This document shows, in pieces, positions 1-64,000 of a stretch of DNA of 64,000 nucleotides. The DNA is from Spirochaetia bacterium. GTDB lineage: Bacteria; Spirochaetota; Spirochaetia; UBA9216. The DNA is taken from assembly GCA_965140585.1 (NCBI GenBank), contig OZ223267.1:192001-256000 (forward strand), read 5' to 3'. Every line of letters begins with the position of its first letter. Within the stretch, counting starts at the first letter, position 1. The notes under the pieces are model-generated. The model saw only the letters and a list, made by a program, of their open reading frames with translations, made no database searches and was not told the DNA's origin. The position numbers and the translations under genes were made by a program.

Positions 1-1279
<1,279 letters not shown>

Positions 1280-1550
1280 CAATGTGAAAGGAACGTGACT
1301 AAGTTAGAAAACTTCGGTTTAAAACTTAGCTTAGAGTTTGTTTACAAGCTTTAACGCTTTAATAGTCATGGAAAAACAGCCTGTTAGGCAAAAACAACAC
1401 AGCGAAATATAGCTTGCTATATTTCCGAGATGCAGCTTGCTGCATCTCCGCTCTCTTTCTTCCTTTTTTATATTAAGTGAAGGTCAACTGGTTTTACTCT
1501 TGTGGAGATTTACCATGTAAAGCTCTGGAGGGAGTCTTTGATTTTCTCTC

Positions 1551-1624
1551 GGGGGTATAGCTCAGCTGGCTAGAGCGGTGGCTTTGCAAGCCATAGGTCT
1601 GGGGTTCGAATCCCCATACCTCCA
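1551..1624 (+). tRNA. tRNA-Ala(TGC) in ITS, CCA not encoded
   Basis: GGGGGTA/TACCTCC acceptor stem, TGC anticodon, GGTTCGAATCC T-loop. Confidence 0.97.
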
Positions 1625-1747
1625 ATAGATATTTAACCGGTAACGGTTTGATATAATAAAGTTCTACTTGTAGTGCTTTAAGACATAGTCTCCATAGAGA
1701 GATTTAAGTTTGGCTTTGTCAAACTTAAGAGAATACGAAATATTCTC

Positions 1748-1759
1748 CGTTCTTTAAAA
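1748..1759 (+). promoter_or_regulatory. spacer boxA antitermination element (second copy 10524-10535)
   Basis: CGTTCTTTAAAA resembles boxA TGCTCTTTAACA, upstream of 23S. Confidence 0.6.
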
Positions 1760-1849
1760 TAGATAAAGACTGTTGAAATAATACAGTTTTGAAAACTTAT
1801 CCATATAACAGGGAGTGGATAAGTATAGGGAAGGGTTAAGAGGTAATAT

Positions 1850-4838
<2,989 letters not shown>

Positions 4839-5020
4839 ATTTCCCCTTAATCAATTCCCAGAGAATTGAGCCAATAGGCTGCATGGACTATAGAGTCCTG
4901 TGAATAGCAACCTATCGTGCCCAATACTCAATCCCTGTATGATTTTACTTTGTAAAATCATAATGGAGTTTTACTCTGCGAGTAAAACATCCATTTCGAT
5001 AAATTATTTTTGAATAATTA

Positions 5021-5130
<110 letters not shown>

Positions 5131-5261
5131 TTTTTTTTTATTTTCACAGAACTTCTGTTCTGCGAAAATAAAATATAAGACCTAAGAAGAACTTGAAGTT
5201 TGGTAACACCAAACTTCAGAGAAAGTTCTCAAGTAAAATTGAGTGCTTAGAGATAATAGAT

Positions 5262-5345
5262 AGTCTGGAAGGATGGCTGAGAATAAATAGTAGCAACGCT
5301 ACTTTCTCCGGTCATTGGAGAAGCCTTCGGCGTCTCTGCCCGGCT
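5262..5345 (+). ncRNA. 84-nt structured trailer (5S-framed Y-shaped RNA and/or rrn terminator), copy 1
   Basis: Same 5' (TAGTCTGG) and 3' (GGC-polyT-ATT) frame as the 5S gene; stems GATGGCTG/CGGTCATT, AGTAGC/GCTACT and a C(UUCG)G hairpin. Confidence 0.45.
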
Positions 5346-5389
5346 TTTTTTTTATTAATTTGAAAAATGTAGCATTACAATTCTTAACC

Positions 5390-5610
5390 TGTATAAAAAT
5401 CACTCCCGCTAACGCGGGGACTGACGATCCTGTTATACACGAAATAATTTATATAAAACTTAAATGTTAGCGGGACTGCGTTTGGCTATGCATTTGTGCC
5501 CGAATAAGCAGCACAGTAGGCGAAGCCGGATGTATAAGTAGGTGGCCGGTTCAGTTTGTTCAAACTGCTGAAGTTCCAGTGGAACTTACAATCGCTTGGC
5601 TTTGTTATTA
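5390..5610. repeat. cluster of imperfect palindromes, possibly attC-like remnants
   Basis: TGTATAA...TCCCGC-TAAC-GCGGGGA...GTTATACA; TCCCGCTAAC/GTTAGCGGGA; CAGTTTG/CAAACTG; AAGTTCCA/TGGAACTT. Confidence 0.3.
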
Positions 5611-5688
5611 ATTAAAAGCTAGTTAATATCCTTGAATACAGTAAATTAAAAACTAAATAAACTCTGATTATTAAAAATTATGCGTTTG

Positions 5689-5717
5689 TTGACAGTTTAA
5701 TATTAAAGAAACATAAT
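5689..5717 (+). promoter_or_regulatory. sigma70-type promoter of the LacI remnant
   Basis: TTGACA-17-CATAAT, followed by GGAGGA RBS. Confidence 0.65.
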
Positions 5718-5750
5718 GAGACGGCAGATTTTAATTTCCTGGAGGATTTA

Positions 5751-5891
5751 TTGTCTACGCTGAAAGCTGTTGCTAAACTTGCCGGTGTATCTGTTACTAC
5801 CGTTTCTCAGGCACTAAATGGAAAATACGTAAAGGACATGACTTTGTACTCCAGAATTCGCATCATGCTCAAACAGCCGGTATTTCCATAA
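5751..5891 (+). pseudogene. LacI-family regulator, N-terminal HTH remnant only
   Basis: TTG start after GGAGGA; translates (M)STLKAVAKLAGVSVTTVSQALNG, then runs out of frame into ABC ATPase sequence. Confidence 0.85.
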
Positions 5892-7170
5892 TTTTTCAGG
5901 AATTCAGTTTGATAAATACACTGGATGTAACGGAAAATGTTTTTCTCAATCGGGAACCATTAACCAGGATAGGTCTTTTCGATAAGAAGAAAACTTCGGT
6001 CAGAACTGTCCAGCTTCTGGATTCTATAGGCATTAGACTTGATGTTACTTCGAAAATCAGGGATCTAAGTGTGATAGAACAGCAGACCGTAGAAATTGTA
6101 AAGGCTCTCTCCATTGATGCTGATATTATCATAATGGATGAAACCTCAGCAGCCCTCTCTGATAAAGAGCTGTCAAAGCTCTTTGAAATTATTCATAAAC
6201 TTCGGAATGATGGAAAAACCATAATATATATATACCATATGCTGGAAGAAGTGTTTTCAATTGCTGACAGGGTTACAGTCCTAAAAGACGGAAAGGTTAT
6301 GGCTACAGAAAACACATGCTTTATTGACAGAAATAGGCTGGTCAGCCTTATGGTTGGACGTGAGATAGATGATGTATATCCAGACCTTCCGGAGGAAACA
6401 GGTGAAACTGTTCTATCTGTGGAAGCTTTAAGCGGCGATGGTATTGAGAACATTACACTCACACTCAAAAAAGGTGAAATACTGGGAGTGGCAGGAATTG
6501 CCGGTTCCGGACGTTCTGCTCTTGTTGAAACTATTTTGGGACTGCATCAAGGAATCTCCGGAAATATGGAATTAAACGGTATATCTGTAAAATTCAGAAA
6601 TATACGTGAGGCTATATCATCCGGGTTCTGCTATATTCATTCCGATCATAAGAACAAGGGTATCATTGCTCCAGAATCAATAACGGTAAATACGACAATA
6701 ACAAATCTTGATAAATACAAAAGCCGCTTTTTGTTGAAGAAAAATGCAGAAGAAAAAGTAACCCGTGAATAGGCTGAACTTCTCGGAACCAGGATGGCCG
6801 GGATAAATCAGAAAATTGAAGAACTCTCCGGGGGAAATCAGCAGAAAGTTCTTCTCTCGAGGGCTCTGTTAAAGGAACCGGCAATTTATGTCATAAATGA
6901 ACCTACCCGAGGGATAGACGTCGGAGTTAAACATGAAATTTATAAAATTATGCGGGATTTAACCAGTCAGGGAAAATGTATATTTATGTTTTTTCAGAGC
7001 TTCCGGAGATTATTTGAATGTCTGATCGGATTGCAGTAATGAATTTCGGACGACTTGCAGGGGTATTGGATCAGCATAAAAAAATATACTCGGAAGAAGA
7101 AATTCTGTCTCTTGCAGTAGGTCATGAGTACCAGCTTCCGGCAGGAGGGTGTGATGAAGAAGATATTTAA
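5852..7170 (+). pseudogene. RbsA/MglA-like sugar ABC ATPase pseudogene
   Basis: Begins mid-domain (AQTAGISIIFQEFSL, first Walker A absent); in-frame TAG 6770-6772; LSGGNQQK; frameshift near 6990 and TGA inside [15 protein letters not shown]. Confidence 0.9.
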
Positions 7171-8114
7171 GATTAAAATTACAGATCCCGGTGTGTTTGT
7201 CTGGGTGCTGCTGGCTGCAATAATAATTTTCAGCATGTCAGTCAATCCTGTTTTTCTAAGAATCAGAAACCTGAAAAATGTATTTCTTATTTAGTCGGTA
7301 GGATTAGGGCTTGCCTCTCTGGGGCAGGCTGTAATAATTATTTCAGGCGGGATCGATATGTCGATTGGTGCAGCAGTTTCCCTTCTGACTTCGATTGCCG
7401 GCGGGCTTTATCGTGATTTTCCGCAAATAGGGGTTCTGACTGTTTTTATCATATTAGCCGGTATAGGGCTCTTAATAGGTTTTATTAACGGGCTTCTGGT
7501 TGTAAAGCTGAAGATTGCTCCGTTTATGGCTACGCTTGCAACCTTGTCAGTTATTCAAGGGGGGGATATTTATATATAAAAAAAAACCATAGGCGGTATT
7601 CCAAAGAGTTTCCGTATTATAGCGGAAGGAAGCATTGGCCCTGTACCGGTAAGTTTTATCTATTTTGTCCTGATTTTTTTACTGGTGTATGTTTTGCTAA
7701 ATAAATCAAGATACGGACGCCATCTATATGCCGTTGGGGCGAATGACTGGGTTTCTAAAATCAGCGGGATAGCAGTGGAGAGAGTCCAGCTTTCGGCCTA
7801 TATGCTCGGAGGAATACTGGTTGGACTGGCATCAGTATTTCTTACGGGACTTATGGGGGGGCCCTCTTGTAGGGAAGGGGTATGAACTTGATACTATTAC
7901 CGCAGTTGTGATTGGGGGGATTTCTTTGGCAGGAGGGGAAGTTAATATCACGGGAGCTGTAGGCGGAGTATTGAGCCTCAGTATTTTCAGTAACCGGATG
8001 AATATTCTTGATGTAAATCCTTATATTCAAATGCTTCTAAAGGGTCTCATACTTATAACTGCGGTATTCTTCTATTCTCAGAAAACAAATAAGAGAAAAA
8101 GAATTGCAGCTTGA
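7154..8114 (+). pseudogene. RbsC-like sugar ABC permease pseudogene
   Basis: GQAVIIISGGIDMSIG, GRHLYAVGAN and YELDTITAVVIGG motifs split by a TAG (~7291) and frameshifts (~7575, ~7860). Confidence 0.9.
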
Positions 8115-8197
8115 AGTTTGTCTGTTTTTATCTAACTATGTGTGGACCAGGATTTTAATGAAATCCTATAAAATTATAAGAAATATTGGTATTTCCG

Positions 8198-8226
8198 TTG
8201 ACATGAAAGGCCAATTTCTATATATT
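8198..8226 (+). promoter_or_regulatory. rrn promoter for operon 2
   Basis: TTGACA-17-TATATT with AT-rich UP region. Confidence 0.8.
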
Positions 8227-8378
8227 CATCATCACACGTTAACGAGACGAATTGCCGATATCTGCTTGAAAGAGTTTGTTTGAAGCACTCGCATCTCAGT
8301 AAAAACATAACGTAGTTGAATATTCAGCCTCCGCTCATAGGGAGCCGTAAAGCTTCTATGTGCGTTTTTGGATGAATA

Positions 8379-8390
8379 AGTTCTTTAACA
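8379..8390 (+). promoter_or_regulatory. leader boxA
   Basis: AGTTCTTTAACA. Confidence 0.7.
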
Positions 8391-8518
8391 GTGAATAGGG
8401 AAGGAAAGAGAGCCTGTGTTAAGTAGGTTTGATACTGAGCTACTTGAAATATAGTAGATAGTGCGAACCGTCAATTGTTAGGATTAAAATTGTTAAACTT
8501 TATGTTTAGCAAATTATA

Positions 8519-10055
<1,537 letters not shown>

Positions 10056-10326
10056 CAATGTGAAAGGAACGTGACTAAGTTAGAAAACTTCGGTTTAAAA
10101 CTTAGCTTAGAGTTTGTTTACAAGCTTTAACGCTTTAATAGTCATGGAAAAACAGCCTGTTAGGCAAAAACAACACAGCGAAATATAGCTTGCTATATTT
10201 CCGAGATGCAGCTTGCTGCATCTCCGCTCTCTTTCTTCCTTTTTTATATTAAGTGAAGGTCAACTGGTTTTACTCTTGTGGAGATTTACCATGTAAAGCT
10301 CTGGAGGGAATCTTTGATTTTCTCTC

Positions 10327-10400
10327 GGGGGTATAGCTCAGCTGGCTAGAGCGGTGGCTTTGCAAGCCATAGGTCTGGGGTTCGAATCCCCATACCTCCA
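10327..10400 (+). tRNA. tRNA-Ala(TGC) in ITS
   Basis: Identical to 1551-1624. Confidence 0.97.
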
Positions 10401-10625
10401 ATAGATATTTAACCGGTAACGGTTTGATATAATAAAGTTCTACTTGTAGTGCTTTAAGACATAGTCTCCATAGAGAGATTTAAGTTTGGCTTTGTCAAAC
10501 TTAAGAGAATACGAAATATTCTCCGTTCTTTAAAATAGATAAAGACTGTTGAAATAATACAGTTTTGAAAACTTATCCATATAACAGGGAGTGGATAAGT
10601 ATAGGGAAGGGTTAAGAGGTAATAT

Positions 10626-13614
<2,989 letters not shown>

Positions 13615-13796
13615 ATTTCCCCTTAATCAATTCCCAGAGAATTGAGCCAATAGGCTGCATGGACTATAGAGTCCTGTGAATAGCAACCTATCGTGCCCAA
13701 TACTCAATCCCTGTATGATTTTACTTTGTAAAATCATAATGGAGTTTTACTCTGCGAGTAAAACATCCATTTCGATAAATTATTTTTGAATAATTA

Positions 13797-13906
<110 letters not shown>

Positions 13907-14036
13907 TTTTTTTTATTTTTACAGAACTTCTGTTCTGCGAAAATAAAATATAAGACCTAAGAAGAACTTGAAGTTTGGTAACACCAAACTTCAGAGAAAG
14001 TTCTCAAGTAAAATTGAGTGCTTAGAGATAATAGAT

Positions 14037-14120
14037 AGTCTGGAAGGATGGCTGAGAATAAATAGTAGCAACGCTACTTTCTCCGGTCATTGGAGAAGCC
14101 TTCGGCGTCTCTGCCCGGCT
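14037..14120 (+). ncRNA. 84-nt structured trailer, copy 2
   Basis: Identical to 5262-5345, followed by poly-T; operon homology ends ~14143. Confidence 0.45.
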
Positions 14121-14267
14121 TTTTTTTTATTAATTTGAAAAAATCCCTGTATCTAAAAAATGGACTCTGTTGAAATTGTATGGCTAAATATAATATAGTG
14201 TTTAATAGCCTTTGGAGATGGAGAAAAAATCATCGAAAATTCTGAATATTCTGACGCTAAAAAAGAT

Positions 14268-15017
14268 TTGAAACTGACTAATCTTCAAAAAATGACTTAT
14301 ATTTTAGAAATACTCAACCAGACGCCTTACAAATTTACGGCTCAGGAGATCAGTAACCTGACAGGTATTAACCGTACTACAGTGTATCGAATATTGATGG
14401 TTCTTGTTGAAGAAGATTTTATACTACAGGATGAAGAAACTCGGAAATTTGCTGTGGGTCCTATGCTATACCATATAGGCCTTGGGTATCTTAATAACTT
14501 TCATTTCAAGGATGAAATTTACAAGACGCTTGAAAAATTAGCTGATATTACCTCAGAAGCCATAGGAATAGCTGTAAGAGAAGGCAACAAGATTATTTCC
14601 CTGTATGAAATCGATATTCAGCAGCCTCTTAAAATGAGTTACCCGCCAGGTTCCTATTATCCGATGAACAGGGGCTGTTTCGGAAAACTGCTTATGGCCT
14701 ACCATGACAGAAATACTGTTCGAAAACTGCTGGAGCAAAGCAGTTTTGAAAAGCTATTTCCAAATACATTGACTGAAACTGAAGAAATCATTCGTGAATA
14801 TCAGAATATACGTAATAATGGGTATGTGATTAGTGACGGAGAAGGTTATAGCGTAATCGCAGCAGGAGTAGGAGTCCCGGTTTATAATAAAAGAAATCAG
14901 GTTAAAGCCTGTCTTGCTGTCTCTTTTGTGAAAGATGACGATTTTGAAATGAAAAAAATTGAGCTGCTTAAATTATTAGAGGAATATTCTAAAGAATTAA
15001 CAATTTATATGCCTTAA
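14268..15017 (+). CDS. IclR-family transcriptional regulator
   Basis: HTH EISNLTGINRTTVYRIL; C-terminal effector domain (GKLLMA, IRNNGYVIS, GVGVPV); start uncertain. Confidence 0.92.
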   Translation: MKLTNLQKMTYILEILNQTPYKFTAQEISNLTGINRTTVYRILMVLVEEDFILQDEETRKFAVGPMLYHIGLGYLNNFHFKDEIYKTLEKLADITSEAIGIAVREGNKIISLYEIDIQQPLKMSYPPGSYYPMNRGCFGKLLMAYHDRNTVRKLLEQSSFEKLFPNTLTETEEIIREYQNIRNNGYVISDGEGYSVIAAGVGVPVYNKRNQVKACLAVSFVKDDDFEMKKIELLKLLEEYSKELTIYMP

Positions 15018-15063
15018 TGATTTGAATTGTGTAATAAATAATCCTGATTTTGCAGTTTAGTGC

Positions 15064-15092
15064 TTGCATATCATGTGGATACTTCGTAAAGT
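15064..15092 (+). promoter_or_regulatory. sigma70-type promoter of peptidase/ABC operon
   Basis: TTGCAT-17-TAAAGT. Confidence 0.55.
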
Positions 15093-15099
15093 AAACAAA

Positions 15100-15133
15100 G
15101 TTCATTATATGGACAAGAGTTCATATAATGAAC
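15100..15133. promoter_or_regulatory. two tandem IclR-type operators GTTCAT-N3-ATG(A/G)AC
   Basis: GTTCATTATATGGAC (15100-15114) and perfect GTTCATATAATGAAC (15119-15133) just downstream of the promoter. Confidence 0.65.
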
Positions 15134-15156
15134 ATAAGCTATTTCAGGAGCGTCTA

Positions 15157-16368
15157 TTGAATCAGAGCGTTGATTTTCTTTGTGCCTCTGTGAATGAAAG
15201 CAGTCTTACTGAGTTAATATCAGATCTGATTAGAATTCCCAGTTATCAAGGCATTGAAAATCAGGAATATAGAGTTGCGGAATATATTCAGAACTACTTC
15301 CTTGGTTCAGAGATAGACTGTGAAGTTATACCGGTTGATGGTAAACGAAGCAATGTATATGCAAAGATTCCCGGCAATAAACCTGGACCCGTTTTGCTAT
15401 TTAATGGTCATATAGATACTGTACCACCATATGATATGAACAATGCCTGTCTTCCTGTTATAGAGGGCAGACATATTAAAGGGCGTGGAGCATGTGATAT
15501 GAAAGGTGCTGTTGCCTGTATGATGTATGCATTCAAAATTATCATGGAATCAGGAATCAAATTACCTGGAACATTGATTTTTACTGCGGTAATTGATGAG
15601 GAACTGACAAGTAAAGGGACCAGGGCTTTCCTTAAATCCGGGATAAAAGCTGATGCGGCAGTGGTCGGAGAACCAATGGCATACTCGATAGGCCTTGGGC
15701 ATAAAGGCCTGCAATGGTTTCAATTTGATATACAAGGTAAATCCGTTCACGGCGGCGAACAGGAAAAAGGAATCAACGCCATCGGTAATGCTTCGATTCT
15801 GATGAATGCTATTGAAGAAAAATTGGTTCCCAGTCTCAGAAAAAGAATACATCCATTGATAGGTACATCGACTCTTAACTATGGACTGATAAAGGGCGGT
15901 TCACAGCCTAGTACTGTAGCAGGTGAATGCATGATTCAGCTGGACAGAAGGTGGATTCCAGGAGAATCCTACGCCGATGTATGCAGGGAATTTGAAGAGC
16001 TGATTAGTGATTTGGAAAAATCAAATCCTGATTTTAAATGTGATTTCAGCGTAGTTGAAAGCAGCTTAATGGAAGACGGTGTAATACATGAAGTCTGCAT
16101 TACAGATGAATCCGAGGTTATAGTTAAAGCCGCAGAGAAGGCTATGGCTGAATCTATAGGGCATCAGCCTGAGAAAAAGGCGTTTCCTGCTTGGAGCGAC
16201 GGGGGGCTGCTGAATTATTACGGAAAGATTCCTGTCATCGTTATGGGGCCCGGAGAGCTATCCTGCGCACATACGGATAGAGAATATATTGATATTGATC
16301 AAGCCGTTGAGTTTGTAAAAATATATATAAAAACCGCGATGAATTTTCTACATTGGGAGGATACATAA
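15157..16368 (+). CDS. M20A (ArgE/DapE-like) metallo-amidohydrolase
   Basis: NGHIDTVP, GRGACDMKG, DEE, GEP, AHTDRE metal ligands; in-frame TTG 15157 preceded by AGGAG chosen as start. Confidence 0.9.
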   Translation: MNQSVDFLCASVNESSLTELISDLIRIPSYQGIENQEYRVAEYIQNYFLGSEIDCEVIPVDGKRSNVYAKIPGNKPGPVLLFNGHIDTVPPYDMNNACLPVIEGRHIKGRGACDMKGAVACMMYAFKIIMESGIKLPGTLIFTAVIDEELTSKGTRAFLKSGIKADAAVVGEPMAYSIGLGHKGLQWFQFDIQGKSVHGGEQEKGINAIGNASILMNAIEEKLVPSLRKRIHPLIGTSTLNYGLIKGGSQPSTVAGECMIQLDRRWIPGESYADVCREFEELISDLEKSNPDFKCDFSVVESSLMEDGVIHEVCITDESEVIVKAAEKAMAESIGHQPEKKAFPAWSDGGLLNYYGKIPVIVMGPGELSCAHTDREYIDIDQAVEFVKIYIKTAMNFLHWEDT

Positions 16369-17315
16369 TGTTTAAACCGAAACGATTATCAAAGGGAGAT
16401 TCCATTGGCATTATTTCTCCCTCCAGCCCGCCGTTCTATAGAAGTGATATAATCCGTGGAGCTGAAATGCTCGAATCATGGGGTTATAAACCGGTAATGG
16501 GTAAGAATGTTAATAAACGCTACAAATACCTTGCCGGTACTGATGAAGAAAGAGCTTCCGACATAAATGAAATGTTTTCAAGGGACGACATAGATGCAAT
16601 CTTCGTAACCCAGGGCGGCTACGGCGGTGCAAGGACACTCAAGTACCTTGATTTCGATATGATAAAAAGCAATCCGAAAATTTTTACCGGTTACAGTGAT
16701 ATCACCTCACTTCATCTTGCATTTTATAAGATGTCGGGTCTGGTTACCTTTCACGGTCCCGGCAATGACGGGTTGAATTCTGAGGAACTCTCCGATTACA
16801 CAAAGGATTATCTGTTAAAGGCTCTTACAACAAGTGAACCAATAGGTGAGATCCCGATGGCAAGCAATAAGGGGTGGGTTAACAGGATCGGCAGGGGAAA
16901 AGCCCGGGGGGAACTGATCGGAGGAAACCTTACCCTGATCTGCGGAACTCTGGGAACACCATACGAGATTGATGTGAAGGATAAAATTCTTCTTATCGAG
17001 GATGTAGACACTGAACCATGGATATTTGATCACATGCTGTCTCACATGAGTAATGCGGGAAAGCTTCAGGAGGTTGCAGGCATAGTAGTAGGTGTCTGTG
17101 AAAATTGTGTGCCCAGAAAACTTGATCCGGCTTATCACACAACATTCAGCCTTGAGGATGTGCTTGAAGACTGGCTTGCACCTCTTGGTGTACCTGTGAT
17201 TTACGGATTACCGCTGGGGCATGCAAGGGATAAGGCCACTGTACCGTTCGGGGTAACAGCGTTGATAGACGGTGATGAAGGCCGTTTCTTTATTGAAGAG
17301 TCCGGAACCCTTTGA
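16368..17315 (+). CDS. S66 LD-carboxypeptidase (LdcA/MccF family)
   Basis: GGYG, GYSDIT (Ser), IEDV (Glu), LGH (His) triad; GGNL; ATG overlaps upstream stop, after GGAGG. Confidence 0.93.
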   Translation: MFKPKRLSKGDSIGIISPSSPPFYRSDIIRGAEMLESWGYKPVMGKNVNKRYKYLAGTDEERASDINEMFSRDDIDAIFVTQGGYGGARTLKYLDFDMIKSNPKIFTGYSDITSLHLAFYKMSGLVTFHGPGNDGLNSEELSDYTKDYLLKALTTSEPIGEIPMASNKGWVNRIGRGKARGELIGGNLTLICGTLGTPYEIDVKDKILLIEDVDTEPWIFDHMLSHMSNAGKLQEVAGIVVGVCENCVPRKLDPAYHTTFSLEDVLEDWLAPLGVPVIYGLPLGHARDKATVPFGVTALIDGDEGRFFIEESGTL

Positions 17316-17349
17316 TAATTCAAAGGATAAAAATACTAAGGGGTAGAAA

Positions 17350-18987
17350 ATGCAAAAGAGATCTATGACTTTCAAAAAGATTGCTATAGTAGCAATGATG
17401 GTTCTTTTAGCAGCAGGAGCGGTTTTCGCCGGCGGCCAAAAAGAAGGCAAACAGGTTCCGTCTGTATTAAGAATCGGCTGGGGAAGCGAGGGGGACAGTC
17501 TAAGTCCGTTTATCTGCTATACACAGGCTGGTTCAGAGATTATTCACCTGATCTATGATTCACTGCTTAACTTTGATGAGAATCTTCAGCCTGTTTCAAA
17601 CCTTGCTGAAAGCTGGGAAACCAGCGCAGATAACCTGACATGGACCTTCCATCTGAAAAAGGGAGTGAAGTGGCACGATGGGGTAGAATTTACTTCTGCA
17701 GATGTTAAATACACATATGAAAGACTGCTCGATACAGGTCTTGGCCTTTTTGCTGATTCTCTTGCCGGTATTTCGTCAATTGAATGTCCTGCTGCTGATA
17801 CTGTAATTCTGCGAACTGAAAAGCCGAAGGCTAATATGCTCATGGTAACAACTCCGATTCTTCCTGAACATATCTGGACGGATATTTCGGATGAAGATCT
17901 GGAAATATGGGAAAATGAAAGTCCTGTTGGTACAGGCCCATTCAAATTTGTTGAGTGGCAGCAGGGTGAATACCTTAAGCTTGCAGCAAACAAGGACTAT
18001 TTCGGAAAAGTTCCTGAAATCGATGAACTGGTTTTTGTGCTGTATGCGAATGCCGATACCATGGGTCAGGCAATTAAAACCGGAGAGCTCGGAGCTGCCA
18101 TCTACCTGAATGCGACCCAGATAAAAACTCTTAAGGAAGATAAGAACGTAGATGTAATTTCAGGGACAATGTTCGGATTCACTGAATTGTCTTTCAACTG
18201 TACACCCTATGAAGAATCCCTTGGTAATCCGATTCTGATGGACAAGAAAGTACGCCAGGCTATTGAGTATGCAATGGACAAAAATAATATTATTGATGTT
18301 GCCTATTCAGGCCAGGGAAATCCGGGTACTACAATAATTGTACCAGATGATTTCTGGCATTATGAACCAACTGCTGTAGAAATAAGAAATTATAACCTTG
18401 CAAAGGCAAAAGCCGTACTTGAGGAAGCAGGGTATACCGATAAGGACGGCGACGGTATCAGAGAGAATGCTGCCGGTGATAAGATGAGTTTTACACTTAC
18501 ATGCCGCTCAGACAGTACCGATGAGATCAAGGCCGGACAGATGATAGCCGGAAATCTGAAGGATGCCGGTATTGACATCACCATTGAAACTGTAGATGAC
18601 GGTCTTCTTCTTGATAAAATCTATTCATACGATTTCGATATGTTTATCTGGGGATGGGGTACCGATGTTGACCCGACAATAATTCTCAGAGTCATGAGTA
18701 CTGATCAGATCGGTAATAACAGCGACTGTAACTATTCAAACCCTGTTTATGATCAGATGCTTCTTGATCAGGCAACAATAATTGACAAGGCTGAACGACA
18801 GAAAATGGTATGGGAAATGCAGAAGATTATTTATGAGGATGCACCTTATATCGTTCTTACCTATGATATCAGCATTCAGGCTGTCCGAACTGATATGTTC
18901 ACAGGCTGGAAACAGATTCCCGAGAACGGTCCTTATATTTACAATCTAACATGGTATAACTACCTGAATGTAAAGCCTGTAAGATAA
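17350..18987 (+). CDS. peptide ABC transporter substrate-binding protein (family 5)
   Basis: LAESWETSADNLTWTFHLKKGVKWHDG, VGTGPFKF; spirochaete-type VFAGGQKE signal. Confidence 0.95.
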   Translation: MQKRSMTFKKIAIVAMMVLLAAGAVFAGGQKEGKQVPSVLRIGWGSEGDSLSPFICYTQAGSEIIHLIYDSLLNFDENLQPVSNLAESWETSADNLTWTFHLKKGVKWHDGVEFTSADVKYTYERLLDTGLGLFADSLAGISSIECPAADTVILRTEKPKANMLMVTTPILPEHIWTDISDEDLEIWENESPVGTGPFKFVEWQQGEYLKLAANKDYFGKVPEIDELVFVLYANADTMGQAIKTGELGAAIYLNATQIKTLKEDKNVDVISGTMFGFTELSFNCTPYEESLGNPILMDKKVRQAIEYAMDKNNIIDVAYSGQGNPGTTIIVPDDFWHYEPTAVEIRNYNLAKAKAVLEEAGYTDKDGDGIRENAAGDKMSFTLTCRSDSTDEIKAGQMIAGNLKDAGIDITIETVDDGLLLDKIYSYDFDMFIWGWGTDVDPTIILRVMSTDQIGNNSDCNYSNPVYDQMLLDQATIIDKAERQKMVWEMQKIIYEDAPYIVLTYDISIQAVRTDMFTGWKQIPENGPYIYNLTWYNYLNVKPVR

Positions 18988-19009
18988 TCGCAGGCGAAGT
19001 ATTTAATAG

Positions 19010-19042
19010 GGTTGGAGTAATGCTTTTAGGCTTACTCCGGCC
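19010..19042 (+). terminator. hairpin after SBP gene (partial terminator/mRNA stabiliser)
   Basis: GGTTGGAGTAA...TTACTCCGGCC followed by T-rich tract. Confidence 0.55.
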
Positions 19043-19064
19043 ATTATTTTTTATGGAGACAGGA

Positions 19065-20033
19065 ATGAACAAAGGCTACATCCTAAGGAAGATTTTTCAA
19101 TCTCTGATAACCGTACTGGCTGTTCTGATAATAAATTATTTTCTATTCAGGGTAATCCCGGGGGATCCTATGCAGATGGTAATGAGGAATCCCAAGGCTT
19201 CACCTGAATCGATTGCTCATATCAGAAGCCTGTTCGGGCTTGATAAACCATGGTATACCCAGTTCGGAATTTATATCAGTCAGCTGTTTAAAGGGGATAT
19301 GGGTCTTTCCTTTACATTTAAAAAACCCGTTGTGGAAGTGATAGGGGCAAGGGTATTCCCGACTGTTCTTCTTGTTGGTGTTGCAGAAATTATTGCAATC
19401 ATTGTGGGAACTCTGATTGGAATAATATCGGCATGGAAGAGGGGAAAGAAAATAGATGTTATCGCTCTGAGTTTTTCACTTATTACCTATTCAATGCCGA
19501 CATTCTGGCTTGGAATTGTTCTGGTTGTAATTTTCAGTGTTCAGCTTGGTATTTTCCCGACAACCGGAATGGTAACTCCCGGAATGAGTTTCTACAGCTT
19601 TTTTGACAGGTTTTTTAATATAGGCTGGCATTCCGTCCTTCCGGTTCTTACCTTCTCACTGGTGATGATAGGTGAGTATACAATGATAATGCGGAATACT
19701 CTGATGGAAGTTCTTACCGAAGATTATATAACCACGGCGAGGGCTAAGGGATTTAAGGAAAAGTATGTAATTATGAAGCATGCTGTACCTAATGCCCTGC
19801 TGCCTATGACTACAATAATCGCTATAAACCTGGGCCTTGTAATAGGCGGAGCAATTCAGGTTGAAACAATCTTCTCCTGGCCGGGGCTTGGAAGACTCAT
19901 GTATGAGGCCCTGATAAACAGGGATTATCCTCTGCTCCAGGGAATTTTCATGCTGGTAAGCATCGCAGTAATCGGCGCAAACCTCATCGCTGATATTCTC
20001 TACAGTTATCTTGATCCGAGGGTAAAGGGATGA
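19065..20033 (+). CDS. peptide ABC permease (DppB/OppB-like)
   Basis: EDYITTARAKG EAA motif, ETIFSWPGLG, LDPRV. Confidence 0.95.
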   Translation: MNKGYILRKIFQSLITVLAVLIINYFLFRVIPGDPMQMVMRNPKASPESIAHIRSLFGLDKPWYTQFGIYISQLFKGDMGLSFTFKKPVVEVIGARVFPTVLLVGVAEIIAIIVGTLIGIISAWKRGKKIDVIALSFSLITYSMPTFWLGIVLVVIFSVQLGIFPTTGMVTPGMSFYSFFDRFFNIGWHSVLPVLTFSLVMIGEYTMIMRNTLMEVLTEDYITTARAKGFKEKYVIMKHAVPNALLPMTTIIAINLGLVIGGAIQVETIFSWPGLGRLMYEALINRDYPLLQGIFMLVSIAVIGANLIADILYSYLDPRVKG

Positions 20034-20926
20034 TGGTTGATACAAATAAGTTAAATGACAGTGGTGTTGGTATTAAAAACAGGAATAAAGACCTTCTTGA
20101 TGCCTTTTTGCAGAACCGGATGGGAATGGCAGGATTTATCATGTTTTCGTTTTTTCTGTTGATTGCTATTTTTGGACCTCTTTTTCTTCCCTACGATCCG
20201 CTTGAGTTCGGCAACGGTACCGATGTTTTTGCCGCTCCGAGTCTTGAGCATCCGCTTGGACTTGATGATATGGGAAGGGATGTAATGAGAGCTCTCATTT
20301 CCGGATCCCGGGTTTCCCTTCTGGTAGGGGTTCTTGCCACGGTTATCTCAATGATGCTCGGTACGGTAATAGGAATTGTTTCCGGATATTTCGGCGGCAA
20401 AACCGACATGCTCCTTATGCGTTTTACCGATATCTTTCTTGTTCTGCCCTGGCTGCCTCTGATGCTTGTAATAGCCGCCATACTGGGCAGTAATATCTGG
20501 AATATTATCTTTGTTATCGGTCTTACAAGCTGGTCGGGAACTGCAAGAGTAGTGCGTGCCCAGACCCTTACCGTAAAGGAGAATCAGTATGTTGAAAGGG
20601 CCAGGGCTATAGGAGCCCGACATCTACATATAATGTTCAAGCATATAATGCCGAATGTTTTCCCGCTTGTATTTGCAAATACAATACTGATTGCAGCAGT
20701 AGCTATTATATCCGAGACAACACTAAGCTTTCTCGGCATGGGAGATACACTTCGCCCAAGCTGGGGAATGATGCTTCATTTTGCGTTTGAGTCAGGGGCT
20801 TCCAGTGCCGGCGCTTTCTGGTTTCTTATTCCACCGGGAATATGCGTAATTCTTGTTGTTCTTTCGTTTACATTCCTCGGATACGCTTTTGATGAAATAC
20901 TGAATCCCAAACTGAGGCGCAGGTAG
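20030..20926 (+). CDS. peptide ABC permease (DppC/OppC-like)
   Basis: HPLGLDDMGRD, YVERARAIGA, LSFLGMG, PSWG. Confidence 0.95.
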   Translation: MMVDTNKLNDSGVGIKNRNKDLLDAFLQNRMGMAGFIMFSFFLLIAIFGPLFLPYDPLEFGNGTDVFAAPSLEHPLGLDDMGRDVMRALISGSRVSLLVGVLATVISMMLGTVIGIVSGYFGGKTDMLLMRFTDIFLVLPWLPLMLVIAAILGSNIWNIIFVIGLTSWSGTARVVRAQTLTVKENQYVERARAIGARHLHIMFKHIMPNVFPLVFANTILIAAVAIISETTLSFLGMGDTLRPSWGMMLHFAFESGASSAGAFWFLIPPGICVILVVLSFTFLGYAFDEILNPKLRRR

Positions 20927-20930
20927 ATAC

Positions 20931-21896
20931 ATGGAATTACTTGAAATAAATAATCTTGTTACAAATTTTACTATAAAGGCCGGCCTGGTTCAGGCTGTAA
21001 ACGGCGTCAGCTTCAGTCTCGGAAAGGGAGAAACCCTTGGCGTAGTCGGAGAATCCGGTTGCGGTAAATCAACACTTGCGCTTTCGATTGCGAGGCTTCT
21101 TCCCAGGGAGGGAGAATCCACCGGAGGCGAGGTGATTCTTGACGGTACAGACCTGCTGAAACTTTCTGAAGAGGAGCTCAGGCAGAGAAGGTGGAAGGAT
21201 TTTTCTATAGTATTTCAGGGTGCGATGAATGCTCTTAATCCGGTAATGAAGGTTGGAGAACAGATAGCCGAGGTTATAATGCTTCATGAAAAATATACTC
21301 CGAAGGCCGCAAAGGAAAAGGTCATTGAGCTTTTTGAACTTGTGGAAATAGACAAGGCAAGGGTTAACAACTATCCGCATGAATTCAGCGGCGGTATGAA
21401 GCAGCGGGTAATGATTGCAATGGCACTCGCATGTTCCCCAAAACTTCTCATTGGTGATGAACCGACCACCGGTCTTGATGTAATTGTCCAGGCGCAGATA
21501 CTCGATCTGCTTCGAAGGCTGTGCAGTTCAAAAGATATGGCTTTGATTCTTATTACACATGATCTTTCTATTCTTTCAGAGATTGCTGACAAGGTTGCCG
21601 TAATGTATGCTGGAAACATCGTTGAAATAGGAAAAACCGAAGATGTTCTGCAGAAGAGCGCTCACCCGTACACCATTAAGCTGGCTGAATCGTTTCCTGA
21701 TGTTAACGGAAAACGGGAAATGGTTTCATCAATACCCGGTACCCCTCCGAATCTTATTAATCCGCCCTCCGGATGCAGGTTTCATCCCAGATGCGATTCT
21801 GCCTGCGATGTTTGCAGATCTGAGGTACCGGAATATCAGGATCTTGGAAACGGCCACTTTGTTGCCTGCCACAGCGGGTCAGGAGTTTTAAAATGA
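20931..21896 (+). CDS. peptide ABC ATPase (DppD/OppD-like)
   Basis: GESGCGKS, FSGGMKQR, DEPTT, C-terminal Cys oligo_HPY domain. Confidence 0.95.
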   Translation: MELLEINNLVTNFTIKAGLVQAVNGVSFSLGKGETLGVVGESGCGKSTLALSIARLLPREGESTGGEVILDGTDLLKLSEEELRQRRWKDFSIVFQGAMNALNPVMKVGEQIAEVIMLHEKYTPKAAKEKVIELFELVEIDKARVNNYPHEFSGGMKQRVMIAMALACSPKLLIGDEPTTGLDVIVQAQILDLLRRLCSSKDMALILITHDLSILSEIADKVAVMYAGNIVEIGKTEDVLQKSAHPYTIKLAESFPDVNGKREMVSSIPGTPPNLINPPSGCRFHPRCDSACDVCRSEVPEYQDLGNGHFVACHSGSGVLK

Positions 21897-22897
21897 GTGC
21901 TGTAATTGAAGCTAAGGATCTTAAGATTCATTTTGATATACGGAAGAGTTTTTTCGAAGAAGTTATAAAAAACAATAAAAGCCGGGTGAAAGCGGTAGAC
22001 GGAATCAACCTTGAAATAAAAAAGGGTGAGATTGTCTCGCTGGTAGGTGAGAGCGGAAGCGGTAAAACTACACTTGGAAAGGCCTTGCTTTCGCTGGTTC
22101 CTAAAACAGACGGGACAATCCTTTTTGACGGGAATGAGATTCACGCCAAAAAAGGCCGGGAACTCTCACTTTTTAGACAGAAAGCTCAGATAATCTACCA
22201 GGACCCGTATAAGTCTCTTAACCCGAGGTATCTGATTCAGGATATAGTAGCTGAGCCGCTGGTTGTAAACAGGCTGGTAAAAACGGCTGCTGAACAGCGT
22301 GAAAGGGTTATAGAAGCCCTCACCTGGGCCGGACTCACACCGGCAGAAGATTATCTTCACAGGTTTCCGCATGAACTTAGCGGTGGACAGAGGCAGCGTG
22401 TTGCTATTGCCACCACGCTGATCATGAAACCGGAATTCATTGTTGCTGATGAACCTGTTTCTATGCTGGATGTGTCAATAAGGGCGGATATTCTGAAATT
22501 GATGGTAGGTCTTCGTGACCGCATGGGGATTTCATATCTGTTTATCACGCACGACCTGTCCCTGGCCTGGCTGATATCGGATCGGATTGCAATTATGTAT
22601 CTTGGAAAGATTGTGGAGATAGGTCCGCCAGCACTTATTGTGGGTGATTCGCTTCATCCCTATACAAGGGCACTCATTGATGTAATGCCCCATGTTAAAT
22701 CCTCAGGTAAGAGAAAAAAATCGATCCTGAAAGGTGAAACTCCAAATCCAATAAACCTTCCGTCCGGCTGCAGGTTCCATCCAAGATGCCCGGTTGCACA
22801 GGATATCTGCAGGACTCAGGAACCTGCTCTGCGAAAGATGAAGGATAATCATTTTGTCTCATGCCACCTTGCAGAATCTTTTGCGGCGGAGGGCTGA
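21893..22897 (+). CDS. peptide ABC ATPase (DppF/OppF-like)
   Basis: GESGSGKT, LSGGQRQR, DEPVSMLD, GCRFHPRCP. Confidence 0.95.
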   Translation: MSAVIEAKDLKIHFDIRKSFFEEVIKNNKSRVKAVDGINLEIKKGEIVSLVGESGSGKTTLGKALLSLVPKTDGTILFDGNEIHAKKGRELSLFRQKAQIIYQDPYKSLNPRYLIQDIVAEPLVVNRLVKTAAEQRERVIEALTWAGLTPAEDYLHRFPHELSGGQRQRVAIATTLIMKPEFIVADEPVSMLDVSIRADILKLMVGLRDRMGISYLFITHDLSLAWLISDRIAIMYLGKIVEIGPPALIVGDSLHPYTRALIDVMPHVKSSGKRKKSILKGETPNPINLPSGCRFHPRCPVAQDICRTQEPALRKMKDNHFVSCHLAESFAAEG

Positions 22898-22898
22898 A

Positions 22899-24071
22899 AT
22901 GGCAGGTTTGAAAGAGATTACAAATGCCGTTGAGAAATACAGGCTGGAACTTGTCGAGATGGCCGGAACCATTCACCATAATCCGGAAATCGGCGGCAAT
23001 GAGTTTATTGCCATGGAGGCAATCTGCGGTTTCCTTGAAAGGCACGGCTTCGATGATGTTCAGCGGGGTGTCGGAGAGCTGAAAACAGCATTCACAGCTG
23101 TATGTAAGGTTAACGGCGGAGGCGGACTGCGGATCGGTTTCTGTGCCGAATATGATGCCCTGCCCGAAATAGGTCATGCCTGCGGGCATAACCTGATAGG
23201 CGGCGCCAGTGTTGCCGCCGCTGTGGCCCTTGCAGAGTGCGGTGCTGATGTTCCGTTTGAGGTTGTTCTGATAGGGACTCCGGATGAAGAGATAAGCGGC
23301 GGTAAGGTCGATTTGATAAAACTTGGTATATTTGATGATATCGATGCCGCCATGATGTTTCATTCCGGCTACGGTACTTCAATTCATACCGAGTCACTTG
23401 CATGCAAAACCTGGCTGTTCGGCTACAGGGGTAGAAACGCACATGCAGCATCCGAGCCGGAAAAGGGCAGAAATGCACTGGACGGTGTAATGCTTACTTT
23501 TACCAACATTAATTACCTGAGGCAGTATCTTAGAGAGGATACGCGCATTCACGGAATAATCAAGGAAGGCGGAAAAGCCAGCAACGTAGTTCCTGATTAC
23601 GCGGTTGCCGAAATATGTATCCGTTCGAAGGACAATGATTACCTTGCATATATTGAAGAGCGCGTCATGGACTGTGCGAAAGCCGGTGCTCTCGCATCGG
23701 GGACAGAGCTTGAAGTGACCCTTTACGGCAATCCATATGATGCAATGGAAAGCAATACCGTTATGGAAGGCCTTTTCAGTGAGAGTCTTGATGAAATTGC
23801 TTATGTTGATATAGCAAGGCATACCGAAAAAACCGGTTCAATAGATATGGGAAATGTGAGCAGGGTAGTGCCTGCGATTCATCCTGTGATTTCGATTTCT
23901 GAGGATGTAGTCATAGGCCATACCCGTGAATATGCGGCTTTATGCGACACACAGAAGGCGTACAATATTATGCTTGAAGTCGGTAAGGCCCTTGCTATGA
24001 CCGGTTATAAAATTATCACAACTCCCGGAATAATTGAGCAGATAAAATCAGAGTTCATCAGCAAGGGCTGA
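22899..24071 (+). CDS. M20D amidohydrolase/dipeptidase (ACY1L2/PM20D2/HmrA-like)
   Basis: HHNPEIG, EYDALP, GHACGHNLI, GTPDEE, MFH, GSIDMGNVS; ATG after GGAGG. Confidence 0.9.
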   Translation: MAGLKEITNAVEKYRLELVEMAGTIHHNPEIGGNEFIAMEAICGFLERHGFDDVQRGVGELKTAFTAVCKVNGGGGLRIGFCAEYDALPEIGHACGHNLIGGASVAAAVALAECGADVPFEVVLIGTPDEEISGGKVDLIKLGIFDDIDAAMMFHSGYGTSIHTESLACKTWLFGYRGRNAHAASEPEKGRNALDGVMLTFTNINYLRQYLREDTRIHGIIKEGGKASNVVPDYAVAEICIRSKDNDYLAYIEERVMDCAKAGALASGTELEVTLYGNPYDAMESNTVMEGLFSESLDEIAYVDIARHTEKTGSIDMGNVSRVVPAIHPVISISEDVVIGHTREYAALCDTQKAYNIMLEVGKALAMTGYKIITTPGIIEQIKSEFISKG

Positions 24072-24111
24072 GCTTTTTAGCTGAATGCCTAAGCCTTTAT
24101 GAAGATAAAAA

Positions 24112-24130
24112 TCCGGGCATTCCGCCCGGA
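24112..24130. terminator. probable bidirectional terminator between convergent genes
   Basis: TCCGGGC-ATTCC-GCCCGGA flanked by A/T tracts. Confidence 0.65.
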
Positions 24131-24135
24131 ATATT

Positions 24136-25368
24136 TCAGATAATATCAACAGCCTCCCGGATTACTTTGACAGTATATTCCAGCTCTTCCTGAGTATGCC
24201 GGTAGCAGATGTATCCATGATGGTAAGGCTGCTGGAATACTCCGTTTCTTATCAGATAGGTATAGAAGTCGTTTCTGCGTTTTTTATATGCGGGATCAAT
24301 GTCCTTATTGAATGTGATGAATGACATGGGCGGAATGCCTGAGAGTTCAATGCCCTTTCCGGAATTTTCAAGTATCCGGTTTACCTCATTCATATACCAG
24401 GTACCCTTTTCCCAAATTCTATCGAGGATGCTGTCACGTTCAAGGATCTCGATAGTTTTTAACGCGGCAACATAGCCAAGACTGTTCGGGAAATAAGTGG
24501 AAGAGATAAAAACATCCGATTCCCCCTTTTTCATAATTTCAGATTTGCCGGTAACAGCGGCGATGGAATAGCCGTTTGCCATGGCCTTTCCGAATACAGC
24601 CATATCAGGAGTTACTCCGTAGTATTTCTGGGCTCCTCCTATACTGACTCTGAAGCCAGAGCGAACTTCATCAAAGATAAGAACCGCTCCGTATTTCCGG
24701 GCCAGTTCCTGCACGCCTTCAAGGAAGCCCTCTGCCGGTTCCTCCATATTATGTGCCAGCGGATGCCCCACTGGAGTAACTATTATAGCGGCTGTCTGAT
24801 CTCCTTGAGTTTTCATCAGATCTTCCAGGCCCTGCAGGTCGTTGTAGTGAAACTCAAATACATCCTCGTACAGTTTTGCCGGAATTCCGCCCTTCACCTC
24901 TACACACCAGTCATGCCAGCCGTGGTAACCGCAGCGCATTATCTTGTCTCTGCCGGTATAGCTTCTTGCAAGCCTCACTGCTGTTGTGGTTGCATCGGAA
25001 CCGGTTTTAACGAAGAGGCTCATCTCGGAACATGGAATTATTTCGCTGAGTTTTTCGGCAAGTTCATTCTGGTAGGACTGAGTCAGGGAAAAGCAGAACC
25101 CCTTGTCGCGTATCTGTTTTATTACAGCCTCATCAACCTCCGGTTCTCTGTACCCCAGGATGATAGGGCCGTAGGCGCACAGGTAGTCTATATATTCGTT
25201 TCCGTCGATATCGGTGATTTTACCGCCCTTTCCCTCCTCGATAAAAACAGGATATTCTCCGTCCACGAAGTTATAGGGTCTTCTTATTCCGAGAACTCCT
25301 CCGGGAATCAGTTTTTTTGCTCTTTCAAGTTCTTTGAATGATTGGGTCAGTTTTTTTTCAGGAACCAT
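24136..25368 (-). CDS. kat: 3-aminobutyryl-CoA aminotransferase (class III PLP)
   Basis: PGGVLGIRRPYNFV, YGPIILGYRE, GYHGWHDWCVEVKGGIP, FGKAMANG, QPYHHGYICYRH match my recollection of Cloacimonas Kat; adjacent to kam genes, kal absent. Confidence 0.88.
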   Translation of the reverse strand: MVPEKKLTQSFKELERAKKLIPGGVLGIRRPYNFVDGEYPVFIEEGKGGKITDIDGNEYIDYLCAYGPIILGYREPEVDEAVIKQIRDKGFCFSLTQSYQNELAEKLSEIIPCSEMSLFVKTGSDATTTAVRLARSYTGRDKIMRCGYHGWHDWCVEVKGGIPAKLYEDVFEFHYNDLQGLEDLMKTQGDQTAAIIVTPVGHPLAHNMEEPAEGFLEGVQELARKYGAVLIFDEVRSGFRVSIGGAQKYYGVTPDMAVFGKAMANGYSIAAVTGKSEIMKKGESDVFISSTYFPNSLGYVAALKTIEILERDSILDRIWEKGTWYMNEVNRILENSGKGIELSGIPPMSFITFNKDIDPAYKKRRNDFYTYLIRNGVFQQPYHHGYICYRHTQEELEYTVKVIREAVDII

Positions 25369-25404
25369 TATTTTTACCTCTGAATTAAATTGTACAAAAA
25401 GGAA

Positions 25405-25421
25405 TGCAGGAACTGTGCCAG
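25405..25421 (-). promoter_or_regulatory. sigma54 -24/-12 promoter of kat
   Basis: minus strand CTGGCACAGTTCCTGCA (GG-N10-GC). Confidence 0.85.
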
Positions 25422-25535
25422 AAACAGGGCTGAATTTGACAGGTTCAATCCGGGAAAAGGCTTATTTTTGGTTAAAAAGTTTGATTTTGTCTATAAAAGT
25501 CAATCAGGCTGGGCTTCTGGCAGTAAAAAAAGGGG

Positions 25536-25557
25536 GCTGATTCATTTATGAATCAGC
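25536..25557. promoter_or_regulatory. perfect palindrome, putative activator UAS for kat
   Basis: GCTGATTCAT-TT-ATGAATCAGC, ~115-135 bp upstream of the -24 element. Confidence 0.7.
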
Positions 25558-26970
25558 TCGTTCGCCGACGCCGTAATACTTCATTTTCCGGACTATAGTA
25601 GACTGGCTTATCTCAAGTGCGGCTGCCATTTTTCTTGTGAACCGGTATTTCTGCCAGGCATTGCTAATAAGCTTTTTTTCTAAGGCTTCAACTGCTTCAG
25701 TCAGCGGCTGTATGTGCACGGATAATCCCTCAGGCTTTATAATAACTTCCTCTTTAATATAATCAGACAGATCCTCCCTGGTTATAAGTTTTCCGGAGGA
25801 GAGAACTGCTATTCTTTCAATTGTATTCTCCAGCTCCCTGGTATTTCCGGGCCAGTCGTAGGATTCAAGCAGAACAAGGGCTTCAGGAGAAAACCGCAGC
25901 TGTTTATTAAATTTGAGATTGAAGACCTCTATGAAATGATTTATCAGCGGGATAATATCATCCCTGCGCTCCCGGAGAGGCGGAATATGAATAGGTACAA
26001 CATTCAGTCTGTAATAGAGATCCTGGCGGAATGTTCCTTCCTGCACCATTTTTTTCAGGTTTTTATTGGTGGCTGATATAATTCGTACATTAATCTTAAT
26101 TGGTTTCCGGCCCCCGATACGGGTAATTTCCTTTTCCTGTATGGCTCTCAGCAGTTTAACCTGCAGGTTCAGACTAATATCACCTATTTCATCGAGAAAG
26201 AGGGTTCCGCCCTCGGCTACCTCAAAAAGTCCCTGCTTTCCGCCGCGATCAGCTCCGGTAAACGAACCTTTTTCGTAGCCGAATAGTTCACTTTCAAGAA
26301 GATTCTCGGGAATAGCGCTGCAGACCGCGGTGATAAGCGGCTTATTCACACTCGTTCCGGCATTATGGATAGCCCGTGAAATTATTTCCTTTCCTACTCC
26401 GGATTCTCCTGTTATGAGGACGGTGGAATCGACTTCACCAAGTCTGAGGGCAAATTTCATAATGTCTTTCATCTGCTGTGATGAAATAATGACGTGCTCC
26501 ATTTTCATCTGCTGAAGCCGGAGATTAAGAACCTCCATACGGTAAAGTTCATTTCTTTTTTCCGTCTGGGCAAGGCGCGTTTCAAGATTTTTAAGATCGG
26601 CCATATCCCGGAGAGTTGTAACAACACGGGTGATATTTCCGCTTTCATCGAAGATAGGCGTACCGGTTAGAATCACTTCCTTCCCGTTGGGGAGGGTTTC
26701 AGCAACGCTTGTAGTTGCTCTGGATTCGAGAACCAGGGTGCTGACTGATTTGTTATACACACCGGTTTCTACAAGCTCATCGACAGTCTTACCGGTAGTT
26801 TCTGATGATTTTATTCCTGTGATGTCTTCGAAGGCTTTATTTGTGCGCAGTGTAATTCCGTTGCCGTCTGTGATATATATGCCGTCTGTCACTGAATCAA
26901 TAATGGTGTCAAGCTCTCTGATAAGCTGCTGCCTGTTGGCAAGTTCAGCTTCAAGTTCTTTGATTTTCAA
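25546..26970 (-). CDS. PAS-domain sigma54-dependent activator (KamR-like)
   Basis: PAS; GESGVGKE, ESELFGYEKGSFTGA (GAFTGA variant), LFLDEIG, WPGNTREL; C-terminal HTH. Confidence 0.93.
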   Translation of the reverse strand: MKIKELEAELANRQQLIRELDTIIDSVTDGIYITDGNGITLRTNKAFEDITGIKSSETTGKTVDELVETGVYNKSVSTLVLESRATTSVAETLPNGKEVILTGTPIFDESGNITRVVTTLRDMADLKNLETRLAQTEKRNELYRMEVLNLRLQQMKMEHVIISSQQMKDIMKFALRLGEVDSTVLITGESGVGKEIISRAIHNAGTSVNKPLITAVCSAIPENLLESELFGYEKGSFTGADRGGKQGLFEVAEGGTLFLDEIGDISLNLQVKLLRAIQEKEITRIGGRKPIKINVRIISATNKNLKKMVQEGTFRQDLYYRLNVVPIHIPPLRERRDDIIPLINHFIEVFNLKFNKQLRFSPEALVLLESYDWPGNTRELENTIERIAVLSSGKLITREDLSDYIKEEVIIKPEGLSVHIQPLTEAVEALEKKLISNAWQKYRFTRKMAAALEISQSTIVRKMKYYGVGERADS

Positions 26971-26996
26971 TTCGGCCTCCGTCTGAATATTAGCAC

Positions 26997-27034
26997 TGAT
27001 TCATAAATAACTCAACTGAACTGAATATGAATCA
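26997..27034. promoter_or_regulatory. two tandem UAS copies upstream of kamD
   Basis: TGATTCAT-AA-ATAACTCA (26997-27014) and TGAACTGA-AT-ATGAATCA (27017-27034). Confidence 0.65.
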
Positions 27035-27094
27035 GCGTTCCTTCTGATTTTGGGTTGAACAACTGAAAAAAGGGTAAATTCAGGCCTTTTTGTG

Positions 27095-27111
27095 CTGGCA
27101 TGCTTCTTGCA
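27095..27111 (+). promoter_or_regulatory. sigma54 -24/-12 promoter of kam operon
   Basis: CTGGCATGCTTCTTGCA (GG-N10-GC). Confidence 0.88.
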
Positions 27112-27156
27112 TTAAAATTTAAAGATAAATAGCAAGTTACCTTCGGAGGTTTCCTT

Positions 27157-28719
27157 TTGGAAGAAAAAATACGAATAGATAAGGATCTACTTGGCAGATG
27201 CAGAGATGCCGCTGTCAGAATTTCCGATAATGTTATGTCGTCCATAACCGGCCGTACCACTACCTCGGTTGAACGAACAATTGCCAGGCTGCTGGGGATA
27301 GACGGTGTGGATGAGCAGGGAATACCGCTGCCCAATGTTCTTGTTGAACAGCTTAAGACGCATGGAAAACTTGATGACGGAATCTTTTACTGGTTAGTAA
27401 ATGCGATGATAGAGACCGGTAAATCACCGCGGGAAATAGCTTTGGCTGTAGGAAAGGGAGAGTATGTAATAACAGACTCAAGGCAATATTCCGACGATGA
27501 AATCCGGCGTACTGCCGGTCCGCTTCTTGAAGAGCGTATTAGTCTTTTTGATGAATCTATTGAGCTGAGGAAAGAGCTTCATTCAAAATATCCTGCAGGG
27601 ATGACGCCTCTTCTGTACGTCATTGTCGCTACTGGCAATATATACGAGGATACAGTGCAGGCTAAAGCCGCCGCAAGGCAGGGGGCTGATATAATTGCAG
27701 TTATCCGTACAACGGCCCAGAGCCTTCTTGATTACGTCCCCTTCGGACCAACAACCGAGGGCTTCGGCGGAACCTATGCTACTCAGGAAAATTTCCGCAT
27801 TATGAGAAAGGCTCTGGATGAGGTCACCGAAGAAACCGGAAGATACATTCACCTTGTTAATTATGCTTCGGGACTCTGCATGCCCGAGATTGCAGTTATG
27901 GGTGCCTTTGAAGGCCTTGATATGATGCTCAACGACGCAATGTATGGAATCCTGTTCCGTGACATCAACATGCAGCGGACATTCATCGATCAGTACTTTT
28001 CAAGGATGATAAATGCCTGCGCAGGGATAATTATAAATACGGGTGAGGACAATTATCTGACTACAGCTGATGCTATTGAAAACGGTCACACTGTTCTTGC
28101 ATCACAGTTTATAAACGAGGAACTTGCCCTGCGCTCGGGGATGCCCAAGCATCTTATAGGACTGGGGCACGCCTTTGAGATTAATCCGGAAAAGGAAGAC
28201 GGCTTTCTGCTTGAAATAGCACAGGCACAGCTTATAAGGCAGATATTTCCGGAATGCCCGATAAAGTATATGCCGCCAACAAAGTATATGACCGGAAATA
28301 TCTTTAAGGGGCATATTATGGACGGGATGTTCAATCTGGCTTCTGTGATGACCGGGCAGAGTATTCAGCTGCTGGGAATGATGACAGAAGCCATTCACAC
28401 TCCCTTTATTCAGGACAGGGCACTCAGTATCCAGAACGCAAAATATATCTTCAACAATGCCAGGCACCTTCATGATGAAATAAGCTACCGTCCCGACGGA
28501 ATTATTCAGTCCAGAGCTGATGAGATTCTCAGACAGACCACCGATATGCTTGAAACAGTTGCGGAGAAGGGGCTGATGAAGGCTATAGAAGATAAAATGT
28601 TTGCCGATATTTCACGGCCCCGTGAAGGCGGTAAGGGTAATGACGGAGTTACAGGCATTAGCGCTAATTACATCAATCCATTTATGGACATCTTCAAAAA
28701 AAGGCTGGGACTGGTATGA
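27157..28719 (+). CDS. kamD: lysine 5,6-aminomutase alpha subunit
   Basis: YVIVATGNIYED, RTTAQSLLDYVP, NYASGLCMPEIA, KYMPPTK. Confidence 0.97.
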   Translation: MEEKIRIDKDLLGRCRDAAVRISDNVMSSITGRTTTSVERTIARLLGIDGVDEQGIPLPNVLVEQLKTHGKLDDGIFYWLVNAMIETGKSPREIALAVGKGEYVITDSRQYSDDEIRRTAGPLLEERISLFDESIELRKELHSKYPAGMTPLLYVIVATGNIYEDTVQAKAAARQGADIIAVIRTTAQSLLDYVPFGPTTEGFGGTYATQENFRIMRKALDEVTEETGRYIHLVNYASGLCMPEIAVMGAFEGLDMMLNDAMYGILFRDINMQRTFIDQYFSRMINACAGIIINTGEDNYLTTADAIENGHTVLASQFINEELALRSGMPKHLIGLGHAFEINPEKEDGFLLEIAQAQLIRQIFPECPIKYMPPTKYMTGNIFKGHIMDGMFNLASVMTGQSIQLLGMMTEAIHTPFIQDRALSIQNAKYIFNNARHLHDEISYRPDGIIQSRADEILRQTTDMLETVAEKGLMKAIEDKMFADISRPREGGKGNDGVTGISANYINPFMDIFKKRLGLV

Positions 28720-29471
28720 GCGTAAATTCAGAAATAAGACCCTACGGAGATACTCTTAACGACGGAATGGTGCAGATAAGTTTTTCCATCCCCATGCAGG
28801 CGGGACCGGAAGCTTCTGAAGCAGCTAAACAGCTTGCTGAGCAGATGGGGCTTCAAAATGTGAGCAATGTATCAAGTCAGGATTTAAGCGAGGGATTCAG
28901 CTTTCACATTCTCTACGGTAAGTGCAGTGCTTCTGTGGACGTATCGGAAATCAGCATTCCAAAGGTCGAAACTCCGGTTCTCAGTTTCTATGAAATTAAC
29001 GATCTTATAAAAGAGAAAATCGGAAGAAAGATTAATGTTGTCGGGGCCTGCACCGGTTTTGACGCTCATACAGTAGGCCTGGATGCAATAATGAATATGA
29101 AAGGCTATGCCGGCGAATACGGTCTTGAGCGTTATCCCGAAATAAACACCTGGAATCTCGGAAGCCAGGTTCCCAATGAAGATTTGATAAAAAAGGCAGT
29201 TGAGGTGAAAGCCGATGCTATCCTCGTCTCACAGGTGGTAACTCAGAAGGATATCCATATCAAAAATCTGACGAATCTGGTTGAACTGCTTGAGGCGGAA
29301 AATATAAGAGACCGCTTTATTCTGATAGCCGGGGGCCCCCGTATAAGTCATGAGCTTGCCCTGGAACTCGGGTTCGATGCCGGCTTCGGTCCCGGCTCAC
29401 TGCCTCCAGATGTTGCATCATTTATTGCACAGCTTCTGGAGAAAAGACTGCCGGAACAGCAGGGGGTGTAG
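28716..29471 (+). CDS. kamE: lysine 5,6-aminomutase beta subunit (B12-binding)
   Basis: PYGDTLNDG, DAHTVGLDAIMNMKG (DxHxxG plus PLP Lys), LVSQVVTQ. Confidence 0.97.
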   Translation: MSVNSEIRPYGDTLNDGMVQISFSIPMQAGPEASEAAKQLAEQMGLQNVSNVSSQDLSEGFSFHILYGKCSASVDVSEISIPKVETPVLSFYEINDLIKEKIGRKINVVGACTGFDAHTVGLDAIMNMKGYAGEYGLERYPEINTWNLGSQVPNEDLIKKAVEVKADAILVSQVVTQKDIHIKNLTNLVELLEAENIRDRFILIAGGPRISHELALELGFDAGFGPGSLPPDVASFIAQLLEKRLPEQQGV

Positions 29472-29472
29472 A

Positions 29473-30297
29473 TTGGAAAAGCTGATAATCACCGCCGCGA
29501 TCTGCGGTGCGGAAGTTACAAAAGATGATAATCCCAATCTTCCGGTTACGGCAGCGGAGCTTGCGTCTACGGCGCTTGAAGCAGAACTTGCAGGTGCCTC
29601 GGTTATTCACCTTCATGTAAGGGATGAGCAAGGACTGCCGACCCAGAGGATACAGTACTTTAGGGCGGCAGTTGAAGCAATGAAGCAGGCCGGGGTCAGC
29701 GCGATAATTCAGCCCTCCACCGGAGGCGCCGCGGGGATGTCCGCCGCTGAACGTATAGAGGTTCTTGATCTGATTCCGGAAATGGCCACACTTGACTGCG
29801 GTACTATAAACTTCGGGGACGAGGTTTTTACCAATGATCTGCCTCTGATGAGAAATATTGCGCAGAGAATGAAGGCTGATAATATTATTCCCGAGTTTGA
29901 ATGCTTTGAAACGGGCCATATTTACAACGCCCTACGGCTTGGCAAGGATGGTCTTCTTCCGGAACATCTGCATTTCAACCTTGTTCTCGGCGTTCCGGGA
30001 GCTATGCCTGCTTCGGTAAAAAACCTGCTCTTTCTTGTTGAGCAGCTTCCACAAGGTGCTACATGGACAGCTTCCGGAATCGGATCGCATCAGCTGCCTG
30101 TTGCCCTGCATACGATGATGCTCGGAGGTCATGTCAGGGTTGGATTTGAGGACAATATTTATTACTCAAAGGGCAGGCTTGCCAAAAGCAATGCCGAACT
30201 CGTTGCTAGAATTACAAGAATTGCGGAAGAAGCCGGACGGGAGATTGCCTCCCCGGCGGAGGCCAGAGCTATACTTAATATCAGGGAGAAGAAATAA
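29473..30297 (+). CDS. kce: 3-keto-5-aminohexanoate cleavage enzyme (BKACE)
   Basis: KLIITAAICGAE, IHLHVR, QPSTGG, GGHVRVGFEDN; TTG start after GGGGGT. Confidence 0.95.
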   Translation: MEKLIITAAICGAEVTKDDNPNLPVTAAELASTALEAELAGASVIHLHVRDEQGLPTQRIQYFRAAVEAMKQAGVSAIIQPSTGGAAGMSAAERIEVLDLIPEMATLDCGTINFGDEVFTNDLPLMRNIAQRMKADNIIPEFECFETGHIYNALRLGKDGLLPEHLHFNLVLGVPGAMPASVKNLLFLVEQLPQGATWTASGIGSHQLPVALHTMMLGGHVRVGFEDNIYYSKGRLAKSNAELVARITRIAEEAGREIASPAEARAILNIREKK

Positions 30298-31332
30298 ATG
30301 AAGAAGGGAAATATTTTCGGCCTGCACAGGGTTATTGAGCCGGAAGGGGTACTGCCTCAGCCGGCTCTCAAGATAGATAATTCAATGGATATCTATGATA
30401 ACGAGATACTTATAGATGTTGATACACTTAACATAGATTCCGCAAGTTTTACACAGATAGAAAAAGCCTGCGGTGGTGATGAGAAAAAAATCGGTGAGAT
30501 GATTCTCTCTATAGTAAACGAGCGGGGCAAGATGCAGAATCCGGTTACCGGCTCAGGTGGAATGCTGATAGGGACTATTGCCGGTATCGGCGAAAAGCTG
30601 AAAGATCGTGATTTGACCGTGGGTGAAAAAATCATCAGCCTCGTATCGCTATCTCTTACGCCACTTAAGATTGAAAAGATCATCGAGGTGAAATCAGATA
30701 TCGACCAGGTGCGGGTAAAGGCTCAGGCTGTTCTGTTTGAATCGGGAATTTACGCCAAACTTCCGGAGGGGATGGAAGAATCGCTTGCCCTGGCTGTCCT
30801 TGATGTAGCCGGAGCCCCCGCACAGACGGCGAAGCTTGTTCATCCCGGTGATACAGTTCTGATAATCGGAGCCGGAGGAAAATCAGGACTGCTCTGTCTG
30901 CATGAGGCAAAAAAACGTGCGGGTGTCAGCGGAAGGGTAATAGGCCTGTCCCACAGCAAAGGCGGGGTTGAGCGTATTATTAAAACAGGCCTGGCCGATA
31001 TTGTCCTTCAGGCTGATGCATCGAAACCCGTTGAACTTTATGAAATGATCATGAAAGCGACAGACGGCAGGCTTGCCGATATCGTTATAAACAATGTCAA
31101 CGTTCCCGATACCGAGATGGGCTCAATTCTATGTACAAAAGATGAGGGCACCCTGTATTTCTTCAGCATGGCTACAAGCTTTACAAAGGCCGCTTTGGGC
31201 GCTGAGGGAGTAGGAAAGGATATCAACATGATAATCGGAAACGGATACACCAAGGACCACGCGGAAATTACACTGCAGGTTCTTAAGGAAAATCCTGTAC
31301 TCAGGAAAATGTTTGAGGAACTTTATACCTGA
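30298..31332 (+). CDS. kdd: L-erythro-3,5-diaminohexanoate dehydrogenase
   Basis: GLHRVIEP, NIDSASF, NPVTGSGGML, GAGGKSG, FSMATSF. Confidence 0.96.
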   Translation: MKKGNIFGLHRVIEPEGVLPQPALKIDNSMDIYDNEILIDVDTLNIDSASFTQIEKACGGDEKKIGEMILSIVNERGKMQNPVTGSGGMLIGTIAGIGEKLKDRDLTVGEKIISLVSLSLTPLKIEKIIEVKSDIDQVRVKAQAVLFESGIYAKLPEGMEESLALAVLDVAGAPAQTAKLVHPGDTVLIIGAGGKSGLLCLHEAKKRAGVSGRVIGLSHSKGGVERIIKTGLADIVLQADASKPVELYEMIMKATDGRLADIVINNVNVPDTEMGSILCTKDEGTLYFFSMATSFTKAALGAEGVGKDINMIIGNGYTKDHAEITLQVLKENPVLRKMFEELYT

Positions 31333-32543
31333 TGATACCGCAGGCAGCTGTTGAAAAATACATAAATTATAAAAGCGTAACCGGTCTTCTCTCGGAACTC
31401 GCCGGTATACACAGCCCTTATTTCAGGGAAGCCGGGATTGTAGATTTTGTTTACAGCTGGCTTGCGGACAGACATCTGCCGGCGGAGTTTCACAGTTTTT
31501 CCGAAACAAAGATTACCGGAGTAAGCGGCAGGAATGTCGTCGGCGAGCTGCGCGGAAGCAGCGGCGGTCCGAAACTTCTTATAAACGGTCATCTTGATAC
31601 AGTGGATATATGCGAGGGGTGGACAAGAAATCCTCTTGCCGCTGAAATTGCCGACGGCAGACTCTATGGTCTGGGTGCTTTGGATATGAAAGGCGGGGTT
31701 GCCGCTGCAATGCTTGCTATAGAGGCCTTCAGCATGATTAAACCGGAGTTCCGGGGATGTTTGCAGTATACATTCGTAAGCGGTGAGGAGGGACCCTACG
31801 GACTTGGAACTGATGCCCTGATTAATGACGGAATAATCAGCAGGGCCGATATCGCACTTGTTCCGGAGCCCAGCGCCGCCTTCTGCGGGGTTGCGTTTCC
31901 CTGCCTCTGCCTCGGGGCCAGGGGTGGGTGGCATTTTACTGTGAAGTTTACCGGACGCAGCGCCCATGCCGCGGCTCCTGAGGATGGGCTGAATGCGGTC
32001 TCCGAGGCGTCAAGGTTTATATGCGAGCTTGAGAAAACAGCTCTTCCGGAAAGAGCGCCGCTTGGAAGTGGTTCGATCTGTATTACCGGAATTAGCGGAG
32101 GGGGAAAGACCTGCTCTGTTGCGGAGGATGCGTCTGTTACGGTGCTGCGGCATGTAACACTCGGTGAGGACCCGCAGCTGCTTATGCAGGAGATTGATGC
32201 TGCTGCGCAGCGCGCCGGAATCCGCTGTGACTATGAGGTCAAGTTTCGTGGGGCTCCGGGGCCGGGAAGCGAAGGCTTTCATCCCTATGTTGTGGATAAA
32301 AACAGTCCTGAAAGCAGACTCCTGATGGAAAGCATCCTAGATGTTACCGGCCGGGAGGCTGATACAGCTTATTTTTCAAGCATCGGTGATTTTAATTATA
32401 TAAGCAGCAGGGCGGGAATCCCGGCCTATATCTTCGGTCCGGACGGCGGAAACTACCACGGTCCGGATGAATACGTAATAATTGATTCAGTGGTTGAAAC
32501 CGCGAAAGTAATACTTGATTTTATTATCAGATTTTTTAGGTAG
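31332..32543 (+). CDS. M20A deacylase/peptidase embedded in kam operon
   Basis: NGHLDTV, GLGALDMKGG, GEE, PEP, YHGPDE; translationally coupled to kdd (TGATG). Confidence 0.9.
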   Translation: MIPQAAVEKYINYKSVTGLLSELAGIHSPYFREAGIVDFVYSWLADRHLPAEFHSFSETKITGVSGRNVVGELRGSSGGPKLLINGHLDTVDICEGWTRNPLAAEIADGRLYGLGALDMKGGVAAAMLAIEAFSMIKPEFRGCLQYTFVSGEEGPYGLGTDALINDGIISRADIALVPEPSAAFCGVAFPCLCLGARGGWHFTVKFTGRSAHAAAPEDGLNAVSEASRFICELEKTALPERAPLGSGSICITGISGGGKTCSVAEDASVTVLRHVTLGEDPQLLMQEIDAAAQRAGIRCDYEVKFRGAPGPGSEGFHPYVVDKNSPESRLLMESILDVTGREADTAYFSSIGDFNYISSRAGIPAYIFGPDGGNYHGPDEYVIIDSVVETAKVILDFIIRFFR

Positions 32544-32549
32544 GTTACT

Positions 32550-33833
32550 ATGAAAAAATACAGCAGAGTCAGCTATAAGGATGTGCCGCTTTACAGTAAT
32601 GTAACGGAAGAGCAATGGAACGACTGGCGATGGCAGATGAAAAACTGCATTACCGATATTGAAACACTTTCAAAGATTACAGAGCTTGATGAAAAAGAAA
32701 TTGAAGATCTTGAAAAAACGCTTAAAAAGTTCAAAATGTCCATCACCCCCTATTACGCCATGCTTATGGACAGGAGCTACAAACTCTGCTCAGTCAGACT
32801 TCAGGCAATTCCGAGGGTAGAGGAACTTAATTACGATGAATCGGATATGGACGATCCTCTTCATGAGGATGTTGATTCATCGGTGCCTGGACTGACTCAC
32901 AGGTATCCTGACCGGGTTCTTCTTCTTGTTACGAGTATCTGTTCAATGAACTGCCGGCACTGTACACGTCGGAGACTCGTCGGCCAGAAGGATACCCATA
33001 TGAGCTGGGACCGTATTCAAATGGCAATTGATTACATACGGGAGCATACCGAGGTAAGGGATGTCCTTATATCCGGAGGTGATCCGCTTACGCTGGCTGA
33101 TTCATATCTTGAACGGATACTTAAAGCTCTGCGGGAAATCCCGCATGTTGAGATAATCCGGATAGGAACAAGAACACCGGTAGTAATGCCGATGAGGATA
33201 ACCGATGAACTCACGGACATGCTGAAAAAATATCATCCACTCTATATAAATACTCATTTCAACCATTACTCCGAGGTTACCTATGAGGCAAAGCAGGCAT
33301 GCGAAAAACTTGCCAACGCGGGAATTCCGCTCGGCAACCAGAGTGTTCTTCTTCGTGATGTAAACGACTGTCCGAGGATTATGAAAAAGCTTGTGCATGA
33401 GCTTCTGATGATCCGGGTCAAACCCTATTATATCTACCAGTGCGATCTTTCAAGCGGCATATCGCATTTCAGGGTTTCGGTTTCAAAGGGCATTGAGATT
33501 GTTGAAAGCCTGCGCGGCCATACAACAGGTATGGCTGTTCCTACATACGTAGTTGATGCCCCCGGCGGCGGCGGAAAAATCCCTCTTATGCCCAATTATC
33601 TTCTATCGCATTCGGACAAACGTTATGTGCTCAGAAACTATGAGGGGGTAATAACCACCTACACTCAGCCGGCCAATATCTTTTCGGAATGCTGGTGCGA
33701 GCTGTGTAAAAATGATGAGTACGGGCCTCTGGATGGAGTGGCTAAACTGCTCAACGGAAAAAAGCTTGCCCTGGAACCAAAAGGTCTTGTCAGGAGGATG
33801 AGGAGCCTGAATGGTAAAAAACAGGGCGAATAG
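32550..33833 (+). CDS. kamA: lysine 2,3-aminomutase (radical SAM, PLP)
   Basis: CSMNCRHC, THRYPDR, YYIYQCD, DAPGGGGKIP, C-terminal CxCxxC Zn site. Confidence 0.97.
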   Translation: MKKYSRVSYKDVPLYSNVTEEQWNDWRWQMKNCITDIETLSKITELDEKEIEDLEKTLKKFKMSITPYYAMLMDRSYKLCSVRLQAIPRVEELNYDESDMDDPLHEDVDSSVPGLTHRYPDRVLLLVTSICSMNCRHCTRRRLVGQKDTHMSWDRIQMAIDYIREHTEVRDVLISGGDPLTLADSYLERILKALREIPHVEIIRIGTRTPVVMPMRITDELTDMLKKYHPLYINTHFNHYSEVTYEAKQACEKLANAGIPLGNQSVLLRDVNDCPRIMKKLVHELLMIRVKPYYIYQCDLSSGISHFRVSVSKGIEIVESLRGHTTGMAVPTYVVDAPGGGGKIPLMPNYLLSHSDKRYVLRNYEGVITTYTQPANIFSECWCELCKNDEYGPLDGVAKLLNGKKLALEPKGLVRRMRSLNGKKQGE

Positions 33834-34860
33834 GCTCATAGATATTATCAATGACAGCTGTGTCGAATCTCTTGCGATAATAGGTCTTGCCAAGAACGCG
33901 GGCAAGACCGTTACCATGAACACCCTTATTAAGGAAACTCAGCCGCGGGGGCAGAAGATTACCGTAGTTTCATACGGACGTGACGGTGAGGATACTGATG
34001 CTATAACCCTGAAAAAAAAGCCTCATATTTTTATACCTGCCGGTTCATATTTCGTGACAGGCTCGGAAATACTCAAGCGTACCGGCAGGCAGGCCAGGGT
34101 TATCTGTGAACTGGAAGACAGGACCCGTATAGGAAGGGTCTGCCTGTATGAGAATGATTCCGCGGGCTTTGAGGTAGAACTGATAGGAGTTAACAGCAGA
34201 AGAGGTATTGCCGGGCTGAAAGAACAGCTTCCTGCTGATTCAGAGCTTCTGCTTGTTGACGGGGCTCTTGACCGCCGCAGTTCCGCGGTGCCGGAGCTGG
34301 CAGACGGAATAATCCTTGCAACCGGAGCTGTCGTAGGTAATACCGAGGAGCTCATTGCAGAACGGACTATGGCGGAAATTGAGCGTCTGATGCTCCCGGT
34401 ACATGAAGAGCCTCCGGAATTAATCGGTAAAATTCTTGGCGAGGGTCTTTCAGCCGTTATTTACGAGGGTGAGATAAAATCGGCCGGGAATACTCTTTTT
34501 AATATTTCTGATTCTGTCGATTTCAGCAGTATCGCCAGGGATAGCATCCTTGTCCTCAACGGGGCGCTCACCGACCGTCTTGCAGAAACTCTGCTTGCGG
34601 GGCGTGCCGAGAACTTTTCAATAGTTGTCCGGGACGGCACCCGTGTTTTTCTTAACCAGCGCAATATGAAATTATTCAGAATAAAAGGAATCAAACTCTA
34701 TGTTCAGTCCGGGATTAAACTGCTTGCCCTGACGATTAATCCCTACAGCCCCTACGGTTTTTCTGCGGATTCGGAAACTCTGTCTGCAAAAATCAGGGAA
34801 TACCTTGAAAGAGCGGGGCGGGATATTCCTGTTTATGATGTGCTCTCTGAATCTTATTAA
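33811..34860 (+). CDS. kamB: lysine 5,6-aminomutase reactivase subunit KamB-like
   Basis: IIGLAKNAGKT P-loop, GRDGE, VDGALDR, ILATGA, TINPYSP; position after kamA. Confidence 0.8.
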   Translation: MVKNRANRLIDIINDSCVESLAIIGLAKNAGKTVTMNTLIKETQPRGQKITVVSYGRDGEDTDAITLKKKPHIFIPAGSYFVTGSEILKRTGRQARVICELEDRTRIGRVCLYENDSAGFEVELIGVNSRRGIAGLKEQLPADSELLLVDGALDRRSSAVPELADGIILATGAVVGNTEELIAERTMAEIERLMLPVHEEPPELIGKILGEGLSAVIYEGEIKSAGNTLFNISDSVDFSSIARDSILVLNGALTDRLAETLLAGRAENFSIVVRDGTRVFLNQRNMKLFRIKGIKLYVQSGIKLLALTINPYSPYGFSADSETLSAKIREYLERAGRDIPVYDVLSESY

Positions 34861-34910
34861 AAATTAATGATATTAACGATTATTAAGTTATAATGATTTG
34901 ATGTCATTAA

Positions 34911-35786
34911 ACGCTATTCTTCAACAGCTCTATTTTACCGGTTTTGTTTTATTTTTCTATGGCTCTGGGGTTTAACGCTCAATTTAAGAAACGGGATATA
35001 ATACATGCGGTTCCTTTCATTCTTTCACTCTGCCTTATAGGAATTATCAATTATTTTGCACGTAGTGAAAACTTTTATGAGCATTTTCGATATGAATATT
35101 TTCCTTTTTACGAACAAAGAAATCCTCTGTTTTTAGTAGCAACATTCTCTGATATCTCCATTTCAGGCTATATTCTGATGACGCTTTTTAGAATATTTAA
35201 ATTGCTGAAAGGAGAGACCCCCGAAAAGGAAATACGTCTGATGATTGTTTTTCTTTTCCTGATGATCATAAGTTCGGTTCTTTTAATATTAGGAGGCATG
35301 TCAGGACTGATCTTTTTCCTGATTTTGGGAGTAGGCAGCTTTACAGTCATTGGAGCTGTCTATGTATTGTTTTCTTTCAGATATCCTGAACTCAGTATGA
35401 AAGTTTTAAGGGAAACAAAGATACTTCAGCAGAATAAATCCAATATTAAATATATTGATGTTTCATCAATTCTGGAAAACCTTAATGCCCTAATGGAAAA
35501 CGAAAAACTATATCTTCAGGAGAACATAAACCTTAAAAATTTAAGATCAAGACTGAAAATAACTTCTCACCAGCTGTCACGAATATTAAATGAATATCTT
35601 CAAGTCAATTTCAGAACATATATAAATTCATACCGCATAAAAGAAGCCATTGCTCTTTTGGAATCTTCTCATGAGCTGGGGATTCTGGAAATATCAATTG
35701 CAGCCAGATTTAATTCAAAATCATCGTTTTATACCGCATTTCAAAAAGAGACAGGCTGCCTTCCCGCTGAATACCGAAAAAAATGA
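34911..35786 (+). pseudogene. membrane-bound AraC-family regulator, 5'-truncated
   Basis: TM helices plus HQLSRILN...NFRTYINSYRI...FNSKSSFYTAF; open frame starts after a TAA at 34908 with no RBS; conserved G of GFNSKS is R. Confidence 0.7.
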
Positions 35787-35808
35787 GTTCGGAATTATAA
35801 TTCCGGAC
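35787..35808. promoter_or_regulatory. palindromic operator directly after AraC gene
   Basis: GTTCGGAATTA/TAATTCCGGAC, one mismatch. Confidence 0.6.
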
Positions 35809-35865
35809 GAAATCAGACTCCTGTAATGTTAATGTTTTTATATAAAGACCTTTTACGGAGAGTCT

Positions 35866-37741
35866 ATGAAAAAGATAAAAGTTCCTTCAGTAATTATTTT
35901 GATTTCAGTCTTGTTTTCAGGATGCGACCCCGATGAACCCGGGGTGGATAGTGATTTATATCTGTATATAGGCTTGTCCCATGACAGCGCCGGAAGCGGA
36001 GCTCTTGATGAGGCAGTTACATCAGTAAACGGGGTGTATTCCGCCGGGGATGGAATAACAGCCACGGCCAAGGCAGATTCCGGGCACCTTTACCGGCTGG
36101 TATGATTCAAAGGGCGGCGGCATGCTTATATCTGCTGAAAACCCGTATATCTTCGATATTGAAGCTGATACTTATCTATATGCCTCTTTTTCCGAGACGA
36201 CAACCGTGGTTGATGATTCAGACGCTCCGGCTGAGGTTGCGGATTTTTCCATCTCGCATATCGGCGGAGGCGTTGCCGTTATGGACTGGACTGATCCTGC
36301 GGACAGCGATTTTGACCATGTTGAGATTTTTGTATCGCCTGCTGAATCTCCTGCCGTTACAAGCACAACTTCAGTACGTGACGGTATGGAAAGCGCAACA
36401 CTTACCGATCTTATTAGTGAAACCTTCTATAATGTAACATTAAAGACTGTAGATACCGTGGGCAATACCTCTTCCAGTATATCTTTCACTGTATACATGC
36501 CTGCTACCTTTACTGCAGTTAGTTCATTTCTCACTAATAGTGATGGAGCCGCCTTAAACAGCACCTTAACCTCAGATCTTGCCGGATACTATATTCTGGC
36601 AGTCGATGTGGATCTTAATAGCGTTAGCTGGACACCGGTAGGCAGCGATTCAACCCCTTTTACCGGTATCTTTGACGGCGGCGGGCGGTCAATCTCCAAC
36701 CTGACGATTAACGCATCCGGATCGGATAATTATCAGGGATTTTTCGGTTATAACTCCGGTAAATTAATTAATATATGTCTGACAGAATCCTCAGTTATAG
36801 GTTCAGGTTATGTGGGAGCTCTGGCTGGAAATAATTCCGGCGGCATAATAATTGATTGCAATATCGCTGGTTATGCTACAGGAACAAGCAATATAGGTGG
36901 TCTTGCTGGAGCAAACACAGGCACAATCACCAACTGTTCTTTCTCTGGAAATGTCTCGGGAACGACTAATAATATAGGTGGCCTGATTGAATACAACGCC
37001 GGACAGGTATTCAGCAGTCATTCCACAGGCACAATCGCGGCATATGAGCATGTTGGCGGACTGATTGGAAAGAACGATAATGCTGTCTACAACAGTTATG
37101 CTACAGGCTCTGTATCAGTCGCAGACAACTATGCCGGCGGGCTGACTGGAGAAAATTACGGTGGAATAATTATTAACTGCTATGCCACTGGAGCTGTTTC
37201 AGGAGAAGGGTATTATTATGAAGGTCTGGCTGGAAAAAATAGCGGCTCTGTTACAAACAGTTATTCCACGAGATCTGTAACAGGGACATCCTATGCCGGC
37301 GGGTTCGTTGGAGAGAATAATGGGGGTACAGTAACGGATTGTTGTGCAACAGGCAATGTCTCAGGTCAAAACATTTTTAACGGACTATCTGGATTGCAGA
37401 CTTCTTATGCGGTAGGAGGGCTGGCGGGAAACAATACCGGTGTTATTATGAACTGCTATTCTGCAGGTTCAGTTTCCGGCTATAACAGCTTAGGTGCCCT
37501 TCTGGGTAATAACCCAAGCGTAGCTACAGTAAGCAATTGTTATGCTGACAGTTCAGTCAACAGCAGTTTATCTATAATCGGAACTAACAGCGGTACATTT
37601 ACAGGTTCCATGCTTTCGACAGCTCAGATGCAGTCTTCGGGATTTTACGGCAGCAGTTGGGACTTTGTAAATACCTGGGCGATCAGCAGCAGTGTTAACA
37701 GCGGTTATCCATATTTAAGAGAGCTGGTTGATTCCTATTGA
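35866..37741 (+). pseudogene. GLUG-repeat surface lipoprotein, frameshifted at ~36087
   Basis: Lipobox LFSGC; ADSGH continues as FTGWYD in the next frame; FN3/DUF4959-like WTDPADSDFDHVEI; PFTGIFDG; eight or more GGLxG repeats. Confidence 0.8.
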
Positions 37742-37771
37742 TGGGTTTCTATTATGTATTACGGAGAAATT

Positions 37772-37990
37772 ATGAAAAAGATAAAAGTTACTTCAGCATT
37801 TACTATAATTGTTTTGCTGATTTCAGGCTTGTTTTTCGGATGCAACCCCGATAATCCGGGGGTGGAGGGGGAGCTATACCTGTATATAGGTCTGTATCAT
37901 GGCTGCGCCGGTAGCGGCGATCTTGACGAAGCCTCTACATCGGTGAATGGAATATATTCCGTTGGGGAGAAGGTAACCGCTACTGCTTGA
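37772..37990 (+). pseudogene. truncated paralogous copy of the lipoprotein N-terminus
   Basis: MKKIKV...FFGCNPDNPGV...LYLYIGL...VNGIYSVGEKVTATA* parallels 35866-36070; same TTACGGAGA RBS. Confidence 0.8.
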
Positions 37991-38028
37991 AGGTTAAAAT
38001 TTAATTGTGTTATAACGGGTTTTTATCA

Positions 38029-38046
38029 GGGGGCTTCTCAGCCCCC
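38029..38046. terminator. hairpin between convergent genes
   Basis: GGGGGCT-TCTC-AGCCCCC. Confidence 0.55.
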
Positions 38047-38087
38047 ATATTATTTAGTTTTGCATCTAAGAATAGATCCGGGGAAGA

Positions 38088-38990
38088 CTATTCCCCGTCG
38101 TCCTCATCATCGTCATCATCACTAAGAACATTATCGTTCTCAAAAGCCACTTTCGCGGTAGCACTTGCACCCTGATTTGCATCTAGGAAGAAGTCAACAT
38201 AAAAGTTCTGAATAATCGATTCTGCAGTCGGTGTGCTTCCAACTGTTACTGAGAATGAACTCAAATCGATATCGATGTCCACTGCGCTGATTGTCTCATC
38301 AACAAAAACTGAAGTCGTACCGTCTTCATTTGCAATTGATATGGAGATGGGAATAAGAATCATGTCACCGAGGAAAGATTTATCTCTTGCATCTGCAAGC
38401 TGCTTTACGGATGATGGGCGTGTTTCCGTTTCTGCAACAAGTGATGAGGAATCTGTATCATACCATTTAAATACACCGCCGTCTGCTATAAGCAGATCCC
38501 CTTTCTGGTAGGGCGCCACATTCCCGCCGGATACTCTCACTGTGTATTCGCTTGAGTCATAGGTAAAAGTAAAATCATAGTATTTTCCGTACAGGGCGAT
38601 AGCGCTTGAATCACCGCCGCTCCCCTGAAGATCTCCGGCATTATGCGACCATTCCACCGGTACACTCAGATCAAACTCCTCAAACAGACAGCCTTCTATG
38701 GCTACCGGCCCGCGTTCTTCATTTGCTGTATAGACGGTGTATGCATAGGGTTCTCCGTCTACGGGAAACAAAACAGCATTCATCTGCCCGCTGATATTTG
38801 TAAGCACTGGCGGATCGGGCGGTGCCGCAGCCCTTGATAGTCTTGCCCCTGTTTCCAGATCACTGCTGTGAAGTATTGTCAGAATAGGATAATCCAAATC
38901 CTGCTCTTCTTCACATGAAATTAGGATTATTGATATAAGTATCAGCAGCACTGCTATAAATCTCTTTTTATTCAATTTGTCCCTCCGCAT
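38088..38990 (-). CDS. hypothetical lipoprotein with acidic tail
   Basis: Basic N-terminus, hydrophobic core, ILISC lipobox; ends SDDDDDEDDGE. Confidence 0.7.
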   Translation of the reverse strand: MRRDKLNKKRFIAVLLILISIILISCEEEQDLDYPILTILHSSDLETGARLSRAAAPPDPPVLTNISGQMNAVLFPVDGEPYAYTVYTANEERGPVAIEGCLFEEFDLSVPVEWSHNAGDLQGSGGDSSAIALYGKYYDFTFTYDSSEYTVRVSGGNVAPYQKGDLLIADGGVFKWYDTDSSSLVAETETRPSSVKQLADARDKSFLGDMILIPISISIANEDGTTSVFVDETISAVDIDIDLSSFSVTVGSTPTAESIIQNFYVDFFLDANQGASATAKVAFENDNVLSDDDDDEDDGE

Positions 38991-39020
38991 ACGATTTTCT
39001 TTATTTTAATAAAGAAAATT

Positions 39021-40763
39021 TCAGACCACAAGCATAAAAAGCCATCCTGCCATGACGGCAAGACCGATTGAAAATGAGATGAAAAGACCGCTGTAGCTGC
39101 GTGGACGGTCTCTGATGATTCTAAGGACTGATTTGCCCGGTGCCGTTTTAAACAGCAGATATATTATTAATCCGCATATGAGTATTATTCCTGTTTTTAT
39201 CAGGCTGTCTGTAGAATATAGTGTAGGCGGGATGACTTTTACCTTGGCATCGATGCCTGCAGGGTTGAGAAGATGCCCTACGAGAACTGAAAGATACGGG
39301 GCTGCAATTCCGGCTGCAAGGCAGAGGAGTGAAAGAAAAAACTGTGCAATTTCAGCAGTGGGACTTATACGTTTTCCCGATGGTTCAAACTTTTCAACAA
39401 TCTCCTTCCTCCCGGCGGGCAGAAAGATTCTTGAAAGCTTGATAAATGAAGCAATGGTTCCGATGCTTGCGATAGTAAGAATTGTGTATTCCCATCTTCC
39501 TTTAAGGCCGTACAGGAGAGCCGACTTGCTGGCAAATCCGTTTAAAGGCGGAATAGCGGAAATTGCCATAGCGGCAAGGAAAAAGGCAACGGCTGTATAC
39601 GGTAAACGTTCTCCGGCTTTTTTCAGAAGAGCCGCCCCGTTTCTAAGTTTATATACATCACGCTCACCGGTGAGATCCGTCAGACTTCCTACTGTGAGAA
39701 AGAGGGCTCCCTTGAACATTGCATGATACATGGCGTGAAGAAAAGCCGCTGTCATCAGTACCAGCCCAGCCTGACTGTGCAGCCCAATACTTACAGCCGC
39801 TCCCCATGCACAGACTATATAGCCGATCTGACTGATGGAATGATAGGCAAGCAGGCGTTTCGCATCTTTCTGTGAAAGAGCAATTATAACCGCAGCAAGG
39901 GCTGTGATTCCGCCGGCATAGCCAAGCAGCCTGCCGGCTGCTGCACCGAAGGGGAGTATAAGCAGAATTCTTGAAAGGGCAAAAAGCGGAGTTTTTATAA
40001 GTACTCCCGACAGAACTGCAGAAACTGCGTGCGGTGCCATTGCATGGGCATCCGGCAGCCATCCGTAGAGGGGCAGAACTGCAACCCTCAATGCAACGGC
40101 TGCAACAACCAGTGCCAGAGAAAGTGCCGCTGTTGTCCCTCCGTTGTTTTCAAGAACTGAAAGACCTGTAGCTATACCTTCATAGGAGAGGGCGCCTGTC
40201 AGCCGGTAGAATCCGTAGAGTCCTGCCAGAAAGAATATCATTGCGGTGGCGCTCACCATCAGATAGGAAAATGCTGCAAGGTAGGCTCCCTTTTTCTCTG
40301 AAAAGGTAACCAGTATGTATGAGGCTATTCCCATAACTTCCAGACAGACAAAAAGGTTGAACATATCAGCTGTTATAGCAGTGGCTGTCAGAGCCGCTGT
40401 CTGAATTAGAAATATTGAGGTGAATTTAGGCCCCTTTGGACCGGCTCCTGCTGAATAGAGCCAGGCAGGCATCGCAACCGAGTATCCAAGAAAAATAACA
40501 AGCCATGCCAGGCCGTCAAACTTGTAGGTTATTCCGACACCGGAATGCCAGTCTCCGATTATACCTGAATAAATCTCTCCCCGCATCAGCCAGGGCAGTA
40601 TCGAAAACAGTATCAGCCATGGAAGGAGCAGGCCGATTGCTGCTCCAAGATATTCAAGAATTTTCTGCTGCCGGTTTTTAAAGAAGGCTTTTGAGCAGAA
40701 GACTACTGCAGCCCCGAAAAGAGGAAGCAGAACAGGCAGGAAAATCAGATCTGAAGCACTCAT
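39021..40763 (-). CDS. mrpD: Mrp/Mnh antiporter subunit D (NuoL/M/N-like)
   Basis: DMFNLFVCLE, WLPDAHAMAP, KRLLAYHSISQIGY, PPLNGFASK. Confidence 0.88.
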   Translation of the reverse strand: MSASDLIFLPVLLPLFGAAVVFCSKAFFKNRQQKILEYLGAAIGLLLPWLILFSILPWLMRGEIYSGIIGDWHSGVGITYKFDGLAWLVIFLGYSVAMPAWLYSAGAGPKGPKFTSIFLIQTAALTATAITADMFNLFVCLEVMGIASYILVTFSEKKGAYLAAFSYLMVSATAMIFFLAGLYGFYRLTGALSYEGIATGLSVLENNGGTTAALSLALVVAAVALRVAVLPLYGWLPDAHAMAPHAVSAVLSGVLIKTPLFALSRILLILPFGAAAGRLLGYAGGITALAAVIIALSQKDAKRLLAYHSISQIGYIVCAWGAAVSIGLHSQAGLVLMTAAFLHAMYHAMFKGALFLTVGSLTDLTGERDVYKLRNGAALLKKAGERLPYTAVAFFLAAMAISAIPPLNGFASKSALLYGLKGRWEYTILTIASIGTIASFIKLSRIFLPAGRKEIVEKFEPSGKRISPTAEIAQFFLSLLCLAAGIAAPYLSVLVGHLLNPAGIDAKVKVIPPTLYSTDSLIKTGIILICGLIIYLLFKTAPGKSVLRIIRDRPRSYSGLFISFSIGLAVMAGWLFMLVV

Positions 40764-41104
40764 TTTGAGTCCCTGTTTATTTTTCTGCGGATTTCATCTA
40801 TATCGAAGGTTCCTGTTGAATTAAAAAGCCGGTAGGCTATAGAGAGGGCAAGGGCAGTAACACAGACTCCGATTACTATAGCAGTTAACATAAGGGCCTG
40901 GGGTACCGGGTCAACTATTGAGTTTATACCCTCACTCAGTATGGGTGCACTATCTCCAATTAGCGCGCCTTCCTTTACAAAGAGGATTACTATTGTGCTG
41001 TTAAGTATGCATAATCCGAAGATTTTTTTAATAATATTCTTCTTTCCTACAACTCCGTAAAATCCCGTAAGAAACAGAACCAGCAGCAGAATACGGTCTA
41101 ACAT
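40760..41104 (-). CDS. mrpC: Mrp subunit C
   Basis: DPVPQALMLTAIVIG. Confidence 0.92.
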   Translation of the reverse strand: MLDRILLLVLFLTGFYGVVGKKNIIKKIFGLCILNSTIVILFVKEGALIGDSAPILSEGINSIVDPVPQALMLTAIVIGVCVTALALSIAYRLFNSTGTFDIDEIRRKINRDSK

Positions 41105-41868
41105 GCTTCAAAGTCTCCCATCATGGCCACACTCATGTAGGCAAGTCCGGAACCTACTTTTAGGCCTATTACCGCATTCAGCAGTATGATAAACCCTACC
41201 TGCGGAATTTCCGTGCCTCTGAAAGGATTTGCAAAAAAGCCTATCCCTGTAATAATCCCGGCGCCTGAGGCAATTACAAATAAAAGAAAAGACAGGGCTT
41301 CTATCCGGTTCAGGATATCGGCTCTTGCCAGCAGATTGCTGTAATTGCCTCTGGCCCCCAGTGTTATAAATATTATTCCTGAAGCAATTACAACTCCGCC
41401 CTGAAAGCCTCCGCCTGGCGACATATGTCCGAAGAGGATTACATAGAGTCCGAAAATCAGCACTATTGGTCCCAGCTTTCCTGTCACAACTTCCATAAGC
41501 ACAGTACGCTTGCGGGTCAGAAATACCGGTTTTTTCCCGGCTGCCGCCGCCCTGTTGGCAGCGTCATCCCTGCAGTACTCCGGATCGATGTTTTTACCGG
41601 TATAGGCAATCATTCCAATGGTTCCGCTGATTGCTACCAGAAGAACAATGGTCTCACCAAGTGTATCGTATGCTCTGTATCCAAGATATATAGAGCTCAC
41701 AATGTTAACCGCGCCGGTTTCTTCATGTCCGCTCTGCTCCAGATAATCCCTGATTTTTACCGGCCAGCCGGAGTTTTCCATAAAAACCGGCAGCAGTACA
41801 GAAGTCACTAATAATAACGGAAGTAGAATCTGAATAATTCCAAAAACGGTTCTTGTTCCAGTTTTCAT
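41098..41868 (-). CDS. mrpB: Mrp subunit B (MbhE+MbhF-like fusion)
   Basis: NIVSSIYLGYRAYDTLGE and GHMSPGGGFQGG. Confidence 0.9.
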   Translation of the reverse strand: MKTGTRTVFGIIQILLPLLLVTSVLLPVFMENSGWPVKIRDYLEQSGHEETGAVNIVSSIYLGYRAYDTLGETIVLLVAISGTIGMIAYTGKNIDPEYCRDDAANRAAAAGKKPVFLTRKRTVLMEVVTGKLGPIVLIFGLYVILFGHMSPGGGFQGGVVIASGIIFITLGARGNYSNLLARADILNRIEALSFLLFVIASGAGIITGIGFFANPFRGTEIPQVGFIILLNAVIGLKVGSGLAYMSVAMMGDFEAC

Positions 41869-42101
41869 CAGCTTTTATCCCATTTATCAGTGACCTTTAT
41901 GGCCCAGACAAAGATGATGGTTGATATTCCTGCTCCCACTGCAGCCTCTGTAATTGCTACATCAGGAGCCTTTAAAAGATAGAACAGCATGGATGAGATC
42001 AGACTGAAGGCGGAAAGTGCAAGTATTCCATGCAGGAGATTCCGGCTTGTAAGGATATATACAGCCAGAATTATAAGCATAAGTATCATTATCCTAATCA
42101 T
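41868..42101 (-). CDS. DUF4040/MbhD-like small subunit
   Basis: APDVAITEAAVGAG. Confidence 0.85.
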   Translation of the reverse strand: MIRIMILMLIILAVYILTSRNLLHGILALSAFSLISSMLFYLLKAPDVAITEAAVGAGISTIIFVWAIKVTDKWDKS

Positions 42102-42423
42102 TACTGTTCCCTTTGTTTTTGGGAGGTTTCTGACCCGAAACACCTGAGTTCCAGATAAATCTTGCGACTATATGTGAGCTGGTAGGGGATGATACCATGA
42201 AAAAAGCGGCAATTATCAGAACCCGTGCGGCAATTGCCCAACCCGGTGAGAGGGCGAGTGCTCCTATCATGATTGAAAATACTGCAGTTGTGCCGCAGAG
42301 CGAACCTGCCTGCAGTCTCTGGTAGGAGTCTTTAAAACGGAACAGTCCGATAAGTCCGGCTGTTCCGAATATCACGGCACTCAGGAAAGCCGCTGCTGCA
42401 ATGATATCAAGAGCAAGTCTCAT
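42094..42423 (-). CDS. mrpG: Mrp subunit G
   Basis: GLFRFKDSYQRLQA, SPTSSH. Confidence 0.88.
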   Translation of the reverse strand: MRLALDIIAAAAFLSAVIFGTAGLIGLFRFKDSYQRLQAGSLCGTTAVFSIMIGALALSPGWAIAARVLIIAAFFMVSSPTSSHIVARFIWNSGVSGQKPPKNKGNSND

Positions 42424-42704
42424 CAGCTTCCGTCTCCATCACCTGAGAATTTATCCTTAAGAAAGCGTGCGATGGCAAGGAATCCCAGAAATCCGAATAT
42501 ATCATATACCAGGGCAACATCAAGATAGAGAGCCCGGCCTTCGCTTACACCCCGTGTAATCAGAAAAGCCAACACAACTCCGGACAGAATATTCAGGGCT
42601 ACAAGCCTGTCTGACGAGGTCGGGCCGGAGATCATCCGTATAATGCAGACCAGAGCGCATAAAAGCAGAAACCACTTCATTCCCTCAAGCAGAAGCATAC
42701 GCAT
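42423..42704 (-). CDS. mrpF: Mrp subunit F
   Basis: GPTSSDRLVA, YLDVALV. Confidence 0.88.
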   Translation of the reverse strand: MRMLLLEGMKWFLLLCALVCIIRMISGPTSSDRLVALNILSGVVLAFLITRGVSEGRALYLDVALVYDIFGFLGFLAIARFLKDKFSGDGDGS

Positions 42705-42710
42705 GACAGC

Positions 42711-43250
42711 CTACCTCCAGACCCGGCTAAGCATTGTTTCCATCCGACCCTTAACTGTATCTCCGGCTACCTTTGAGTGGTGGGTGTTGCAGAACATCCA
42801 GTGAACTGTGAGATGGTCGTCGTTTAAATCAAGTGTGATTGTTCCTGGAGTAAAGGTGATTGAATTGGAGAGTATCATTCTGGCAAGATCCGACCGGAGT
42901 CTTGTTTTAAAGTGAACTATCTTAGGTGAAATTTTTCCCGAGAATACAGCAGGAAGCATTCTCACACTTGATGCATACATAGCGTATATAATGTAGAAAA
43001 GAAATAAAGCAAGACGGAAGGGGCTCAGAAAAAAAAGGCTTCTTGATACCTCGTGTTCAGCTATGAACACTCCATAGGTGAGCCAGGAAATGAGTATCGA
43101 CCCGGCAAGTCCTGCAATAATTGAATAAAGGTTCCATGTGAAAGAGAATAGCAGCCAGACTGCGAAAAGTGCGGCAGCAGTGAGCAGGAAACGGAGTAGT
43201 TTCCATAGCCGCTTTGCTGATTCTGAACTCAGTCTGCTTTTATCAGCCAC
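42711..43250 (-). CDS. mrpE: Mrp subunit E
   Basis: SNSITFTPGTIT, LTVH. Confidence 0.9.
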   Translation of the reverse strand: MADKSRLSSESAKRLWKLLRFLLTAAALFAVWLLFSFTWNLYSIIAGLAGSILISWLTYGVFIAEHEVSRSLFFLSPFRLALFLFYIIYAMYASSVRMLPAVFSGKISPKIVHFKTRLRSDLARMILSNSITFTPGTITLDLNDDHLTVHWMFCNTHHSKVAGDTVKGRMETMLSRVWR

Positions 43251-43256
43251 CGGTTA

Positions 43257-43715
43257 TTATCCTTCTTCTGAAATGAATGCTGATAAAAGTTCTTCAGGCG
43301 AGGCGGAGGAACTCAGACTGTTTCTGAAATCTTCGTTATGCAGCAGTCTTGCAGTTTTTGAAAGAAGTTTCAGATGAGTTCGGACCCCTGATTTCGGTCC
43401 AATCATCATAAGTACAATTGTAACCGGTTCCCCGTCAGGCGATGAAAAATCAATTCCTCCGGGGATTACTGCAGCAGCCATTGCTGTTCTGTCCGTACAT
43501 TCTGTCAATGCATGAGGGACCGCACATCCTGAACCTATGGCAGTAACCGATATATCCTCACGGGCCAGAACCTCTGTAAAAAGTCCTTCATGATCCTCAA
43601 TCTTCAGAAATTCAGCAAGCCTCTGTGTCATAAGCCTTAGCAGATCCTCTTTTGTCCGAGCTGGAGGGTTGATAAAAATACAGTCGGGAGATATCAGCGG
43701 ATAAATTTTAATCAT
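43257..43715 (-). CDS. PTS EIIA (Ntr/fructose-type) domain protein
   Basis: ARE...TAIGSGCAVPHA phospho-His motif, IDFSSPDG, HLKLLS. Confidence 0.9.
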   Translation of the reverse strand: MIKIYPLISPDCIFINPPARTKEDLLRLMTQRLAEFLKIEDHEGLFTEVLAREDISVTAIGSGCAVPHALTECTDRTAMAAAVIPGGIDFSSPDGEPVTIVLMMIGPKSGVRTHLKLLSKTARLLHNEDFRNSLSSSASPEELLSAFISEEG

Positions 43716-43717
43716 AT

Positions 43718-44080
43718 TCAGGACTCCTCATCGAATTCTATCAACCCGGCAGCCCAGTCTATAGGCAGCGTAAACATTATTCCGGTGCCGGGGTTTTTCA
43801 GTCCCCCGACAACTTCATCAATCAGCACTCTGACACGTTTTATAACCTCATCATCGGTAACCACCGAAATGATGGTTTTGTTATAGGGTTTATTGCCTTT
43901 CATGAATTCCTTGAATCCGGCAAACAGAGGAACCTCATAGGCAAGAAACCTGCCCATCCCCTCTGAGTCAAACATGGTTGCTCCGTCAATACCGGCTTCC
44001 ACATAAGCTTCAAGCACCTCTTCGAGCAGTTCTTCTTTGTTCAGAATAAAAATGAGCAGTTTCATTAATTTATTATTCAC
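43718..44080 (-). CDS. PII-like signalling protein
   Basis: GATMFDSEGMG and PGTGIMFTLPI, PII-superfamily pattern. Confidence 0.75.
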   Translation of the reverse strand: MNNKLMKLLIFILNKEELLEEVLEAYVEAGIDGATMFDSEGMGRFLAYEVPLFAGFKEFMKGNKPYNKTIISVVTDDEVIKRVRVLIDEVVGGLKNPGTGIMFTLPIDWAAGLIEFDEES

Positions 44081-44106
44081 CTAAAAGTAAGTTTCTGTCA
44101 AATTCC

Positions 44107-44661
44107 TTAGCTGATTAAAGCTACAGTTCCTTTTTTCTTTCTTTCACCAAGCATAAATTTATTTTCCGCTGCAGGGTAGCCTATAATTACTGCACAGATA
44201 ACCCTGTCGTTTTCGGGAATCCCGGCTTCTTTTTTGAGCTCTGCATTTTCAGGACTGTTTAAAATCATGGACGGAGATGCAAGAAAGCATGATCCCAGAC
44301 CAAGACCTGTAGCTTCAAGCAGCATGTTCTCTGCAGATAATGCTGTATTTACTGCAGTGTAGGGTGCCTCCTGCGGTCCTGAAAGAAGTATCAGTACTGG
44401 TGCACTGTACAGCGGCTGGTAACCGGGGAGTGCCGCCCTCTGTCTGAGGAATTCCCTTTCGGATTTTAACATTTTCTCGTAGGTAAGGTTATTTATCTTC
44501 TCAAGCAGCTCGGGGTTTGTAATTGCTGAGATATGAAAGTCACCGGCTACCGGTCCCCACTGTCCTGCTTCAAGAACCTGGTTGATAATATCCTCAGGAA
44601 CTGTCTTCTCAATATAAGCTCTGGTACTTTTTCGTGCTCTTACTGCTTCTGTAATTGTCAT
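44107..44661 (-). CDS. nitroreductase family protein
   Basis: RKSTRAY, ENMLLEATGLGLGSC, IGYP. Confidence 0.9.
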   Translation of the reverse strand: MTITEAVRARKSTRAYIEKTVPEDIINQVLEAGQWGPVAGDFHISAITNPELLEKINNLTYEKMLKSEREFLRQRAALPGYQPLYSAPVLILLSGPQEAPYTAVNTALSAENMLLEATGLGLGSCFLASPSMILNSPENAELKKEAGIPENDRVICAVIIGYPAAENKFMLGERKKKGTVALIS

Positions 44662-44788
44662 ATGAATTCCTTTATTTTAATTTGATTCTTAATTTTATAC
44701 CTCCTCAATTAAAGCATAAAAGCATATCCGTCTACAATAAATAAAACAAAATCATTGATAAAAATATTATTAGAATATACGATGCGGC

Positions 44789-45529
44789 ATGAACAGAAAA
44801 ACATTGATTATAATGAGCTCAGCGCTTATTGCGTCCTCGGTATGCATGTTTGCAATCCATCTTCTGATTTTCAGAGATCTGCATCACATAATGATCTATA
44901 CCATTCATGATATTGCGTTTCTGCCTATTGAAGTTCTTATAGTAAGCCTTTTTTTTCATAGAATTATTGAATCCGTGCAGAAGAAGAACATGCTTGAGAA
45001 GATGAACATGGCAGTAGGCCTTTTTTTCAGTGAGGGCGGAACTGAACTTCTGACCATGATAGTAGCAATGGATAAGGATGCAGATGAAATAAGCAGTGAA
45101 CTTATAGTTGCTCCTCAATGGAAAAAGAAAGAGTATGAGACAGCTTTGAAGCGGGTTGAGAAACTCGAAGGTGATCTGCAGATTACTCCGGATATACTTC
45201 TTGAGATAAGGGAGCTTCTTAATTCAAGGAGGGAATTCCTGCTTTCGCTTCTTGGTAATCCTAATCTGATTGAGCATGAAACCTTTACTGATATGGTTCT
45301 TGCTGTTTTTCACCTATCGGAGGAACTTGCCGCACGGGATGATTTATATTTTCTTCCTGAGAGCGATCTCAGACATCTTGATATTGATATAATGAGAGCC
45401 TACAAACTGCTGGTAAAAGAATGGCTGCGTTATATGGAAAATATACAGAGGAATTATCCCTATCTGTTCTCTATGGCTGTGAGAACCAATCCGCTTAAGA
45501 AAAATCCGGATCCTGTATTCAGGCAGTAA
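44789..45529 (+). CDS. hypothetical membrane protein (2 N-terminal TM)
   Basis: DIAFLPIEVL, FFSEGG, NPNLIEHETFTD, YPYLFS; TTGATA-17-TACGAT directly upstream. Confidence 0.75.
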   Translation: MNRKTLIIMSSALIASSVCMFAIHLLIFRDLHHIMIYTIHDIAFLPIEVLIVSLFFHRIIESVQKKNMLEKMNMAVGLFFSEGGTELLTMIVAMDKDADEISSELIVAPQWKKKEYETALKRVEKLEGDLQITPDILLEIRELLNSRREFLLSLLGNPNLIEHETFTDMVLAVFHLSEELAARDDLYFLPESDLRHLDIDIMRAYKLLVKEWLRYMENIQRNYPYLFSMAVRTNPLKKNPDPVFRQ

Positions 45530-46679
45530 AATCTTCCGGCAGCGGAGCAGGGAGCTCAAAGCTGCTTTCCATTTCATAAAACCGATGTGTTTTTGCCGAT
45601 TCAAGCATCTTTATCATTACTTCCAGAGCGTGAAAAGCCATCTTTCCGCTTGCTCTGGGAGTGCGCTTATCCCTGATTGCATAAGCCATATCCACAAGAC
45701 CGATACCCCGGCTGTTTTTTGCATGTGATGTAGAGTCGAAGGGTTTATTCACAGGCACGTTTATCCATGGTTCGGGGTTCTCATCGCGCGGAAACCCGAA
45801 CCACCGGTATTCCTTCTGTGTTTTTAAAAAAACTTCACCGCCGAAGATGTTAGGACCGTCAAGAGGATCAGGATCTTTCATACAGATGGTTCCTTTTGTC
45901 CCGTAAATTTCAATCCGCGGCATTTCAGAATCCCAGACATCAAAGCTGGTGATTACAGAAGCTATTGCACCGCTTGCAAATTCAAGGTTACCCAGAATAT
46001 GAGTATCAACCTCTACTTCAAGCATCTCTCCTCTGTAGGGACCTCCGAGAATCTCTCTGCGGTCGAATGATTTTTTTGCCATTGCACTGCAGCGTTTTAC
46101 AGGCCCCATCAGCGACATTAATGCTGTCAGATAATACGGGCCCATATCAAGAAGAGGGCCGGCACCTTCTTTGAAATAGAAAAAGGGGCTGTTGTGGAAG
46201 GTGTCAATGCCATGATAGAGACAGTAGGCTCCGGCACCGATGATATCGCCGATTTTACCCTGATCGATTATTTCCCGGCAGGTCTGAAGTCTTGCTCCCA
46301 GGAAAGTGTCAGGTGCACATCCAACGTACAAGCCCTTTTCTTCGGCCAGCCGCATGGTTTCACGTGCACCTTCGAGGTCGGTTCCAAGCGGCTTTTCACT
46401 GTAGATATGTTTGCCTGCTTCCAGCGCTGCATTATTGATCCCGCTGTGAGCTCCGGGGACTGTAAGATTTAAAACTATATCAATATCCGCATCATTTATC
46501 AGATCGATGGCCGAGCCGCAAGCTCTGGGAATACCCAGTTCGGCTGCTCTTTTTTCAGCTTTTTCCTTGCTTCTTGCTGCACAGGCCAGAACATTTACTA
46601 TGTCATACTGTTTAAGGTTGTTGATATACTTATCACTGATATCTCCAACACCGATTACACCTACATTATATTTATTCAT
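45519..46679 (-). CDS. Gfo/Idh/MocA oxidoreductase
   Basis: GVIGVGDIS, GKHIYSEKP, GAGPLLDMGPY. Confidence 0.92.
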   Translation of the reverse strand: MNKYNVGVIGVGDISDKYINNLKQYDIVNVLACAARSKEKAEKRAAELGIPRACGSAIDLINDADIDIVLNLTVPGAHSGINNAALEAGKHIYSEKPLGTDLEGARETMRLAEEKGLYVGCAPDTFLGARLQTCREIIDQGKIGDIIGAGAYCLYHGIDTFHNSPFFYFKEGAGPLLDMGPYYLTALMSLMGPVKRCSAMAKKSFDRREILGGPYRGEMLEVEVDTHILGNLEFASGAIASVITSFDVWDSEMPRIEIYGTKGTICMKDPDPLDGPNIFGGEVFLKTQKEYRWFGFPRDENPEPWINVPVNKPFDSTSHAKNSRGIGLVDMAYAIRDKRTPRASGKMAFHALEVMIKMLESAKTHRFYEMESSFELPAPLPEDFTA

Positions 46680-46749
46680 CGTAACTCCTTCTGAAAATGA
46701 TGAATGCTGTTATATCCAATCATATATCCCGAAGGGGGCTGAACACAAA

Positions 46750-47610
46750 TTATTTCCGGTATTTTTTCAGTCTTATGAGTTCGATATGCGGATCTGCGAA
46801 GAATCTTACCGGCATTCCTGATACGCCGATTCCGTTTGAAACAATCAGCCGGTTGATATCGCTGGAATAGCTGCCTCTCCAGTATTCATGGTTCTGAAGC
46901 GGCAGTACAGGTGCATACAGCCCAAAAAAGGTTATCTGGCCGCCGTGTGAATGCCCCGAAAGCATCAGGTCAACCCGCATATCATTTCTTACTATTGAAT
47001 ATATCTCAGGTGAATGTGAAAGCAGAATACAGAACTCCTCATTTTTCACATCGTTTAAGGCCAGCTGTATTTCCGGAAAATCTGTGTAATAATCCGCCAG
47101 ACCTGCAACCGTTAATTTCTGTCCCCCTATTTGAAACTCCGCAGTACTGTTGTCCAGTACCGTGAACCCCAAAGATTCAAGTTTGCCACGGACATCATAG
47201 GGGGAAACAAAATTATCATGATTTCCTAAAACTGCAGCGTTATTTAAATCAGCAAGCGGAGCCAGCTTTTCAAGCGCAGAGTCAAAGTCTTCTGTATGTC
47301 CGTCAATATAGTCTCCGCCAAGCAGCAATATATCCGGTTTAAGTGCCAGAACTTTTTTCACAGTTTCTGTGAAATAGCTTTCGGGAAGAAGTCGGCTGAT
47401 ATGAAGATCGGATATAAAAACAATACGAATTTCCTCTGATTCTTCCGGTAAATCTTCAGCATAAACAGTTGATTTTTTTACTGTGAGAATGGTTGCGCAG
47501 CCTGAAAAAATCAGGAGGAATATTGCTGTTAAAATGAACTTCAGGATGACTGATTTTTTAATGTAAGTTGTCACGTTTCTATAGATAACATAAAACAGCT
47601 TCAGTTTCAT
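46750..47610 (-). CDS. metallophosphoesterase (YkuE-like), probable lipoprotein
   Basis: SDLH, GGDY, GNHD, SHSP, GHSHGGQ; IFSGC lipobox; start uncertain. Confidence 0.9.
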   Translation of the reverse strand: MKLKLFYVIYRNVTTYIKKSVILKFILTAIFLLIFSGCATILTVKKSTVYAEDLPEESEEIRIVFISDLHISRLLPESYFTETVKKVLALKPDILLLGGDYIDGHTEDFDSALEKLAPLADLNNAAVLGNHDNFVSPYDVRGKLESLGFTVLDNSTAEFQIGGQKLTVAGLADYYTDFPEIQLALNDVKNEEFCILLSHSPEIYSIVRNDMRVDLMLSGHSHGGQITFFGLYAPVLPLQNHEYWRGSYSSDINRLIVSNGIGVSGMPVRFFADPHIELIRLKKYRK

Positions 47611-47671
47611 TACAATAAACGATTTTTATGGCGAAGCTGCGGCTTTTCTGATAAAATACCTCTCATTATCT

Positions 47672-48934
47672 ATGAAAATCAGAAGACAAATTTTTTCTAT
47701 AATTATTATTGTTATTGCGGTATCAGGCTGTGCCAGTTATTCAAAACTTTCGGGAATATCTGATGATTATGATTCAGTGCAGGATTTTTTTGCAGCCGAA
47801 GAAATCCCTGTTTTTGAGGCCGAAAGCCGGGGAATTTATTTTGATGGAAGACAGTGGTACGAACGGAGTCTGGAACTTATAGAGTCGGCAGAAGACTATA
47901 TTCTAATAAATTCCTTTCTGACAACCGAGCATGATCACTGCCGTGAGATATACCGCGCCTTGAAGCGGAAAATGGATGAAGGGGTGAGGGTATACTGCAT
48001 CTTTGACAGTGCTTCCTCATATCGTACCTATCCCAGGTCAACCGATGTTATCCGTGCCGCAATTCCCTATGTCCGGGAGCTTGGTATCCCTTACACTGAA
48101 TACAGTCCAATCCGGGGAAGGCGGGTTCCGACTCTTCTCGGCCTTTTTGACAGAGACCACCGTAAATTCTGGATAGTAGACGGAAAGGTTGTGGTCGAGG
48201 GAGGCCAGAATATCGACTATGACAGTCTAAGTTTTCCTGAAGACGGAGGCTGTATAGATACAATGGTAGAAATTGAATCAGAGCAGTATGTTTCGATGAT
48301 GCAGGATGCTTTTTTCACCAGCTGGAACCGCTATTCGGTGGCGAAGTTAAATAAGGAAGATTTCAGAATAAGGGCAGCTGAAAAAGGCGCACCTGTATGG
48401 GTTTTTAATCAGGACCGCGGCGATGCTTCAACAGTTACCGCCATGTTTGACGGTCTTTTCACATATGCAGAGGATGAACTATGGCTGGTTCAGTGCTACA
48501 CCTATGTTACGCCCTCACTGCTGGATAAAATTAAATTTGCCGTAGATCGCGGAGTTAAGGTTAATTTTATAATATCTGAAAATCAGATCGGCGAGCGATT
48601 TGAAAAGGCCGCATTGTATTCCATTAAAACCCTGCTGAAAACCGGGGCCAATGTTTATCTTTTCAATTCACCCTACAAGGCTTTGCTTCATTACAAGCTG
48701 ATTCTTGCCGACGGCAGATACGCATCAATCGGGTCGGCAAACTATAACTTCAGATCACAGTCTCTTTCCAGAGAGCTTTCAATAATCTCTGAGGATCCTG
48801 TTCTTGTTGAAACAGTCTCCAACAACCTTGACCAGCTTATGCTCAATTGCAGACAGGTATATCTTGAAGAGGCTGAAGAGTATCAGGGGATGAAATATCT
48901 GCTAAACTATATTCTGATGCAGTTCTGGGGATGA
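47672..48934 (+). CDS. phospholipase D/cardiolipin-synthase-like lipoprotein
   Basis: Two HKD motifs (HRKFWIVD, HYKLILAD), GSANY; AVSGC lipobox. Confidence 0.88.
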   Translation: MKIRRQIFSIIIIVIAVSGCASYSKLSGISDDYDSVQDFFAAEEIPVFEAESRGIYFDGRQWYERSLELIESAEDYILINSFLTTEHDHCREIYRALKRKMDEGVRVYCIFDSASSYRTYPRSTDVIRAAIPYVRELGIPYTEYSPIRGRRVPTLLGLFDRDHRKFWIVDGKVVVEGGQNIDYDSLSFPEDGGCIDTMVEIESEQYVSMMQDAFFTSWNRYSVAKLNKEDFRIRAAEKGAPVWVFNQDRGDASTVTAMFDGLFTYAEDELWLVQCYTYVTPSLLDKIKFAVDRGVKVNFIISENQIGERFEKAALYSIKTLLKTGANVYLFNSPYKALLHYKLILADGRYASIGSANYNFRSQSLSRELSIISEDPVLVETVSNNLDQLMLNCRQVYLEEAEEYQGMKYLLNYILMQFWG

Positions 48935-48935
48935 T

Positions 48936-49475
48936 ATGAGAAACAGGATCTTAATTTTACTTTCGGCAGCAGTTCTCTTTTTTTCGGCTTCAGCCGCATT
49001 CGGTGAAACAAGCGGATGGACTGCAGGCTTTCAGATATCCTCTGAAGGATTTACTGAAGGCTACGGTTTCAGCTCCTCGGAATATGTCGGGATGGAGCTG
49101 TTTCTTGAGCCCTGGAGCTTTGATTTCCTTACGCCGGCACTTAACACCGGATTTCTGCTTCCCGTCAGTCAAAACCTTTTCGCTGATTCTGTTTTTAAGG
49201 CGGAGTTGTCTCTTGAACTTTTTGCACTGAAAAAACACATATTCAGGAATTTTATCGATATCGAGAACAGGTGGGCGCCTTCAGTCAGCGGGGGAGTTCT
49301 GATGCCGGTTAACAGTCCCGGGCAGCTGCTTCTGAATTTCGGAATTTCACCGTTCCGGCTTAAAACAGGAGCAGGACGATACAGCATCCTTGCGTTTGAT
49401 GCTGTTACTGATACTCAGTTCAGCGGAATTTCTTACGGCATCAAAATATTTGATTTCAGGTTATTTCTGTTTTAG
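48936..49475 (+). CDS. secreted hypothetical protein, possible small beta-barrel
   Basis: Signal peptide; alternating amphipathic strands; ends FDFRLFLF. Confidence 0.65.
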   Translation: MRNRILILLSAAVLFFSASAAFGETSGWTAGFQISSEGFTEGYGFSSSEYVGMELFLEPWSFDFLTPALNTGFLLPVSQNLFADSVFKAELSLELFALKKHIFRNFIDIENRWAPSVSGGVLMPVNSPGQLLLNFGISPFRLKTGAGRYSILAFDAVTDTQFSGISYGIKIFDFRLFLF

Positions 49476-49482
49476 GGAGCTT

Positions 49483-50019
49483 ATGAAGAGAATAATTCTT
49501 TTAATCATATTCTGTATTTCAGCCGCAATGTCTATTGAAGCCCAGGATATCAGCCTGACTTACGGTCCATGGTCTTTTATTTCTGAAGATGATGCGGTTT
49601 CCGGCGGTGTTTATCCTTATGCCGGAATTAACTTCGGTCTGAATGACCGCCTTGAAGCCCAGATCTTTGCAATTGCAGAGGCAGCCCCGGTTCCTCTTGA
49701 AAGAATCATGATGGGAGCAGGCCTCTCTGCCGGAATTCTCGGCGGGCGCCACATAACATACTTCAATATGTATGCAGATCTTGATTTTATCTACGGGCTT
49801 CGTTTTACAGATTCCGGAGTTGAACATAACCGTTTTGCGGCGTTCAGGCTGTCTCCGCTGGCCATTGGAAATGATTACAACGGTTATCGTGACAGAATCT
49901 TTACTATGGGTGTTATGTATAACTTTGACAGCGGTTTGTTTTCGTTTACCTGGAATCTGTTGATTTTTGATATGTTCCTGAACTCGGCATCTGTACTTGA
50001 TGAAAAAGATCGAATCTAA
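49483..50019 (+). CDS. secreted hypothetical protein, possible small beta-barrel
   Basis: GGGAG RBS, MKRIILL signal peptide, Gly/aromatic-rich strands. Confidence 0.65.
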   Translation: MKRIILLIIFCISAAMSIEAQDISLTYGPWSFISEDDAVSGGVYPYAGINFGLNDRLEAQIFAIAEAAPVPLERIMMGAGLSAGILGGRHITYFNMYADLDFIYGLRFTDSGVEHNRFAAFRLSPLAIGNDYNGYRDRIFTMGVMYNFDSGLFSFTWNLLIFDMFLNSASVLDEKDRI

Positions 50020-51082
50020 ACTTCTAAAATACATCCTGCTTGGCTATGTTTTTCTCTGCATAGTAATTGCCGGTCTTAATTTCGGGATGGCTCCGGGGAG
50101 CAGCAGTGAAGTCTCCGGTGTCATTGCACGTATCTGGCATATCTACGAGAATCAGTTTAAGACTGTAATGCTTATAATCTCGGCCTATCTTACTCTGCGG
50201 CTTCTGCGCAGGGAGCGGGACAGCAGAATGAGGCGGCAGAATCTTGCTGCAATTACAATATCCGCCGTGCTTCTTCATGTTGCCGGCCCGCTTATTGCCG
50301 GAACAGATGAACTTTACTTTTTCAGCATGCCTGTTCCCTGGTCATCGTATCCTCTTCAAATGCTGGCTGAAAGCTCGGCATTCAGGCAGAATTTTCTCAG
50401 CCATTGGGGGCTCTCATCATTGACTCCGGTTCTCATTTTCTCCGCGGCCTATACTCTGCTTCTTTTTGCAGCAACCCTTCTATTCGGGAGGCGGGTGCAA
50501 TGCAGTTTTATCTGCATGTTCAACGGCTTTGTAGCAGAAGTGTTTGCTCCGGTTTTCCCTGTTTTCGGAAAAAAAAGACAGCCGGGTAAAATGTACAGTT
50601 CCGAAATGGAGCGGGGGTTAATAATATTACGGGTACTGCTACTGCTGCTTTCACTGCTTTTCTGTATTTTCTGGATTATTGAGATTTTACATCCCGGTAA
50701 TGCATCAACAGCTTCCGTGGTCGGAAAGACAGAAACCTTTAAGTATCTTTTGATAGAGCTTTTTGCCGCTATGTTTTTCTGGCTTGTTTACAACGGCAGG
50801 GGGTACTGCAGGTACTGCCCTCTGGGGACTTTTCTCTCATTTCTTGCAAAAGCAGGCGGACAGAAAATATCAGCGCAATCCGGGTGCACCAAATGCGGAC
50901 GCTGTGATGCGTCCTGCCCGATGGGAATCAGCATCCGCGAGTATGCGAGCGAAGAAAGACCTGTGAAAAACCTTTCCTGTGTAGGCTGCGGTCACTGTGT
51001 CGACGCCTGCCCCGAAAATGTATTGAAATATTCAACAGCTTTTATCGAATATATCGGCAAAACCGGTTCAAAAGGTCTATAA
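50000..51082 (+). CDS. membrane 4Fe-4S protein (NapH/YccM-like)
   Basis: GRRVQCSFIC, YCRYCPLG, two CxxCxxCxxxCP clusters. Confidence 0.85.
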   Translation: MKKIESKLLKYILLGYVFLCIVIAGLNFGMAPGSSSEVSGVIARIWHIYENQFKTVMLIISAYLTLRLLRRERDSRMRRQNLAAITISAVLLHVAGPLIAGTDELYFFSMPVPWSSYPLQMLAESSAFRQNFLSHWGLSSLTPVLIFSAAYTLLLFAATLLFGRRVQCSFICMFNGFVAEVFAPVFPVFGKKRQPGKMYSSEMERGLIILRVLLLLLSLLFCIFWIIEILHPGNASTASVVGKTETFKYLLIELFAAMFFWLVYNGRGYCRYCPLGTFLSFLAKAGGQKISAQSGCTKCGRCDASCPMGISIREYASEERPVKNLSCVGCGHCVDACPENVLKYSTAFIEYIGKTGSKGL

Positions 51083-51086
51083 TTAG

Positions 51087-52067
51087 GTGGATATGCGAAA
51101 GACTTCTTATCTGTTTTTCCTTGAACCTGAAAACAATGCCCCTGAGATTCAGATCTTCCCGGGGCAGATGTACACGATTGGCCGTTCTCCTTCAAGTAAT
51201 ATTCTTCTTTCTGACAGCAATGTCTCACGAAGTCATGCAAAACTCGAGTTTATAAATGGAAACTTTTACCTCACCGATCTGGACAGTTTGAACGGAACAT
51301 TTGTGAACGATAAGAAGGTAAAAAAATCAGCTCTCAGCAGTCTGGACAAGCTGACCTTCGGGAAGGCCTCTTTTACTTTCTGGGTGAAACAGGAGTTTGA
51401 GAAGGGGACGGAACCTTCTCAGGACTCAGCTCCTGAAACAGGCAGTATAAATGCAAATACAATTAATGGTGAACTGGAAGAACTCATCTCAGAGGTCGCC
51501 GATCCGCTTCTGCAGCAGAAACTGAATATTATTAAGCAGAAGCTTTCAACAAGCAGGAAAAATTTAATGGTTATGGCGTTCAGGGATGAACTGACCGGAC
51601 TTTTTAATAGAAGATATTTTGATAAGGTTCTTGCACAGGAGCTCAAAAGGGCAAACCGCTACAGCCGTGATATGTCTCTAATCATGGTTGATATTGATCA
51701 TTTTAAAAAGTTCAACGACCGCTACGGCCATCAGAAGGGTGACTCTGTATTGAGAACGGTGAGTACAATAATGAGGGAAAACGTCCGCTCAACCGATATC
51801 GCATGCAGATACGGTGGTGAAGAGATTGCAGTTATCCTTCCGGAGCAGGATTTGAAGCATGCCTGTATGATAGCTGAAAAGCTGCGGATTAAACTTGAAT
51901 CTCTGGCAAGGGAGATTGAAGGCGTCTCTGTTACTGCAAGTTTCGGCGTCGGTTCGGCAGGCATAAATCAGTTGACCGCTAAAGAGCTGATAAAAAGAAC
52001 TGATACAGCGCTCTATTCCGCCAAGAACTCCGGACGGAACTGTACGCGCTGTATGAATGAAGGCTGA
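51087..52067 (+). CDS. FHA-domain diguanylate cyclase
   Basis: FHA (IGRS, SRSHA, SLNGTFVN); DELTGLFNRR, DIDHFK, RxxD I-site, RYGGEEI. Confidence 0.92.
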   Translation: MDMRKTSYLFFLEPENNAPEIQIFPGQMYTIGRSPSSNILLSDSNVSRSHAKLEFINGNFYLTDLDSLNGTFVNDKKVKKSALSSLDKLTFGKASFTFWVKQEFEKGTEPSQDSAPETGSINANTINGELEELISEVADPLLQQKLNIIKQKLSTSRKNLMVMAFRDELTGLFNRRYFDKVLAQELKRANRYSRDMSLIMVDIDHFKKFNDRYGHQKGDSVLRTVSTIMRENVRSTDIACRYGGEEIAVILPEQDLKHACMIAEKLRIKLESLAREIEGVSVTASFGVGSAGINQLTAKELIKRTDTALYSAKNSGRNCTRCMNEG

Positions 52068-52081
52068 TCCCTTCCCGGAAG

Positions 52082-53119
52082 CTACAGTGCAGGCTGCTGC
52101 TGGGTGACACAGTGAATTCCGCCGCCTCCATGGAATATTAAAGCTGCCTTCTCAAAGGGTACTATCTTCCGGTCGGGGAAGACTTCAGTGAATATTTCAA
52201 TAACTTCCTTATCAGTGTCTACTCCGAAAACAGGAAGAATCACTGCATTATTGGCAAAGTAGAAATTCATATAGCTTATCGCAAGTCTTCGATCTCCCTC
52301 ATACCGGGCAGGAGGCTGGGGAATCCTTATCACCTCAAGCCTTCTTCCCATAGCATCGGTACTGCTTTCAAGCACTCTTATATTTTCATGGAATGTACTG
52401 TAGTTAGGATCCGCGGGATCATCGCATGAAAGATGAAGTATTTTCCCCGGGGCGGCAAATGCTGTAATAACATCAATATGGCCTCCGGTCTCATCCTGAT
52501 CGTATCCTTCATCAAGCCAGATGACCTTTTCAGCTCCGAGGTATCTGCATAAAATTTCAGCAACATCGGCTTCGCTTTTTCCGGGATTCCGGTTCTCATT
52601 AAGAAGGGTGTTTCTGGTACAGAGTACTGTTCCTTCCCCGTCAACATGGATCGCTCCACCCTCATTGAAGATCGGGGCCTTGTAGCAGGGAATATCAAGA
52701 TTCCTGCAGAGATTCCCGGCAAGGTGCTTATCCCGATCCCAGCTGCAGTATTCCATGTCGCCCCATCCGTTGAACTTCCAGTCGGTTCCTGCAAGGCTTT
52801 TATCCGGGCTGACAAGGAAGCTGGGTAAAGTATCTCTTGCCCAGGCATCATTAAGATCCAGCGCGATAAACTCAATACCAGAACCACCGACCCGGCGTGC
52901 TTCTTCAAAAGACTGTACCGGGACAAGCATTTTCACCGGCTCATAATCCAGGATTGTCAGAGCAAGTTCTGCAATAACTATTTTAATTTCAGCATGCCTT
53001 CCGCGCCAGGCAATGTCATCATGCGGCCAGGCCATCCAGCAGCAGCTGTGACTTTCCCATTCGGCCGGCATCCTGAACCCGTCGTCTGCAGGCGTTAGTG
53101 TTTTTTCTATTTTAAACAT
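52082..53119 (-). CDS. aguA: agmatine deiminase
   Basis: MPAEWE, DAWARD, FNGWG, EGG, TGGHID, GGGIHCVTQQQP. Confidence 0.96.
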   Translation of the reverse strand: MFKIEKTLTPADDGFRMPAEWESHSCCWMAWPHDDIAWRGRHAEIKIVIAELALTILDYEPVKMLVPVQSFEEARRVGGSGIEFIALDLNDAWARDTLPSFLVSPDKSLAGTDWKFNGWGDMEYCSWDRDKHLAGNLCRNLDIPCYKAPIFNEGGAIHVDGEGTVLCTRNTLLNENRNPGKSEADVAEILCRYLGAEKVIWLDEGYDQDETGGHIDVITAFAAPGKILHLSCDDPADPNYSTFHENIRVLESSTDAMGRRLEVIRIPQPPARYEGDRRLAISYMNFYFANNAVILPVFGVDTDKEVIEIFTEVFPDRKIVPFEKAALIFHGGGGIHCVTQQQPAL

Positions 53120-53120
53120 A

Positions 53121-53972
53121 TCAGTAGCTCATCAGCCTGGTGTAGTTTTCCGGCCGGCGGTCTCTCAGAAGACCCCATTCCGCCCGGTCCTGTTCAATCA
53201 GCTTTAAGTCAAAGGATGCGGTGAGGATGGTCTCTTCGGTTTTGTCAGCCCTTGCCTGGAACTCGGCCCTGGCACCGGCTATAAAGGATGAACCGTAAAA
53301 TGTCATCGTTACTCCGTCCTGGCTTTCGGTCCCTATTCTGTTAGCTGCCGTAAGCGGAACCATGTTGGCCCCGGCATGACCACGCTGGACTGTCTGCCAG
53401 TGTTCCGATGAATCCAGTTCCGGAGTTTCAGGTTCTGAGCCGATTGCAGTGGGGTAGAATAGAAGTTCAGCCCCCATCAGCGACATCGCGCGGGCAGCCT
53501 CCGGAAACCACTGATCCCAGCAGATTCCAACACCTATCCTTGCGTATGCTGTCTCCCAGACTTTCAGCCCCAGGTCTCCCGGCGAGAAGTAGAATTTCTC
53601 CTCGTAGCCGGGGCCCTGCGGAATATGATTTTTACGGTAAATGCCGAGAGTTTTTCCGTCTGCGTCAATTACAGCCACGGAGTTGAAATATGCCTTTCCG
53701 GCTTTTTCAAAAAAACTGATCGGAAGCACAACTTCTTTTTCCCTGGCCATTGCCTCAAAATCAGCCCTGCCGGGATGTTCCTCCCAGCTGAAAGCCCGCG
53801 CGAATTCGCGGCCTTTCTGTGTCTTGCAGAAGTAGGGGCCTTCGAAAAGTTCAGGCAGCAGAATTATCTGAGCTCCCTGTTCCGCAGCCTCTCCAATCTT
53901 CTTCAGAGCTTTTTTTCTGTTTTCTTCAGCTGATTCTGAACAGCTCATCTGTACAGCGGCAATTGTTACCAT
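53121..53972 (-). CDS. aguB: N-carbamoylputrescine amidase
   Basis: Nitrilase triad (PELF, YRKNHIP, GICWDQWFPE), YPTAIGSE. Confidence 0.96.
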   Translation of the reverse strand: MVTIAAVQMSCSESAEENRKKALKKIGEAAEQGAQIILLPELFEGPYFCKTQKGREFARAFSWEEHPGRADFEAMAREKEVVLPISFFEKAGKAYFNSVAVIDADGKTLGIYRKNHIPQGPGYEEKFYFSPGDLGLKVWETAYARIGVGICWDQWFPEAARAMSLMGAELLFYPTAIGSEPETPELDSSEHWQTVQRGHAGANMVPLTAANRIGTESQDGVTMTFYGSSFIAGARAEFQARADKTEETILTASFDLKLIEQDRAEWGLLRDRRPENYTRLMSY

Positions 53973-53997
53973 CGTTTTAATCCTTTACCCGTCAGTT

Positions 53998-55347
53998 TTA
54001 TTTGGCAAGTTCTTTGAGTGTATCATCGAGCCTGTTCAGAATCTCATCGAGAAGATTCATCGGAATATTCAATGCAGGTTCGATTCTTATAACCTTTGAG
54101 TTGTTCAGCGTACCGCTTGTCAGTACGTTTCTTTTGAAGAGTCCCGCAGCAACCTGGTATCCGATATCGCCGTCGGTGAATTCCATCCCAATCAGCAGTC
54201 CCTTACCTCTGACGTTTTTCAGGACTGAAGGATATTTTTCTTTCATCTTATTAAGTGCATCAATGGTATAAACACCCTTTTCTGCCGCCTGTGCCGGAGT
54301 ATCTTCCTCAAGCATTACTTCTATTCCTGCAAGGGCCGCTGCGCAGGCAATCGGGTTGCCTCCGGTTGTTGTGGTATGCATGAACGGGTTGGGTTCCATA
54401 CAGGACCAGATTTCCGGCGTTGAAAAGAATCCGCTGCAGGCCACAACACCGCCGCCAAGAGCCTTTCCGAAACACATGATGTCAGGTGCTGTGTCCCACA
54501 CATCGACTGCGAAGGTTTCACCAACACGTCCGAAACCGGTCTGAACCTCGTCAGCTATCAGGAGTACACCATACTTGTCGCAGATTTTTCTAAGCTTCGG
54601 CCAGAAATCATCAGGCGGAACGATTGCACCTGCTTCTCCCTGTACGGGTTCGGCGATAACGGCTGCTATTCCTTTTCCAACCTGAGTCGCTTTTTTCAGT
54701 TCCATCTCAACAGCATCTGCATCTCCGAAAGGTGCGTAATCAACATTACCAAGTAGCGGAAGCAGAGGTTCTCTAAACACCGATTTTCCCATTAATGAGA
54801 GTGAACCGGCTGTTTTACCGTGAAAACTGTTCAGCATAGATATAAAGCCCGGTTTTCCTGTATAAAGTTTTGCAAGTTTCATTGCACCTTCAACGGCTTC
54901 GGTTCCGCTGTTAGCGAAGAAACCGTACTGAATATCACCGGGTGTAAGGTTTGCCAATACACGTCCAAGCTGGGCCCGTACCGGATCCAGCATCTCCTGG
55001 CTGTACTGCGGAGAGCGTTCAAGCTGTGCTCTTACATTTGCAACAACCGTCGGGTGTGCTATCCCGAGGCTGTAAAGTCCGAAGCCTCCAAGGGCATCGA
55101 TAAATTCCCGGCCCATGACATCTTTTATAATTGAACCCTGTCCGGTCCATTCAGTAAGTGCAAAATCGCCCGCTATAGTCGCCGATTTCCTGTGTTCAAG
55201 AAAACCCTTGTTTATGTAGTCAGCGAAATTTTCCGTTGTCTTGGTTACTATTTCTTTTTTAATTTCTTCTGTTAAAGCTGTTTTTCCTGTAATGATGGAG
55301 TTCATCCATTTGGCTTCGCGTAAAGCCGCCTGTTTATCTCTGCTCAT
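53998..55347 (-). CDS. patA: putrescine aminotransferase
   Basis: NKGFLEHRKS, EWTGQG, NSGTEAVE, DEVQTG, GKALGGG, NPFMHTTT (YgjG-like); start moved to MSRDK. Confidence 0.9.
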   Translation of the reverse strand: MSRDKQAALREAKWMNSIITGKTALTEEIKKEIVTKTTENFADYINKGFLEHRKSATIAGDFALTEWTGQGSIIKDVMGREFIDALGGFGLYSLGIAHPTVVANVRAQLERSPQYSQEMLDPVRAQLGRVLANLTPGDIQYGFFANSGTEAVEGAMKLAKLYTGKPGFISMLNSFHGKTAGSLSLMGKSVFREPLLPLLGNVDYAPFGDADAVEMELKKATQVGKGIAAVIAEPVQGEAGAIVPPDDFWPKLRKICDKYGVLLIADEVQTGFGRVGETFAVDVWDTAPDIMCFGKALGGGVVACSGFFSTPEIWSCMEPNPFMHTTTTGGNPIACAAALAGIEVMLEEDTPAQAAEKGVYTIDALNKMKEKYPSVLKNVRGKGLLIGMEFTDGDIGYQVAAGLFKRNVLTSGTLNNSKVIRIEPALNIPMNLLDEILNRLDDTLKELAK

Positions 55348-55407
55348 TTTGTAACTGTATCTCCTGTCTTTATTTAAAACATTTTGTAATAATCGAATAT
55401 ACTTCAA

Positions 55408-55447
55408 TAATAAGCCTTTAAAATCAGAATGATTTTAAGGCTTATTA
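55408..55447. terminator. long AT-rich hairpin after potD (stabiliser/partial terminator)
   Basis: TAATAAGCCTTTAAAATCA-GAA-TGATTTTAAGGCTTATTA, one bulge. Confidence 0.55.
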
Positions 55448-56509
55448 CCGGGTCTTTATCATCTGCCAGAGTTCTGAATAGATCTGGTTGTTCTTTCCAA
55501 GGTCCTGAATGTACTGAAGTTTTTTCTGTGTTTCCTCATCAGGATAGATTGCAGGATTTTCAAGAGCTTCCGGATCGATCATCGGCAGTGATGCGGCGTT
55601 TGGTGTTGCAAAGTAAATATAGTTGGACAGTCTTGCTCCGATTTCAGGATCAAGAATGAACTGGATAAATTTGTTTGCAAGAGTCGGATTCGGAGCTTCG
55701 GCCGGTATACAGAGGCTGTCCATCCAGATTACCGTTCCTTCCCTGGGAACAATAAACCCGAAATCGGGGCTTTCGTCAACAGCAATCATTCCGTCCCCGT
55801 TGTAGGCCATTGCAATCTCTACGGTATCTGCCATAAGCTTGTTTCTTCCGCCTACATTGGCTTCAAATCCCTGAAAACCGGGGTTCTTCTTTGCCTTGAT
55901 AAGTACATCTGCAGCTTCCATGAGTTCATCCTTGTCGAGGGTGTTGATATCATAGCCTAGGTAGGCGAGGACTATACCAATCTGTTCACGTTCAGAATCC
56001 ATAAGAACAAAGGGGACGTCATCCGGATTTTCAAAGATAGCAGCCCAGCTGCTGTAATCGCTTACCGAAGTCTTATCGAAAACCATTCCGACGGTACCCC
56101 ACTGGTAGGCTGCAGAATAGACGTTGCCTTCATCGAAGGGCGGGCTGATGAAATGATCGCTTAAGTTGGATACGTTTGTTACAACGCTTTTATCCATCGG
56201 CTGTAGCAGCCCAAGTTCGATCAGGCTGACCATTATGTAGTCGGAAGGAACTACCAGGTCGTACTGGCTTACACCGCCTGCCTGCAGCTTTGCGAGCATT
56301 TCCTCGTTGGATTCGTAATAGTCGATTACAACTGTGCAGTCATACATTTCTTCAAAATCAGTGATGATTTCAGGATCCATGTATTCGGTCCAGATGTACA
56401 GGTGAAGTTCCTTGCTGTCCTTCGGAGCTTCCGATTCAGACTGTCCTCCGGCAAAAACCTGGGACATTACTACCGCGAGCATTACCAGTGCAAGCATCAG
56501 TTTTTTCAT
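55445..56509 (-). CDS. potD: polyamine ABC substrate-binding protein
   Basis: YIWTEYM, YESNEEM, YDLVVPSDY, YQWGTVG, YNGD, EGTVIWMD. Confidence 0.9.
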   Translation of the reverse strand: MKKLMLALVMLAVVMSQVFAGGQSESEAPKDSKELHLYIWTEYMDPEIITDFEEMYDCTVVIDYYESNEEMLAKLQAGGVSQYDLVVPSDYIMVSLIELGLLQPMDKSVVTNVSNLSDHFISPPFDEGNVYSAAYQWGTVGMVFDKTSVSDYSSWAAIFENPDDVPFVLMDSEREQIGIVLAYLGYDINTLDKDELMEAADVLIKAKKNPGFQGFEANVGGRNKLMADTVEIAMAYNGDGMIAVDESPDFGFIVPREGTVIWMDSLCIPAEAPNPTLANKFIQFILDPEIGARLSNYIYFATPNAASLPMIDPEALENPAIYPDEETQKKLQYIQDLGKNNQIYSELWQMIKTR

Positions 56510-56554
56510 TCTATTCTCCTATTTATTTGTTGTTCTCTATATACGACAGCAATC

Positions 56555-57367
56555 CTAAAAAGCTATGGATGCTGTTTTCTCCGCTCCGATAATCTTCTGC
56601 ATTACCATTACAGAGGTAACCGTTATTGTCATAACCAGTGTCGAAAGTGCGTGTATTTCCGGTGTAACTCCGCGTCGTACCGATGCGTAAATAAACAGCG
56701 GCAGGGTTGTTGACTTCGGACCGGCTGTAAAAAAGCTGATTACAAAGTCGTCTAGGGACAGGGTGAATGCAAGCATTGTACCGGCCATAATACCAGGTCC
56801 AAGCATGGGCAGCAGAACCTTTCGAAGCATCCTCCCGTAGCCGGCGTAGAGATCATACGAGGCTTCCTCGATCTCTGTTCCAATCAGTTCAAGTCTGCTG
56901 TACACAGCCAGGGCAACAAAGGCAATCTGGAAGGTTACATGCCCTACAATCATCGTAGCAAGGCCCAGCTCAAACAGGCCTGTAAGCGCACGAATCGCCC
57001 CGAATGCAATAACAAGTGCAACCGCAAAAACTATATCCGGCGTAATCACCGGCAGGTGCATTACCATATCCAGACCGCGTTTCATTTTCCGCGGCCATGG
57101 ATATCTGTAGAGGCCGATGGCTGCGGCTGTCCCCAGTATTGTTGAAATGGCGGTAGATACCACTGCCAGAATAAGAGTGTTAACTGCAATCCTCAGAATA
57201 TATTCATTATGAAAAAGCTTCTGATACCATCCGAGGGTAAAGCCTCCCCATGTAAGGCCAATCTTGGAGGCATTAACCGAAAATACTGCTATTGAGAGCA
57301 TTGGAACATAAAGATAGAGTATGCAGATAATTGCCAGAAAAGAGATTATCCTGCTGTTTTTATTCAT
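56555..57367 (-). CDS. potC: polyamine ABC permease
   Basis: EEASYDLYA, AFTLSLDDF, TTLPL. Confidence 0.92.
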   Translation of the reverse strand: MNKNSRIISFLAIICILYLYVPMLSIAVFSVNASKIGLTWGGFTLGWYQKLFHNEYILRIAVNTLILAVVSTAISTILGTAAAIGLYRYPWPRKMKRGLDMVMHLPVITPDIVFAVALVIAFGAIRALTGLFELGLATMIVGHVTFQIAFVALAVYSRLELIGTEIEEASYDLYAGYGRMLRKVLLPMLGPGIMAGTMLAFTLSLDDFVISFFTAGPKSTTLPLFIYASVRRGVTPEIHALSTLVMTITVTSVMVMQKIIGAEKTASIAF

Positions 57368-58278
57368 TTTGATGCTCCCTCTGCCTTCATTTCATTTTTT
57401 CTGGTGAGAAAAAGAATAACCAGCGTCATTATCATCATTGTCAGGCTGACCATTGCGCCGAAAGGCCAGTCACGGCTTGTGCCGAACTGCTGCTGTATCA
57501 GGTTTCCGACCAGCATGTATTTTGCGCCGCTGAGCATATCTGGAACAACAAACATTCCCATTGCCGGGATTAGAGTAAGGGTTATTCCGACAGAAAGGCC
57601 CGGCATAGTCTGCGGCAGTATCCCGTGGCGGAATATCCTCCAGGGCCCGCCGTAAAGATCAGAAATCGCCTCAATAAGGCTCCAGTCCATTTTTTCCACT
57701 GATGCGTAGAGCGGCAGTGTTACAAAAGGAAGAAAAGTTGAAATCATTCCCAGGTATACGGCAAAGGCGCTGGGATAGAGCGCAGCTCCCTCCTTGATGA
57801 ACCCGAGTGCCGCAGCAAGTCTTGAAAGAGGCATCTGCGGCGCGAGAACCAGAAGCCATGCGTAGGTCCGTATTACCAGGTTTGTCCAGAAAGGCACAAG
57901 AAGAAGCGCCAGCCACATTCCCCGTTTCTTCTTCGGCTGAGTGGCAATGAAGATAGCAAGGGGGTAGGACATAACTGTGCACAGAAACGTGGTTACAACA
58001 GCTACCACAATGCTCCGCCAGATAATAAGGAGATTGTCAGCGGACCAGCCGAAAAAACTGAATCCGATCAGCCGTTTAACATTGGCAAAAGAAAATGTCC
58101 AGTCAACATCACCGTAAGTTCCGCGCTGGGCAAAACTCATAACGGCAAGCGACAGAATCGGTATTGTCAGAAAGATAACCACCCATACAAGGCCGGGGAT
58201 AAGAAAAAGGCTTCCCCTTGTAAGCATTTTTTTTCTGCTGTTCAGCTCTCCGTTGAAAACAATATGATCTTCATTCAT
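57364..58278 (-). CDS. potB: polyamine ABC permease
   Basis: PFWTNLVIRTYAW, EAISDLYG, DWPFGA. Confidence 0.92.
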   Translation of the reverse strand: MNEDHIVFNGELNSRKKMLTRGSLFLIPGLVWVVIFLTIPILSLAVMSFAQRGTYGDVDWTFSFANVKRLIGFSFFGWSADNLLIIWRSIVVAVVTTFLCTVMSYPLAIFIATQPKKKRGMWLALLLVPFWTNLVIRTYAWLLVLAPQMPLSRLAAALGFIKEGAALYPSAFAVYLGMISTFLPFVTLPLYASVEKMDWSLIEAISDLYGGPWRIFRHGILPQTMPGLSVGITLTLIPAMGMFVVPDMLSGAKYMLVGNLIQQQFGTSRDWPFGAMVSLTMMIMTLVILFLTRKNEMKAEGASK

Positions 58279-59290
58279 AGAGTACCGCCAGAGATTCTTC
58301 TGGGAGCAGCAGATTAAGTCTGTCGCCCTTGTGGACTGACATATTTACCGAACTTTTTACCTGCAGTCCGTTATCCATGAGAAGCAGCTGTTCGGTTCCC
58401 CTGTATATGGCTGTTTCAACCTGAGCGCTTATTATATTGTCTCCTTTTCCGGGAACTATCTCTATATCTTCAGGCCTGATGCCTAATTTGCAGTCAATAA
58501 CAGGCATTTTCTGCCTTACTTTAAAATTTCCAAGAACTGTTTTTCCTGCATATTCGCCTTCGGGGGATGCATCAATAAAATTTTCCATTCCCAGAAAGTC
58601 AGCTACAAAGTGTGAACGCGGGGTAGAGTAGACTTCTCTTACATCACCCATCTGTGCAACAAGACCGTTTTTCATAACCGCCATCCGGTCTGAAACCGTC
58701 AAAGCTTCAGCCTGGTCATGGGTTACCATCAGAAAGGTCTTTCCCAGACGCTGCTGCAGCTGTCTCAGTTCAACCTGTACCTGGGTTCTGAGCTTCGCAT
58801 CAAGTGCCGACATAGGTTCATCAAGCAGAAGGAGTTCCGGTTCATTTACCAGGGCGCGCGCCAGAGCAACCCGCTGCTGCTGTCCTCCGGAAAGCTGTTT
58901 CGGCATGCGGTCTCCGTAGCCGTTTAACTGTACCATGTCGAGTATCTTTTTAGCCTTTTCGAGGGCTTCAGTTTTTGATATCTTTCTGGAAATAAGACCG
59001 AAACAGACATTGTCTATAACACTCATATGGGGAAAAAGGGCGTAGCTCTGGAATACCGTATTTACATGTCTTTTTTTTGCAGGGATCCCGGTAACAGGGC
59101 GGTCGTTCAGAATTATCACACCGTGATCAGGAAGTTCCAGCCCCGCTATGATCCTCAGTAAAGTTGTCTTTCCGCAGCCGGAGGGGCCGAGCAGGGTAAA
59201 GAATTCCCCGGCTTTTACTTCAATATCAACCCCTTTCAGGGCTTCTACATCCCCGAATCTTTTCTGTATTGCAAATGCTTTAAGACTCAT
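58271..59290 (-). CDS. potA: polyamine ABC ATPase
   Basis: GPSGCGKT, FQSYALFPH, LSGGQQQR, TOBE-like C-terminus. Confidence 0.93.
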   Translation of the reverse strand: MSLKAFAIQKRFGDVEALKGVDIEVKAGEFFTLLGPSGCGKTTLLRIIAGLELPDHGVIILNDRPVTGIPAKKRHVNTVFQSYALFPHMSVIDNVCFGLISRKISKTEALEKAKKILDMVQLNGYGDRMPKQLSGGQQQRVALARALVNEPELLLLDEPMSALDAKLRTQVQVELRQLQQRLGKTFLMVTHDQAEALTVSDRMAVMKNGLVAQMGDVREVYSTPRSHFVADFLGMENFIDASPEGEYAGKTVLGNFKVRQKMPVIDCKLGIRPEDIEIVPGKGDNIISAQVETAIYRGTEQLLLMDNGLQVKSSVNMSVHKGDRLNLLLPEESLAVLYE

Positions 59291-59325
59291 TAAGCACACC
59301 TTGGGTTATTTGTTGAAATAACAAC

Positions 59326-59342
59326 AGCAGAAGTTGTGCCAA
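59326..59342 (-). promoter_or_regulatory. sigma54 -24/-12 promoter of pot-pat-agu operon
   Basis: minus strand TTGGCACAACTTCTGCT (GG-N10-GC). Confidence 0.8.
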
Positions 59343-59408
59343 GTTTCCGGGATTAAGGCTATGTGCGAAAAGACAATTAGTATAAATATTAATATATAAA
59401 GGAGTTAT

Positions 59409-59450
59409 TTTTTTATATAAACATACACGCATGAATGTATATATAAAAAA
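59409..59450. promoter_or_regulatory. inverted repeat, AcrR-like TetR operator candidate
   Basis: TTTTTTATATA-A-ACATACACGCATGAATGT-A-TATATAAAAAA. Confidence 0.6.
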
Positions 59451-59485
59451 TAAAAATACATTAATGTAAGAAGCTCTTTCCTGTC

Positions 59486-60112
59486 CTACAAATTGGTGGG
59501 ATTTTCGGGGATAAGTCTTATGAAAAGTTCATCGAGAAGGGATGATACAGTATCAACATCGGGAAACATGGATTCATCAATTCCCCAGCTGTCGAGGATC
59601 CCGTCAATAAAGGTGAACAGAATGATCGCGAAGGAGCGGCAATTTACATCGCTGCGAATTTCACCCTTTTTCTTCAAATCCTCCAGAGTCAGCTCATAGG
59701 CGCTTATCATTGCATTCTGCTTCTTTTTCTCGTTTTCTATGATCGGGTTCATCTCTTCAATGTATTCCATTCGCGAATACATAATCTGGATAAACTGATG
59801 GAACTGCCGGTCATTTACAAATGTGTCGAAAAAACGGCAGAGATCCTGCTTGAACTCTGGCAGACTGGAATAGGTATATGTTGCATAGTCCTCAGGCCGT
59901 ACTTTGAACCGTTCGGTCAGGCTTTCATAAAGGGTGAAATACAGTTCAAACTTGTCTTTGAAGTGCCAGTATACCGCGCCTCTTGTAACACCGGCTTCCT
60001 GGGCGACCTCCGCCAGACTCGTTCTGGTAACACCCCGCCTGTAGAATACTTCAAGTGCGGCATCGAGTATTGACTGCCTGGTTTTTTCAGCCTCTTCTTT
60101 GGTCCTGCGCAT
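59486..60112 (-). CDS. TetR-family regulator (AcrR/TtgR-like HTH)
   Basis: MRRTKEEAEKTRQSILDAA...AGVTRGAVYWHFKDK. Confidence 0.93.
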   Translation of the reverse strand: MRRTKEEAEKTRQSILDAALEVFYRRGVTRTSLAEVAQEAGVTRGAVYWHFKDKFELYFTLYESLTERFKVRPEDYATYTYSSLPEFKQDLCRFFDTFVNDRQFHQFIQIMYSRMEYIEEMNPIIENEKKKQNAMISAYELTLEDLKKKGEIRSDVNCRSFAIILFTFIDGILDSWGIDESMFPDVDTVSSLLDELFIRLIPENPTNL

Positions 60113-60237
60113 AAAGCAGATATATCCTAATTATCAAGCTTATACAATAGGCAGACTGATCGTTCACATTAATCCGCCAAATTGTTAGAATAGAATGGAT
60201 TTTATAAAAGATTGTACAGCCGGGAGATAATACGGAC

Positions 60238-61077
60238 ATGGAATATAAAATAATCAGACTTTTACACGGTTCCGATGCGGAACTTCACGCATATATACCC
60301 AATCCTGATGAAGCCAGAATGCATGAGAGGCTTCGGCCTGCAATGATAGTCTGCCCCGGCGGTGGGTACAGATTGATTGCCGGTACTGAGGGAGAGCCGG
60401 TCGCCCTTGCATGGGCCAGGGCCGGGTATTGTTCATTTGTACTGAAATATTCTACAGGTATGGAAAATCCGTTTCCACGGGCCCTTACTGAACTTGCCGC
60501 AGCGATGAAACTGATACGGCAGAATGCAGGGGCTTGGATGATAGACAGCGAAAATCTGAGTGTCAACGGTTTCAGTGCAGGCGGCCATCTTGCTCTTAGT
60601 CTCGGAGCTTTCTACAAGGAATCATTCCTCTGGCAGGAGCTGGAAACTGCGCCTGAAATACTGAGACCAAGGAACCTCGTTTTAAGCTATCCGTCAGTTA
60701 CTGTCAGAGCAAGAGCTGATATTGCCGCCCAGCTTCCCCGGCCCAGGATGTCCGAGATTCTCTGCGGCATGCCCGATCCTCCTTCTTCTGAGATTGAGAA
60801 AATGAACATTCTAAATTACATTTCCCCGTCATTTCCTCCCTGTTTTATATGGGGAACCCAGAAGGACAATATTCTGGCTTCTGCCGATTATCTGAAGCTT
60901 GCAGCTGCTGTAGATGAGTCCGGAGTAGACTGTGAGTTTCATATGTTTCAAAACGGCGGTCATGCGATGTCGCTGGGAGATGAGACAGTAAAGGCTCCTG
61001 AAGAAGTTGAAAATCTAAGCCTGAAAGCCTGGTTCGCTCTTGCTCTGCAATGGCTTGCGCAGCAGCGGATGAACTGA
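60238..61077 (+). CDS. alpha/beta hydrolase (acetyl-esterase-like)
   Basis: CPGGGY oxyanion, GFSAGG nucleophile, D and H (GGHAM). Confidence 0.9.
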   Translation: MEYKIIRLLHGSDAELHAYIPNPDEARMHERLRPAMIVCPGGGYRLIAGTEGEPVALAWARAGYCSFVLKYSTGMENPFPRALTELAAAMKLIRQNAGAWMIDSENLSVNGFSAGGHLALSLGAFYKESFLWQELETAPEILRPRNLVLSYPSVTVRARADIAAQLPRPRMSEILCGMPDPPSSEIEKMNILNYISPSFPPCFIWGTQKDNILASADYLKLAAAVDESGVDCEFHMFQNGGHAMSLGDETVKAPEEVENLSLKAWFALALQWLAQQRMN

Positions 61078-61101
61078 AAAAAACGGAATTTTGTCTGTAT
61101 T

Positions 61102-61332
61102 TTATTCGGACTGAATTTTATTAAGAAAAACCTGATATGCCAGGATAGCTCCGGCAATTTCCGATTGCTTGAGCTCTCCCCGGCCGGCCCAGTCCTGACC
61201 CTCATAAATATAAAGGGCATTAAGCTCATTTTTTACAGTCTCCAGCGAGAAGTCCGGCCGTTCTGCAGAGGCTGTAAGTTTTGCCATGGTTTTTTCATAA
61301 TTCTCATCAAAAACAATTTCTTCAGTATTCAT
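61102..61332 (-). CDS. small hypothetical protein
   Basis: GGAG RBS, 76-aa ORF with LYIYEGQDWAGRGE. Confidence 0.6.
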   Translation of the reverse strand: MNTEEIVFDENYEKTMAKLTASAERPDFSLETVKNELNALYIYEGQDWAGRGELKQSEIAGAILAYQVFLNKIQSE

Positions 61333-61441
61333 AAAGCTGTACTCCGTTAATGAAATATAATAAACCTGACTGTAATCATCAAGGATTAACTGTGAATTGT
61401 CTTTCCTTGACTGAAGATGCTGAAAATCTTAATCTGAAACT

Positions 61442-62791
61442 ATGATAGAAACCGAAAGAGTCCAAAGGCTTAACGATAAATCTGAATCGGCAGGTCGGTT
61501 TATTCTCTACTGGATGCAGGCTGCCCAGAGAAGCAGGTACAACCAGGCCCTTGAGGCTGCTGTAATCAAAGCAAACAGAATAGGTCAGCCGCTGCTTGTT
61601 GTATTCTGTATTGATTCATCTTTTCCGGAAGCTAACGCAAGGCATTTTTATTTCATGCTGCAGGGGCTGTGCGATGTCTCAACGGCTCTAAGTGAGCGTG
61701 GAATCAGCTTCACTGTTATACAGGGAAGCGCTTCTGATATAATCCCGAAGATTGTAAAAGAGGCCTCATGGCTGATCACCGATGCAGGTTATACCAGGGT
61801 TCAGAAGATTTGGCGCAAGGCTGTTGCCGAGGCTGTGGATATTCCCTTTGTTCAGGTTGAAACCGAAGTGGTGGTTCCTGTTGAAACTGCAATGCAGAAG
61901 GAAAGCTGGACTGCTGCAACACTCAGGCCGCGGATAATGAAGCAGCAGGGGTATTTTCTTAATCCGATGATTGAAAATGAACTTAAGAACAGGACTTCTG
62001 TTGAATTTGGTTTTGAATCATTTGATGTTTCAGATCCTGCAGCTGCGCTAAAAAAACTGGAACTTGATTTCAGTACAGGTCCGGTAGAAGGGATATCCGG
62101 AGGGCAGATTGAAGCCGATCGGGTTCTTGAGTTTTTTATCGGCAGAAGACTTGACCGGTACGATGAGTATCAGCGTGATCCTGTTTTAGGCGGAGCCTCG
62201 GGATTGAGCCCCTACCTTCATTTCGGACAGATTTCCCCTCTTGATATAGCATTAAGGGTAATAGATGCTGACAGTCCGGGATCCGACAAGTATATTGAGC
62301 AGCTGATTGTGCGGCGTGAGCTCAGCATGAATTTCTGTCATTTTAATCCGGAGTATGATCAATTCAGAGCTCTGCCTGCATGGGCATTGAAAACCCTTGG
62401 TGAGCATTCCGGTGATGAGCGTCCCTATCTGTATACTTTCGGACAGCTGGAGGCTGCAGAAACCCATGATCGTTACTGGAATGCGGCTCAGATGGAGATG
62501 GTAAAAACCGGATTTATGCATAACTACATGCGTATGTACTGGGGCAAGAAGATCCTGGAATGGATGAATTCTCCGGAAGATGCCTTCAATACAGCTGTCT
62601 GCCTGAATAATAAATATCAGCTTGACGGTCGCGACCCCAACGGCTTTGCCGGTGTTGCCTGGTGTTTCGGAAAGCATGACCAGGGCTGGAAGGAACGTCC
62701 TGTATTCGGAAAGATCAGGTATATGAATGCCGCCGGCCTGAAAAGAAAGTTTGATATTGATCTTTACGTGAACAGGGTAGAGAATATCTGA
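61442..62791 (+). CDS. phrB: class II CPD photolyase
   Basis: LYWM..QR, SGLSPYLHFGQIS, RRELSMNF, MHNYMRMYWGKKILEW, DGRDPNG. Confidence 0.95.
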   Translation: MIETERVQRLNDKSESAGRFILYWMQAAQRSRYNQALEAAVIKANRIGQPLLVVFCIDSSFPEANARHFYFMLQGLCDVSTALSERGISFTVIQGSASDIIPKIVKEASWLITDAGYTRVQKIWRKAVAEAVDIPFVQVETEVVVPVETAMQKESWTAATLRPRIMKQQGYFLNPMIENELKNRTSVEFGFESFDVSDPAAALKKLELDFSTGPVEGISGGQIEADRVLEFFIGRRLDRYDEYQRDPVLGGASGLSPYLHFGQISPLDIALRVIDADSPGSDKYIEQLIVRRELSMNFCHFNPEYDQFRALPAWALKTLGEHSGDERPYLYTFGQLEAAETHDRYWNAAQMEMVKTGFMHNYMRMYWGKKILEWMNSPEDAFNTAVCLNNKYQLDGRDPNGFAGVAWCFGKHDQGWKERPVFGKIRYMNAAGLKRKFDIDLYVNRVENI

Positions 62792-62802
62792 AAGAAAAGC
62801 TA

Positions 62803-62831
62803 TTGAAATAGAAAGGTAAGCATATTACAAT
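62803..62831 (+). promoter_or_regulatory. sigma70-type promoter of cheW
   Basis: TTGAAA-17-TACAAT. Confidence 0.6.
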
Positions 62832-62860
62832 ATTATCTATAGATAACATCCGGAGGGCGC

Positions 62861-63337
62861 ATGGCAGAAAATGATCTGATACAGTTGGTCACGTTCCAGT
62901 TGGGCGATGAATTGTATGGAATTGATATAATGAATGTCAAGGAAATACAGAAAGTTAAAGAAATAAGGGCAATCCCTAATGCGCCCATGTATGTTGAGGG
63001 TATTTTCAATCTGCGCGGAGTAATAATTCCGGTAATAAATCTTCATAAAAGATTTCATATTAAAAAGGCCGAACTTAGCGAAGAAGACAAGATGCTCAGC
63101 GGATTTCTTATCATAAGCATAAACGGGCGTATGCTCGGTGTTTATATTGATAAGGTTTCAAGGGTTATGACAATAGAAAAAAGTGACATCCAGCCGCCAC
63201 CGCAGATGATAGCCGGAATAGGTACAGAATACATACAGGGTGTAGTCAAAGAAGAAGACGGTTACCTGATCATTCTGGATATCAACCGGCTATTTGATCC
63301 TAAAGAGCTGCAGCAGCTTGGAAAGCTTAATAACTGA
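62861..63337 (+). CDS. cheW: chemotaxis coupling protein CheW
   Basis: QLVTFQL, YGIDIMNVKEI, GIFNLRGVIIPVI. Confidence 0.96.
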   Translation: MAENDLIQLVTFQLGDELYGIDIMNVKEIQKVKEIRAIPNAPMYVEGIFNLRGVIIPVINLHKRFHIKKAELSEEDKMLSGFLIISINGRMLGVYIDKVSRVMTIEKSDIQPPPQMIAGIGTEYIQGVVKEEDGYLIILDINRLFDPKELQQLGKLNN

Positions 63338-63354
63338 CAGGGATAAAATACTGA

Positions 63355-64000
63355 ATGAATATATCTGTATATAAACCGTCCATCAGAAGAAAAGAAATGG
63401 ACGCTGTTCTCACATGCATGGTCTCCGACCGTATAGGTTTCGGGGAAGCTGCTTCACAGCTTGTAAAGGATCTTTCGGCCTACCTTGGCTGTAAGGGCGG
63501 TTTTGCATACAAAGAGTATTACAGGGCAATTGCCACAGCTCTTGACGCCCTTGGTCTTGAACCTGGAAGCGGGATAATTGTGTCTGCTCTTGCACCTGAA
63601 TTATATGAAATGGTTATCCGGGACTGCGGATTTACCCCGGTAATCCTCGATGTAGATCCTGATACCGGCTGCCTGAGTGCTGAGCTTGCAGAGCAGAATG
63701 CCGAAACAGCCGCCGCAATCATTATGCATTACACAATGGGCTTCGTTCCCGATGCTGAAAGAATATTCGGTATCGGGCTTCCCGTAATTGAAGATATTTC
63801 AATGGCTCTCGGTGCCGAAATAGGCGAGGCCAAAGCAGGTTCCCTCGGCCGCTTTACCATTATGAACATGGATGAAGACGGTATGATTACATCAGGCGGG
63901 GGTGCTGTTGTCCTTTCCGGTTCAAACAAAGACAGGGCAGCGCTGAAGGCTGCTGCGGAAAAGCTTCATCCTTCAATGTTTCTTCCCGATATGAACGCAT
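63355..64000 (+). CDS. DegT/DnrJ/EryC1/StrS-family protein, degenerate (3'-partial)
   Basis: Own translation MNISVYKPSIRRKEMDAVL...VIEDISMALGA...GSLGRFTIMNMDEDGMITSGGGAVV; not in ORF track because it runs off the window. Confidence 0.8.
   Translation, partial: MNISVYKPSIRRKEMDAVLTCMVSDRIGFGEAASQLVKDLSAYLGCKGGFAYKEYYRAIATALDALGLEPGSGIIVSALAPELYEMVIRDCGFTPVILDVDPDTGCLSAELAEQNAETAAAIIMHYTMGFVPDAERIFGIGLPVIEDISMALGAEIGEAKAGSLGRFTIMNMDEDGMITSGGGAVVLSGSNKDRAALKAAAEKLHPSMFLPDMNA

Follow-up and report, generated by a model that had tools for sequence, protein, structure and literature searches.

The window, by which the whole 64-kb stretch of DNA analysed is meant, was found to carry an intact gene for an M20A amidohydrolase (termed M20 below) within a lysine-fermentation operon, and the probable role of this enzyme is to turn a blocked precursor into free lysine or beta-lysine. 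That reading is drawn from the intact state of the gene in a kam operon together with the recurrence of its relatives beside lysine-fermentation genes in five lineages. The best overall account, to which we give a little over half of our confidence, is that of a cytoplasmic feeder deacylase releasing lysine or beta-lysine; here we infer that M20 is co-transcribed, which way the flow runs and what class of substrate M20 takes. As proposed, M20 would work in the cytoplasm as a dimeric, two-metal M20A amidohydrolase. A sigma-54 promoter would drive it together with the lysine-fermentation genes, and it would act as an accessory 'feeder' outside the core pathway steps. A lysine-type diamino acid would be imported, M20 would cut an N-acyl or peptide-type amide bond on that compound, and the products would be a small acid plus either free beta-lysine, passed to KamDE, or free lysine, passed to KamA.

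The lysine-fermentation operon and its putative promoter

The operon reads kamD-kamE-kce-kdd-M20-kamA-kamB, tightly packed on the same strand. It begins with kamD (27157..28719, +), encoding the alpha subunit of lysine 5,6-aminomutase (NF052384, 855 bits against a cut-off of 600), which overlaps by 4 nt with kamE (28716..29471, +), encoding the B12-binding beta subunit (NF052385, 389.6 against 280). The 3-keto-5-aminohexanoate cleavage enzyme is encoded by kce (29473..30297, +; NF052387, 402.7 against 382), for which an in-frame TTG at 29473, right after the kamE stop codon, is the presumed start; the family match begins at residue 44 of the longer ORF. The kdd gene (30298..31332, +), encoding 3,5-diaminohexanoate dehydrogenase (NF052381, 269 bits against 200), is followed by M20 (31332..32543, +), and the kdd stop codon TGA (31330-31332) shares one nucleotide with the M20 start codon ATG (31332-31334) as TGATG, confirming the coupling described by the first-pass annotation. 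The M20 stop codon (32541-32543) is separated by a 6-nt gap from the ATG at 32550 of kamA (32550..33833, +), encoding a lysine 2,3-aminomutase of the AblA type (TIGR03820, 596.8 bits against 525.4), and kamA overlaps by 23 nt with the operon's last gene, kamB (33811..34860, +), for the reactivase subunit of the 5,6-aminomutase (NF052386, 266.1 against 210). On the 3' side of kamB, an AraC-type gene follows after a gap of 83 nt.

Divergent from the operon is a gene for a sigma-54-dependent activator (25546..26970, −) with PAS, AAA+ and HTH regions (Pfam Sigma54_activat at 226.5 bits, PAS and HTH_50), which reached no NCBIfam equivalog cut-off. The sigma-54 consensus is TGGCAY-N5-TTGCW, and its sole match in the 64-kb window was TGGCATGCTTCTTGCA (27096..27111, +), a promoter-like site of the form TGGCAT-N5-TTGCA that lies 46 nt before kamD. 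The motif is weak by itself, because at least one match was obtained in 15 of 100 shuffles, and what counts is its location at that distance from kamD and beside the activator. The earlier claim that M20 is under this same promoter stands as regards the same-strand packing behind the sole in-window site; from the packing we infer the remainder, namely co-transcription and thus that M20 would be transcribed from the kamD-side promoter. Between 24000 and 36200 there was no excess over shuffled sequence of sigma-70 promoter-like sites (17 versus 18.3) or of terminator-like sites (14 versus 12.4). In related loci, the strict sigma-54 motif was present before kamD in L006, L028 and L033, as well as scattered elsewhere, and in L014 the variant TGGCAC-N5-ATGCA, adjoining a sigma-54 activator gene, was located ~85 nt before M20; motifs upstream of M20 in related loci are suggestive only, since a relaxed pattern was needed to find them. 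No lysine or other riboswitch was detected beside M20 in the window and 17 related loci using Rfam at the gathering threshold. The only Rfam matches were T-box leaders located downstream in two loci (L069, L071) and, away from M20 in L017, a c-di-AMP riboswitch.

Compared with the canonical clusters of Fusobacterium nucleatum and 'Candidatus Cloacamonas acidaminovorans', the core genes are all present and over their cut-offs, there is no kamC beside kamB and, unlike in those clusters, a hydrolase gene is included. Such canonical gene clusters were reportedly the subject of work by Kreimeyer et al. in 2007, and to our knowledge the textbook gene set for lysine fermentation contains no hydrolase. 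The operon appears to be the Kat variant: a HemL-like class-III aminotransferase encoded at 24136..25368 (−; Pfam Aminotran_3) is the probable Kat (3-aminobutyryl-CoA aminotransferase), its leading NCBIfam matches being glutamate-1-semialdehyde aminomutase-like and all below cut-off, and Kal was not found in the window's genome (tblastn, E 1e-5). The accessible portion of PMC3149608 gives Kat as HemL-like, and the same portion does not mention a peptidase, hydrolase or deacetylase. No paper naming a hydrolase, of the M20 family or otherwise, within kam operons was found in open-access text, although the supplementary gene tables of PMC3149608 and PMC6615313 might list one.

Family, active site and fold of M20

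The ORF, which was said to be intact between kdd and kamA, indeed encodes a complete M20A hydrolase of 403 amino acids, starting with ATG and with 0 internal stops, and both Pfam matches lie above gathering (Peptidase_M20, 98.7 bits against 24.6; M20_dimer, 54.3 against 21). The gene is under purifying selection, with a dN/dS of 0.105 against its nearest relative, L006, compared with 0.058 for kdd and 0.017 for kamA. Eight residues (H87, D89, D118, E152, E153, E179, H212 and H376) were kept in 80/80 rows of an alignment of the best of 251 relatives; L085, which has no clean M20 reading frame, was excluded from this alignment and from the tree. Assigned by motif order and spacing rather than by superposition, the metal ligands are H87, D118, E153, E179 and H376, the catalytic residues D89 and E152, and the oxyanion residue H212 on the dimerisation domain. 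This agrees with the M20A pattern in the available part of PMC10699109, which lists five metal ligands (two His, one Asp, two Glu), a catalytic pair of Asp and Glu, and an oxyanion His on the dimerisation domain. An AlphaFold2 model (pLDDT 94.3, pTM 0.92) displayed the two-domain M20 fold, and Foldseek matched it at probability 1.00 and TM 0.73-0.82 to DapE, ArgE and CPG2, the fold being DapE-like at TM 0.80. Fused M20 forms were not found at E <= 1e-60 among proteins of 707-2015 residues, which is weak evidence.

The likeness to DapE raises the alternative that M20 is the biosynthetic DapE, or the N-acetyl-diaminopimelate deacylase, of lysine biosynthesis. The closest solved structures are DapE enzymes (Enterococcus faecium, 7UOI; Haemophilus influenzae, 5VO3), which match M20 at TM 0.80-0.82 in a two-domain dimeric build with a common pattern of metal-ligand and catalytic residues; some sources name homologues 'succinyl-diaminopimelate desuccinylase', and in one related locus (L016) M20 is followed by dapF. 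However, M20 is only 20-24% identical to DapE/ArgE-type enzymes and falls below every curated equivalog cut-off. The leading DapE model, NF006400, gave 120.6 bits against 374, followed by NF009557 (114.5 against 284), TIGR01246 (92.2 against 361.8) and TIGR01900 (85.1 against 304.2), and the ArgE models TIGR01892 (104.9 against 297.7) and NF005710 (77.5 against 412) likewise fell short. The top NCBIfam match was the ArgE/DapE subfamily model TIGR01910, at 180 bits below its cut-off of 217.6, and no curated DapE, ArgE or YgeY cut-off was reached. In addition, M20 sits in a catabolic sigma-54 operon, and the window's genome (G000, 98.5% complete) encodes DapL (TIGR03542, 585 bits against 364.7), while DapD of either type (TIGR00965, TIGR03532) was not found in it, nor in G311 or G369. 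With DapL present and no DapD, G000 would make no N-acyl-diaminopimelate, and the DapE role was rejected for this genome; as a general explanation of M20 we consider it very improbable.

Recurrence of M20 beside kam genes

Out of 251 related stretches, the best 80 were surveyed for gene neighbourhood, and kam genes were present within 10 kb of M20 in 14/80, across five lineages and in varied gene order. Recurrence in kam operons, which had been put forward as a check, is thus found, and the count is a floor because 19 of the loci are shorter than 12 kb. In Spirochaetota (L006, L007, L028, L033) the order is kdd-M20-(NhaC)-kamA/kamB, and in Halanaerobiales and an unclassified Bacillota MAG (L014, L015, L024) M20 is followed by a carrier and butyrate genes, with a sigma-54 activator upstream of M20 and kamB-kamD-kamE after it in L014, kamA in L015 and L024, and kdd also in L024. 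Atribacterota (L016, L032) have kamA-M20, Synergistales (L077, L083) have kamA-M20-SSF, and in Tissierellia and two isolates filed as Clostridium sp. (L045, L062, L082) M20 lies ~4 kb before activator-kdd-kamA-kamB. M20 adjoins kamA in the window, L006, L016, L032, L077 and L083, and is inside the operon in L007, L028 and L033. Such linkage to an enzyme that handles beta-lysine fits the proposed N6-acetyl-beta-lysine deacetylase but does not prove the substrate. In the tree, the copies from Spirochaetota group as a single clade (SH-aLRT 97), which indicates that M20 is an old resident of that operon.

The other 66/80 of the best loci (of 251) have no kam genes, and in some of the 80 the neighbours are housekeeping genes (AspRS, SHMT, TsaD, fumarase). 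In L029, L040, L055 and L057, also among the best 80, M20 precedes by 3-4 kb the genes for a sigma-54 activator and for 2,4-diaminopentanoate dehydrogenase, an enzyme of ornithine fermentation, and OraE was found in 59/77 M20-bearing genomes. These observations would suit an ornithine-type deacylase (ArgE-like, or acting on N5-acetyl-ornithine), or a broad basic-amino-acid deacylase with a loose link to lysine. However, housekeeping genes intervene between M20 and the ornithine-fermentation genes in all four loci, direct adjacency among the best 80 of 251 loci is with kam genes only, KamD without OraE was found in 10 M20-bearing genomes versus three with OraE without KamD, and TIGR01892 is missed by the wide gap given above; we regard an ornithine-type or broad role as improbable. 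KamD was present in 66/77 M20-bearing genomes, but genome co-occurrence was rejected as proof of a lysine link given the 59/77 of the OraE control, and it reflects an amino-acid-fermenting lifestyle rather than lysine in particular.

Using an orthologue threshold of E <= 1e-60, M20 was found in 0/14 KamD-bearing genomes in a sample of 300 Spirochaetota and in 3/23 in a sample of 300 Clostridia. KamD thus occurs without M20 in 14/300 and 20/300 genomes, respectively, and M20 is an extra rather than a core step, as the first-pass annotation had held. Four Atribacterota and Synergistales genomes (G311, G327, G369, G375) carry kamA-M20 plus a carrier, with kamA above the TIGR03820 cut-off, and KamD, Kdd, BKACE/Kce, or AblB above cut-off, were not found genome-wide; these are small MAGs of 1.7-2.2 Mb, so the genes are 'not found' rather than 'absent'. 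With no other pathway gene found, M20 there can only couple to KamA, and by gene content such modules tie M20 to the lysine/beta-lysine step. Lysine auxotrophy of these genomes was considered and rejected, as LysA turned up in each of the four, scoring over cut-off in three and just short of it in G375 (296.2 bits against 297.9), and lysine salvage would be no necessity there.

Carriers, candidate substrates and significance

The commonest neighbour of M20 is a sodium-coupled carrier: within 6 kb, NhaC was found in 35/80, AGCS in 13/80 and SSF in 4/80 of the best loci (of 251). The second-best score of NhaC is to an arginine/ornithine antiporter, and nhaC belongs to an ornithine-catabolism regulon according to the accessible text of PMC6615313. 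The pairing of M20 with a carrier fits an imported, blocked precursor. The window differs in that no carrier lies in the operon, and its genome has no NhaC or AGCS orthologue. One interpretation of that arrangement, with M20 amid pathway genes and itself accessory and dispensable, is metabolite repair, in which M20 would strip accidental acyl groups, derived from acetyl-CoA, acetoacetyl-CoA or acetyl phosphate, from the amino groups of beta-lysine and 3,5-diaminohexanoate. This is unlikely, as carriers stand regularly beside M20 elsewhere, pointing to an imported substrate, and M20 is also present in genomes where KamA is the sole pathway enzyme found.

In 28/80 of the best loci (of 251) the setting is NhaC-M20-Amidohydro_3-regulator. 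The partner hydrolase matches Pfam Amidohydro_3 across its full length and is of the YtcJ type; PDB sequence searches with these partners gave nothing beyond two uncharacterised hydrolases (3ICJ, 3IGH) and some weak matches to DapE. In L110, from a Clostridia genome without M20, NhaC and an Amidohydro_3 partner (47% identical to that of L013) lie within a kam operon, and neither NhaC nor the partner was present at 18/20 KamD loci fetched from genomes without M20. The pair resembles, at the level of protein family, the Streptomyces alpha-aminoacylases SgAA/SmAA (M20A) and epsilon-lysine acylases SgELA/SmELA (YtcJ-like), which in the available part of PMC10699109 jointly deacylate both lysine nitrogens. 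The Streptomyces enzymes differ in being secreted, from aerobes, studied for synthesis and without a link to fermentation genes.

From this precedent, M20A aminoacylases act on the alpha-nitrogen, and epsilon-lysine acylases share the family type of the frequent Amidohydro_3 partner (PMC10699109, same part). M20 could on these grounds be a peptidase or alpha-aminoacylase that converts Xaa-Lys, Lys-Xaa or N2-acyl-L-lysine to L-lysine for KamA in peptide fermentation. The fold search also returned M20 di- and tripeptidases, a carboxypeptidase and carnosinases, and directly upstream of an operon without its own carrier lies a peptide-uptake cluster (14268-24071) with an Opp-type ABC system, an LD-carboxypeptidase and two further M20 proteins. 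Against this, NhaC, AGCS and SSF carry small solutes and not peptides, and KamA would be purposeless in the kamA-M20-carrier modules, where no beta-lysine-consuming gene was found. We rate this alternative as possible though doubtful, at about a quarter of our confidence.

For the feeder deacylase, the evidence is compatible alike with N6-acetyl-beta-lysine, N6- or N2-acyl-lysine, or a Lys dipeptide as substrate. If M20 is such a feeder, an N-acyl-beta-lysine such as N6-acetyl-beta-lysine is a tentative candidate that would take under a third of the likelihood, with the remainder falling to an N-acyl-L-lysine. N6-acetyl-beta-lysine is the product of AblA/AblB in methanogens, and the kamA genes adjacent to M20 score over the AblA equivalog cut-off (TIGR03820). 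AblB over cut-off was not found in the window's genome, G311, G327, G369, G375 or G377, and synthesis of N6-acetyl-beta-lysine by the window's own genome was rejected on this basis; with a hydrolase in AblB's place, flow would run in reverse. No N6-acetyl-beta-lysine deacetylase was found named in open-access text, nor a characterised enzyme or model. An aerobic counterpart may exist in Bacillus subtilis, where yodQ presumably lies in the yodT-kamA operon beside kamA and the acetyltransferase gene yodP, with an acetyltransferase, an aminotransferase and a CoA-transferase in place of kamDE-kdd-kce. YodQ (MEROPS M20.A21), likened to M20 by description and neighbourhood only, is an uncharacterised M20 homologue with relatives in Firmicutes, Spirochaetes and others in the part of PMC3625958 available.

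A wider proposal, rather less than an even prospect, is that anaerobes of at least five lineages use a scavenging module (NhaC, SSF or AGCS plus M20, often with the YtcJ-like amidohydrolase) to harvest acetylated diamino-acid osmolytes that their neighbours release, chiefly N6-acetyl-beta-lysine from methanogens. Beta-lysine set free in this way would enter fermentation through KamDE or, in Atribacterota and Synergistales, would be converted to lysine by KamA running in reverse.

The question of substrate is directly testable, since M20 has cultivated bearers (Clostridium subterminale, Geosporobacter ferrireducens, Natronincola peptidivorans and Anaerovirgula multivorans). Should M20 prove to be only a lysine dipeptidase, the finding would be an ordinary one. 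In guts, digesters and sediments, lysine fermentation ranks among the main routes from protein to butyrate and acetate. A conserved accessory hydrolase paired with a carrier would mean that the organisms involved exploit blocked lysine or beta-lysine as well, a pool that present models of anaerobic nitrogen and carbon flow leave out. N6-acetyl-beta-lysine as the substrate would account both for what becomes of a major methanogen osmolyte and for the occurrence of kamA by itself in Atribacterota and Synergistales. If the scavenging module is real, it would represent an undescribed archaeon-to-bacterium cross-feeding route and would give lysine 2,3-aminomutase a new role in physiology.

An M20 hydrolase gene inside the lysine fermentation operon

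The M20A hydrolase gene at positions 31332-32543 (+) was found to be an open frame of 403 codons, with Pfam Peptidase_M20 and M20_dimer domains, in the operon kamD-kamE-kce-kdd-M20-kamA-kamB. Its ATG has one base in common with the kdd TGA and the kamA ATG begins 6 nt past its stop, which confirms the first-pass annotation of an intact hydrolase between kdd and kamA, coupled to kdd. All seven operon genes overlap or almost abut their neighbours, and kamD, kamE, kce, kdd, kamA and kamB scored above the curated NCBIfam cut-offs for lysine fermentation enzymes. A gene for a sigma-54 activator is divergent to the operon, and a sigma-54 promoter-like site, TGGCATGCTTCTTGCA (27096-27111), lies 46 nt upstream of kamD. 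This site was the sole consensus match in the window but, since one in seven shuffles also contained a match, its credibility comes from its position. Cotranscription of M20 with the kam genes from this promoter, as had been proposed, is what we infer from the close packing of the genes.

Past the activator, on its downstream side, a HemL-like aminotransferase gene probably encodes Kat: Kat is described as HemL-like in the part of PMC3149608 consulted, and a search of the window's genome turned up no Kal. The operon is the known kam cluster, in its Kat variant, with one hydrolase added. The closest public relative, locus L006 from a Spirochaetia MAG, has an identical gene order at 95% identity; its kamD (G301:C4:2215359-2216919) matches as two overlapping pieces (query residues 1-176 and 166-520), which points to a frameshift or to misassembly.

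Several other features of the region and genome were recorded. The reactivase subunit gene kamB (33811-34860) has no adjoining kamC, and KamC queries from loci L100 and L110 matched only MutS-like stretches in the window's genome, at 27-31% identity. The kamB-kamD gap was ~ 1.5-3 kb in nine of the 10 Clostridia kam loci looked at; the gap gene was read in L110, L111 and L100 (Spirochaetota), and in L110 and L100 it gave a KamC score. Beyond the operon kce, the genome holds three more BKACE-family (Kce-like) matches (C9:265995-266804, C6:276334-277173 and C3:64763-65098), of which one is short and has two stop codons within it. Two rRNA operons in tandem orientation (16S, spacer tRNA, 23S, 5S; 1-5130, cut by the window's start, and 8518-13906) lie just upstream of the region. 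Downstream of an AraC-type gene, 36122-37741 encodes a protein of 539 residues that contains four GLUG motifs as well as a fibronectin type III domain.

Family and fold of the hydrolase

The best 120 database matches to the M20 protein were 49-95% identical, 367-432 residues long and generically named, and the family is a tight one. When the protein was aligned with 79 relatives, H87, D89, D118, E152, E153, E179, H212 and H376 were kept in 80 of 80 rows, the list of M20A metal ligands and catalytic residues being taken from the part of PMC10699109 consulted. An AlphaFold2 model was confident (pLDDT 94.3) and closest to DapE structures (TM 0.80-0.82, identity 20-24%). No curated equivalog cut-off was reached, with DapE, ArgE, YgeY and all others falling short. 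The protein is an M20A deacylase by every tested feature, outside every characterised subfamily. Comparison with L006 gave dN/dS values of 0.105 for M20, 0.058 for kdd and 0.017 for kamA. No signal peptide was obvious when the N terminus was read by eye, and for this reason the enzyme is taken to be cytoplasmic. A biosynthetic DapE role was excluded for the window's genome, where DapL is present and DapD absent.

Linkage to kam genes and gene neighbourhoods

The recurrence of homologues beside kam genes, which the first-pass annotation had proposed to survey, was observed. Among the best 80 of 251 loci, one genome per species, kam genes lay within the fetched 10 kb in 14, covering five lineages in varied orders, and M20 is thus physically linked to the lysine fermentation pathway. 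The order in Spirochaetota is kdd-M20-(NhaC)-kamA/kamB. In Halanaerobiales and an unclassified Bacillota MAG (L014, L015 and L024) it is M20-carrier-hbd-crt-ctfA-thl-ctfB; in L014 this butyrate-gene run continues into kamB-kamD-kamE, an activator precedes it and a sigma-54-like site lies ~ 85 nt upstream of M20, while L015 contains kamA, and L024 kamA and kdd. Tissierellia and two isolates filed as Clostridium sp. have M20 ~ 4 kb upstream of activator-kdd-kamA-kamB. A maximum-likelihood tree, built quickly, did not recover the kam-linked copies as monophyletic and placed them basally, beside a very long outgroup branch that makes the root unsure. The six Spirochaetota copies closest to the window formed one clade (support 97), a sign that the gene has long resided in that operon.

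Co-occurrence within genomes was less specific. KamD was found in 66 of 77 distinct M20-carrying genomes, which include kin and so are not independent, against 23 of 300 sampled Clostridia. The ornithine fermentation enzyme OraE, however, was present in 59 of the same 77; being nearly as frequent as KamD, it shows that co-occurrence marks amino acid fermenters generally. Co-occurrence was accordingly rejected as lysine-specific, and physical linkage alone counts as the lysine link. At four loci from Tindallia and two Clostridiaceae MAGs (L029, L040, L055 and L057), M20 sits among housekeeping genes (AspRS, SHMT) with a sigma-54 activator 3-4 kb past it; at three of these loci the activator is followed by 2,4-diaminopentanoate dehydrogenase, and ornithine-aminomutase-like genes are present in L029 and L057.

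The hydrolase had been described as extra to the canonical pathway, and KamD genomes agree, mostly lacking it. An M20 orthologue (E <= 1e-60) was found in none of the 14 KamD genomes among 300 sampled Spirochaetota, and M20 in only three of the 23 among 300 sampled Clostridia, one of these three being the genome picked as the sample's centre. Twenty KamD loci were taken from KamD genomes without M20. The Clostridia loci among them showed the usual order activator-kdd-kamA-kamB-kamC-kamD-kamE, with the activator in 8 of 10, and 18 of the 20 contained neither an NhaC carrier nor the YtcJ-type partner hydrolase. The M20 gene is thus accessory. No hydrolase in a kam operon was found described in the open literature, main texts being covered.

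Where a hydrolase stands beside a carrier, this usually signals a substrate that is taken up in blocked form. Within 6 kb, among the best 80 of 251 loci, M20 was accompanied by an NhaC-type carrier at 35 loci, an Amidohydro_3 (YtcJ-type) hydrolase with a BTAD-domain regulator after it at 28, an AGCS carrier at 13, a second M20 of 548 residues at 12 and an SSF carrier at four. The second-best score of the NhaC was to an arginine/ornithine antiporter, and a sigma-54 ornithine catabolism regulon includes nhaC in the part of PMC6615313 consulted. In locus L110 (G409:C21:15700-35200; 11723-17605), from a Clostridia genome without M20, an Amidohydro_3 gene lies between kamE and kce, and kce is followed by genes for a class-III aminotransferase and an NhaC carrier, all inside the kam operon, which ties the whole carrier and hydrolase island to lysine fermentation. 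With the L110 Amidohydro_3, kam operons contain extra hydrolases of two kinds.

Substrate of the hydrolase

The sole, and indirect, evidence favouring a derivative of beta-lysine over one of alpha-lysine comes from two Atribacterota and two Synergistales genomes, in which a kamA above the lysine 2,3-aminomutase cut-off lies directly upstream of M20. The order is kamA-M20 in Atribacterota (L016 and L032), followed by dapF in L016, where a carrier lies a few genes on, and kamA-M20-SSF in Synergistales (L077 and L083), with the carrier directly after M20. No KamD, Kdd, BKACE-family enzyme or AblB above cut-off was found anywhere in these four genomes. Unless the gaps merely reflect incomplete MAGs, KamA is the only pathway enzyme with which the hydrolase works there. 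The simplest flow would then lead from acyl-beta-lysine through beta-lysine to lysine; alternatively, it would run from lysine to beta-lysine and on to some further fate. LysA is present in these genomes, so salvage is not obligatory.

N6-acetyl-beta-lysine is a candidate substrate, though less likely than not to be the right one. In the part of PMC10699109 consulted, M20A aminoacylases act on the alpha-nitrogen and epsilon-lysine acylases are assigned to YtcJ-like amidohydrolases, the type of the partner gene; both points stand against an N6 substrate. So does the lack of a carrier in the window's operon and of an NhaC or AGCS orthologue in its genome. A peptide or murein-peptide uptake cluster directly upstream (14268-24071) also argues against it. 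This cluster comprises an IclR regulator, an S66 LD-carboxypeptidase, a five-gene Opp-type ABC system, an M20D amidohydrolase and a second ArgE/DapE-type M20, above the TIGR01910 cut-off and 30% identical to the operon M20; together with the kam operon it reads as a peptide-to-lysine-to-acids island. Synthesis of N6-acetyl-beta-lysine by the organism itself was rejected, since no AblB scored above cut-off in the genome. Riboswitch and fusion searches gave nothing of help, and the open literature, again main texts, described no N6-acetyl-beta-lysine deacetylase. Possible leads are YodQ of B. subtilis, as a parallel, and the deacetylase of the Pseudomonas beta-lysine pathway. The gene is real and conserved, and we lean slightly towards the plausible reading that M20 is a feeder deacylase, one that would supply lysine or beta-lysine; the question of its substrate is cheaply testable in cultivated bacteria that carry the gene.
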